The notes under the pieces are model-generated. The model did not search any database and was not told the DNA's origin. It worked only from the letters and a program-made list of their open reading frames with translations. The position numbers were made by a program, and so were the translations under genes. DNA of 63,883 nt, counting the filler, from Welwitschia mirabilis (lineage: Eukaryota), in NCBI GenBank assembly GCA_051453625.1. It is 6 parts of one record of this genome, joined end to end, with 100 filler letters (N's around TTAATTAATTAA, not from the genome) between each part and the next. Parts side by side here need not be neighbours in the genome. Positions count along the whole stretch, not along the records: positions 15,993 to 29,651 come from JBOZIK010000001.1; 5 more parts are not named here. One strand, given 5' to 3'. This document shows, piece by piece, positions 1 to 63,883 of this stretch; positions within the stretch are counted from its first letter, which is position 1; every line of letters begins with the position of its first letter.

Positions 1-3000
1 TAAAATATTCAAATATCTACAAACTTCATTTAAAGAAGATGCATTGGATTTTTGTGTTTTCTCTTGATGGTGTGAGTCTTTGGTTACTAGGGGTGTTTTT
101 TCCCCCATTATCTTTCATCTCATTCCTTCACCATTATCTTTGTGAGTGTATGGTTATGTGGGATTTATTTTGAAGAAGTATGTAAAAAGGGAGGGAAAAA
201 GAAAATAAATAAAGAAAAGAAGAGAATAATAACCATGATCTATTATTTCTATGCTAAATACATGGTCATCATGATGTCCTACCATATCAAGATAAATTCT
301 TCTAAGAGAGATTTTTGGTAGTATTGGTAGCTATGGAAACTTCACTGAAGGGTTAGTTGATCATGATTCATGGGTTCCTACTTCTATGACTCTAGTTGCA
401 CTCCTCTTATCATGGTTTAAAGTAAAATACTTTAAGCTTATGTGATTATTAGAATTCTTGATGTTATCAAAGGCATTATTTTTTTCCTAGACTCATTGTG
501 GTTATAGTATTTCCACATGATCATTTCGTGTTTAAGGATTTAGGTGTGTTTTGGCGTGTTACTAAGTGAGTTGATTTCTAATAGATTTTGATCTTATCAT
601 TCGTTATTTTAAAACATTAGTTACTTAGCANNNNNNNNNNNNNNNNNNNNNNNNNNNNNNNNNNNNNNNNNNNNNNNNNNNNNNNNNTCCTTCATCAAGT
701 TATTTTATGATTTCTTTTATAAGGGTTTGGTAGGTTTGAATTTAGAGTAGGTACATAATATTCTTCATGTCCCTAAGTTCTCCATTTTTATTTTATTTTT
801 CTTAGTTGTTTTCTTGGATATTTCAAAGTCATTTCCATACTTTCTCATCATAAATGCTTAGGACTTAATCATTTAGTATTTTTCTAGTTAATTTTTATTT
901 CCATTTATAATTTTANNNNNNNNNNNNNNNNNNNNNNNNNNNNNNNNNNNNNNNNNNNNNNNNNNNNNNNNNNNNNNNNNNNNNNNNNNNNNNNNNNNNN
1001 NNNNNNNNNNNNNNNTGAGGGAAACCGTCCATCCCTTTCGTCTAGATGACAGTCCAAGACGATAGTCAGTAATAGTAAATTAATAATTAAAAATAAGGAT
1101 TACAATTAAGAATTAACAGAATTATTCAACAAAGAAGAAGAAGAGTTAACTTAAGAAATATCAGAAAATCTTTCATCACATAATGAGAACTTTTCTTTCT
1201 ATAATCTTTTTAATGATCTTTTTAATGAATCCACTTACTTAGAAAATAAAAATAATCCTCAACAAAATAATAATTAGTTCAGTAAAGAAGAGTAAAGTAT
1301 AGTCAATGATATTAATAAAGACAATGAAGAAAAGGGAAATATTACCAAAGAACATAATGAAGAAAGTAAAGAGAGAATTCAACAAAGTAATGATGAAATC
1401 AACAATTAGGAGAAGAGAAATAAAAAAGAATCAATTAAAAATTAAATAAACTTAATGGAGAATAGACTTATACTTTCCAATGAAATAAACTAACTTAAAG
1501 ATTTTACTCATGTTTCTCCATTTCTTTTACTTGTACTTCCATGCAAAACCTTAAATGACATCCCTCCTTCTACTTGTACTTCCACATTATATTGTAATCT
1601 TGAAAATGATAATCTTTCTCCCTCTCTCCTCTTTGAACATTCAAGTAACTCTCTAAATCACATCCTTCTCCTTAAGTTTAATGAAACACATCACCTTGAG
1701 GAGTCTACTCCAAAAATCTCTCAATCTTTTTCTTTTAAAACTTCATGTGCTACAAAAAGTAACATCTTTTCCTCTTTTACAAAGTTAACTCTATCTTATG
1801 TTTTTAATGATTACTCTTTTCAAAAGTAAGACTTGGAATATTTTGGAACTCTAAATTAGGTTAAACCTTATCTCCTTGATTCAAATACATGCTTAGAATT
1901 AAATGTTAAGAAGCTTATTAAGTATGTTAAACCTGTCTTACTCACTCATCCTAAGAAGTTTCTTTCAAATCCCTTGCTTTCAAATAATGCTATTAATGTC
2001 TCCCATGTTTAATACCAAGCTTTGAATGAAATATATGTTTCAAATCATTTACATTATGAGTTTGACAAGAGATTGTTTTTCCATGACTTATATGAATTTT
2101 TTATCTCTTATATTGCTGCTAAATCTCATGGAGACAAAATGTCATATGGTTATGCTAATCAAAAAAAATCTTATTTCCTTATTGAAAATCCATATTTTGA
2201 GTTGAATGATAGAAAGCTTCTTAATCTTACTAGACATTCTAAAGAGCCCTTAAAAACTTCTTGGATGCTTTCTTTGAATACTTTCTTGCATGCATTATAT
2301 GATGATATTCATGATTTACATCATTTTAATAATAGATCGTTCTTCAATGAGATTTATCACTTCTTTATCTCTTATTTAAAATCTAAAATTTGTGCTATTA
2401 AAGTTTTATCCTTCTATTGTTTTTACCTCTAATTGATTTTATTGAAAAGTGATTGTATACCTTTTATGTTTTATCAATTGGTAAATATTTGGTTTGATCC
2501 TTATTTTTCTGAAAGAATGCGATATCCTAGAACCATAGCCTTAAGCATAAATCTTTATTTTTCTTTCTTTTTAATAAAAGTGTTAAACAAATTCTAGAAG
2601 TTAAATAAAATTTGTTTTTTAGTTTGCTTTGGTATTTCCTTTTTTCTCTTATGTTTTTTTCTATTCTTTTATCTTTGGTTTTTATTCTAAGCAATAAATT
2701 AATCTCTAGATGGGTAGGTCCTTAATCTTTTAGCGAAAGTATATTTTTAGTGGCTTAGTTGAGATTTATGATTTAACATTAGGAAAATCCAAAAAAAATG
2801 GACAAAGTTTACAAATTCATGAATTGTTAAAAGACCTTGAACATGATAGAAGCAATTGTTTTGAAAGTCATCCTGTCATTATCTAAATTCTTTCTTAGCT
2901 TATTCTTTTGATGGACGCATGCTATCAATTGAACATATTTTAAACTTGACTTATGTTTTACTTTATGAAGTTACTATGACTTGTAATTTTCACTTGGGCA

Positions 3001-3946
3001 TTAAAGTGATAAGATTAGATTCATTCAATCTTAAGACATTCAAATGTCTATGAACTTCATTTGAAGGAAGATGCTTTAGTTTTTTGTGTTTTCTTTTAAT
3101 GTGTTAGTCTTCGGTTATTGGGGGTGTTCTTTCTTATCTTTCATCTCATTTCTTCACCTTCATCTTTACGAGTGTATGGTCATGTGGGATTTATTTTGAA
3201 GGAAGAAACAAGAAAAGAAAATAAAAGGAAAAAAAGAAAACAATGAAAGAAAAAAATAATGACCATGACTTATTATTTCTATGCTAAATACATGGTCACC
3301 ATGATGTCCTACCATGCCAGGGTAAATTTTCCTAAGAGGGATCTTTGGCAAAGTTGGTAGCTATGGGGACTCCACTAGGAGTCAGTTAGCCATGCTTCAC
3401 GAGTCCCTATTTCTCTGACTGTGGTTGCACTTCCCTCATCATGGATTAAAATAAAATGCTTTGAGGCTACAAGATTAGTGATGTTCCCGATGTCATCAGA
3501 GGTATTGCTTGTTTCCTAGGCTTATTATGCTTATAGTATTCCCACACAGTTATTTAACTTTTAAGGATTTAGGTGTGTTTTTGGGTGTTAGCAGGTGAGT
3601 TCATTTCCAGTAGCTTTTAATCTTATCAATCATTGTTTCAAAACATTAGTTACTTAGCATCATCATGATCATTACCTTTTCAAGTGGTACTTTATGAAGA
3701 TTTTACGTTATGTTATGTATCCTTCATCAGGTGATTTTATGATTTCTTCCATAAGGGTTTGTAGGTTTGAATTTAAGGTAGGTACACAATCTTCCTCATG
3801 TTCCCAAGTTGTCCATTTCCGTTTTATTCTGCTTAGTTGTTTTCTTAGGTATTTTAAAGTCATTTCTGTACCTTTTCATCACAAATGCTTAGGATTTAAT
3901 CATTTAAAAGTTTTCTAGTTAATTTTTATTTTTCATTTGTAATTTT
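1..3946 (+). repeat. Diverged ~0.9-kb direct repeat (1-916 vs ~3031-3946) inside a decayed retroelement region
   Basis: The two blocks align by eye at an offset of ~3030 (e.g. atgctaaatacatggtca.catgatgtccctacc in both). Confidence 0.85.
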
Positions 3947-5228
3947 TCTTTCTAGAAGGTAATTTTATTTTTGCAAATAAATTTTCTTTAGTTTATGATA
4001 TTAATCTTTCCCATCTTTTTAAGTATTAGTTATTTAATTTTCTTTTTGAGTTTTGATGTATGCAATATTATTTTTCAATAATTGTGATTTCATGGCATAT
4101 TTATCTTCCTTATCTTGGTGCATTTATCTCCTTTTCAGGCCTTGATTTATAATGATTCTTAACTATTTCCCGTCTTTCAGACTCTCTCAAACCTACCTTT
4201 CTGAAACCTACTTAATGCTATCTAAGCTTAACAAATTCTGTTGCTGATTCTAATTTTTTTGATCTTTTCCTCGATGTTATCTAGATGATAAGGTGGATGA
4301 CACACTAATATTTTTGAATAATCAACATTTATTTTTTTAAGAGTAAATCTAACCCTTCTTTTCATGCATAGAATATTGTTCCTAGCTTACCTGTATTGCT
4401 TACTTATACCTAAACTTGCATATTAATCTTTTTAATCTTAATTTAATGTAATACGGGATGTATTGAATCATCTTTTGTGGGTTTGAGATATTTTGAGAAA
4501 ATTTTAAATTTTTGTGGGTTATTTCTACATTTTCATGAGATATATCTGTAATGTACTAATCTACTTTAAATGCCTACTATTTGAGTGATATGCATTATGA
4601 ATATTATTTAGTAAAATATGTACTTAACAGTAGAATATTTGTAGTTTATTTTCCTTGCAAGAATAATACAAGTAATTTATAAGACATGGATGAAAGAAAT
4701 AATATTATGATTAATTATTTTTGATATATTTCCCTTATAGATTGTACTTATAAATTCAGTGTTTGATCTATGAATATCATTTTTGAGTTAATACTTGTTC
4801 TGATAATACATGCACAGTCTTTATCTAAGTTATTATGGTCATACCTTATGATGATTATGTTTGTTATGACATCCAATTTCTATTTTTTCCATGTGTTAAA
4901 TGCTTCAAGTGGAGGGATAATGCATAAGTAAGTGTTTTGATCTTATTTTTGACGAGCATGATTACAAGTAATTAATTTTACACATTGATTTTTAAGTGCT
5001 TATCATCCCTATAATCATCAAGACAACACTCTAGACAACACCATGGCCATTTCATCTCCTAAGGTAAAACATTTTAATTTATTTAATTTTGTGATTTACT
5101 CTTACATACTAAGATTTATGAACTTGATTTACATATCCCTAAACAATGTTTTATCTTAGTCAATATGGTTCACAATTATAGTCGTTCACCAACTTCATTA
5201 AGGACTCACAAGGCTAAGTGGGGGGCTA

Positions 5229-6445
5229 TGTTGCAATAACAAATTGTATGTTTTTGATGGGGTATTTTGAGTAGTTTTGCAAGATGTCTAGATAGGTTTA
5301 AGCGCAAAATGATGATTATTGAGAGTCAAGTAGAAAATCACGGAAATTCACAAATACCAATACTTTTGAAGGCATTTCCGCTTATTTCTGATACTTTACA
5401 TTTTGATGAGGAATTAATGAGCTTTAATGCCAATTTAACTTAATAAAGAGTTTCAAGAAGGTTATAGTCCCCTCCATCATCTGAACGAAATACAAGGACG
5501 ATGCCACTTGCATGATGACTAAGATGCTGATTAGACTGATATGAAGGATAAATATAGAACTTTGTTGATGTGGCATCATCCCTATCATCATCCAGACGAT
5601 AATCAGGACAATCATGTAATTTTAGCAAATGTACCAAACTCCATCAAACTTTTGCAATGTATCATGCGCTTTCTTGCATGGCTATAAGGGTTTTACCCAC
5701 GCCTGTTAGTCTTGTTTGTTTGTGAGTTTGTCTTTATTAATAAATATCAACTTGACCCTCGACTCCGATCATTTTCGTTTGCATCAAAAATTCTCGTGAT
5801 AGGAGATCAAAGAGTTAAGGTCCATCCAATAGTTACAGAGAGGGATCTTCCTTAGTGTTGGGTTGAGTTTCCTTCATTGAGGTGCTGCTGCTTGTTTTTG
5901 TAATAGGATGTTGGTTCAACTTTTAATGAAAATCTTCTTTTCATTTCATTCATATTTATATGCATCTCCCTTATGGTTTGTGTTGCTTCTGATTCCATGA
6001 TAGCTTCTTTAGTGATATAGATCCTGAAGGAAACTTTTGTTAAGGTTGAAATCATCAGTTTAGGATCTTGCATTACATTTTATATTTCATTGCATGTTTT
6101 CATATTTTATCTGATGCACTTGATAGCTCAGGTTGGTTTTGATTAGTGATAGTTTCATTGATTGATCTAGGTTATGTAGGGTTGGTCTTAGTAACAGAGA
6201 TTTGGTAGTCAGAGTAGTTTGCATTCACATTTGCATTGTGTGTTTACTTTTTTTGCATTATTGATTTTCATTTTTAAACCTTTATTTTGTAAAAAGCAAT
6301 TCTCTAGCTTTCAACCTAGTGCCTTCAACGGATTACGACATTTGGGTCCACTCCTATCTATATTAGTGTTTTTTTTATATGCATATATTTGTGATTAACA
6401 GGATTTAACTAAAAACATAACGTTGCATAAATATGCACCGCAACA
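5229..6445 (+). mobile_element. 3' LTR of a decayed Gypsy (Athila/Tat-like) element; internal region upstream
   Basis: PPT-like aagtggggggct immediately 5'; termini TGTTGC...GCAACA. Confidence 0.7.
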
Positions 6446-8478
6446 AGACCAGAAATGCTAAGAAGTTTATCTTCTAGAAATTTGAATATATTAAAATCTC
6501 CTTTAAAAATCTAAGAAAATTAGATGATTTAGAAACCAATTCCTTCTATAAAAGGCATTAATTGCTAGAGTAATTTGAAACATAAATGGAACTCTTTCAA
6601 AAAAAAAAAAAAAAACAAAAACAAAAAAAAGAGGTCAAAAGTAAAGGTAGCCCAAACTACTGTTATTGATAATCCTAATCATATGATTAAAGAGGTGTAT
6701 TTCACCTTGTATAAATAATGATATTACCACCTCCTCACCCTTGTAAATGAGAAGTAGAAATATGGAATTCATTTTAAATAAAAGATTTGTAGGTTAAGTT
6801 CATATTAGATGATGAATTTTTTTTTCCTTAAAGACGAATAAAATCAACAATTGAGTAAAGATATAGACCAGTGTATCTCTTATGAAGCCTATCTGTAAGG
6901 CCTCACACGTTCCATGAAAGAATTATCATAAAAAGGAGGAATGAGGTATACCTTCTTATTCTTTAACAAATTAATAGTTACACATGAATTAACATCCATA
7001 ATTAAAGATAATTAAGAAAAAGCATGTGAAGTAGGCATATAAACTAATACTGATGTTTCTAGAGGATGAACAAAAATTCCCCACTATTTGTGATCTTTTT
7101 TATGGTTATCATAAGAATCTCATTTTCTAGAGTCAACTAAAGTAAAACCTTTTGACTTAGTAATATGTTGTTTTGAAGGATTTGTAATAGCCTTCTCTAT
7201 AATTATTAGACACTTTTGACCTAAAGGATTTTATTGAATCTAAGCTAAAGGTTGATTATTGGAATTGTTGTCAAGGGATAGAGAAGAACCAAAGTAAAAT
7301 CTTGAGTTAGAGGCTTTAGACAATACCTTTTCTTGTGTTCCATTTCTTGTTCCTCTTCAAAAGTTAACAAGTATTAAAAATATAACCCTCATTGTGATAA
7401 TAATTATAGAAATTCAAACGATTGAAATATACCATCAATTGGTAGAAGATGAGGTAGCAATAAGTGTAGGAATTTAGGAAACTAAAATATAAGAATCTAC
7501 CACCAGCCTTTAGAGTAAGGAAATTATTTTGAGTTCTTAGACGTACCTCAATAAGAAGTTATCTAAAGACACCTCCAGTAAAAACTTTATTGTTAGAATG
7601 AAGAGAACTACCAATACAACCAATAATTTCCTATTTTAGAGGTTGAAAAATCCGAGGTTAATTTGGAAGTTCAACTGTGCAAGGAACAATATAATGCATA
7701 GGAATATTAAGCTCAAAATCATGTTTCCCTTTCCAAATGGTAAGAATAACATGTTTGTGCAAAAAGAACAAAGGTTAATCACTTCCTCTATCATGGAATT
7801 ATTTTATAATAATTCNNNNNNNNNNACCAAAACATACTTAATGTGCATTATAGAAAGCATATAGCCCAAAACTTAGAGGAATATGTCTCACAAGGAGAAA
7901 TCTTACTAATATCTATGAAGTAAACTATTAGGCAAAATAAAATCAACTAATGAGGTACTTTCAGTGCCCGACTTAATAGAGGAAACCTATTTCTTCACAG
8001 ATCTAGTAATAGGGTTTATTTTCAAATGATTTTTGCACTATCTTGTAAGATCGTTGCTTCCAAAATTGGAGCATGTATTTTGAATGCATGGGTAAAATCA
8101 AAATCACTCATAAAAAAGCAAATCTAAAAAATAAATCAACTTTAAGTAAAATAGAGATGGACATAAAAAAACCCTTTCCCTTTGCTCGCTTCTCTAAAAC
8201 CAAGTTTAAAACTATTATTACATCTCATTTGATGGAAAAGATTTGGGACACTTAAGTTACATGACATTGGAGTTAGAAAGGAGCTACCCACGGTACATAT
8301 AATAATAGGAAGAATAAAGCAAGCTAGTTTAAAACTTAAACGGTAAACGAGCCCACACAGACGCCAAAGGCTCATCCAAATTACAGTACTAATATTCAAG
8401 CCTGAAAACTGGATAACTTCCTTGTATATGCATCAAGGGCGCAAAAAGACCTCTTGCAGAAGCCCCTTGTACATTCTC

Positions 8479-8787
8479 ATGGCGACCTTGGGACGTTTCA
8501 GCTGTACGCCAATCCGAAGTTCACATTCAACCCCTGTTGTAAGCAGAACACCTCATTCGAATCATTTATATAAGCAAATCCATTACAAGCGAAGACTTAC
8601 TTGTGCAGCGGAGAAGGCAAGCTTCTTCACAAGGCTCGGCAGAGTCATCAAGGAAAAGGCAAAGAGTGACGTCGAGAAGATCTTCTCGGGGTTTTCCAAA
8701 ACGAGGGATAGATTGGCTGTAGTGGACGAGCTTCTCACTTACTGGAATCTCGCTGAAACTGATCAGGTCCTAGATGAATTAGAAGAG
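8479..8787 (+). CDS. cpFtsY: cpFtsY exon 1
   Basis: MATLGRFSCTPIR...LDELEE, then donor GTATGC at 8788. Confidence 0.92.
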
Positions 8788-11700
8788 GTATGCATGTTTT
8801 GCTTAGTGATTACCTAGTTTTTAAATTCCCTCGAGTTCTATTACAGTGAATAATTTGTACTTTGTCTAGCATGGGATTCCAATTTCATTGCAGAACTCAA
8901 GGCAGTCAATTGCGATAGATATGGAATGAACTTGTTCATTTCAAGCCAAAAGGCATTTTTGCAGTGCAACTGAAAGTACAATATGCAAAACCCCTTCCGT
9001 ATAGACAAGGATAGGATGATATTTGACGATGTTGTGACAGATGTGAACAGTTGCTTTCTGAATCTACATGATATATCGCAATTTTAATGATCGATTTGCT
9101 TAGTCATTTTGATCAAGTCAAGAATTAGTTATCGGTTATAAAACATAATGCAGCGACTTTATTTCTTGGGAATCTAGTTCTTGATGTGTGAACTCTTTGT
9201 CTGGTTTAGGCATTGCTTGTCTCAGATTTTGGCCCCAAAACTGCAAGTGCCATAGTAGAATCTTTGAGGAGTCAAATTTTATCTGGAAAGCTTAAATCTG
9301 GAGAAGATATCAAGGTAACTATTGTGCGGTGTTTCATGTGTGATTGCTGGTCGAATATATGTCTGATCCCACACTTTTTCCAGGTTGCATTGAAGAAGAA
9401 AGTGATTGGATTATTGACCCAAAAAGTTAAAAGTACAGAGCTTCAGTTTGGATATAAGTATGGTTTCTTTGTAATTTGAAATTTAACGTGTACAATCTAT
9501 TGGATCTTTAGGGCTTTTAATCTCTAATGTTCTGCAATTTTGTTCTTCCCTGTCTTTAGACGGCCAACTGTGATCATGGTTGTTGGTGTCAATGGAGGAG
9601 GGAAGACTACATCTATAGGTACTTAGCTCAGTATCTTTTCTTGATGTAATCTTGTAAACACTGAAATTTTTGGGACAAAATAATTTGTATTGATTGTGCT
9701 ACTGCATCAGTTTTTAGGAAGTTTGCACATAACTACATTCTTGGTTGCTCTTGACTTTGTTATTCCAAAACTGAAATTGGTTAACATGATCACTGATTCC
9801 TTTTTCCTTTTTACTTGTAGGAAAACTTGCTTATCGTCTCAAAAAAGAGGGAGTCAAGGTGCCATTTTTTAATACAACCCTTAGGTTACAGGCCATAAGG
9901 CCTTTGTCATTACTTTGTTTTGTGTTGCTATGCATAATATTTGATCTGATCTTATATATAAAAAGTCCTCAATTGTTCCTTGAGCATTAAACTCAAACTT
10001 GCTTGGGACAAAGTTTTGCAATTCCTGTATGAAATATTTTTAATCTCATTGTTGCTTGTAACTTGAAAATTTGCATTCATCCTTGGTGTATATCTTTGTG
10101 AATAATTGAATACAATACTCCTTCAACAATAGTCTTCACTCCCATTGAGAGAATGATGTTAGGGTTGATTATCATGGCACCCAGACACAAAACTTCCAGC
10201 CTGAGTTGAGATGTCTTAAGACCGAAAAGTAAAAGTGTACAAAATTCAGAATGTGGCAGAATAACAACGAGGCACAGTTTTTGAAAAGATAAGAAGACTT
10301 GATATTTAAATGGATTATTTAATATGGTGGTCTTTTCTCATACAAGGTTCTGTGGGCTCATGCTGCTTTCCAGTCTATTTCAATACAAATTTGCTTTTTC
10401 CATAGGGAACTTTTGAGACATGTCAAGGATCAATACCGTTTCTTTTTCCCTGTAGACCTTCTTTTCCAAGAATTATAGAAAGATTTGCAGGTGAACCACT
10501 TTGTAAGGGAAACAGAGTTTTGTTAAACAATATACAAAAGCAGTGGTTCTTCTAAAATTCTTTCATTAGCTTTTAATTGTTGGAACTTACTAAATAAATG
10601 TTTTTGACTGTACTATCTGTCAGTTGTTATATAGACTTCTAGAGCTTATGCTAGCTTTTCTTTTGCTACAAGGTTCTACTGGCAGCTGGTGATACATTTC
10701 GAGCAGCGGCAAAAGATCAGCTTGAAGTATGGGCGAAAAGGACTGATTCTGATATTGTCATAGGTGAAGGGCAAAGGCCCAAACCTTCTTCAGGTACATG
10801 TTGCTCAATGTATGAATCGTCTCATGTGACAATTTGCTTGATAACCATCATAGCTTTTGCCGTTTATAGATTCATTTGCATCCTTAATGCTTTTGTATTT
10901 CAGTTTTGTCACAGACTGTACAAAAGGCAAAGAAAGAAAACTATGATGTGGTACTCTGTGATACCTCTGGCCGTAAGTATAGAACTTTACCTAAAATTGT
11001 GTGCCAATACTAGAATGTATTCAGCTGGCATGTTTGAGCTGAATCAGTGTTTCTACGGCAGGTCTTCACACTGATTTTGAGCTGATGGACCAACTTGTCG
11101 CATGCAAAAAGGCTATTAATAAAGTCTTATCAACTGCTCCAAATGTGAGTTCTTGAAACATAGTCTGATCAAAATCAAGATTTATTTGAAGAGCCCTTCT
11201 TTGAATCAAGGAATACTTAAAATGTCTTTTGTAATGTTATTGGTTTGCACTGCAAATTGTTTCCTACCTTACATTATGGCTCTGCATGTTTTAAAGGATG
11301 GGTCATAGATCAAGTGTTGATATCATAGTTTTAAAGTGTGGATCAAGGCCAGAATTGAGTTTCTGTTTTGAAATGTAAAATTGTGGAATCCCTAGGGAGT
11401 TATTAAAAAAAAGAAAAAAAAGAGAGAAAATGCATTCTTTTAAAAAGACTTTTTTTCCCAGATAATGATATTTTGATGTTTATTAGGCTGAAAAACACCA
11501 TAATAATGACAGTATGTTATACAATAACCAAATGTACACAATTAGACATAAAACACACCCATTTTCATAACATAACCGAATACTAATGGTCCACACATAT
11601 AGAAGCAAAAATCCACCAAGGCCAAACCCAAATATCCAATAATAATAATGTCACAAAATAAATCTGGAACATCATAAAAGTCAGACACAAAAAAGTCAAG

Positions 11701-14700
11701 AACATAGAAAGATCAATATGCTCTTCATCAAGGTTGAAGCCTGGCTTTCTGAATAAGCTTAGCTTCCTGCTCCACTGTAAGCTCCTCATCACTATACCCT
11801 CTGCATCAATGGATCTCTCAAGAATATTAATGTCTTCAGCTGTAAGAACAGCCTGCAGTCTGCTTCTAGCACTCCTGACGGCAGAAATAGAACGTCTGGG
11901 ATGGGCCAAGCTGCTACTAGAAATATTTATATTACTTTCCCTTTCCTCTGTCTCTGGATGCTAATTAGTGATCCAATCTATCATGCCACTAATCCTAGTC
12001 TTATCGTCAACCATGTCTAACAATGCATGTAGGTCCATTTTTTCATTGTCATCTAGATATAGGACCCTGAATCTGATCTTCAAATTATAGAAAACACATA
12101 CTGACTTATCTAATGTTTCCATTGTCAACTTTGTACACTTATTTTTGCATGTATGTGCTCAAATGCACTCCAATTTTGTTCACAAACAGAAGCACTACAA
12201 TGTTGACTAAACTTTTAAGAGCCTAGACTTGTAACTCACTAACTCAGGTGTGTTATGGCCCCATGAATCCCACCATTAAGCTTAAAAAAAAAAAAAAAAA
12301 CATACACCAAAAGTAAAATTAAAGTTTAGAAAATGAAAAGTACAAACAATGTAAAGATATAAACAAGACTAGGCCACTGGAGTATGAAAAAATTGTGGTG
12401 TACTTACACATACAATGCTAATTGGTCTATGTGCCAGTGAATTGCCAAATAAAGGACTATCTCCCATCACAAATTGCTGGAGCTGTGAAAGAACAATCTC
12501 CTGCTTTTCTAATTCTGGAAGCAATTTCTCTAGTGCTTCAATTGAACTTCAGCATGAGGCTCATATTGAACACTTTCCTTTGCATAAAGAAATTTGGGAT
12601 TTAAATGATGGGCAGCTGCGTGCAAAGGTGTATGAAATTGTGCATTCCAGTTTTTATCAACAATGTCTCATATAGCTTTTTTTTTTTTTTTTTGTCTTCA
12701 TCATTTCTATAAAAGGATGAAGAGACCTCTTCTGCCATGTCCATTGTTTCATAAATTTTGCTCACGGGGCATTTATAATCATCAAGTATACGGAGAAATG
12801 GACAAATGGCTCCACAACCTAGAAGGAAAAGGTCCAAAGAGTGAAACATTATTTGGCTCTTTGCTGTTTGTACTTTGTTGTTTGTTGTTTGTCAAAGAGG
12901 AAACAAAAAGGAACATTGAAAATTTGAAATTATCAAATTTAGTTACCAAATGAAAGATTAAAAAAAAAGCCAAAAACAATTAGAAGGCAGCTTTAAAATA
13001 ATATGTGTTATGTGAACTAATGTTCCCTCTTTGCGCAAAAACCGTTTCTATAAATAAGGATTGAAACACAAATGCCATCTTAAGAAGACTGATATTGATG
13101 AGAGTCACCTGAATATTGCCATTTATCACTGCCAAAGGCTTACATCAAATGTAAGTGATGACTCTCCATGCCTTTCAATGTCAGAAGATGTGCAACTCTT
13201 GTAATAGGGCATGTAATATGGTCTTTGCCTCTGGTGTGCTTCTCACACAAGGCTCAAAACAATAGTATGAGTGTGACATGCCTCTCAATGGCCTCCATAA
13301 GAAATAAAAGAGAAGCATTCAGATTCAAGTTCCAAACATCAAGTAATCTCAAACCTGTAATCATTAATCACCTAAGATTTATGACATCCTCATTAATGAA
13401 GTCGATCTTTGAGAGATCCTCCAACATCAAATCTAAATCATGGGCAGCACACGGAGTCCAATAAATGCTGCTACACCTCTTCATCAATACGTTTCCTCCT
13501 TTACCTAATTTGTGGTTTTACCAGTCATAAATTGGACAACTGATTTTGGCCCAACAATGCCTAAAATTTCTTCGAACAATTTCACCAAGAACTCATCATT
13601 CTACACATTGTTGGATGCATCAACAGATTTAGTGAATAAAGTTCTTGTGTATGGCAAAACTAGAAAGTTTATGAGTGTTCTACCCCTAAAGGTAGTCCGC
13701 TCATTGGCCATAATGGAATATTCAAACCTTTCCATGTTTGCTACACAAACATAAAGCATGGGGGAAAACGAAAAGAGAACTTTGAAATTTGAAGTTGACA
13801 AAGCATTTAAGTGAGACATATAGAAAAACTAAAAATAGAAAAACATCAAAAAATACAAGCAAATCATTACCTTCCACACCTCAACAATCTTGTCAATTTC
13901 CTTAACTGTGACAACTAGCAATGAGCCTTGTAATTGTGTAGGAGAAGAGGCTTTAAAACTAGTGCCACCTTTAATAGTTGCATCAAACAGTTTCTAGAAT
14001 AGTAGACTACTTGCAGCGTTAAACAGAATTGCACAAGCATAAAAGCCCAGCTGCCACAACTTTCCAAGCCCTTTCATGGATGTCTTTTACAGACATACTC
14101 ATACTCACAAGTGTTGGTTGTGACCTGCTAAAGTACAAGGAGGAAAGGCCTCAATACCTGCTTCAATGTTAAAAAGACCTTGAGTGCCTTCCCCTTAGGT
14201 CTAGCTTGTTTCAAAGTTGTATTGCAATGTTGAGTTCTACTTGCCCAACATGTAGAAACATTGATATTTGGGGTTGTGGAACCTGTTGGGATATTTAAGT
14301 ATATGTAATGCCAACATGTTTATGTTGGAAAAATTTGAAATAGATAAGAGGTATGCAAAACCAGAAAAAGGAGAGATGAACATTAGGGAAGGTTGAGTCA
14401 AAGATATGATAAGAATAGATCCATAAAAGATGGATCTNNNNNNNNNNNNNNNNNNNNNNNNNNNNNNNNNNNNNNNNNNNNNNNNNNNNNNNNNNNNNNN
14501 NNNNNNNNNNNNNNNNNNNNNNNNNNNNNNNNNNNNNATGAGAGAATTGTGAAGTAACTTGTTACAAAATCATGTATAAATTTGATTCAAAAGCTAATGA
14601 GATATGCCCAGCCGTTGTCCCTGGCATGGCCAGGGGCCGGGGCCTCCATATGTGATGAATCAGATTTGTTATTTTTTATGCATGGTATTTTCTCAATGTT

Positions 14701-17700
14701 TTGTGGGTGCTCACCTATCTTATGTCTCTTCAAACTGGGTTTCAAATCCTTTAAATGGTATCAAAGCCAATGAGGGTTCATTGCTTCACTACAACCCCTC
14801 ANNNNNNNNNNNNNNNNNNNNNNNNNNNNNNNNNNNNNNNNNNNNNNNNNNNNNNNNNNNNNNNNNNNNNNNNNNNNNNNNNNNNNNNNNNNNNNNNNNN
14901 NNNNNNNNNNNNNNNNNNNNNNNNNNNNNNNNNNNNNNNNNNNNNNNNNNNNNNNNNNNNNNNNNNNNNNNNNNNNNNNNNNNNNNNNNNNNNNNNNNNN
15001 NNNNNNNNNNNNNNNNNNNNNNNNNNNNNNNNNNNNNNNNNNNNNNNNNNNNNNNNNNNNNNNNNNNNNNNNNNNNNNNNGAGGATCATAAATAGAGATC
15101 ACGCAGGGAGGATGTCAACTGAGAGAAGGATGAGTCCTCGCACTACAAACATGAACGGGAACGCGACAAGGACAAACATTGAGACAGAGATAGAGACAAA
15201 GACAAAGACAGAGAGAGGGATTTGGAGAAGAAAGGAAGGGATCAATGAAGGTCTGAGAAAGAAAAGGAAAGAGATCGAGATTCTTCTGATAAACATAGCC
15301 GGGAGAAGGATTATCTCAAGCACAGAGATGCAAAGGATCGTGACCGATTAAGAAAGGGTAAGATCATGAGATTTCTAAAATAAATAAGATGTACTTCGAT
15401 TCTGATTTCCGCTTTGGAAATGGAAAGATTCATCAGCAGGAAAAGAAGCCTAAAACAAAGAGTGTTAGCAGTCTGGATGTTGTAGGCACTGTTCAGTTTG
15501 GTTCATTGGAAGCACTTAATGCAAAGATTGAATACTTCTAGAGTTTTGGGTGGTATGTTGGCATTTTAACCTCTTATTTTTAATTAAAAGCCCTAGTTTC
15601 TTATTAGTTGCAAAGCCTTCATTTGTTTAAATAAAACCATTGGTTATGAAGGGGGTGACATGAATGGTAGTCTTAATAGTCCCAACATGAGTTTTTTAAA
15701 AAACAAATCTTTATTGTATTTCTTAGAAGAGCATCATATCCCATCCCCGTTGGAACATTATTGTAAAGGTCACTTATAATGTGAAGAAGGCACCTTGCTA
15801 TTCCCCTTTCAAATTTGTTTAATTTTAAAATGTAAAGGAGTTGGAAACTTTGAGATGCCTATGTGAAAGGCATGGATGTTTCAAGGCGAAGANNNNNNNN
15901 NNNNNNNNNNNNNNNNNNNNNNNNNNNNNNNNNNNNTTAATTAATTAANNNNNNNNNNNNNNNNNNNNNNNNNNNNNNNNNNNNNNNNNNNNTATCTTCT
16001 TTTTTAGCATTTTTTTTTTATGTCTATAATCAAAAGATTATTTTTTTCTCACATGTCAAATAAATATTAAAATCCATTAGATTTGCAATTTTGGTTTTTT
16101 TTAAAAAAAACAACAATATATTTTGACTATTTCCATAATATATCTCTGGTTACAAATGTTTAATTTAATGAGAACAGAATAAATCATGAATTAAGGGCCT
16201 TAGATTTCATTTTTAGTAGATATCAATTCATTTTTTTTAATTTATCCTTAGGTTGTATTGTTGTTTCTTCGCATTACGAAAATCGAAAACTCGATTGATG
16301 TTTCACTGTAGTCGCATCACGTTGTTATGATCTTTCATGTTCAATATTTATTAAATATTACCTAAAAAAAGGAGTATTGTCTCGTGATTAGGTTTCTTTT
16401 TTTTAAAGAATTGGAAATTCACAGAAATTCCATTTTTATTTTATTTATTTATTTATTTTTTATTTTCGTATTAAGTGGATGAAATTTTGGTAAAAGTCTA
16501 GATTCTTATAAAACAGTATATCGTACTACTTAATTTTGGCTAAACATCACCAAAATCGATATAACGTTGCAAAAAAAAAATAGCAATAGATCTGGCGCTA
16601 GAAGGAGGGTGTTAAACAAAATTCGATCATCATTAGACAAATCAAAAATCATTTGATCGTTACGAACAAAATTTGTCGTAACATAATCTAGATATACCAC
16701 CATGGCATTCTCAATTACAAAATGTATGTATGGCATTTTTTGATTGTGAACATACTTTTGCCCAAGAGCATCCAAAATCTCTCTTCCATTCATCCCCGAT
16801 TCTTCAAAAGATTTGATTCCAATCTAAGTTTGAAAGAAATCCACTAACAAAATAAACAATAGAGAATATCGATTAAAAAAAAAAAAAAGAAATGTTGGAA
16901 ACAATCTCGGAAATGAATCAAAAAAGTAAACAAATTGAGTAAGAGTAATTGTACCTATGAAATCACTTCGAATCTTGAGTAGATTTCAATTTGGATTGCT
17001 TTAAGATGCATTTTCAATGAAGCTCGAACCAGGGAATTCATTGGAAGCCACAACAATGCATTTCTCTAAAAGAAACCTTGAAAATTTGGGTTTTAACATT
17101 TATTATTCTATTTTTTCTGTGGTATGATTCTAAAGCTTGTGGAATCACCAGAATCGGGATTTTGGTGATTCTGCTTTAAAGTATGGTTTTGGCTTGGGAA
17201 TCACTATTCTAATGTGATTCAACATCTTGCAGTCCAGAATCATCGAAATTGCGATTCTGCTCCACGTTTCCAAACCATGGTTGATATAAGAGTGTCCACA
17301 TTAAATATAGTCTTTCATTTGCCACTGATGTCACATTCAATTTCATTAATTTGTTAACAACAAAGGTTGCTTTAGATCTATTGTTTATTGTCTGACAACC
17401 TCATTAATGGTAGTTTTAGACATATTCTCATAAGTGAATGCATTAATAATTAAGTTGGAAGCATCAAAAGACTTGGATAGTTTGAAAACTAGATGTAAAG
17501 GGTGAAGCCCATCATGGGGAAGGTCGGAAGAATGCAATGTAGAGTAGTGGATGAGGATAACTGATGTAATTGAGGTAATGTTATGAATGACATTGAAAGC
17601 AAATGGAAAATACCAATGAACTGATCAAATAGACAATGAAATTTAAGAAGTAATAATCACAACAAATAAACATACAATTCCAACGACAAGATTCTTTCAC

Positions 17701-20700
17701 AACAGCCCTTAATTACTGCTTCAAACAAGCATGAATAGAAAGAAGCTCATGAATGCTCCAGTAATCAATTTTAAAGGGTGATGTGGAACATGGTAGGCCA
17801 CACAAATGGACTTTTTTAGAATAGGTTCATGATCTTCAGAGTTCTAATTGCTAATCTTTATGTTACCACACTCTTAAAATATTTGCTTGTTAACCTTATT
17901 TTATCATACTCTTTTGGCAATTTTGATTTTACTAGCCAACTTTAGTTATCAGACATTTTAGATTTGTGGTTTTCGTTTGTTCTCTTGGTTGTTTTCTCAA
18001 ACATTATTGTTTATAACTGTTGGGATGCTTTTGCTTTATTTAACCTTAGGAAGGCCTTATTTTGTTTGTACATATTCATGTGGATTAGTGTACTTCTTCA
18101 AGGGCTTATATATGCTTAAATGCTTTATGTGTTTAAGGCATCATTTTTCACTTTTTTGAACAAGAGAACATTCTGCGGAGTATTCAAAGATAGACTGAAA
18201 ATAGAGCAAAAATGGGGGTGAAAGGGCCCCTGGGAAAATAGGCGAAGAATGGGAAACTGACTATCTAGGAGACCATTCTGCAGTAAATGCAAAGATGAAC
18301 TATAGAGTAGGGAAACTGGGGGCGAAAACGCCCCTAAGTACTAGAAGTGACAGAAACTGAAATTAGGCTAGAGCAAAGACCTGAAGTATGGAGGATTATT
18401 ATCCTCTACAAAAAGGAAAGAGATTGCCATGATTATGTTCTAGTAAGAATCGGCCCATTTTATCTGACAACACCTCAAAAGCCTGATTAACCTCTTTGAA
18501 TTCTTCGACACCTGCTTGATTTTTATTTGGATTCAATCTCAGTGCTTTCTTTCTATAACTAGACCTGATAGCTTGTGGAAGGGCTCTATGAGAGATTCCC
18601 AAAGTGACAAATGGGCATCTCTTTAGCCCGTGAATTGTTGCAAGCATGACCTGTCATTTTGCAGTGTTCATGTTTATACTTTCCTATGGATTATGCTGCC
18701 TTTCTTTTGAAGAGGAATCCATGGTTGAATTTTGGGCAGGACTAGGGCTCCTTTCCGGCTGAGGGGAAGCTTGGCCATGTGGTTGCTCCCTCTGCTCCTG
18801 GGAGTCAGTTGGTATCTACTCTTGAGCTGTCTCCTTCTGGGCTGGAGGCGAATTCGGCTCCTCTGTCTGTGGTTCTAAGGGCGAAGTCGCCCCTTGCTGA
18901 GAGCTGGGATTTCCTTATGCAACGTTCCCCTCAGATTGAAGGGCTTCTTTCGTGGTAGCTGTTCTCTTAGATTTTCTCCTTGGAGGAGTCTGTTGGGGAA
19001 GTTGTCGCGAGGGGGGAGAAGGGGCTTCTCTTGCCCTAATCTCATTAGCTACCCTCCAAATCACCAAAATTAATCCTAAATGCCTAGTTGTATCTTTTCG
19101 TCAAAGGGCCTGAACAAAGAAGAAGGGCAAATTCACCTGGTCCCCTAGGTCCAGGGCTTTAAGAGAAGCGAAGTGTAGTCTTGAAAGCTTTGAGGAACAA
19201 TCGGATTGAATGAAGTATCGGTCGATTAAGTCTACACCCAAGCCCCAAGGGGGCGGAAGCGCCTTCCGGCTAATGTGTCCAGTAAGCAGCTTAGGGACAC
19301 CACCAGGAAAGAAATGGAGTGCCTCTCGCTGCCTTCGGCTTCCAAGGAGTATCCTTTCTCCAACTGCAAGGATTTCCAGCAGTCTGGAAAGAGTTTTTCT
19401 AGTTATTTCAATAGGAATTCTTTTAAAGGTTGTGCGCTGCCCTCTCCAACATCTGTAAAATGGGGCGATATCGATCCTTGGTTCTCCCTTAAGTTTGTAT
19501 AGGAGGGTTCCCCATCTCACTGCCTGCACTTTGTCTCACAGGTCTGGGCATCCTTCGAATAGGTCGAGATCAGACGGCTCAACGGTGCGTGTAGCTCCCA
19601 TTGCAATTCTGATTTGAGAATGGTAACGCTTGATTCTCCTAGCGGTATTTAATGGAAATGGTAAGGGGGCACTATTGAAAATCAAATCATTTCTGTTCTC
19701 CAAATCTGTCAATAAGTCAAGCGAATCCCATCATTTAAGCAAGTGTCAGATGTGTTGCAAGTCTGGTAGTACTTCTTTATTATTGTCATTAACCCTTTAC
19801 TCTAACTGCATTGATGAAACAGGTGGTTTGCATTTTCAGGACAAGATTGACAGACAGGACAGGCTATTTCCACTGGGAAACACCTCTTATGCAATTGATC
19901 TCTAGTGAGGACTTTATGGCAATCCTTCAACCAACAGAACATTTTAATTTTTTTTGGAATTTGGCCCTTCCAGAATTTCTGGTAGGAGTCATCTTTCCCA
20001 TATTTCTTTTGGAGGATCTGTTTGACTGTATCTACATGACAAATGTTTAAGTCTAGTAGGTGTCTTCGAGCTTTGCTGAGATGTTTTCTCAGATAGGATT
20101 CTCCCTGATCAGTGCTCCAGTTTGGGTATTTGTGATTGATTAAGTCACTCCAAGGTTGTCCTCCCTCGGTCAATCTTTTCAAGATCTGATGAGCTCCTTT
20201 AAGAAGACAGTCCTTTGGTCTCTGGATCCCCCAGCCTCTTGATTTCTTGGATCGATTTATTGTCTCCCATTTGCAAAGGTGAATATGGTTTTGGTCTTTA
20301 CCTCTAGACCAAATGAATTCCTTCAGGATTCTGATAATTTTTTGAATGATGTTCTTTGGGGGGTGATAACGGAAGCTATGTATTTGAAGGAAGAGATTAG
20401 ACATGAGTTTATCTTTGCTTTGGAGGAGTGTTCAAGGCATCATTTGAAATATCTTCTATGGTTAGTATTTATTTACATTTATGGCATACAGTTCACACAT
20501 GCTGCAAGGAGATGGATATCTAACGCAGGGGCATCCTCTTATTGGAACAATTTTACTTGGAAGATGGTATTGACACAAGAGTGGAGTTATTTGGCATTTC
20601 AAAGGGGAATATGGTTGATTCATTGGATATTTGAGTAGCTCCAGGTGATTTTGGACTTGTAATTGATGATTGACAATGGTTAATTGACAATTTGGTTGAT

Positions 20701-23700
20701 CTCCATTGTAGCTTAACTGCTCCACTGTTATGAACTAGAAACTGTCAAAATTACTTTGAACTTGCTTGATTGACTGCACATACATATGCAAACTTAGGAC
20801 TATCTTACCCGAATTTGCTTTAGTATGCATTTTTGAAGGCAGGCCAGGACTCTTTCAGAGCTGATAGACCAAAATGATCTAGAAATTCAAAATTTAATGT
20901 CTAAAGTTTGTTTTCTCAGTTGTTTGTACATGCAAAGGAATTCTCTAATGGCCATGTATGTGTTCATTCAATTTCTGAAATTTTTTAGGTGTTTCCATTT
21001 GCTAAACACAGATTGCAAAATCTTGGACTTACATTCTCCAATAGTCACTATAATTGGTTTTCATTTAAAAGGAGATTGAGAGCTCATTGCAGAGGGTTCT
21101 GTTTTATTTCTTTGGTTCTCTCTAGCAGTGCTATTACATAGTTCTCTATCTACCTCTTGTTCTAAATTTCTGGTCAGTCTTCAATAGAATGGAACTTGAA
21201 GCCAAAAGTTTCTTCTAGTTTACTTTCTTTTTATGTTGTAGCTCATTGCTTGCCCTGCTATGAAAATAATAATAAAGGGAAAAAAAAGCAGAAGTGGCAG
21301 AGGGGAGAAGGAGAGAGGTGTAAAGTACCTGTCTAGGTTATATGGTCATTTACGTATGGGAGGTTATTTAATTATAAGGGAGCTAATGTACTTTTAGGGT
21401 TTGTGACCTTGATGTGAGCTTATAAAAGAGAGATTTGCGTTTGAGGTCAGTTGTATGTAACGGCAAATGTAATATGAACTCTAAGATTGAGTGATTGTTT
21501 GCCCTATTAAAGCTATTAAGGACAACTTTTGTCTTTACCCTTTTTTTCCCTTTTTTAAATCAAATTACGAGCTCTACACTGTTCTGTGAACATAGGGTGA
21601 AAAGAACCCAAATCATGTTAATTCTTATCTAACCACAACTCTATTTCATTGTTTCTTTTGGCTATGTTCTTGGATAACATTCATTACTATGTTTTTAACA
21701 TTCTTGGGTATATTGTTTGTCAAATTTCATCTATGTCCTTGGTTGAGCCTTAACTGAAAGTGTTCATGGTCTTGTGGGTGATTAATAAAAGTGTTTTTGA
21801 TGATTGCTCTTGGGAAAATAATTGGTATGGTTGTACTTTCAGTTCTTCACCAAAGTTTATGGGAACAAGGGAGAAAGAAATTTAATTCCTTCCAAGTATG
21901 AAGTAGGCATCAGCTAAACCATTATAATTTTTTGTTTGCTTCCACTTATTGTGCGTTTTTGAAAGAACCTAAAATCCAGATCTATGATGGCAAGTACACC
22001 ACTAACAATAGGAGTGTGGGCTCTTTGCAACATGAACCACATTAGATGAAAAATATTCTTGTAGGCAATTCTTTCTTGTGGCTCCCAAGCAACTACTTCA
22101 TGCCTCAAAAGTCTTCAAAAAGTAGAAAGCTTCTTCCTCTGAAAATGGGGAAGAAAAAAGTCTGTAACCTGAAGGGCTAGAGAAAAAGGAAGGCATGATG
22201 ATCTTTGCATGAGAAAGGTCTAGTTGCCCAATGCTTTCACCATGAAAAACTAGACAAGAATGAAGGGGCAAGAAAATCAAACATGGAAATAATACAGTTA
22301 CATTTCAAAGTATTGTTCCTTTTCAAATTTGCCCACTTTCCTTGATGACTAACAAGCTTCCAAGCTCTATAAAGGATCAATGTAGGCTCAGCGTTAAGCA
22401 AACCTCTACAGAATTAGGCTTTGCAAACCTAGGAGCAACATGAAGATTAAAGGGTAGGACTCTTTCTTTTCTGCTTGTTCAAGAATTTTCTAACATCATA
22501 AGGGGGTACCATCTTGGATAAGCCATGGTTGTTGCTTGGCTTAGGGTTAAAATCCTTGGTTACACTTGACCGTGCAGGATATCTTCTTAGCTTTAGGAGA
22601 ATATCAATAACTTTTTAGCAATTCTTGCAAAACAAGAGAAGCCAACTCTTCCCTTTCATTAACAAGTTGAGATAAAATATTAGATCTTCCATACCCAAGG
22701 GAAGGAATCCTACATCAGCATTATATTTCTTTATATGATAGCCAGGATAGGCACCTATCAAGGATGTAATTAAGATGATACTTATTGTTTTGTTCCATAT
22801 CTTGACATCATAGATGAAACATTTCAAATTGTCACTTTTACATAACCACATGTAATTTTTTCCCCATAAAGTTTGGGTCAAGGGGATGTCAAACTTGAAA
22901 CTTTAGTAACCAAATCTTTCCTTAGGAGTACAACCACTATGATTGCCCAAATAAATAACTTAATGGTGACAAGGGTCTTATAGTGTGCCAAGCAAGACAT
23001 CCAAAGTTTTGAATCCATGCCCTTCTATATGGAGGGCGAATGTTTTACCAATTGGAAATAAACACTCTCATCACTCATTTAGTGTTATATGTTTTCCTTA
23101 AAATCAAAGGCATAATGTGTATTGCTCAAATGTCACATGCACTTTCATCACCCGTGTATAAATATATTCTATTTAACCTCCAGATTCTTCTCTCTTACCC
23201 CTCATGATCCTCTCATGTGGTTATGCCCTCTTCTACTAGTGGTTTGTAACAGAGGTATCTAAACCTTCAATTTTATTCAATAAAGAGCACTTTTAATATG
23301 TATCACTTTGTTCCAAATTTTTCATCCCATTCACACTTCCACATCCCTAAGGTTTTTCTAAAACCAACAGATTTTGATGGCCTTCTCTTATAATCAGTAA
23401 CAATGATGATTTTTGAAACTAATGTTACAATGTTAGGAAACCATACTGCACTTATCAGAGTCAATAGTTTGCTTGGCTGGATGAACACCTTTGTTTTTAT
23501 GATTTAAAGTTACAAAGCTCGATTGCATGTGACCATCTGTTAAATGAGACATCAGAATAGTCAACATATTATTGATTTAGGTAGTCTTTAAAAGAACCAC
23601 ATCTGATCTAGATAGCTGAAATTCAAAACAATGCAATATTTTCCTTTAATGGAATGCTTTCTTTCCTTATCTTTCGTCATGATTGACAGGAAATTTTACT

Positions 23701-23758
23701 AGTACTTGATGGCACAACTGGATTGAATATGCTTACACAGGCAAAGGAGTTCAATGAG
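8479..23758 (+). CDS. cpFtsY: Chloroplast signal recognition particle receptor (cpFtsY), multi-exon, 3'-incomplete in this window
   Basis: Exons 8479-8787, 9210-9314, 9384-9457, 9560-9618, 9821-9858, 10673-10793, 10904-10972, 11062-11144 and 23690-23758. All introns are GT..AG with compatible phases, giving 927 nt = 309 aa. The translation has a Ser/Thr/Arg-rich transit-peptide-like N-terminus, FFTRLGRVIKEKAKSDVEKIFSGFSKTR, ALLVSDFGPK, G1 [19 protein letters not shown], G3 CDTSGRLHT and EILLVLDGTTGLNML. The G4 (TKLD) exon and the last exon were not found. Confidence 0.95.
9210..9314 (+). CDS. cpFtsY: cpFtsY exon 2
   Basis: tttag|ALLVSDFGPKTASAIVESLRSQILSGKLKSGEDIK|gtaact. Confidence 0.92.
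9384..9457 (+). CDS. cpFtsY: cpFtsY exon 3
   Basis: ttccag|VALKKKVIGLLTQKVKSTELQFGY|gtatgg. Confidence 0.9.
9560..9618 (+). CDS. cpFtsY: cpFtsY exon 4 (P-loop G1)
   Basis: tttag|[19 protein letters not shown]|gtactt. Confidence 0.93.
9821..9858 (+). CDS. cpFtsY: cpFtsY exon 5
   Basis: ttgtag|GKLAYRLKKEGVK|gtgcca. Confidence 0.9.
10673..10793 (+). CDS. cpFtsY: cpFtsY exon 6
   Basis: acaag|[40 protein letters not shown]|gtacat. Confidence 0.93.
10904..10972 (+). CDS. cpFtsY: cpFtsY exon 7
   Basis: tttcag|VLSQTVQKAKKENYDVVLCDTSG|gtaagt. Confidence 0.93.
11062..11144 (+). CDS. cpFtsY: cpFtsY exon 8
   Basis: ggcag|RLHTDFELMDQLVACKKAINKVLSTAPN|gtgagt. Confidence 0.92.
14538..15892 (+). mobile_element. 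Non-autonomous LTR retroelement copy A, nested in the hAT, carrying Arg/Asp-rich cargo
   Basis: LTR 3' end, then aa, then PBS TGGTATCAAAGCC (tRNA-iMet type) at 14756-14768. PPT ttggttatgaagggggTG at 15640-15657, followed by a 3' LTR cut by the contig linker. No gag/pol is visible. The 5' boundary lies in or before the N gap (possibly 14284). Confidence 0.75.
15081..15383 (+). pseudogene. Decayed fragment of an RD/RE-rich (splicing-factor-like) coding sequence
   Basis: Frame EDHK*RSRREDVN*EKDESSHYKHERERDKDKH*DRDRDKDKDRERDLEKKGRDQ*RSEKEKERDRDSSDKHSREKD...; the stops are of CGA/CAG>TGA/TAG type. Parent gene not identified. Confidence 0.6.
15893..15992. other. Artificial contig linker (44N-TTAATTAATTAA-44N); also at 29652-29751, 35585-35684, 47042-47141, 62490-62589
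   Basis: Five identical 100-nt blocks; the 12-mer gives stop codons in all six frames. Confidence 0.97.
18152..20730 (-). mobile_element. 5'-truncated L1-type LINE; ORF2 C-terminal part with an extension ending in a J-domain
   Basis: ORF 19802-20404 carries FIW..IHLCKWETI..KKSRGWGI and zf-RVT (IPKKIKMFCWL..LTRDQL..CPVC..ENANHLFHQC), followed by WQIWR-RNDLIF. A short poly(A)-like 3' end (cttgttcaaaaaa on -) lies at ~18152-18165. No TSD was found and the 5' end is approximate. Confidence 0.85.
18399..18647 (-). pseudogene. DnaJ-type J-domain at the C-terminus of the LINE ORF2 frame
   Basis: CPFVTLGISHRALPQAIRSSYRKKALRLNPNKNQAGVEEFKEVNQAFEVLSDKMGR matches the J-domain pattern (Y.VLG...A....IK..YRK.AL..HPDKN.....FKEI..AYEVLSD...R); the HPD position reads NPN. 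Confidence 0.85.
23690..23758 (+). CDS. cpFtsY: cpFtsY exon 9
   Basis: gacag|EILLVLDGTTGLNMLTQAKEFNE|gtagtt, after a ~12.5-kb intron. Confidence 0.92.
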
Positions 23759-25218
23759 GTAGTTACAAATTCTGCATTTAAGGCAAATACATTTTGACCA
23801 GTTTTTACAAACGGCAATCTTTATTAGCAAATGTACATATATGCCATAAATCTTTTCCATGGATAGATGCTTGAAATTCCTATGTAAAACAGCTATGCTT
23901 TATGATATTGATATAAATAATCTACAGCCTTGATACTTCTTATCAGAATGTTATGTTTTATGTCAGATGTGTCAAAATGGCTGCTTTTGGTTTTCAGTGC
24001 TTTAAAAAAACCACAAGTAAATTCTTAATATTAACAGCAGCACAAGCTGCATAAATATCTAGCATATATTGAGACTAGTGTAATGTGTGAGATTTATGGT
24101 TTTGTTTCTTTTTGGAAGGGCTACACAAACTTTTGAGGAAAATTTTAGACTTTTTAATACTAACTGTCCTGGAAAATATAGAAGATAAACAACAGCAGAG
24201 AAAATCAAGTGTTTATCACAAAGGGTGTCAATTTTATACATTTCACTGCACTGTTTTCCTATGGTTATGGGGATGAAAGAATGATGAAAGACTCAGAAGT
24301 CATTTGCAATGTGATGCATTCAGTTCTCAGAATATTTCATGTAATTCATTTTTATTGCTTGGTTTATGAGTTGTTCGTATCACCCATGTCATCACTCAAG
24401 GGTGTGAGGTGTTGAGGAGAGCAGATTTCAGAGCATGGTGTAGAACCTGGAGAAGGAATTCATTATTGGCTTAAGGATAGGCAGAATGTATTTCAATGGG
24501 ATAACTCTGGATACCATGAAGCCAATATTTACTTTCCACTATGATACCACTCTGTAAAGACACAATAGTTATTTTCCTGTTTCAGGAAAATTGTAATATT
24601 TGTGAAGTGTGGTACATATAAGAGGAAAGTATGTTTTAAATCCACTTAACTAAGTCGATGAATTGTTAGTCAGTCAAGTCTGATCCACATGAAAAGAGCA
24701 GGTTTATTTTATGCTACTGAGTTATCATTGTTTATGTAAAGGACCTCCACCAAACAGCATTGGCATACAAAGCGGTTTTGGGTAGCACACACTAAGGGAT
24801 TGAAAAGCCCACGTGAATGTTAGTATACATTATTATTTGATGACCACATAGTGATCGTGACTTCTGAGAGGTATCTGATGCTCTTTATAGGGTAGCCACC
24901 TCATGGCAATGCAATTGGCAGTTAAACCATGCCTCAAATAGCTCTCTTCGGTGCTGACTAAAGATTACACATTCAATTTAGTTTGAAATTGATTTAATGT
25001 TTTGGTACTATTTAAATGCTGCAGTTTAATAGATGCTGTTGATACTCAAAATTGTTGGGTATGTTTGGCATAGGTAATGCCACTGTTTTATGTTTTCCAA
25101 AGAAGGGAAATTATCATTTCTAAAGTCATTGATAAAGGGCTTGGAAATAAAAATAATGCAAGTATTAGCATTATTTTGTAAGAGTCTAAATTAGCCATCC
25201 CTTAACTTTAGGGATTGG

Positions 25219-25512
25219 TTAAGTCAAGTTTTTTTTTGGGAAATAGTTGTTTGATCCATGTTTTTTGGAACTAAGATAAGACTTGTGAAGAAAGTTCAGA
25301 ATGAGATCAGGGTGAAAGTTATGAGACATCACGGATAAACTAACCTTGAAAGATAATGAAAAACATGCCCAGTTGTTGTCCCCGACATGGCCACGAGATG
25401 GGGCATCCATGTTTAAAAAATTATTTTTTATGTTTTGAATACATGATGTTTATCATTTCATGGATATCAATTTATGATTTTCTATTTGTGTCTTAGGCTT
25501 ACAAACCCTTCA
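25219..25512 (+). mobile_element. Partial LTR (3' portion) of the same cargo-carrying LTR family, no PBS after it
   Basis: Aligns with 27150-27409 and ends ...aaacccttCA, followed by unrelated sequence. Confidence 0.75.
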
Positions 25513-26189
25513 ATTCTCTTCCCCTTGAGAGGTTTCCTCCTAGAAACTTGCCATTAGCTTAGGTTTGTATTGGAAGATCTCACTCATTAACTTTCATGTT
25601 GCTTAACTCTTTAGTTTTCCTGACCACAGAATCTTGTATAACTCAATTATTTTTCTTGAATTACCATTTGTTTTTGGTTTAATATTTGTGGGACAATTTA
25701 GAAAATTAATTATAGCTTGATCTGGAGTAACCTTGGGTCTATTAGAAACACATATGATTTGCAAAATCAAGATGCACCAAGGATTAGATCATTGACAAGG
25801 AGATAAATTCAATGAATAAGGAATCTAGATACTTCACCAATCATTCTAACAATGTAATGTTTTTCACAAGAATTAAGATCAAGCAAGGTTAGTGATAGAC
25901 AAGGAGTTTAAAAGAATTTGAAGAAATTACGAGGGGCAAGAAACCAAAAACTTTCATGGATGTGAAAGGATGTAAGAGCCTAGGATGATAACACTAAATT
26001 CGATGAGAAATTAACCAATTTCAAGCATCCAACAAGATAAAGGAGTTATAAGTTAGCGAGATGACCATGTTATTGATAGGAGGGATGTAATATTTGATAT
26101 TTTAGGCTAAGTATGGAAAAGTTTTAATGTAACACTCCCAAACCATTTTGCTCACTAGTAATTAATGTAAAATAAGAAAATGTTATAGG

Positions 26190-26615
26190 CCAAAGAATTA
26201 TACTTGGCTAATACTCAATTTAGTTCAATACACAAATTGGAGATAATATACTTAATTGATTACTCATCTCTAAACATTAGCACATTAATAACTTGATTTA
26301 ATATGGTTAGGGAGAATTCTGCTTGGCTAATACTCAATTTAGTTCAATACACAAAATGGAGATAATATACTCAATTTATTGCTTATGTCTAAACGTTAGC
26401 ACACTTAAAACACTTAATAACTTGATTTAGTATGGGTAGAGAATGAAATAGTGGTTAACCCATCACAAATAGATAGCTTAGGGAATGAAATAAACCGGAG
26501 ATAATATACTCAATTTATTGCTCATGTCTAAAGATTAGCACACTTAATAACTTGATTTAATATGAGTAGGGAATGAAATAGTGGTTAACACATCATAAGT
26601 AGATAGCTTAGGGAA
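26190..26615. repeat. Degenerate tandem repeat, ~120-175-bp units, about 3 copies
   Basis: Recurring ggagataatatact.aatt.att.ctcat.tctaaa..ttagcaca..ttaataacttgattta.tatg blocks. Confidence 0.75.
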
Positions 26616-27148
26616 CATTAAAAGTCTGCCATTTTTTTACTTTGACATAGGAAAGGAATAGAAACGGTAAGTGACTCAATCTCAAAATCTCCACATTTTT
26701 AAGAATTTCTTATAACCAAGATTACCATTGCATTTGACCTGTCTAATGTATTTTTGTGTGCACCTTTGTAAGGGAAAGCCTTCATTATTCTGCGAGACAC
26801 TCTATAAAGCCTTCATTATTTTGTGGGCTTTCTCTTGCTGTACTCTGATCTTCCGTGAATTCTTTCATATCCCTGGTCATGGCTGGAGCGTTGCGTAAGC
26901 ATGAACTAACAAAGAGAACAAGCGTCGGAAAGAAAGAGAAGTGGGCGGTCTTTATGAAAGGATCTTGGACGTTTACACAGTTCTAAGCTTAACAGCTTGG
27001 ACAATCTTATGATTACTCGCACAGTATTTTCCTAAAAAAGAGAAACAGNNNNNNNNNNNNNNNNNNNNNNNNNNNNNNNNNNNNNNNNNNNNNNNNNNNN
27101 NNNNNNNNNNNNNNNNNNNNNNNNNNNNNNNNNNNNNNNNNNNNNNNN

Positions 27149-29651
27149 AGATCCATGTTTTTTGGATCTAAGATGAGACTTGTGAGGAAAGCTTAGAATG
27201 AGATTATGGTGGAAGTTATGAGACATCATATATAAATTAACTTTGAAAGATAATGAAAAGCATGCCCACCCATTGTGTCGAGCATGGCCAAGGGCTAGGG
27301 CATCTATGTTTGAAAAATTATTTTTTATGTTTTGAACACATGATGTTTATCAATTCATTGGTATCAATTTATGATTTTCTGTCTGTGTCTTGTGCTTTTA
27401 AACCCTTCAAATGGTATCAAAGCCTCCTGAGTTATTGGTTAATCACCAGGCTCAGTAAGAATCCATTCCAAATGAGCCATGGCGAAGAAAGATCTCACGT
27501 AATGTTTACAGGAGTGGCTTGGACTCCCTGCAAATACGAAACAGAACCAGAAATGCCATGCGACTGTTGTTGCCTTTCATGTAGAAATTTCAGAGGATTT
27601 TGGGGTCGAATTCAAATCTGAAATGTCATGGCTGTCCTGAGCGCTTCCCCCCTTCAGGGAGGGAAGGGTGAACGTGCTGTTGCAACAACAGAAGAAGAAA
27701 AGAAAAAGAGAGGGAAAGGCAAGGGAACAATAGATAAAAGAGGTGTAAAAGACGACCTTTCCGAGCTCACAAAGAGCTTCCAGAAGAAGCTCTAGGGTGT
27801 TGCATTTTTCATTGCTCCTTCTCCACCTCCATCGGCATCAATAGGCAAGATTGCAGGAAGAAGATGACATCGAGGATGAGGTTTTAGGCGGGGAAAATCA
27901 TCATTACTTGAAGAATTCAGAGCTTGATTGCCCCAATTGGACAAGGAAGGAGGCAAAGCCTTCGCTGGAAGGAATGAGAAGTGATCTCGCAGAAATTAGT
28001 GGGAGTGTGAAGACTAGAATTTCAAGGTTGGCTTTGAAGCTATTTCCTTTCAAGGGACACGCTTCTGATGTAGACGATGAGGGGCAAACAAGAGAAGAGG
28101 AGGAAGATGATTCAGACGATGAAGAAGAAGAAAAGAAGAAGAAAAAGAAGAAGAAGAGGAGAAGCTTCAGAAGGAGCCCGTTAAGCCTGTTGATGGAATT
28201 ATGGAGGAGGTTTTGTCCTTTGCCAAGAACATTTCAATGCATCTAGAGAGTTGGCTAGATTTTCCTTTATGCTCAGACGACAATGATCTTGATGATTTTG
28301 AAATGTCAGATATTCAACAAGAACATGCCTTGGCTATTGAGCACTTAGACCTCGGGTTGGCAACCCTTAAGATTGAGCTTTGTCTAGGATTAATGAGTCA
28401 AGGATGCTTTTGGAAGATTTACTTTGTGCTTTTAACTTCCCAGCTCAATAAGCAAGATACTTTTCTACTGTCTATGCCTCAGATAGTAGAGACCAGAGTC
28501 TTGTTAATGCAAGGGTTGTGAAAGAGAACTAGATCAGAGGAAGGAAATACTGAGAATGAATTCTCCCAAATTGAAGGAATTCAGTCAGGGCTTTCAGATG
28601 AACAAAAAATCTCAAATTCCTTCTTAGATCCTGAGGGAAAAGTAAAAGCTTCAAAGGTTGTGTTAGTGCAAGTTGGAGGCCCTATAGGTGGCAGCGATTT
28701 TCATCATGATGAACAGATTGGTAAAATGCCAAACCAAAAGTCAATGGATAATGCTTTTATTTCTTATGAGGAGTCCACTTCTAAGAATAAGAATGTGTTG
28801 GCCAGGACTTTGAAATTCTTGGATATTAATTATAAGGACGAGGATAATGTAGATGAATGGTTAGAGGAAAAGCCATACGGGGGTAATGTTGGTTAACAAT
28901 CTCAAGCGCGATTGACAAATAAAGATGATGTTTCATTTAGTGATCTTGGAGTTGAGGATGATAGTGGGTTGCAAACGACAAATGGACACCTAAAAATGCT
29001 CAATTCTTGTAGAATTTCAAGGTTATATAATATTAGAGAAATACAGAAGTTGCTACCCAGATCGATGAGACTTCCAAATGGAGAATGCGTCATCCTCCCC
29101 AAAGTGTGAAATGTAGATGAGGAGAAACGCACAACAAATTCTTTTGATTTGGCCAAAGCAGAAGGAGAATAAGGATATGAAAGCGCAGTGAAGTGTTGTG
29201 GAGTGGAGGAACACTATGTCATTAAAAGTGGTTTGATTCCTTAAATTTTTGTTATTTTTAACATTATCTATTATACCAAATTCCAATTGGTATTAAGGGG
29301 GTGAACTATAAAATTCTTTTAGTAGTAAGGTATTTTAAATTCCACATTTATAACCCCATTTAAAAGTGTATAAAGGTTTCCTGGAGTATCAAGAAGGTAC
29401 CTTTCTATCCCCTCTACTATTTGTATGAGTAAAAATGTGATGAAAAGGAGTTATATGTTTTAAGATACCCATGTGAGAGGCATGGATGTAGCTTCAAAGT
29501 GAAGAAGCTTGTCTAATGTGTAGCTCAAAACAAGGAAAGGGAACACTTACATTGTTCCACTTTACAAGAGAAAAAGGTAGAGTGAAGGAGGACTATAGGA
29601 GGAGTCCTTAAAGCTATGTTTGGAGAACTCCTTTAAGAGTTGGAAGGAGAA
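27149..29651 (+). mobile_element. Non-autonomous LTR retroelement copy B carrying a BSD-domain retrocopy
   Basis: 5' LTR end ...cccttCA at 27409, then aa, then PBS TGGTATCAAAGCC at 27412-27424. PPT ttggtattaagggggTG at 29287-29303. The 3' LTR shares motifs with copy A (aagg.acctt.ctat.ccc; atgtga.aggcatggatgt..caa.g.gaaga). Confidence 0.8.
27623..29200 (+). pseudogene. Processed pseudogene of a plant BSD-domain-containing protein
   Basis: MSWLS(*) start at 27623, GVKDDLSELT..L(*)GVAFFIAP, SDLAEISG, BSD core NISMHLESWLDFPL..DFEMSDIQQEHALAIE..ELC..MSQGCFWKIYFVLL..LLSMPQ, and C-terminal DDVSFSDL. No intron-sized interruptions; stops and frameshifts are present. The 3' end is approximate. Confidence 0.88.
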
Positions 29652-30419
29652 NNNNNNNNNNNNNNNNNNNNNNNNNNNNNNNNNNNNNNNNNNNNTTAAT
29701 TAATTAANNNNNNNNNNNNNNNNNNNNNNNNNNNNNNNNNNNNNNNNNNNNCTAGAATTTTTTGACAAATAACAATAAAAGTATTTGTTATGGAAAAAAA
29801 TCAAAATGTATGTATTATTTTTTAAAAAAATATTGGCTTAAGAACCTTGATTGTCTATGCTAAAAGTTCCCATTAAACACCTTTTCATGCATTGATACCA
29901 TAACAAAGACAAAAAGGGTTTTTTGTATGTAATTTCAAATTAAATTTACAGAACCTTCAGCATGAGGCAGTGTTCCAAGAAAATGGTCTACATGTATACA
30001 TGTCCAAAAATAGTTTCATGTTTTCNNNNNNNNNNNNNNNNNNNNNNNNNNNNNNNNNNNNNNNNNNNNNNNNNNNNNNNNNNNNNNNNNNNNNNNNNNN
30101 NNNNNNNNNNNNNNNNNNNNNNNNNNNNNNNNNNNNNNNNNNNNNNNNNNNNNNNNNNNNNNNNNNNNNNNNNNNNNNNNNNNNNNNNNNNNNNNNNNNN
30201 NNNNNNNNNNNNNNNNNNNNNNNNNNNNNNNNNNNNNCCCATTCCCATTTCCATTCCCATTCTCATTCCATCTTCATTTTCAAATTAAGAGAGGGCTGGA
30301 ATGCTAAATTTGGGCAACTATGATAATGGATTTTGGATGTCAGACATTCCTGCCTATGTTGTTGCTTCTTTTTTTGGTTGCTTTTCATCTTTCTGTGACA
30401 TACGAGCATAACTTTGCTA

Positions 30420-33400
30420 CTTGAGAAACAAGACAATGTTGAGCGAGAGATCTGATGAGTGCGCAAGAAAAAAGCAAGGTCGCGCTTTCGTTTGTGAGCT
30501 CGTTTTTAAGCAAGGTTGTGCATCTGTCACGCGTGACTTTTTTAAGGTCTCTTCATAGAGAGGCGGCAGCTAGTTGCCAACTGTCTTCACTGCGCCAACT
30601 AACGACTGAGAAATAGTCGTTTCTGAGAATTCAAGGTGAGTAGTCACCTAGATGGTGGCTAGTCGCTGCCTCTTTAAACACTGAGACCACTTCGAGGTGT
30701 TTCCTTCTTTCCTTTTTTGAAGGACGTTGCTTGCCTGTCTTAGCCTTAGGAGGAGATCCGTCTGAAAAACCTATTCCCATCCTCAAGACCTACTCCACCT
30801 TTCGTTTTTGGATACCCTAGAGTAACTTGGAAGATACCTTCTTCCCTTTGAAGTCCTCCCCTCTCTTACCTTTTACACTGCACCCAACCACCTTTATTTA
30901 TTTATTTATTTTTTGACCAACTCCTTTTTTTTTGTGAAGTTTCTAGTTTATCTTTGCATCGTGCTTTACACCATGTCTTGGTTATTCTATACCTTGTGGG
31001 TTCATTTTGGCTACTTGAATTCTCACGGCCCTCTAAAACAAGTCTAGGTTGTGTCACCCTAGAAAGGAGACATTGTTGTTCTTTGCAAGCCTCGAAAAAG
31101 GAATCCACAACAACAACAACAAAGCTAAAATTGAAAGTATTGGCTACACAGGTGGAGGTGACCTAACAAAAATTAATGATGTGTTATTTATTTATTTGTA
31201 AATGGCTTGAAACGTAATCTCTCATGTATTGAACAAATTTGTGACAAAAGTCACAAAGTGATATTTGACAGTAACAAATGTGAAGTTAGAGATGGTACTT
31301 CTAGTCATGTGTTCTTAGTAGCTAAGAGAAATGGGAATGTCTAACGTATAGAGCAAACATCTGAGAATGGTTGTGTGTCCACTGAAGTTAATGGCAATGT
31401 GCTATGGCATCAAAGGTTTGGACACATTGACTATGAGAGCTGAAAGAAACTTGCAAAAAGCAAATTGGTAAGAGGTCCATCTAAGATCTCTTTTACTAAT
31501 CAATCTATTTGTGATGCTTGTCAGAAAGGTAAACAGACTGGATCTTCTATTAAGAGCAAAGCTCATATCATAACATTTACACCCTTAAAGATAATCCACA
31601 TGGACTGGGTTGGACTAATTCAAATGGTAAGTCTATTAGGTAGACATTATTTCATGGTTGTGGTAGATGACTATTTAAGGTTTAATTCGTTTGCATTTTT
31701 GCACTGAAAATCAGATGCATTTCATGCTTCTATTAAAATTTGCAAAAAGATTCAGACTAAAAAAGGTGATGTTATTTTACAAGAAAAATAGAAGTAATCG
31801 TGGAGGAGAATTTGAAAATTTTTGCACTAACCTTGGCATTGAGCATGACTTTTCAACACTTAAAGACACCTCAGCAAAATGAAATTGCTGAAAGTTATAA
31901 TAGAGCTCTCTGGGACATGGCAAGCATGGGGTTGAATGACAAAGAGGTGCCTGAGAAGTTTTCAGCTAAAGCCATACATACAATTCGCTATAAGGCCAGG
32001 TACTAAAAGGACACCATGCAAGCTATGGGACGGTAAAAAGTCAGATATTTCATACGTCAATACTTTGGCCAGTAAGTTATTTATTTTAAAAGATAGAGAT
32101 AACTTTGGTAAATTTGATTCAAGATTTGATTATAATGTTGGGTTACTCTTTGTCAAGAAGGGCTTATGGAATCTTTAACAAGAGAACTCTAACTGTTGAA
32201 GAATATGTGAATGTAAAAATAAATGATGCTCTAATACATTGCCAACATGATGAATTTGCTGGTGACACTTCACAACACTTATTTTATAACAAAGTGTATT
32301 TTAGGCATTAACCAAGTTCAAGCACCAAAGCACTGAAGGATCACCTTCTTGATTTATTTATGGGTAAATTGATCAGAGGGCAAGTTCCAGAAGCCTATTA
32401 AAGAATTTCATTGCTTATGTTTCTTTTGTATCCCGGCTTGAACCTAAGACCTATGAGCTGAAAAGAATCATGAGTGTGATCTAGCAAGGCAAGAGGATCT
32501 AGACAATTTAAAAGCGACCAGGTATGGGAGTTAGTTCCTAAGCCTTCTGATAAAAATATGACTGGAACCAAGTGGGCTTATAGGGGAAAAATCAATGAAA
32601 AGAATGTCCTCACCAAAAACAAAGCCAAACTTGTAGCATAGGTGTATACGTAAATTGAAGGTATTGATTTGGGTGAGACTTTTGCCCTTGTGGCTCGATT
32701 AGGATCAAGAAATTTTCTTGCATTTGCTTGTTACAAAAAGTTCAAAATTTTTGAAATGGATGTTAAAAGTGCTTTTCTAAATGGGTCAATAGAAAAAGAA
32801 GAATATGTTGCTCAACCTAAAGACTTCATTGGTCCTCAACATCTAAATTATGTCCGTAAGTTGGAAAAGGCTTTACATGGTCTGAAACAAGCTCCTAGAG
32901 CTTGGTATGACAAATTATCAAAATTTTTAATTGAAAATGGTTATACTACAGGAAGTACTGATAAGACTTTACTTAGAAAGTCAATTCAAGATGATTTTAT
33001 ATTAGTTTTGATATATGTGGATGACATCATTTTCAGATCATCAGATGAAAAACTTTCATTAGAGTTTGCAAATTTGATGGAATCAAATTTTGAAATGAGC
33101 ATGATAGGTGAAGGGTACATGCTTCTGGACTTCAAATCAAGCAAAGGTAAAATAGCATTTTCATATCTCAGAGTAAACAGGCTTTTGATTTGATCAAAAA
33201 GTTTGGACTTGGAAATGCTAAAGTAGTTAGTAAACCCTTGTGTATGAATACAACATTAGACAAAGATAAAAATGATAAAGATGTTGATCAGAAATTGTAT
33301 AAAAGTATTATTGGAAGTTTGTTATATTTATCCATTAGTAGGTCCAATCTGGCATTTAGTGTTGGAGTTTTGCAAGATACCAAGTGAAGCGAAAAGAATT

Positions 33401-34995
33401 TGATTTGGTTGCAGCCAAGAGAATCCTTACATACCTCAAAGGTATGTGTGACTATGGGTTATGGTACCCATATAAGATTGATATAAATTTGATAGAATTC
33501 AGCAATGTGGACTGGGCTGGATGCACTGACAACAAAATAGGCAATAGTGGAAGTTTATTCTTCTTAGGAAGTTGTTTGACAGCTTAGTATACTAAGAAAC
33601 AAAATTCCATTGCTCTCTCTACTATTGTAGTGGACATGGAAATGAATTGTCTTTTACTTGTTCTTGCAAATCTATTTGTGTTCCTGGTAACATGCTTGTA
33701 CATATGGTAAGGGGGAGTTTTTTTGGTATTCCTAGAACCATACTTAGTCATCTTTCCCTTGCAAACTGTTCAAAATTCCTTATTCAATCAATCAATTCTC
33801 TTTTTAATAGAGTCAATTTGTTCAATTTCAAAATAATAATAATAATAATATAGCTTAACTGGTTAAAGTCAGAATGGTAAAAGGTGAGAGGTTATGCGTT
33901 CAAAACTCAACAAGTAAACTGCAGCAACAACAACAATAATAAACAACTCAGAATTGAAAAGGTCTGGTGTTACATAGCAAACCAGAGTTGAAAATGTATA
34001 ATGTTTTATAAAGACGCCATTCTTGGGAAGAGGCATGGAGCCCATGAAACTGGAGTATAGAATACATTCTCATGGCATTTCAATGAATAAGCAATTCGAG
34101 CATTGAATAAGCAATGGAAGAAGAAACAAAAGAAGAAGAACTCAAGAGCCTAAGTGATAAGGAGGGACAAGAGCTTTAGTGGCATGAGAAGAAGCTGTAG
34201 CGGCATTCTTGGAAGTGAAGATTTGTAGAAGGTGCTGATTTCTTCAAACCTGTGTTGCAAATCAGTAGGTATTTCCATTCATGCTTCCTTATTCTATTGA
34301 AGACAGCAAAATTGTAGAACAAACGCGTGAAAATTTTTGCTTCAAATTAATTAAAGAAGTTCCTATTTTACTTATTTGTATTTTGTGAAATCAGTTGTAT
34401 ATTTAAAAATCTGTAATTGCAAATTAAATAAAATCTTCTGCATAAAGTTTGTTTATTTATTTGTTTGTTGTAAACATGTGTACTTTAAGATTTCACATAC
34501 TTGATCCTTTAGGGTAGTTTGGGCCTAACACTTAATCTAAAGTCAATGTTTTAATTCTTCACTCCCTACAAGCTCTCTTATTGTAAAATTCATCATTCTT
34601 AAGATAAAAGCTATCCCATCAGTCTATTAGAGACATTCTTTTGATATTCATGGAATGGATTAGTGCACTTAGGCACATAGATCATTTATAAAGCTATTGC
34701 CTTTATGGTTTGTGGCTTTGGCCTCAAAATCCATGGCTGTAGAAGGTTGATGGAGAGCCTAGAAAACATTCAGAGATAATTAAATCCAACCTAAGTCACA
34801 CTAATTGGAGGTTGAAGAGTGGACTAGATTTGCACAGTAAAAGTTTTGGTGGTGATTTTAGTGATAGTTTCTTTGCTTGATTTTGATTTATGAATTATCT
34901 CTATCCACAAAGAAAATTCATTGTCAAAGTTGATTGTTGTAGGACGAAGTTGAATAAACACTATTCACCCTCCTCTAGGGTTGAGCTTTCTATCA
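30420..34995 (+). mobile_element. Decayed Ty1/Copia element (SIRE-like): integrase, RT, RNase H and probable 3' LTR
   Basis: ICDACQKGKQT..IHMD..VVVDDY (IN, 31465-31700), TPQQNE, MDVKSAFLNG, LHGLKQAPRAWY, LIYVDDIIF (RT, 32669-33190), YGLWYP..DWAG (33384-33600). PPT-like aagggggag at ~33709 and an LTR-end motif attcaccctcctctag at ~34963. Outer boundaries are approximate. Confidence 0.85.
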
Positions 34996-36870
34996 TTAGT
35001 GTCTGCCAATAAGACATTCACTCATTTGCTTTAGTAACCAGTGAAAGAAATGCACTTTCATTATTGTACCTTGTTGCTAGAACACCTTTGGTTGATCTAG
35101 AAGATCTCACTAGCTACACTCGAGTCTGTACTTTCTACCTATGTCTGTATATCAATAGGTGCTTGCTTTGGAGCTGCTTCTCTGTTCTTTTATCATCCTT
35201 ATTCTCTTAAGTTTCCATTTGAACAAAAACTTCCTCTTGAGACTGATCCTTTGCAATGTCTTCCTGCTTGTCCTTTTTGGACACAGAGGATTCATTAAAA
35301 ACAACATCCTTGCCAACCAAGATCTTCTGTGAAGTAGGATCATAGATTCTATATCCCTTTGCGCCATTTGCATATCTAAGAAAGATGCATACTCAGATTT
35401 TAGATTCAGCTTGCTCCTTTAGACATCTGAAATGTGAAAATATGTAGGACATCCAAAAGCATATGATTCATCCTTACCACAACACCATTTTCCTATGGAG
35501 TTCTTAGGACCATGGTTGTCAGACTCGGACTCGGCACCAAACTCGTTTGGCTACCCTGGACTCGGACTCGGTTGCCAAACTCGGNNNNNNNNNNNNNNNN
35601 NNNNNNNNNNNNNNNNNNNNNNNNNNNNTTAATTAATTAANNNNNNNNNNNNNNNNNNNNNNNNNNNNNNNNNNNNNNNNNNNNACGATATCAATGTTAG
35701 CTCTATTTATAACCAAAAATGGCATGTTCAAAAACCATCTCATTGGTTTGATTAATTGAATCAGATCTAGAAGATTCCAACCTTTTCAAATGTTAAGCTC
35801 TTTTTTTAGTATCTAAGGTTTCAAGGGCTTCTTATTGGGAATCATTTACATCATTTAGGGGTGTCAAACCCAAATTGTTTAAGGTGTCGAAGCCAATTTC
35901 TCTAGAGTGAGTTCAAGAGGAGGATTTTTTTGCATGTTTTTTACCATTGTCAGCTTGACAAGAATACAGAGTTGAGTTTCTTGTATCCTCCCATATATTC
36001 TTGTTAATCTGGAGACACTTTTTCTTGGGTTTAACCCTAATTTCAGTGGTGTATACTTTTCTTTGGCGGATAACCAGGATACGCATCCTTTACTTCATGT
36101 GGAAACACATATGTCACTTGCACTTCAAGAAACAAAATGTCTCTACAATTTTTTTTCTTTTAAATATGCAAGAGAAATCTAAAAATATTTGTTTTGTTTC
36201 ATTTCACATTTTCATGCTCATACAACAAAGGTGCAATTGGAATTTCTCTACCTCGTGTGACTTGTTTGGCCTTAGTCTTGCAATGTTCAAATAAGAGATG
36301 CTCCTTTCCAAGTTTATCCTCCTTTGAGTCACATTAGTAGGACCACCCACAATGACTCTTATATGCCTTTCAAGACAAAAAAATCAAAACCATCCCTTCC
36401 CACCAACTTAGTGCTTTAATTTTTTCTTCTATGGTTGTATTCTCTTTTTATCTTCTATTTAGTTATGTTGCCTCCTAACTTGTTTTATCTAAAACTCTTT
36501 TGAATAACATATGCCTCACAATTTCTATGTATTTTCATTTTTGCTATCTATTGTAACATGTTTTCGGGGTCTAACACACCACGCTGCTCTCCCCCAACTA
36601 CCACAAAGACATTAATTGATGTTTCTAATACTTGTGATCTGGTTTAATCTTAAATAATAACCAAGACCAGAAAACTTTTCAAAAACCACATTAAATCTTC
36701 CAAAGTACTAAGCTTATTAATTATTTTTTTTAAAATTAATTACTTAAATACTTTATATGTTATTAGTAATTGAAGATAACAAGCATGTCGCAAAAATAAG
36801 CATGTTACAAATCACACAGGACAAGGAATGTCAATACTAGATCCCTTCTCTCCTCAACAACCATGGGGTA

Positions 36871-37127
36871 TTACCATGATATGCTCATTCCCTTGAAAAG
36901 ATAGGGTACAGAGACAAAAAGGGGCATTTGTAGGTAAGGCAGCCACTACATTGAGCATTACCATGATATACTCATTCCCTCGAAAGGATAGGGTACAAAG
37001 ACAAAAAGGGGCATTTGTAGGTAAGGCTGCCACTACATTGAGCATTACCATGTTATGCTCATTCCCTTGAAAGGATAGGGTACAAAGACAAAAGGGGCAT
37101 TTGTAGGTAAGGCTGCCACTATATTGG
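36871..37127. repeat. Tandem repeat, 87-bp unit x3
   Basis: Units start at 36871, 36958 and 37045 (ttaccatg.tat.ctcattccct.gaaa.gatagggtaca.agacaaa..ggggcatttgtaggtaagg...). Confidence 0.95.
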
Positions 37128-38475
37128 AGGGCTATGTGAAACAACTCAAATCCCACTAGCGCACGTGATTTTTGTAGTTGTTACCAAGTAATTGAGTAGT
37201 GTCTTAGGAAACAAAGACATCATGAGTTAATGAGAAGACGCAATACAAGTGGGCCATGCTTAAAGTAACTAAAGATAATTGTCAACTTCAAACTTCTAAT
37301 GACCATACCTTTTCCTGAAATTACATTTGCCACAATTACCTGAGCAAATGACTCCACTATGACCAAAACCCTACAACATGTGATGCAAAGGATTCGAAGG
37401 TTGAAACCTACAACCTCCCAAATGAAAGACAATTGTCCTACCATCATATTAGCTTACCAAAGTAATGGTTATAATACACTTTTTATTTCCAAGACGTACA
37501 TTACAGTTCATGCTTGCAGTTAGTAAAATAACTGTACAAAAAGATCCTATTTGGTTAATCAAAATGTTGATAATAAATTCATATTTTCAAAAAATGAAAA
37601 ACGAAAAACAACATGCTTTTTAACTCATCCCTCGGTGAACATCACAAAATAAAAGGGTGATGTTGCACATGCAACTAATCTCACCATTTTTTAGCATCTT
37701 ACATGATGAAACCTGTGTCGATAGAAGTAACACATGCTTTTGGATTCATCTTGTAATTTGCATATTTGTAAATGTGATGAACTGATGATAGTCTTTCAAA
37801 ATACTTTTCAAACATGTTTAAAAGGTTTCGTCAAAAGAGTTTTTATCATCTTATACAGTTTCAACTTCCCTCCCCCTCTAAAAAGCTTTCACAAGGATTG
37901 TTCCTGTAAATTGCAACTATGCAAATTCCAGATATGTATTACGGCTACTCAAATATAAACATTATAATAATGAAATTCAAATAAAATTGAAGAAGTAAAG
38001 TTTTTGGTTCACCAACGCCATCAAACACGAAGGAAGTACAAAGCTCCAATGAATTTACTTTATTTTATACAGATGTATGTTGGAGATGTTAATAAGAATT
38101 AACCATTCATATGTCAACCTAAAAGAATCATTATTTTTCTGTGGTTCCAGAAAGCTAACAATATCTCCCAATTGCCAAAACAATTATGCAAGTATCATGT
38201 GCTCGATATAAGCACAACAGCATCAAACTACAAGTTGGTACTCTGCTTGTACATTTGCTTAACCTGCTTCATCAGAATGGACAGGAAGATTTTGTTAAAA
38301 CTAATAATGTTCTTTACATCATAAAAATATCATGCATTCAGTTTTCCAATATTGAAGCATGGGCTTTAGGTATTGTTTTTAATACAGATTTTCAGATGTT
38401 AGACCAAGACATTAATTTAACCGATCTCTGAACTCTCAAACTGATCAATTTCCCTTTCAATTAAGATCCAATTCT

Positions 38476-39572
38476 TCAAGGACGTTTAGTCAAATGAAGA
38501 GGCTTTGGATATACTGTAGCCTGAAGCACATCAAATGTGATGATCATGCTTAACCATCTTAATTACAGTATAGAAACAAAATCATTATAAGCATAATCAA
38601 ATATGTTTGATTTATCCAACCATTCATTTATATGTCTAAAGAAGTAATCTTATTGTGCCTTTGGGGTGGCGCGGGGGTGGGGTGGGAATCAGTGTCTCTT
38701 AACACGTGTTTTAATGAGAATGATATTGAAGAAGAGCAGTGTCATAAATTCTAGGATACGTATGGGATGAGAAACCAGGCAAATCTCCAGAAATCAGGAA
38801 ATCATCGCAGCAAAAAGATATTAAGGTGAGTGCAGACCCACATTTGTATGGGCCTGGCCCAATTAAATGCAATTAGACCATTAACACAATACATAAAATG
38901 CACCATAATATTTGAATCAAACAATCCCACAATGTATGTGGCAGATATATGATTAAAATCAGGTCATGTGAATATCAATAACCATTTACGACTTGTCTAT
39001 TTTATCACTGGTCTCTTGTCAACAGTTCCATAGAGATTGACCTTGGATAACATTGTTGAAACACCAAGCATCATTTGAAAATCTTCCTCGGTTTTCACTA
39101 TATAGCCTGTCCTACATGCTATACATGCATTCCTGCCATTAGCATCAAGAAAGGCTTTAATCAACAAAAGTCCTGGTTCACAAAGAAAATACGATAAAAG
39201 CTGCCATGAGAAATGAAAGTACAGAACATAGGTAGGAATTAGGATGACTTCAACAAACAAAATTAGAAGGGTTTGGAAAGGATGATTTCAACAAAATCAC
39301 TAGTACAAAGCGTTGCATGTAATGTAGCAAGCAAGAATCTGCGAAACTAGATAACCATTATAAAGAATCTTGGAGTTGTTAACAGCCAGTTTACCACCAT
39401 TTTGATAAGGATATAGTCATAATTAGTATGGTCTTCACAGAACTGGTTCAAGCACAAGGTTTTATAAAGACAAGAAAGCAAAAGGTCACTATTAAAATTA
39501 AGAACTAACGAGTAGGAGAAACGAACTTGTATTAGCAGCCAAAAGAACCATTCTCGCATGGTGGGAATCACC
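38476..39572 (-). other. Putative captured 3' exons of an unidentified gene inside the hAT element
   Basis: Candidate exons 39572-39527, 39172-39042 and 38520-38476 have AG/GT ends and compatible phases, giving GDSHHARMVLLAANTRLLLIKAFLDANGRNACIACRTGYIVKTEEDFQMMLGVSTMLSKATVYPKPLHLTKRP*. The family is not recognised and the model could be fortuitous. Confidence 0.4.
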
Positions 39573-42500
39573 CTGGATTACCGTAAGGATGCATATTGTA
39601 TTGGACTCAGCTTTGAGGTGGGGGTTTTAGCTGGTTGAGTTTGTAAGTTGGTAGGACTCTTGGATTGAAATGTGCAGACAATAAGCCAGATAATAATCAC
39701 TTATTTAATAATCCTTCAATTCAAGAATAAATCACCAAGAGTAAAACTTCTCTGGCAACATTTCAAATCTCTTTGTTAAGCGAATCAGAATGTTAAAAAC
39801 ATTAATTATGATCATAACGTACCAGTTCAGTATTGAAAATCAGTGGAAAAATGCTGTTGCTATCGAAGAGAATGGTTGAAACAAGGTGGAAAATGGAAGA
39901 ACACTAGGCGGGAAGTCGCTATTGATGTGCACTGCGTTGCTGAAACCAGTTTCTGGCCGTTTTCTATCCCTTTACGCTCTTAAAAACCCTTTTTTTCGCT
40001 TTACGCGAGTTCGGGGGTCGCGGACTCGCCAGACTCGACCCTCGGACTCAGCTTTGCGAGTTTACAGACAGAAACTCGCGGAGGCTAGCGAACTCGCGGA
40101 CTCGCCGGACTCGCCGCGAGTCTGACAACACTGCTTAGGACTATGAAATGCCTCTTGATTCCTTTGGACTTGTAGTATGACCCAAACTCCTTTGAGATGT
40201 ACTCTACCCCACAATTTGTCATTAGGTACTTGCTTTTCGGTGCTCCTTTGCACTTATGTTTTGGATTTCTTGGATTTTTGAAAAGCATTAGACCTTTGTT
40301 TTAATGGAAAAACCTATACCTTCCATGATTTGTCATTTATGAAGATAATAAATATTGTGCACCTTCAAAGGATGCTTAAGGAGGGCCCCAAACATCATTG
40401 TGCACCAAATTCCTCTTGAGCAGATTCTTCATGCCAGGCCTATTGATGTGGTCAAGACATCTTTGACACAACACTGATGCAAAAGCATCCCTGATTGCAA
40501 CATTTGCATCAATTGTTTCTTCTAACAGCTTGTGGAGATTTTCATGCTTCTTGCCCTTCACCACCATAAGAGAATCTCTGGTGACATTTAGCAAGCCATT
40601 TTCTTCTATGAACTTGCAGTCGACAACATCCAACACTCAGAGAAATTACATTTCTTCTCATATTTGGTGCATGCTTCAAATCTGTGAGAGTTTGCACAAC
40701 TTCATCAACTGTTTTGATTAAAACAGTACCAACATCAACAATCCTAGCTTTATCATTCATACCCATCAAAGGATGGCCCCCATCCGTTTCCTGATGTGTG
40801 TGAAACCCTAGGGAGTAATGTGCCCTAAAGACCCCCATCTTAAGGATTCAATCACCACCTCTGGGTGAGCCCCAGGATGAGAGCATGTCTCCAAAAGCAT
40901 CTTTGTTTATAGAGTTGGCCTTGTTGGTTTTAGAGCCTGAGCCTTACCATTGCTACCTCTCTTCCTTATCTACCTTCAGCTTCCAACAATCCTTCTTAAA
41001 ATTTCACCTTTTATGGCAGTAAAAGCATTCCTTATCCATTATGTTGCTCTTTCCAGATCTTGAATTTGATCCAGATGATCTGTTATTAGATCCTTTCTCC
41101 ATCGTGTGTCCTCTACTCACCAAGCCTTCTCCAGATGACGTCGTTATAATGGTCTTCATCCTCCTCTTTGATAGAAATGCTGCAGGCACTGTCTGGATCT
41201 CTATGGTATCCTAAAAGCAGTGTCACGGGGAGAGGTTGTTAGGACGATGACAGAGAGATGAGAACGATGAGGACTTGATACTCCTTCTTGATCTCTGCCT
41301 CAATGCTAGAGAGGTGGTAGATCAGCTCATTGGCAGCAGTTGGTTGATCCACAATAAATGTTCCCGCCTCTATCTTGAAGTCATAAAGTTCTGACTTCAG
41401 ATGCAACTTATTCACTAGAATCTTGATTATGTACAAGCCCTCCAAATCTTTCTACAATGTGGCAGTAGAATTTTTCTTTGCCACATTGAACAAAACCTGA
41501 TTTGCAAGATTTAACTGAATGGTCCTCTAAGCCCTTAGGTCCAAACCCCCCCATTGTGTATTAGACATGGTTGAAGGCTTTTAGCCTTCCCTAATAGTGC
41601 CTTCTACAACCATTGTTGAATGAATGTATCCTTAACTTTATGTGCCATAGCCTAAAGTCATTTTTGTCTTCAAACTCTTCCACCTTGGACTTTGCATTCA
41701 AAACCCTAATGCCCATTCTTTACTATGTTTTACACCACTTCCTCTTCTACTACCAATTGTAATGGAATATGTGAAATTGCTTGGATCAAACAACATCAGA
41801 CAGAAGAATGCTGAATATAGTAATACAAAGGAAAAATAAAAATGAAATAAAGAAATGAAACAAAGACAAAGTATACAAAGTTATGTGCTTTGGTAATGTG
41901 ATGTCCATAGAAAATTGGGACTCACTTTTCTTGTTACAAGAGGAAAAAATATATCAGCAATAATTCAACTTGCTGTAGAGATACATAAGCAGCAACACAA
42001 ATGCACAAACAGCCCTTACTTTCGAATAGGAACACAGGACGGCAACAAAGCCCTTGCTGTCACTCAGACATGCTCACAATACCACAACACACATTGTTGC
42101 TTCATGCACAAGCAAAGCCAAGCCCCCACACCTGTTATATACTTTTAGAATTAGGGCAAAGCCATTGCGAGAAAAACCAAAACATAGAAAACCACAGGCC
42201 AAAACTCTATGCCAAGCACAAACACCATATGCTAACTAATTCATGCAATAAATCTGATGGACACATTTCAAGACTTTGAGCCCAATTTTAGGCGCACATG
42301 CAGTAAGCTCCCAACCATTCTCTCCCTCTGTCTCCTCTCCCTGTCTTTTTTCGTTGTTAATAGCAAAGAGAAGGAGAAACATATTTATGCCTGGGTTACC
42401 CTATGTGAAAGCAGAGATACTATTTGCCTACTTCTTGGTATTATTTTCTGTTGCATCAATAATCCTTTCAAGAAGACACATTGGGGTAGTTTGAAGACTT

Positions 42501-42949
42501 TACATTGGATATTCTTTCTCATACAGGAAGAAGAGCAAAGGAAGCTTTCCTTTGCAGAAGGAGAGGGCAGCTTTTTGCTACATCCTTCTTCCTTCCTCAA
42601 CCAAGATACTAGCTTCCCACAACTTTTAGGAGGAGCCTAGTTATTAGGAACTTTTATTCCCCACTTTGTAATATCTAGTCCAGGTCCCTTTTGGGCTTCC
42701 TCTTATCTTTCTTTCTTCTTTTTCATATATGTGTGTATATATATGAACACCTTCCTTTATGTTTTCTTTCTTTCTAGAATAAATTCCCTTGTGAGGGTTC
42801 GTTGTAGGCATCACCAAAGAGACATTTCTTACCTTGAGTCCTTTGCTGCTTCATGTGAAGAGGATTCCTTGGTAACTATATTTGAACTAGAACCTTCAAA
42901 ACATTAAGGTTCTCCCTCAACCTAAAAAAGTGAGGGTTGTTGCCTTTCC

Positions 42950-45900
42950 ACACCTAGAGACAGGATTTCACATCACGAAGTACATAGCAGGAAAGAAACA
43001 AAGTTAATGATTTTCCTATTGAAGAAATATTGGGAGAAACCCCTTTTATTCGATATATCAAAGTATTTACAATACCCACTTCTTTATAGGACACAAGTCC
43101 TCTTACAACAAAATGCCTAATCAATGTGGGATTTAAGGAAATAACATAAAATAGCAAATNNNNNNNNNNNNNNNNNNNNNNNNNNNNNNNNNNNNNNNNN
43201 NNNNNNNNNNNNNNNNNNNNNNNNNNNNNNNNNNNNNNNNNNNNNNNNNNNNNNNNNNNCCTCAAAAGTCCGGTCGACCCCATCTGGTGCCGTGACTTAT
43301 ATAGGTTGCCCGAGAATTTCACTCAACCTAATTTCTTACATCTTCTTGTCTAGTTGACCCCATCTAAGTCTAGTTGACTCCAGTCCGGTCGCCTGCTACA
43401 TGATCTGGTCGATCCCTCCAGGTGTCCAGTTGACCCCATGACGATCGGCTTAGAGTATCAACTACATAGGGCTTAGGTTTGGTTGACCCCATTATAGGTT
43501 CGATCGACCCCTCGTCATTCAGTTTAGGAGTACTATTCCTTAGTTCACAGATCCGGTCAACCCCATCAAAGGTCTGGTTAACCCCTTATCATTCAGTCCA
43601 GGGATACTGTTTATCAGGTCCTCAAATTCGGTCGACCCCATAAGGATCCAGTTAACCCCTTTCCATTTGGTTCAAAGACTCAAGTTCTTGGGGTTATAAG
43701 TTTGTTCAACCCCATCAGAAATTTGGTTGACCCATCTAGATGTAGCTCATTTAGTTTGTCTGCTTCAGGTGTGGTTTTGGCTTCATCTTNNNNNNNNNNN
43801 NNNNNNNNNNNNNNNNNNNNNNNNNNNNNNNNNNNNNNNNNNNNNNNNNNNNNNNNNNNNNNNNNNNNNNNNNNNNNNNNNNNNNNNNNNNNNNNNNNNN
43901 NNNNNNNNNNNNNNNNNNNNNNNNNNNNNNNNNNNNNNNNNNNNNNNNNNNNNNNNNNNNNNNNNNNNNNNNNNNNNNNNNNNNNNNNNNNNNNNNNNNN
44001 NNNNNNNNNNNNNNNNNNNNNNNNNNNNNNNNNNNNNNNNNNNNNNNNNNNNNNNNNNNNNNNNNNNNNNNNNNNNNNNNNNNNNNNNNNNNNNNNNNNN
44101 NNNNNNNNNNNNNNNNNNNNNNNNNNNNNNNNNNNNNNNNNNNNNNNNNNNNNNNNNNNNNNNNNNNNNNNNNNNNNNNNNNNNNNNNNNNNNNNNNNNN
44201 NNNNNNNNNNNNNNNNNNNNNNNNNNNNNNNNNNNNNNNNNNNNNNNNNNNNNNNNNNNNNNNNNNNNNNNNNNNNNNNNNNNNNNNNNNNNNNNNNNNN
44301 NNNNNNNNNNNNNNNNNNNNNNNNNNNNNNNNNNNNNNNNNNNNNNNNNNNNNNNNNNNNNNNNNNNNNNNNNNNNNNNNNNNNNNNNNNNNNNNNNNNN
44401 NNNNNNNNNNNNNNNNNNNNNNNNNNNNNNNNNNNNNNNNNNNNNNNNNNNNNNNNNNNNNNNNNNNNNNNNNNNNNNNNNNNNNNNNNNNNNNNNNNNN
44501 NNNNNNNNNNNNNNNNNNNNNNNNNNNNNNNNNNNNNNNNNNNNNNNNNNNNNNNNNNNNNNNNNNNNNNNNNNNNNNNAGCTGCTATGAGTTCTTCCTT
44601 GATGTGTCTAGTACAAAAATCAATTTATCTCAGATATGAAAGGGTCTCACTAGGAGAGGCTTCCTTTAGAAAGGGAGACTTTAAAGATTTCTTAGGTGGG
44701 ATAAAGATATGCATACGGGATAAGGTTGCACGTCCAATGGGTGCCATAGGCTGGAGGGTTTTCAATTTTGGATGAAAAGTAACATGAAAATAATGGCACA
44801 AACTTGTGATAAGCATAGAGTAGGGTAATGCCCTAGTCTTGGGGTACTGTAGCNNNNNNNNNNNNNNNNNNNNNNNNNNNNNNNNNNNNNNNNNNNNNNN
44901 NNNNNNNNNNNNNNNNNNNNNNNNNNNNNNNNNNNNNNNNNNNNNNNNNNNNNNNNNNNNNNNNNNNNNNNNNNNNNNNNNNNNNNNNNNNNNNNNNNNN
45001 NNNNNNNNNNNNNNNNNNNNNNNNNNNNNNNNNNNNNNNNNNNNNNNNNNNNNNNNNNNNNNNNNNNNNNNNNNNNNNNNNNNNNNNNNNNNNNNNNNNN
45101 NNNNNNNNNNNNNNNNNNNNNNNNNNNNNNNNNNNNNNNNNNNNNNNNNNNNNNNNNNNNNNNNNNNNNNNNNNNNNNNNNNNNNNNNNNNNNNNNNNNN
45201 NNNNNNNNNNNNNNNNNNNNNNNNNNNNNNNNNNNNNNNNNNNNNNNNNNNNNNNNNNNNNNNNNNNNNNNNNNNNNNNNNNNNNNNNNNNNNNNNNNNN
45301 NNNNNNNNNNNNNNNNNNNNNNNNNNNNNNNNNNNNNNNNNNNNNNNNNNNNNNNNNNNNNNNNNNNNNNNNNNNNNNNNNNNNNNNNNNNNNNNNNNNN
45401 NNNNNNNNNNNNNNNNNNNNNNNNNNNNNNNNNNNNNNNNNNNNNNNNNNNNNNNNNNNNNNNNNNNNNNNNNNNNNNNNNNNNNNNNNNNNNNNNNNNN
45501 NNNNNNNNNNNNNNNNNNNNNNNNNNNNNNNNNNNNNNNNNNNNNNNNNNNNNNNNNNNNNNNNNNNNNNNNNNNNNNNNNNNNNNNNNNNNNNNNNNNN
45601 NNNNNNNNNNNNNNNNNNNNNNNNNNNNNNNNNNNNNNNNNNAGGCTTCATCACGATGTTCAACTAAAAGTAAGAAGTTATAAGTAAAAATCAAGTGAAA
45701 AAAATGATACTTTGGTATCAATAAAGAAGTAGAAATGGTGTGCTTCCAAGAGTGCCCTTTACCACAGATATCCTTGGTAACAACAAGCTTGTCTTCCATA
45801 GTGTCTCGAAGAGGCCAAAGCTCTTCATAATCATCCCTAGGAAGATCACTCAGCTCAGAAATGAGATTAGCTGTTACTCTCAGTTACTTCCCCAAAATGA

Positions 45901-47041
45901 GGGTTTCAAGGGTTCCAGAGTCATGATCATAAGAAGAATTACAATAAAACATCCTTTTTCATTATGATTCATCAAGTCCAGTCAATCGTTAGAGATTCTG
46001 GTGGACCCATCGAGATGCGAGTCTACATTACTGGAAGGGGTCTAAATAACTAGGCTTTCAGTCTGGTCGATTGACCACATCCGGTTGACCAAATCATAGA
46101 TCCAGTCAACTACCCTGAAATTAGCCAAAGGACAACGAGTGAAACCCCAGTTCATTTTTGTGATTGATAAATAAATTCTAGATACGGGGTGCTACATCAA
46201 AATTTTCTAGGCTAATCTTTCCCTTTTGCATATCGTACTTCATATAATTTAACTAATCGATCAAACAAATATCTATTCTATAGATATTATCTACTCGTTC
46301 TGTAGTAAGAATAACATCATTTGTTTTTACATCTATAACTTTATATTTTTATTTTTTAAAAATTACTTTGTAACCTTTATTACACAGTTGACTAATACTT
46401 AATAGATTATATTTCAAATCATTTACATGAAATACATCATCAGGTTTAGGCAACTTACCTCCCTTGATGCATCTTGTACCTTCTATCTTTTCCTTTTCAT
46501 TGTTTCCAAANNNNNNNNNNNNNNNNNNNNNNNNNNNNNNNNNNNNNNNNNNNNNNNNNNNNNNNNNNNNNNNNNNNNNNNNNNNNNNNNNNNNNNNNNN
46601 NNNNNNNNNNNNNNNNNNNNNNNNNNNNNNNNNNNNNNNNNNNNNNNNNNNNNNNNNNNNNNNNNNNNNNNNNNNNNNNNNNNNNNNNNNNNNNNNNNNN
46701 NNNNNNNNNNNNNNNNNNNNNNNNNNNNNNNNNNNNNNNNNNNNNNNNNNNNNNNNNNNNNNNNNNNNNNNNNNNNNNNNNNNNNNNNNNNTGACAAAAG
46801 TTACATGAAAGTTTAGAAGCATACTTACTCTTTCAGTTTACCTATTCTTATGATTTCTGTGAACTAAAGCCAATACCTGATCTGTCTCTAATAGGTTTCC
46901 GCACTCCAAGCATCTGTTCCAATTTAGAAGAACCACCAGAAACTTTATCTACAAAAAAGAAAAGATCTTTTACCTGAGACATTAGAGTAGTGTTGTCAGA
47001 TTTTAGCATATTATATTTCATGTCCAATTCCTCCTTGTCTT
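42950..47041 (-). mobile_element. Gapped remnant of a SIRE-like Copia element
   Basis: FGNNEKEKIEG..DVFHVNDLKYNLLSISQLCNKGYKVIF (46349-46510), plus clustered ggtcgaccc/gttgaccc palindromic motifs at 43260-43740 and 46060-46110. Confidence 0.65.
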
Positions 47042-47159
47042 NNNNNNNNNNNNNNNNNNNNNNNNNNNNNNNNNNNNNNNNNNNNTTAATTAATTAANNN
47101 NNNNNNNNNNNNNNNNNNNNNNNNNNNNNNNNNNNNNNNNNTGACATCAATTGACAAAA

Positions 47160-50100
47160 CATAATCTAACAATTCCTGCTTCTTTGAAACATTTCTACAT
47201 GGTACAATCTGATCCATTGATGCTCTGAGCTTAGGGTATTAAGCTATATTAAGTTCATATATGGGTAGGGTAGGAGAGTGGTGATAAAATCCCCTTCAAT
47301 AAGGGTATTATAAAAAAAATAAAAATGTAATGCAATCCAGCTTGGTGGTGAAATTTAAGTATGGGAATGATCATTGATAGGATTATCTTGATTTAGTCTC
47401 ATTTAATGAANNNNNNNNNNNNNNNNNNNNNNNNNNNNNNNNNNNNNNNNNNNNNNNNNNNNNNNNNNNNNNNNNNNNNNNNNNNNNNNNNNNNNNNNNN
47501 NNNNNNNNNNTATAGAGTGAATTGACCAACGAATGTCGTAATCTGGAGAGCGTAAGGCAACAATATAATCAAGCACATGAATGAGAAAGAATATGATTCC
47601 AATTTTAGTTCAATATCTCAATCAATTTTGTGTTTTCTTATGCAAAAAGGAAATTGACAATTCAACTATTCTAATGTGCAATGCAAAGTATGAAAGAGAA
47701 ATGAAATGCAAGCCTACGATAACCAATTTTCTGAGTTGTTGTCACCCAACTCAGCCCTTATGACCTGTGTCTAATTTAGAATTAATCTAAGAGATAGCAT
47801 CAACTAAACTTTAACACAAATCATAAGAAAAATCATAAGATTTTGAGAATAAGAAAGACATTTTATTAAATCAATGGAATGTCTTACAATACCTCAGTAA
47901 GGTAATAACTCCTTAATGTCATAAACACAGCCTTCACACCAAGAACGATCTCTCCTATACTGAATTGGACCCTTAACTCCTTGGATGCCTTTGTCATACA
48001 ATCCTCCAATGCCAAAAGATGGCTAAATGAGGCCCAATGGAGGTTTTTATAGTTTTCCTAAGGTGGTTATGGTTCAGGTAGGTCGGTACAGGTGAAGAGG
48101 CATCATTAAGTGCAAACTAAAACTTAATTGACTCGGTTATGAAGAAGTTAAGGCATTGTCATTATGGGGACGACAAAGGACATGACACCCTTTCATTAGC
48201 CAATCACAGATCATCATGTCAGAATCCCGTTGCTATTCAAATTTGTAAGCAATGGCTGTGTCGTCTCCTCTGTCGTGGGGATAACATAGCCCATGACAGT
48301 TACGTCAGCAGTTCACGTCAATGTCTCCCACGTTAGCTTTTCCAGCCTCCTTCGAGTCCATGTCGTGCCTCATGTCATTGGGACGACATACAGGATGATA
48401 GTCCTTTTTTTGGTCTTTTCCTTCACTTTTTGCTCCACTTTGTTTTTTAGTTGAATTCTTCCCTTTCTAGATCAAAATATGGCATTAATGTTATAATTAG
48501 ATGGTTAGATCAGGTTATGATAAAATGCTTAAAAATGACTAAATTGAGTTCCTATTCCCTGCAAAACATCACCAATTATACTATTAAAACATGATAATTT
48601 GGGATCGCAACAATTTTCTTATTGGTTTCTTTCTCACTTCTTAAGTATATGTCTTAGGTATTATTAATTTTCCTATTATCAATCCTTTTAAAGTTTTTAA
48701 GACTCTTAGGTTCTTAGAACATAGGATTCTCTTCCTATACTTATTGATTGAGAGTAGTATTAATTTATTAGATAATTTAGATATTGTTTTAAAAACTTTA
48801 TTTAAGGTTGCTTAAGTAAAAGGAGTGTTGTTTAAGGATTTGTTCATGATCATAATTAAATTAGATTTGGAACTCCATGACTTATCTTAATGATCCCTTT
48901 AATGGAGTAGATGAATATGGTTATTATTGGTTGAATGGATAATGTAAAATGAAGTAAATTGATAAGGTGATGAAGGAAAAATATTTGAGGGATGGTGTAA
49001 TGTCTGGAATCAAACCTTGGTTATTTAAAATAAGGATTTTTGCACTCATGGTTATAAATAGATTGATCTATATATGGATGGTGTTTCAAGATTTGAAGAT
49101 ATTCACTAAAGGTTTACCTAGTATCAAAAGGATCTTAGGGTTCAAAATCATATAGTTTTTGTATTTATGTTAAAGGTAGTTTCCTAAAGTATCCTTGAAT
49201 CGAATATAATCTCTTGTAGTTTGTTTATGTTAAGCATGATTAGTAATGTTATAAGAATTATTGTAGTTCTCATAGAAAGATTAGAGTTTGAAAGATATTC
49301 CATACATTCTATGAAATGGATCACATTCTTAGCCCATGTTAAGTTTTAGAAAATGGTTAATAAAATTCATTATAAGATTACATGTTCATAATGTTTTAAG
49401 GTTTTAGAGAAGGCCTGGTATCAAAAAGGCTTTAGAAGATCTAAGAAATTTTATACACAAAATCTAAACAAAAAATTTGTGAAAACGCCAATGGCACTAA
49501 TCATTTTTTCAGAAATAACTCAAAAAAAGAAGTGCAATAATTTCTTTACTATGCAAACTAATTCCCATTACAGTGCATATAACTAGATGATTAAAAAATA
49601 AAAACAACTAAGTAGATATGAAATGATTATCATAGAAAAATCATAAGACAATGGAAACTTTAGAAAACTAATATAAATCTAAAAACTACATACAAAACTA
49701 AAACTAGTGACTGAAATAAAACTTCTAAAAAATGAAAATGAAAACCCAAAAAAGGTAAGTCTATATTAGTTTTCGATGCTTCATTTTTCAATCCGTTATT
49801 AGGTTCTAACTTGCATAAAATGCATTAAATCTATAACACAAAAGATTTGATATAGATATGATTTTCAATGTTAAAATGAAAACTATTAAATTAAAAAAGA
49901 CCAGGTTGGATTTAATTGAAAATGGATTAGTGCCCATTACTAGAAAGAAAAGAAAGGACATAAAATTAACACTCATAAGAAAAAGAAAAGGATTAGTTGG
50001 ATATCATAAGAAATGGATGAGTACTAAATACTGAAAAATAAAAACTAACTAAAAAAATTACAAGAAATAAAAATTATGAACTTTTGAAAAGCTACCATGC

Positions 50101-53012
50101 CAATATTTCCACTAATAATAACAAAATCTATTTGATATGAATTAATGTTAATTATTGTAGTGAAAAATGTCAACATTAAATAAACTAGGTGAGGATCTAT
50201 TATCAGTCTTATAAATGGATTTTGTGATGAACTAATCAAAAGTGAAAAAAAAAAAAAAACTCAATCTTGAAATAAAAATCAAAATAAAAGGAAAATCTTA
50301 GAGTTTGAGATATTTTTATGAACTTTAATTGGTAATGTAGGGAGATGAACATGCTCTAGAGATCTAGCTTGGCTTGTCCAATAATCCGTCTTAGCTCTAA
50401 TGATTCTTATAAATTATAAAACATGAACTTAAAATCATTAATTTGTGGTGGCTCAGGTGTGATGACATAATCTCATTTACCACCTAAGTGTTAATGAATT
50501 AAATAGTCACTTTGTTTTTTAATAGCCTTTATGAACATAAGAAGTAACTAGAATTGTTCTTAATATCTATAATATAATAATAACTATTACTAAAAAGTTA
50601 ACTTTAAAAAATTCCCTTGGTTTTAAAGATCTTAATAACATAGTATTACCTAAGGATTAATAGTACCATGTCAATATACATTAGAAATTAAAAAATGAAT
50701 AACTACTATAATATTGAAAACAATAAGAAGTCTCACCTAAGAATTAATAGTACCATGTTACTATGTACTAGAAATTAAATCATGAACAAATATCCATTGT
50801 ATTAATTTAGAAAATACATTACTTCAAGAAAGAAAGATGAAATAGAAATGGACTCATCAAACTAGCCTCAAATCAAGTCCACTCCTAAGGAAGGTGTTTA
50901 GAAATCCATCATGTCTTAACATTTCAATTATTCCCATTAATTCATTCCATCAAAGATCCTTTATAATGAGGGATCAAGGCCATTTTATAGATGGGAAAAG
51001 TCTTAGGAGTCTTTGAGATGTAGTGGTTAGTGGCAGTTACAAAAAAGGGGTTTACAAATTTAGGTTGTTGCATCAAGAGGAGGTTACAAATTTTGTCATG
51101 TATAATTAGGTAAGATATTTATCTTCTTGTAAAAGGTGGAAGTTGTGCTCTTGTACTAAGTGGAGGTTATCATGATAAGTTAAACACGTGTCCTTTAGAT
51201 CATGATGCCTCTACTAACTAAGACTATTACCATATGTTTTCAACATCACCACCATGTTACTACTAGATGTCACTGTCATGTATCACTCCATGCATTTCTC
51301 ACATGTCATTAAAGTTAATGATTGATTTTGATTTAATATTTTAGTAAGCTCATAGAATGTAATGTCTTTCCCATGAAGATATCAGAACATAACTTTGAAC
51401 TCAGTCTTCCTTAAAAGATTGATGGCATTAATAACCTATATCATGGTGTTAGCATTTTCTAATGAAATGCCTTCACTTTGTAGTACATCTTTCAAAAGAT
51501 AGCAACTAACTTGAAAATGTTATGGGAAATTTCATAGTTTCACAAATCCTATATTAAATGGTTGAATACATAATTTTATAATAAAATATCTATTTTAATA
51601 TCTTTGATTATTCTCAATTAGTTGATTATACTTAATCTAAATATTAATTTTTGCATGTAAAGAAAATATTTTCAACCACACATTATAACTCAACTAATAC
51701 TCAAAAAGGATTTATTAAGACAAAAATAAGAATTACAATTGTATCCATACTTTGCATAAATGTTAAAAACTAAGGATCAAGTGAAAATTTGTTTCAAGTA
51801 AAAATTTGTTTAGTGTGCTCTTTTCACCAAAACGAAAACATGGTTTGCAACATGTAAATGCATAAGATTGACTTCTTTCTTTGGTAGGTAATCTACATAT
51901 CATAAATACGAAAGCACATCTACCATCATTTAAAGATAAAGAAAAATCTTATTATGCATTATGCCTAAACATTACACTAGTAGATGGGTAATGTCCAATA
52001 AATTTGTAATGAAGAAAATGTATTTGATACAGTTATTAAAACTTAATGAAAGCCTCATAAAATAATTGTATTCATTACTACAACTAAAGAATAGAAATAA
52101 CAAAATAAAGAGATGCACATCTATATTTTATAGTTATGAAAACACACTAAGAGACAAGCCACATATGGCATTAAACTAAAATGCAATTTTTCTTGTTATA
52201 GTTCAACTAAATGTATTAAGATGTAAGGATAAGTAAGGATAAAACTATGATACCCTAATGTTTTGTACCCTAATTAGGCACTTTTTTCTTTTATTTAATA
52301 TTATTAACTAATAGGCACAACAAAACCTCATATCAAATTTTACTTATTATTATTTTTATTAGAATTTTATATTTTGAAAAAAATAGACCAAATTATTATT
52401 ATATATTTATATACAAGTAATTTATAGGTTATTTTGATTTATACATAATAATTACATCATAAGCTTGTATCCTATATTTCTTTCTAGGTTTTTTTCACAT
52501 AGAGAGATATCTTGAATATGGTTAAGGATATGTAAACTTGTTATAAAATATACATTTATAAGTTTAAGGATAGTTCCTAACTAATATAATATAAGTTTAC
52601 AACTCTCATTAATTGCATTTCAAGTTGCTATCTGATCAACCTCCAAATATGAGTTGGTTTTACTTCACGTTCTAAACTATACAAACATGGCTAGGCCTAA
52701 CTCTATAGGCTTATACTTCATCTTAATATTCTCCAATGCAAGTAACTAATAGAATGTGAAGTAGATTCATGCTTACAAGGTAACCCTATTTCCTTAAAAC
52801 ATCTTTGGATGGTGCAACATGATCCTTTGATGTTAAGGGAATTGCGTATTAAGTTAATGTAAGTTCATACATAGGTAGACAGATAGTGATGATTAAATCC
52901 ATCTCTAAAAGGGTATTATAAAACAAAATGTAATGCAACCCACCTTGATTATGAAATCCAACTATTGGGATGATCATTATTAAGATTATCTTAATTTAGT
53001 CATGTTCGATGA
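47160..53012 (+). repeat. Dispersed diverged ~230-bp repeat (47180-47410 and 52790-53012)
   Basis: Shared gtattaag.ta..taagttcata.at.ggtag...aagggtattataaaa...aaaatgtaatgcaa..ca.cttg...gatcatt...gattatctt.atttagtc. Confidence 0.7.
47511..48612 (-). mobile_element. LTR related to the 5229-6445 LTR, inverted (possibly solo)
   Basis: Begins TGTTGC on - at 48612 with similar downstream sequence, and shares the aatgtcgtaatc motif near its other end (cf. 6330-6345). The left end lies in an N gap. Confidence 0.65.
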
Positions 53013-54950
53013 ATACACCATACAAATGCATGCATACAATTCTATCTAATGTGGATATCTAATGCATTATTTACCTAGTTATAATAATTCTAATCATCAC
53101 TATGTTTATTTTATAAGAGTAATCATAAAAAAAAGAAAAAGATAAACAAAGTAAAACATCTTTATTTTTAGGGTTATAGTAATGAAAATTGAAAGCAAAG
53201 AAATAACATTTTCTTCTTTTTTCACATTTACAATAATAATAACAACATTGAAATGTATCAAATCATATCTTAAGTATATACTTAAAGAAAAATAATTCAT
53301 AGTTGAAGCTATACCAATCTTAGAAGCATTCTTCTATGCTCAGATGGCAATCTACGTTGGTTATGTGTAATAAAGATAACCAAAGAAGCATAGTTTAAAC
53401 ATGGCTATTAAAACATAATTCATTAGCTAAGACACATATAGCTATATTATAAATAAAGAAAATTAATGATAAATTAAGGGCTATTTGAATTACTTAGATT
53501 ATTAAGATGGAAACCTTTATAAGCATGTATATTGAAAGTAAGTAAAAACAAAAAGGTCAAAGATGTACTCTCCTCTTAAAATATTGTGCATAAACAATGT
53601 CACTTAATAATAATAACTTATCATATATGCTTGAATTACCTATATAATTTTATTTAATAATTTTTCTATAATTTAAGACCTTAATTATAAAGTTTTTAGG
53701 GTTTTAACAAGACATCATAAACAAAAATTAATAATTAATTGATTATTAAGTAAAAAAACTTATAGCAGTTTTTCATTAACTATACTCATAATACCATCCT
53801 TGGAAATTAACTTAAGTTATTTTGGAATTCTAAAAGTATTATTTATAAGATCATGATTTAAAGTTAAAACCTGTTAAATTCACCATAGTCCTACAATACT
53901 ACACTAAAATGATTATAACTTTCAAAATACTTTTGAGTTTTTAAATGATTTAATATGTTTTGGAAAGATTATTTAATTCTCTACAACTTAAGATGCTCAA
54001 GTTTTTACATAGATTAATTGTTAGTTATAAAAATGAAAATTAATTGCCTACCATGTTTTGCATTTATTTTCTAAGCTATTTTCATAAAATATTTTTCTTA
54101 AAACTTACAATACATCAAAAAATTACTATTTTTAATTTTTTATAAGAATCACATAATCCTAGACTTGTAGAAAAATTTCAGTAATTTATACTTACTATTT
54201 AATGAACTATAGTTTTATTAATCTATGCCTCTATTTTTGGAGAATTTAACTTTTGTCATGTCAATATAGTAAAGATTCTATAACTAGGTATGAAATAATT
54301 AAAATTAGTAAAACAATGAATATACTACTTGAAAAAAAGTTAAAATATATATTATCTAAATATTACTTATGTAAATAAATGCAGAAAAAAATCAATGCAT
54401 AAAAGATGTCTAGAATAAGCCTTAGGATTACCATAAAAGAACACTAGCCTAAAAGGGATTTTGAGAATTAAAGGTTTATCCTAATAAAATTCATGTAATG
54501 CATAATTGATGTAAAATATACTATTAAGCATATATATTAATATAAACAAACATTAATACCCAAATTTTTATAGTGGACCCCCTAATTACTTGGCCATACT
54601 CATTCATTGGTAACCTCTATTACCAACCACAAGAGACCCCTCATTTCTTCTTGTTTTCTTAGTGAGAGATAATGGAAGAAAATAATTTTTTTAACATAAT
54701 GCCATGAAGACTATAAACAATTACCTAATTCAATTTTTCATCACTTTGCTAGAATTGTAAAAGAGATCATATAGACAACATGAGTAAAGGATCTTACTTG
54801 GAAAGATTAGTAAATCCTTGATGGATGAAGATTGATGAAGTTCCAAGCTTAAAAATCCTTAGCTCCAAGTGTATAAGCTCCACACTCTCCAAACAAGAGA
54901 ATGAGAAGAAAGAAAGATGAAAGAAGAGAATGAACTTGCATGAAAAACGG

Positions 54951-54954
<4 letters not shown>

Positions 54955-54990
<36 letters not shown>
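54955..54990. repeat. (CT)n microsatellite
   Basis: Direct run of tc dinucleotides. Confidence 0.95.
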
Positions 54991-54997
<7 letters not shown>

Positions 54998-57739
54998 TTC
55001 CCTCCTTCAAAAGATGAAAAGATCTCTATACACAGATAAACAAAGATAAATATCTCAAAATCATAGGATTAGATAATTCATCATTGATAAGTGGGGTAAG
55101 TAATAAATGACATTTAAGTACAAAAAAAGACAACATATTTATGACTCATGCACCTAACTAGAGTAAGTAACTTTCTTGCTTTAATTAGCAAGATTAATGA
55201 CATGCATCATTTCCTCATGCTATCTCCTTCATAATCCTTCATAAGCTCATAAGCATGTTTAATTAATTCTAGATGTGGATCAACAGAAAAGATGCACAAA
55301 TTTCAAAGTTATCATGTGACATAATGAGATAAGCCTTTGTAACTCTAATGAGCAAAACAATAAATATGTTATGAATCACATACTATTACACATCTCAAGA
55401 AAATAACAGTCATGGTAGAGTAAATCTACTCATTTATCATTCTTGGTTTTAGGGTAGAGTGTTGTACTTATTCACATGCTCATTTATTTCATAATACATA
55501 CAATCTATCAATGAAACAACACAAAGAAGATGTTTATTCATAATATGGTATACCTATCACATTTACAAAAACTTTAAATGAGTAAACAAGATGTAAAACA
55601 TATTATTATATCCTATTTAAAGTTTCAATTTATTAGTTGTACCATGTCATTTGAATTCCTTACGTAATGGGTTACTTAGTTCTAATATTGGAATATCTTT
55701 TAATTATGAGTTGGCTTTTCTCATAAAAATGTGCACAACATAATTATTATCATTTTCATGTTAAATTATGAAAATTACAGAAACTAAGGTTAATTATTCA
55801 AAATCCCATCTTATTTTGATAAGGCATTCAATTAAGAAGAATTCATAAACTAATTAAAAGATTAATGTATCTAATATCCAAGCAATTAAGATTTATAAAA
55901 TGTGGGGTACGAAAATCTATTTGTAAGATATAGTTATTATCATTTGTTCATCTTGTGCAATTTATAATTATTGATTTCATGTGAAAATTTTGATATTAAC
56001 TATCTTTTCTCCTTTTGTTTATTCTTTTTTGTTAATATCGGTATACTAGTTCCATAAATACAAATAGGAATGAAAAGTACTTAATGGTGTTTTGAGTTCT
56101 GTGAGTAGGATTTTCATTAGTTATCATGAACATTCTCTTTTCTCGTTGCAACCCTTTCTATGTTGTGAAACATGAGATCTTACATAAAAAATTTGGGATA
56201 ATAATGGTTTTTTTGGTGATAAATTTTCTTTCCTCATGTTAATTTATTATTCTTGAATGAGTCTGGAAAATATCATCTTTACTTCATTAAACTCTCTCTT
56301 AGACGTACTTTTTTGGCTTCATCTTGATTTGAGAAATTTTGTTAAAGTATGTGGACTTGGGTCTCAGTTTTATAATTCTAAGACCTCTAATTATCTTATT
56401 TTTTTTTATTCTCTTTTACTTGGTTACATTAACAAGAATCCTTCTAAAGTTGATTAGTAAGGGTAGCAAAGGATCTATACCAACCATCTCATTTTCTTAT
56501 GGCTTCAAAAACAATTGGATCAAAAAGAGTTCTAATTATTTTTTATAGCTACTACCTAATTTTTTATGTGTTTTAAAATCTTCTTTTAGTCTTTTTTTTC
56601 TATATTAAGTGTTTTTACCTTTATTTTCATCTTTTTAATGAGGTCTTACAAAGTGAAACTTTAACTCTCTTAAGACTAATTTTTGTTATGAAAATTTTGA
56701 TATGTGATGGAAAGGCCTTTCATTTCCATTTTTCAAGACACTTCGTGGTTCCATGAGTTTTCTCCATTCTATAAAAGTTTTTGCATTACTAACACTATAT
56801 TTTATGAGATTCTAGTATCATGAGCTTCCATTCCTCATTTTATCTATGGAAGTCATTTCTTGTTGATGAGGATTTCATGCTGAAATTGAGATGTGATAAT
56901 ATGATTTTGTGTTATAATTTTTATACTCATTTCCATTTTTACTTATTCCAAGACAAACATTCTACTTAGTCTTGGCTTCATGGATCATTTTAAATAGTTA
57001 TGGATCAACAATAGTTTACATCTTTACACATTACATTTTAGTGATTATGCAAACCATTCTTTTTCCTTTAATTTTTATTTTTATTGTTATTCCATATCTT
57101 ATTCCATTTATTTGTTGATTTAACAATCATTTCAAATATCAACTTAAAGATTTCGTGCTTTAATAACATGTTGCAATTGTTGTTTATTATGTTCTAATTA
57201 TAAATTTAATAACATAAGGATCTTTTTGGTTGTAATTTAGATAGGAATACAAAACATGTAAGGTTTGAAAATATAACTTATAATTAGAATAATAATTAAT
57301 GTTTGATGATTGATACATTAATGGAATATCATGCGATTTATGTTTATTCCATGTATGAATGGAGTTATTAGGATGTGGTAATCTTTGGTTAGGTTATATC
57401 CTATGTCTATGATTCATACAAGTTAAATATTATTTTCATACTTGTCCTAATACTCATTTCTACATTTGTGAAAGTCACTTGTTACTAAATCTATTATGAA
57501 ACCTATAAAGGTTTCATGTTTAGAGCCTAACCTCCTTATTGATTACGTCTTTATATCATTGTGTATCTCTTTCTTGATTGATTGACCTTAGAATTTATAG
57601 TTTTAAGTGATCATGTGAAAGTTTTTATTCATTCTGTAAGGCATTTTCAATTTATAATGAAAATAGTTTGATAAATATTTTAACATAAAACCACTATATT
57701 TCATTAGACAACACTTATGAAGTACTATTAAGACATCAT

Positions 57740-58045
57740 TAGCAGCTTAATATGTACATGGATGTGCAAAAATTTGTGAAAATATTTGAAGTTTGTGAAA
57801 GGGCAAAGAATGAATATTTAAACACAATGTTGTGTATGTTATTATCAATTTCATCTAAACCTTGGAAGAGAATTGATATTGATTTTGTACAAGGTGTTCT
57901 AAATACTAGTTATGGTAATGATTTCATTTTCATCTTTATTGATTGATTGAATTAGATGTCATATTTTCTTCCTTACCCGAAAACCTAGGATGTATCAGAT
58001 GTTACTTGTTTATTCTTTAAAGAAAGTTTCGTTCATATAGTTTAT
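57740..58045 (+). mobile_element. Gypsy (chromovirus/CRM-like) integrase fragment
   Basis: DVQKFVKIFEVCERAK..KPWKRIDIDFVQG..GNDFIFIFID..MSYFLP..KT resembles the Gypsy integrase start (PW..ISMDFV.GLP..DSIFV.VDRFSKMAHF). Confidence 0.75.
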
Positions 58046-58185
58046 GTAATTATATTATGTTACAACATTAGTCCTAACCACATTGTCTCAATAATTATTA
58101 TACCTTATACCATTATTATAATAAAGTTATATGAAAAAATTTGATTATATAATGCACATTTAAAAAATCATACGTGCTTATATCA

Positions 58186-58237
<52 letters not shown>

Positions 58238-58253
58238 ATAATAATAATAATAA
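58186..58253. repeat. (TAT)n followed by (ATA)n microsatellite
   Basis: Direct reading; the run continues into an N gap. Confidence 0.95.
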
Positions 58254-59899
58254 NNNNNNNNNNNNNNNNNNNNNNNNNNNNNNNNNNNNNNNNNNNNNNN
58301 NNNNNNNNNNNNNNNNNNNNNNNNNNNNNNNNNNNNNNNNNNNNNNNNNNNNNNNNNNNNNNNNNNNNNNNNNNNNNNNNNNNNNNNNNNNNNNNNNNNN
58401 NNNNNNNNNNNNNNNNNNNNNNNNNNNNNNNNNNNNNNNNNNNNNNNNNNNNNNNNNNNNNNNNNNNNNNNNNNNNNNNNNNNNNNNNNNNNNNNNNNNN
58501 NNNNNNNNNNNNNNNNNNNNNNNNNNNNNNNNNNNNNNNNNNNNNNNNNNNNNNNNNNNNNNNNNNNNNNNNNNNNNNNNNNNNNNNNNNNNNNNNNNNN
58601 NNNNNNNNNNNNNNNNNNNNNNNNNNNNNNNNNNNNNNNNNNNNNNNNNNNNNNNNNNNNNNNNNNNNNNNNNNNNNNNNNNNNNNNNNNNNNNNNNNNN
58701 NNNNNNNNNNNNNNNNNNNNNNNNNNNNNNNNNNNNNNNNNNNNNNNNNNNNNNNNNNNNNNNNNNNNNNNNNNNNNNNNNNNNNNNNNNNNNNNNNNNN
58801 NNNNNNNNNNNNNNNNNNNNNNNNNNNNNNNNNNNNNNNNNNNNNNNNNNNNNNNNNNNNNNNNNNNNNNNNNNNNNNNNNNNNNNNNNNNNNNNNNNNN
58901 NNNNNNNNNNNNNNNNNNNNNNNNNNNNNNNNNNNNNNNNNNNNNNNNNNNNNNNNNNNNNNNNNNNNNNNNNNNNNNNNNNNNNNNNNNNNNNNNNNNN
59001 NNNNNNNNNNNNNNNNNNNNNNGTAAATGTGGTTAAATCTAGATCTGAAAGACCTCACGGTATAAGTCTGAATTTAAAGTAGTAGGTATGGATTTTTATT
59101 TTATCTTACTTATGACATATTTGAGTAACACATTTTCCATCTTTCCTCCTGATATATGTTTTTGTTACAGATTCTTGGTTATCTATCAAGGTTAACATCT
59201 TTCTTGGAATAGACTAATTCAGTTTTATTATGTTATAATTTAGTAGCCTAACTGCAAACTATCTTACTTAGAAGTTTTATATTGGTTGAGTTTTCTAAAA
59301 CTTATATGGTAGAGAAAGTTATTTTCTTACATATTTTTATAAATTAACATCCTCTTTTATACTTTAATAATGGAAATGAATTTTGATGGTAATGTTTCAA
59401 AATACCATTGTGCTTGATTTTGTGTAATTTCTAGATTTCCCTCTTGTATTTAAGAACTTTGATCTAAAACCATTAAGATTCTTAAACCTTTTATTGATAT
59501 TAAAGAATTTTCATCCTCACTTAGAATTAGAATAAGGTTTTTTTTTTTCAATATAGACTTGAATAATAGAGATAAAGTTGTATCCCATAAAGCTAGTCTT
59601 ATCTCCCATTAACAATCAGTTGTTTACTTTGAACTTTCAAATTCCTATAACTATTTCCAAACAAAAGGTTATTTTTTTAACCATTGTCCATTCTTGCAAT
59701 GGAAGAAGTGTACTAATAAACTTCCCAAGCACATAGCTCAAACTCTTTCTACTTTAAGGTTTGATTTTTGTCAAAACATTTCATCTAGCCCTAAAACAGA
59801 TATAACATAAAAAAATTGAAATATCCAATTACTCATGTGAAAAAGGGAAAGAAGGTAATTCTTTATTCAAGAAGCTAACTGGTCCCACAAAATGCACAC

Positions 59900-62489
59900 A
59901 TTTGTGTTTTAAATGATGCTCTAAAAAATACTAAGAAATTGAGTGTAGGAGACTTCAACATCATGAAATCACATAAAAAGCAAGTCCTAATAAACCTTCA
60001 AAGAAAACTAAGTTTTTTCAATGGAAGAATCACTCTTATTACAAAATATTTAATGAAGAATATTCAAATATGTAATCAGTTTCAAGTTTTAGAAGAGAAT
60101 TGTAAGAATCACATGGACCTCAATTAAAACTTAATGATTGATTTAGTTGGTACGATGTGGGTCTCATTCTTAAAATGTACAAGGGGATATAGATAACTAT
60201 TAGAGAAAACAATTATAGTAATTTCATTCATCAATGTCCTCTATCTCCTGATTTTATATCATTATAAGAAAATACAATCTTTAAAGAATAAATAACTTCA
60301 ATTAGAAATTTGTTTGTTAAAAATATTATTACATTTAACAAAAAGCATTATATTGAGAGAGGTGGTTCTTCTTTCATTCTTCATCCATGTTAGCACTATA
60401 AAGTACTTCAAATGGTCATGATCCTTGATGTAGCTCAATGCTTTATTTTTACCCTAGTAGAGTTTTGGAATCTGCTTCATTACTACTTCAAATGAATCTT
60501 TTGAAAGAACAACCATGTGGTTAGAGTTATCCTATTGTATTTGAAATATTCCTTAGATCCTTAGAGGAGATTTTAATATGATTGAGAATTCATTTAATGA
60601 GATTAGAGGATCCTATTTTAAATGTATTTAACTATTTAAAAAAAAAAAGAGGTTCTTGAGATTCACTTCAAGAATAGTCTTATCATATTTATTTCCTTTA
60701 GTAAGGCTAGTCTTATCCTCAAGGACTTTTTTAATACTTGGTCAAATTTGCGATTAGGAGATGATCATATTCTTCAACCTTGATTAGATTCTATTTTTAT
60801 TCACATATTTCTAAAATTAGAATGCTTTTATTAAATTATAAAATAAATGATTATAATCAAACCATTACGCCATTTGTTTAGAAATTGACATTGGAAATTG
60901 GACAAAGTAAAATCATTCTTCTCTCTTGACACTAAATGGAAATCCATATAAGTCCAAATTAGGAAGAACTATTTTGCATATTTTATGGAATGTAGACCCT
61001 TAACCAAATAGTAATATTGCATGGATTACATGAGAGATTTATGCTATGTGTCTTGTTTGAAATCATTCTAGACATGTTGATAAGCAAATGGCTAATAAAC
61101 AAAGGTAAGTATGTTCCAACACTCAGCAACATGTGTTAGTAGTTTCTGTTACTATAAAACAAGAACCTTTTACTCATCATCTCCATAAGCAGTTTTGACA
61201 AATCAAGAATCTTTTAAATTTATGGGAAATCTACTTTGCGAATAGTATTAGTATTAAAAGTAGAATTTCTTAGCTTAATATTTAGAATGCCAATTGTAAA
61301 GCACTTTTTTATGTTCCTTAAGAAGTTTTATTTCTTCTCAACTAGACAAACTTAAATTTCATGTTGTTTAAACTCTAATCCTGAAGCCATTCTCAATCTT
61401 TTAGTTAACCAAGTTATTAAGGTCTTCAAATCACATGGTTTTCATTAGCATAGCTTTGATCAAAATTCTAACTTTATTTTCCAAAATTTTTAGAAGTCCA
61501 TAATGAAATTTTAAAGAAAAATATTACAAAGGATGAGTTAAAAGTAGCTTACTTTGATATGGTTAATGATAAGGCTTAAGGGATCGGTAGTTGTTCTCTA
61601 AAATTTTATAAACACCATTGGGATATTAATAGAAAATACTATTTCAAGGTAGTTCAAGAAAGCTTTCATGAAGGCATCTTAGGTCCAAAGCTTGATCAAG
61701 GTTTCATTCATCTTTTATCAATTTCATTTCTAATTAGAGACTAATTACTTTAAATATTCCTTTTAACATTTTAACTAAATGTTTAGCTAATAGGTTGAAT
61801 ACTATCCTATGTAATATTATTTATAATGAGTAGAGTGGTTTTGTTAAAGGTAGAGACATTCTTAAGAATATTGTATTTCCTTGTGAAGGTTTAGAATTTG
61901 TAAAGAATACTAATGGAGATATTACCTTTCTTAAACTCGAATATGAAAAACCTTACAATAGAATTGAATGAAAATTTATCTTAGCTTAAAAACTTAGAGT
62001 ATTTATGACAGTTATGGAAAATTATTTGTTTAAGAATAAAAATGCTTATTTTGCCACTATAAAAAGTGTTAATGCCACCTTTCCTATTGCAAAATCAGTA
62101 AGGCAAAGACGTCATTTGGATACCTTTTTTTAATCATATAATAGAGTTTTTAATGCAATGCTATTCAAAAGAATAAGTGGGATAACGTCATTCATAGTAT
62201 TTGTATTAGTGAAAATCCAAAGTATCTTATCAACATCCACTTTAAAGATGACTTATTATCTTTTATTAATAATTCTAAAGCTATAGTTAAGAAGCTGATC
62301 TCTAGTTGATCTTCATGGCTCTCTACTTCCAAAATCACATGCAAAATTCTTTAGTATTTACTCTCTCCCAAAAATTTACATTGCTTCTCTATAAATAGTG
62401 GAAAATTACTCGATATGATGAGGTGATCAAAATCCTTGGAATTTTCTTTTCTGTTCAAGGGACTTCCAAGAAACTATGGGAACCCCCTA
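59900..62489 (+). mobile_element. Highly decayed LINE ORF2 (endonuclease + RT)
   Basis: VGDFN (~59943), LKLEYEKPYNRIE (LKLD.EKAYDRV-like, ~61930), SVRQ (~62095), HF.DD (~62238) and KILGI (~62430), with many stops. Confidence 0.65.
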
Positions 62490-62589
62490 NNNNNNNNNNN
62501 NNNNNNNNNNNNNNNNNNNNNNNNNNNNNNNNNTTAATTAATTAANNNNNNNNNNNNNNNNNNNNNNNNNNNNNNNNNNNNNNNNNNNN

Positions 62590-63120
62590 ATAATCATCTT
62601 ATCTCAAGAATTTATTATAAAGTAATTCAAATTCATGGAATAAAAAACTTCCTTTCATGCTATGGGCTTACCATATTATGGTAAAGACTATTACAGGAAT
62701 GACTCCATTTCATTTAGTTTATGACACCAAAGTGATTTTGACTACCTAGATTTAAATTCTCATGCTAAAAATGCTAGTCAAGGATTTAGAAATATTCAAT
62801 ATGCAAAAGGAAGATGTGTCTTATACAACTTAAAACTTTAGACAAAAAGTGAGTGAAAGCCTTACAACAAAGACATCTCTATCAAAAGAGGGTTAGTCAT
62901 GAATATAATAGGATGTGAANNNNNNNNNNNNNNNNNNNNNNNNNNNNNNNNNNNNNNNNNNNNNNNNNNNNNNNNNNNNNNNNNNNNNNNNNNNNNNNNN
63001 NNNNNNNNNNNNNNNNNNNNNNNNAATTCAATAAGAAAACGTACAAATTGAAGAGTTTAAATGATGTCAAGGAAAGTGAATTGATAAATTCCTTATATCT
63101 TCAACCTTCCTATGAATAAA
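62590..63120 (+). mobile_element. Gypsy (Tat-like) integrase C-terminal fragment
   Basis: LWAYHIMVKTITGMTPFHLVY (~62660-62722) and YKLKSLNDVKESELINSLYLQPSYE* (~63040-63118). Confidence 0.7.
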
Positions 63121-63837
63121 ATAAAATACAAAACACATGTCATTTTATTTCATGTTATAATTTAATCATTTTGGCATTTTCGTTAGCTAGTTTACATGCT
63201 TTGTTATTGTATTTATTTTTTTGATAACATATTTCATGTATATACACATTGATTCTTGTGTAGGATAACATTATTCTCGGTTACACATCATGCAGATTTT
63301 ACATTGTATTTTAAATGTTTGAGTTTTATAGACTATGGTTGAGCATGTTTCTTAGATCATAGAAAGGATGCATGATACTGAACTTCATGCACAACATGGN
63401 NNNNNNNNNNNNNNNNNNNNNNNNNNNNNNNNNNNNNNNNNNNNNNNNNNNNNNNNNNNNNNNNNNNNNNNNNNNNNNNNNNNNNNNNNNNNNNNNNNNT
63501 AATGTCAAGGAAAGTGAATTGATAAATTCATTATATATTCAACCTTCCTATGAATAAAATAAAATACAAAACACATGTCATTTTATTTCATGCTATAATT
63601 TAATCATTTTGGCACTTTCATTAGCTAGTTTACATGCTTTGTTATTGTATTCATTTTTTTGATGACATATTTCATGTATATACACATTGATTCTTGTGTA
63701 GGATAACATTATCCTTGGTTACACATCATGCAGATTTTACATTGTATTTTCAATGTTTGAGTTTTATAGACTATGGTTGAGCATGTTTCTTAGATCATAG
63801 AAAGGATGCATGATACTTTCCTTCATGCACAGCATGG
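63060..63837 (+). repeat. Near-identical ~340-bp duplication flanking a 100-N gap
   Basis: 63060-63398 is repeated at 63500-63837 with a handful of substitutions. Confidence 0.9.
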
Positions 63838-63883
63838 ATGAAATCATGTGTCAAGCGCACATGGCAGGGGTTGATTCATCTCT

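Follow-up and report, generated by a model that had tools for sequence, protein, structure and literature searches.

A decayed L1-type insertion in Welwitschia mirabilis belongs to a LINE family that carries a J-domain

Layout of the insertion and identity of its domains

The window, by which we mean the whole 63,883-nucleotide stretch of Welwitschia mirabilis DNA that was analysed, contains a decayed LINE insertion of L1 type on the minus strand. Its ORF2 remnant is followed by an open frame that we have called domain X, by a low-complexity linker and by a J-domain. The features, in ascending coordinates, are the following (TSD, the duplication flanking the insertion).

18135-18146, no strand: TSD, 3' side, exact 12-bp match to 20434-20445
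18147-20433, minus: LINE insertion, 5'-truncated and decayed, flanked by the TSD and with an A-rich tail
18147-18158, minus: short A-rich tail
18159-18395, minus: 3'UTR, with a GC hairpin motif present twice (18320-18335 and 18216-18231)
18396-18401, minus: two TAA codons ending the J frame, from the frame translation
18402-18653, minus: J-domain ORF, 84 codons, Pfam match at about 18453-18608
18657-19100, minus: Pro/Gln/Ser/Glu-rich linker, 148 codons, three stops in the J frame
19101-19103, minus: TGA (then C) ending X, an ancestral stop or a nonsense mutation
19104-19535, minus: domain X, 144-codon open frame, no Pfam family
19536-19538, minus: TGA between ORF2 tail and X, W in the homologue P0002
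19539-19694, minus: ORF2 C-terminal tail (RNDLIFNS...CPDL), in the J frame, no stops in 52 codons
19692-19696, minus: one-base deletion private to the window copy, splitting the zf-RVT frame from the X/J frame
19695-20433, minus: L1-type ORF2 remnant, 5'-truncated, zf-RVT match at about 19805-20020
20434-20445, no strand: TSD, 5' side of the minus-strand element, exact match to 18135-18146

The two TSD copies remain identical at 14 of 15 positions once three more bases are included, and matches of at least 12 bp were rare by chance (3 of 3000 shuffles, 1 of 353 control window pairs). The copy at 20434-20445 coincides with a drop in contig depth to single copy, and depth reaches the single-copy level exactly at both ends of the element. 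The A-rich tail was read from the sequence, and a diverged contig of the public run X3 (record 9) ceases to match at 18157. With a 12-bp TSD, an A-rich tail and a start within ORF2, the element shows the hallmarks of target-primed insertion. Because a single TSD pair and the A-rich tail bound the insertion, the J-domain moved with the LINE: zf-RVT, X, linker and J-domain were inserted as one unit. The preliminary description of this locus had placed the J-domain inside the LINE, upstream of its 3' end, and was right to do so; its extent of the element to 20730 was wrong, since the exact TSD closes it at 20433. An ORF at 20462-20734, considered as part of the LINE RT, was rejected, as it lies outside the TSD, at single-copy depth and with no Pfam match. 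Within the window there is no second copy of the element, and Tandem Repeats Finder gave 0 rows on 18100-20500.

We scanned six pieces of the locus against Pfam. One piece matched zf-RVT (PF13966, 19802-20431, minus strand; E 8.9e-13, 49.2 bits versus a cut-off of 27.5) and one matched DnaJ (PF00226, 18399-18653, minus strand; E 8.9e-13, 48.6 bits versus 27.8), so that both earlier identifications hold above the gathering score; the other four gave no family at E<=1. Searched against the PDB, the J ORF matched 35 sequences at E<=0.001, all of them J-domain proteins, with dnj-12, DNAJA1, Sis1 and DNAJB1 as the best, and in the ESM Atlas it found generic DnaJ clusters only (28 of 30 matches). 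An HPD tripeptide is expected between helices II and III of a J-domain; at this position the window copy reads NPN (18533-18525).

Regarding domain X, a search of 1.84 billion representatives returned two matches, P0002 (E 1.2e-16), a transcript-derived protein labelled Welwitschia, and P0003 (E 4.5e-4). In the ESM Atlas its nearest clusters were those of PF20167/ATHILA-ORF1, with a top score of 0.93 that serves as a lead only (16 of 30 matches in the PF20167 set, 2 of 30 in the ATHILA set). Neither PF20167 Transposase_32 nor PF03078 ATHILA ORF-1 gave a profile match in X at E<=1, and hmmscan of P0001 (a translation of the window copy), P0002 and P0003 found neither even at E<=10. The AlphaFold2 model of X, built on a 3-row alignment, was too poor for comparison (pLDDT 41.4, pTM 0.30). 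This language-model proximity makes X a possible relative of the domains found in accessory ORFs of Athila-type LTR retrotransposons.

Copies of the family in public sequencing runs

Contigs from two public DNA runs, X1 and X3 (two organisms), were aligned to a 5-kb stretch at 80% likeness. In total, 8966 (X1) and 8683 (X3) contigs aligned, mostly 80-95% alike. Summed contig depth, which is not the same as copy number, was 270-3437 in the block (about 70-530 in the 3'UTR) versus about 7-15 in the flanks, in both runs. Among the differing places between copies in X1, 565 of 939 were C>T or G>A. The per-site family states given below were drawn from a list of 40 of 1221 differences, among which the D of HPD does not figure; a site missing from that list was not taken as evidence either way. 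In the oligo-dT RNA run X19, 38 reads aligned at 80-95% likeness, on both strands, and none above 95%.

Diverged contigs bridge every junction of the block. Spans among those listed include 18157-18500, 18519-18833, 18570-18997, 18772-19120, 19030-19327, 19111-19614, 19291-19634, 19647-20010 and 19795-20316. The LINE-J arrangement is therefore family-wide, in a dispersed, multi-copy L1-type LINE family, and the J segment is a feature of that family. A one-off 3' transduction or an independently inserted retrocopy, either of which would have undone the preliminary description, does not fit an arrangement that is family-wide, colinear and enclosed by a single TSD pair. It is very improbable, too, that an L1 fragment merely came to lie beside an unrelated J-protein pseudogene or another transposon. 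The resemblance of X to LTR-retrotransposon domains would speak for such a juxtaposition, as a lead only, and it is already contradicted by the one TSD pair around all parts, by the junctions bridged in diverged contigs and in P0002, and by the depth falling to single copy exactly at both ends. The observation of a LINE with a J-domain is real, and it is unusual.

Depth differed strongly along the element. It was 940-3082 over the ORF2 remnant and 2535-3437 over the J-domain, versus 274-676 over the linker (X1 and X3). At 80% likeness, the J region had 5-30 times the depth of the flanking UTR and linker and was on par with zf-RVT. Across diverged copies, then, the J-domain and zf-RVT are about equally well kept and the linker and the 3'UTR about equally poorly, with the J-domain far ahead of the latter two. 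GC and CpG content are lower in J and zf-RVT than in X and linker, so slower deamination could account for part of the higher depth; the 3'UTR is similar to J in both. At 18533, where the window copy has AAT, 93% (X1) and 94% (X3) of the depth reads CAT (N to H), and the H of HPD is present in most family copies. The first TAA after J reads TAC in 87% and 85% of the depth, which makes the second TAA the probable end of the family ORF. The UTR hairpin motif occurs a third time within the linker (18879-18894); the fold of the whole 3'UTR is unexceptional (z -1.13, with 24 of 200 shuffles folding as well).

These figures bear on a further explanation, in which the J-domain would be a neutral passenger: a host class A/B J-protein transcript would have contributed its 5' part to an ancestral master copy, through 3' transduction or a template switch, and the fragment would since have been copied untranslated and unused. 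In the passages of PMC13317346 that cite Goodier 2000, 3' transduction by L1 is described as common. A passenger origin would also suit a J-domain that stands alone, without G/F, zinc-finger or client-binding region, the NPN of the window copy, and the RNA run X19, in which the few reads, lying on both strands, gave no evidence of expression. Yet a passenger should decay like the UTR and the linker, whereas the J-domain far exceeds both in depth, against a UTR of similar base composition, retains its H in nearly all of the depth and lies in the same frame as X. We consider a passenger rather unlikely.

Reading frame from ORF2 to the J-domain

On the minus strand, the frame from 19730 to 18399 comprises 444 codons with six internal stops: TGA 19538-19536, TGA 19103-19101, TAA 18917-18915, TAG 18818-18816, TAG 18686-18684 and TGA 18656-18654. 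Shuffled sequences contained 22.7 +/- 4.5 stops between 19694 and 18402, versus these six, and 0 of 2000 shuffles had so few. In all four segments, stops are scarcer in the J frame than in either of the other two (J frame first: tail 0/2/5, X 0/6/7, linker 3/7/9, J 0/4/9). Taken separately, X has none versus 6.9 +/- 2.6 in shuffles (P 0.001), and the openness of the linker in this frame has a P of 0.08. In the linker, other copies differ from the window copy by an insertion of 36 nt at about 18819-18837 and by a net deletion of 45 nt at 18998-19053; both of these indels, the ones of known net size, are multiples of 3. The single frame of about 430 codons that had been proposed is thus borne out as shared and stop-poor, but it is interrupted six times. 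The earlier reading of these stops as a signature of deamination was rejected as evidence, because any stop codon is one transition away from a sense codon.

Between the zf-RVT frame (..QIWR) and the J frame (RNDLIFNS..) there is a one-base offset at 19694/19695. An extra base behind 19694 is present in other copies (13 contigs in X1, 10 in X3 and 6 in X9), and the loose-end consensuses at 19692, 19694 and 19696, of 26-50 contigs each, also have one extra base and, as read here, join the J frame to the zf-RVT frame. The single-base frameshift reported near 19695 is therefore real and private to the window copy, as other copies carry the missing base. Two loose-end consensuses of X3 have, as read here, a TAG at the window's CAG codon 19708-19706, which counts against continuity. 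The ORF2 remnant itself is interrupted by two stops, at 19804-19802 and at about 19711-19709; the former, a TAG, reads TGG in 59% (X1) and 44% (X3) of contig depth.

The last 21 codons of the ORF2 tail align to residues 1-21 of P0002. By BLASTP, P0001 and P0002 share 55 of 91 residues in an ungapped alignment (E 3e-36), with X65 of the former opposite W22 of the latter, so that the homologue has a sense codon at the first TGA, in keeping with what had been supposed. P0002 starts at a Met matching Met 44 of the window (19601-19599). Judged from these comparisons, ORF2 is continuous with X in this lineage, because other copies have the extra base, the tail is free of stops and P0002 has W at the TGA. 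The stop-free 52-codon tail counts here because the differences between copies are mostly C>T/G>A, which are unable to turn a stop into sense. Provided that P0002 is labelled correctly and that the window comes from a gnetophyte, the ORF2-X junction would be older than a split dated to more than 110 million years in the passages of PMC8275611. Protein word-index searches with P0001 among proteins of near, longer and shorter length returned no match at E<=0.001 or 0.01 and no full-length ORF2-X-J protein, which is weak evidence, and a metagenome scan with P0001 gave 159 pattern matches, 0 of them confirmed.

The second TGA, 19103-19101, may be an ancestral stop. The phmmer match between X and the distant homologue P0003 extends to residue 142 of the 144 in X and to residue 127 of the 129 in P0003, so that both end at most two residues from the TGA, and since the C-terminus of P0003 coincides with it, ORF2-X may end there. 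Among the copies seen, none had an open zf-RVT-X-linker-J frame and none was a full-length EN-RT copy. Of the proposal that ORF2 extends into J, the single insertion, the shared stop-poor frame and the family-wide occurrence stand, but no copy seen is open through to J. At the far end of the frame, two loose-end consensuses, those at 18449 and 18652, keep the J frame open; the one at 18652 reads sense at the position of the window's TGA 18656-18654 and shares with the window a Met codon just upstream of J (18671-18669), all as read here.

One could argue, hence, that J is a separate downstream ORF: ORF2-X would end at TGA 19103-19101 and J would be made separately, acting on Hsp70 in trans. 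The product could be a J protein of about 90 residues from Met 18671-18669, or an X-J protein from Met 19601-19599, with translation starting by re-initiation, which occurs in other multi-ORF LINEs. The common end point of X and P0003, the Met upstream of J in the window copy and in the consensus at 18652, and the start of P0002 at the counterpart of Met 44 all fit such an arrangement, as do the N-terminal position of the J-domain in all the best PDB matches and a linker that is poorly kept and holds a UTR-type hairpin. Set against this, X, linker and J share a frame, with 3 stops in the linker versus 7 and 9 in the other frames; neither linker indel of known net size shifts the frame; in the window copy, no stop separates the ORF2 tail from Met 44; and a J-domain without a targeting part would bring no obvious benefit to the element. 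We regard a separate ORF as unlikely.

Co-chaperone interpretation and known systems

The proteins encoded by LINE ORF2 are large, scarce and difficult to fold, and it is mostly from interaction studies that their need for host chaperones has been deduced. The explanation that we put forward, to which we give an even chance, is that the locus is a decayed L1-type insertion of a family whose ORF2 continues through X and linker into J and recruits Hsp70 in cis. In this high-copy L1-type family, the coding region would continue past the usual zf-RVT tail into the roughly 145-residue domain X, a low-complexity linker of about 150 residues and a class A/B-like J-domain, after which come a stop, 3'UTR and A-tail. 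The ORF2 polypeptide of active elements would include the J-domain, either fused directly or reached through read-through of the TGA-C that follows X, and the J-domain may recruit host cytosolic Hsp70 in cis for the folding or remodelling of ORF2p or its RNP. These observations suggest that the LINE brings its own Hsp70 co-chaperone, an interpretation that is partly supported.

A bolder version, which we hold to be possible if doubtful, is that this is the first retrotransposon encoding its own J-protein, with an ORF2p module that joins an Athila-aORF-like domain to a disordered linker and to a J-domain that loads Hsp70 in cis. The C-terminal module could be present on every ORF2p, or on a regulated fraction through read-through of a weak TGA-C stop; read-through yields extended replicases in retroviruses and plant viruses.

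If true, a LINE family with a conserved J-domain would amount to a natural experiment in which Hsp70 recruitment is seen to limit retrotransposition, and HPD mutants would offer a tractable handle on which step needs Hsp70. A domain type otherwise tied to the accessory ORFs of LTR retrotransposons would also sit in a LINE. Besides, thousands of transposon-borne J-domain fragments could inflate 'DnaJ/HSP40' gene-family counts in plant annotations.

Among the titles and abstract openings covered, no LINE with a J-domain was found, and supplementary repeat libraries of gymnosperm genomes could already list the family; in the passages at hand, there are 0 occurrences of 'DnaJ' in PMC5203782, of 'chaperone' in PMC13317346 and of 'J-domain' in PMC8275611. 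Plant L1 elements whose ORF2 has an extra C-terminal RNase H domain (Smyshlyaev 2013, as cited in passages of PMC5203782) are similar in being of L1 type, with zf-RVT and a host-type domain added downstream of RT; they differ in that the added parts here are X, linker and J, with a putative frame continuity to J. Insect R1 LINEs, according to PMC4686597, gained an SF1 helicase domain at the ORF2 C-terminus, likewise a whole foreign domain, in another clade, host and domain type and from a viral source, unlike the apparent host chaperone gene here. Athila/Tat LTR retrotransposons carry additional ORFs with PF20167 Transposase_32 or PF03078 ATHILA ORF-1 (passages of PMC11728184). Language-model features place X nearest to their clusters (0.93), which would make it a candidate relative; unlike those ORFs, X lies in a LINE, is continuous with ORF2 and matched neither profile.

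As in L1 3' transduction, the stretch that separates the LINE coding region from the poly(A), inside the TSD, holds sequence foreign to LINEs; unlike in a transduction, it recurs in diverged contigs, at thousands of depth units, and is better kept than its flanks. The J-domain resembles those of class A/B Hsp40s (C. elegans dnj-12, human DNAJA1 and DNAJB1, yeast Sis1), with PDB E values of 1.4e-10 to 5e-9 over about 56 residues that cover helices II-III and a short loop after HPD. Unlike in Hsp40s, the J-domain stands alone, at the C-terminal end of the frame and not at the N-terminus, and the window copy reads NPN. Polyomavirus large T antigen carries a J-domain, and the hepadnaviral RT depends on Hsp40/Hsp70, hepadnaviruses using host J-proteins and encoding none. 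By analogy, our LINE may be a further replicating genetic element coupled to host Hsp70, although those are viruses and not LINEs, and the context is not homologous.

Structure and limits of the element

Pfam searches of the element placed a zf-RVT match (PF13966) at window:19802-20431 on the minus strand (E 8.9e-13, 49.2 bits) and a DnaJ match (PF00226) at window:18399-18653 on the same strand (E 8.9e-13, 48.6 bits); four further pieces between or around them had no Pfam family at E<=1. The minus-strand frame running from 19730 to 18399 comprises 444 codons with six internal stops. Between 19694 and 18402, shuffled sequences gave 22.7 +/- 4.5 stops versus the six observed, and none of 2000 shuffles was as low. 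The frame of the J-domain (J) has the fewest stops of the three in every segment, namely 0/2/5 in the ORF2 tail, 0/6/7 in the open frame that follows it (domain X), 3/7/9 in the linker and 0/4/9 in J. The GC content of the segments is 40-49%, compared with 33% for the window, a draft scaffold with 4332 N in 25 runs, and the site lies within the gap-free block 15993-27048. According to the domain matches, the stop deficit and the raised GC content, the preliminary description of a zf-RVT and a DnaJ domain along the minus strand was accurate.

Features of the element and of the rest of the window
19104-19535, minus strand: domain X, 144-codon open frame
18216-18231, 18320-18335 and 18879-18894, minus strand: GC hairpin motif, the first two copies in the 3'UTR, 104 nt apart, the third in the linker
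10655-11074, plus strand: exon-like ORF with an SRP54-type GTPase match (E 1.8e-7)
28123-28521, plus strand: ORF with a BSD domain match (E 6.1e-7)
32654-33193, plus strand: Ty1/copia RVT_2 fragment (E 5.7e-33)
15893-15992, 29652-29751, 35585-35684, 47042-47141 and 62490-62589: spacers, N44-TTAATTAATTAA-N44

The element is flanked by an exact 12-bp direct repeat (18135-18146 and 20434-20445; 14 of 15 positions if three bases are added), with a short A-rich tail (18147-18158) ahead of the downstream repeat copy on the minus strand. Shuffling produced a repeat of 12 bp or longer 3 times in 3000, and of 353 control pairs with equal spacing drawn from the window, one had such a repeat. Independently, unique contigs from public DNA runs end at 18208 and start again at 20459, the summed depth of contigs rises from about 7-15 outside the element to 270-3437 inside, and the match of one diverged contig to the window ends at 18157. 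Both lines of evidence delimit one insertion with the J-domain within it; hence, 18147-20433 is a single 5'-truncated insertion by target-primed reverse transcription. The ORF at 20462-20734, previously taken as part of the LINE, instead lies outside the insertion, occurs as a single copy and matches no Pfam family.

Regarding the 3'UTR, the 16-nt palindromic motif forms a GGGGCG/CGCCCC stem with a 4-nt loop on the element strand, and might serve the reverse transcriptase as a recognition hairpin; alternatively, it may point to an origin of the linker in UTR sequence. One contig each in X1, X3 (public DNA runs) and X9 (a run of uncertain kind) skips 90 nt at 18222-18313, and copies seem to differ in 3'UTR length by a single repeat unit (roughly 90-104 nt). 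A second, lower-copy repeat with many joints lies just upstream of the LINE (21175-21675; depth 17-98, versus about 7 in its flanks). The five identical artificial spacers, each a six-frame stop linker, join the window pieces, so neighbouring blocks are perhaps not adjacent in the genome.

Occurrence and conservation in the family

We aligned X1 and X3, which come from two organisms, together with X9 and the RNA run X19, to 17000-22000 at 80% likeness. At this threshold, 8966 contigs aligned from X1 and 8683 from X3, and 5210 of the X1 contigs were less than 90% alike to the window. The diverged contigs listed (18157-18500, 18519-18833, 18570-18997, 18772-19120, 19030-19327, 19111-19614, 19291-19634, 19647-20010 and 19795-20316) together overlap across all junctions of the element. 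At the alignment breaks (18449, 18652, 19692-19696 and 20410), the loose-end consensuses listed were recognisably the window sequence in a more diverged form. Since diverged contigs bridge every junction, J is neither a one-off 3' transduction nor an independent retrocopy, two origins raised in the preliminary description that are now ruled out. The L1-type family carries X, the linker and J inside its transposed unit, and a chance juxtaposition of LINE and J-domain is highly improbable. No second copy was present within the window, and this analysis found neither an intact nor a full-length copy, nor any expression of the window copy.

Because a dead copy decays evenly after insertion, unequal likeness among copies should mostly reflect constraint on active lineages. 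In X1 and X3, at 80% likeness, depth over J (2535-3437) equals the highest values reached by zf-RVT bins (up to 3082) and is 5-30 times that of the adjoining linker and 3'UTR, with the listed 3'UTR sites at about 70-530. The 3'UTR is close to J in GC (0.43 vs 0.40) and CpG (1.6 vs 1.2 per 100 nt), so composition alone is not the cause of this difference, though it may widen the distance of J from X and the linker, which are richer in GC. The HPD position reads NPN in the window, partly a private change of this copy: contigs making up 93% and 94% of the depth have CAT (His) at 18533. The 40 differences listed, out of 1221, do not include the Asp position. The first TAA after J is TAC in 85-87% of depth, and a second TAA follows immediately. 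All 35 PDB matches to J were J-domain proteins, the best being of class A/B (dnj-12, 1.4e-10; DNAJA1, 2.6e-9; Sis1, 5e-9; DNAJB1, 5.2e-9). J is unusually well kept in the family, and we consider it rather unlikely that it is an unselected passenger.

Reading frame from ORF2 to the J-domain

An extra base behind 19694 was present in 13 (X1), 10 (X3) and 6 (X9) contigs, and at 19692, 19694 and 19696 the loose-end sequences, each from 26-50 contigs, have one base more than the window; the frameshift at 19694 is private to the window copy. Read by eye, the loose-end consensuses lead back from the J frame into the zf-RVT-frame peptide, and with the extra base restored ..QIWR runs on to RNDLIFNS... 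From the frameshift, 52 codons are free of stops up to the TGA at 19538-36. In X1, C>T or G>A accounts for 565 of the 939 places at which copies differ. Since such changes create stops and never abolish them, any ancestral ORF2 stop in these codons should persist, and none is present. The TGA aligns with W in P0002, a 91-residue homologue whose source is labelled as a Welwitschia mirabilis transcriptome assembly (ungapped alignment, 55/91 identical, E 3e-36). Given the extra base, the lack of a stop in 52 codons and the W in P0002, we conclude that ORF2 is continuous with X in this lineage. The first residue of P0002 is a Met matching Met 44 of the window, and the element behind it may have a separate start there. 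By eye, two X3 loose-end consensuses (46 and 50 contigs) have TAG at 19706-19708 versus CAG in the window, and TGG versus TGA in the codon upstream; they resemble hypermutable sites of the CHG and TGG type, which bias a simple consensus towards stops.

Domain X matched no Pfam family and, among 1.84 billion representatives, only P0002 and P0003, the latter of 129 residues (E 4.5e-4, 27% identity) and likewise without annotation. P0003, a distant relative, is a small stand-alone predicted protein on a Logan contig of 2732 bp. By language-model features, the nearest clusters of X were PF20167 Transposase_32 (16/30) and ATHILA ORF-1 (2/30), with a top score of 0.93. The available text of one study assigns both to accessory ORFs of Athila-type LTR retrotransposons (PMC11728184). 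This putative kinship is a lead and not membership, and the predicted structure of X (pLDDT 41.4) is too poor to judge the likeness.

Concerning the linker, the 882-nt spacing that had placed X and J in one frame was borne out. Stops in the linker are fewest in the J frame (P 0.08), and both linker indels with a known net size are divisible by three: a 36-nt insertion at about 18819-18837, where extra letters and re-read stretch sum to 36 in all five listed variants, and, in one X3 contig, 9 letters in place of 54 nt (18998-19053). Other length variants among family copies measure 258, 93, 91 and 88 nt, their inserted letters not being given. The shared frame, the stop minimum and the in-frame indels favour one polypeptide. 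Against it count four observations. The phmmer match of X to P0003 ends two residues short of both proteins' ends, and the end of P0003 coincides with the TGA at 19103-19101, which may therefore be the original stop; depth within the element is lowest in the linker (274-676); the linker holds a third copy of the hairpin of the 3'UTR, read there in the J frame; and a Met stands about 20 codons ahead of the first helix of J, as in host J-proteins with an N-terminal J. Production of J from a separate small ORF, to which this Met would be suited, is quite unlikely in our estimation. The TGA at 19103-19101 is followed by C, a weak termination context, and read-through there may reconcile the evidence on both sides. 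We give about an even chance to J being covalently part of ORF2p, through fusion or read-through.

Proposed role and comparison with other LINEs

J-domains are established modules that recruit Hsp70 and activate its ATPase. From this role, the element would be expected to tether Hsp70 to ORF2p or to its RNP through J. Our literature search, with supplements and repeat libraries outside its scope, found no LINE with a J-domain. DnaJ has no mention in the accessible part of a 503-genome L1 survey (PMC5203782), and no such LINE appears in the accessible parts of a 2026 review of plant-transposon gene capture (PMC13317346) or of a gnetophyte genome paper (PMC8275611). An extra ORF2 domain has precedents: plant L1 elements with RNase H (cited in PMC5203782) and insect R1 elements with a helicase (PMC4686597).
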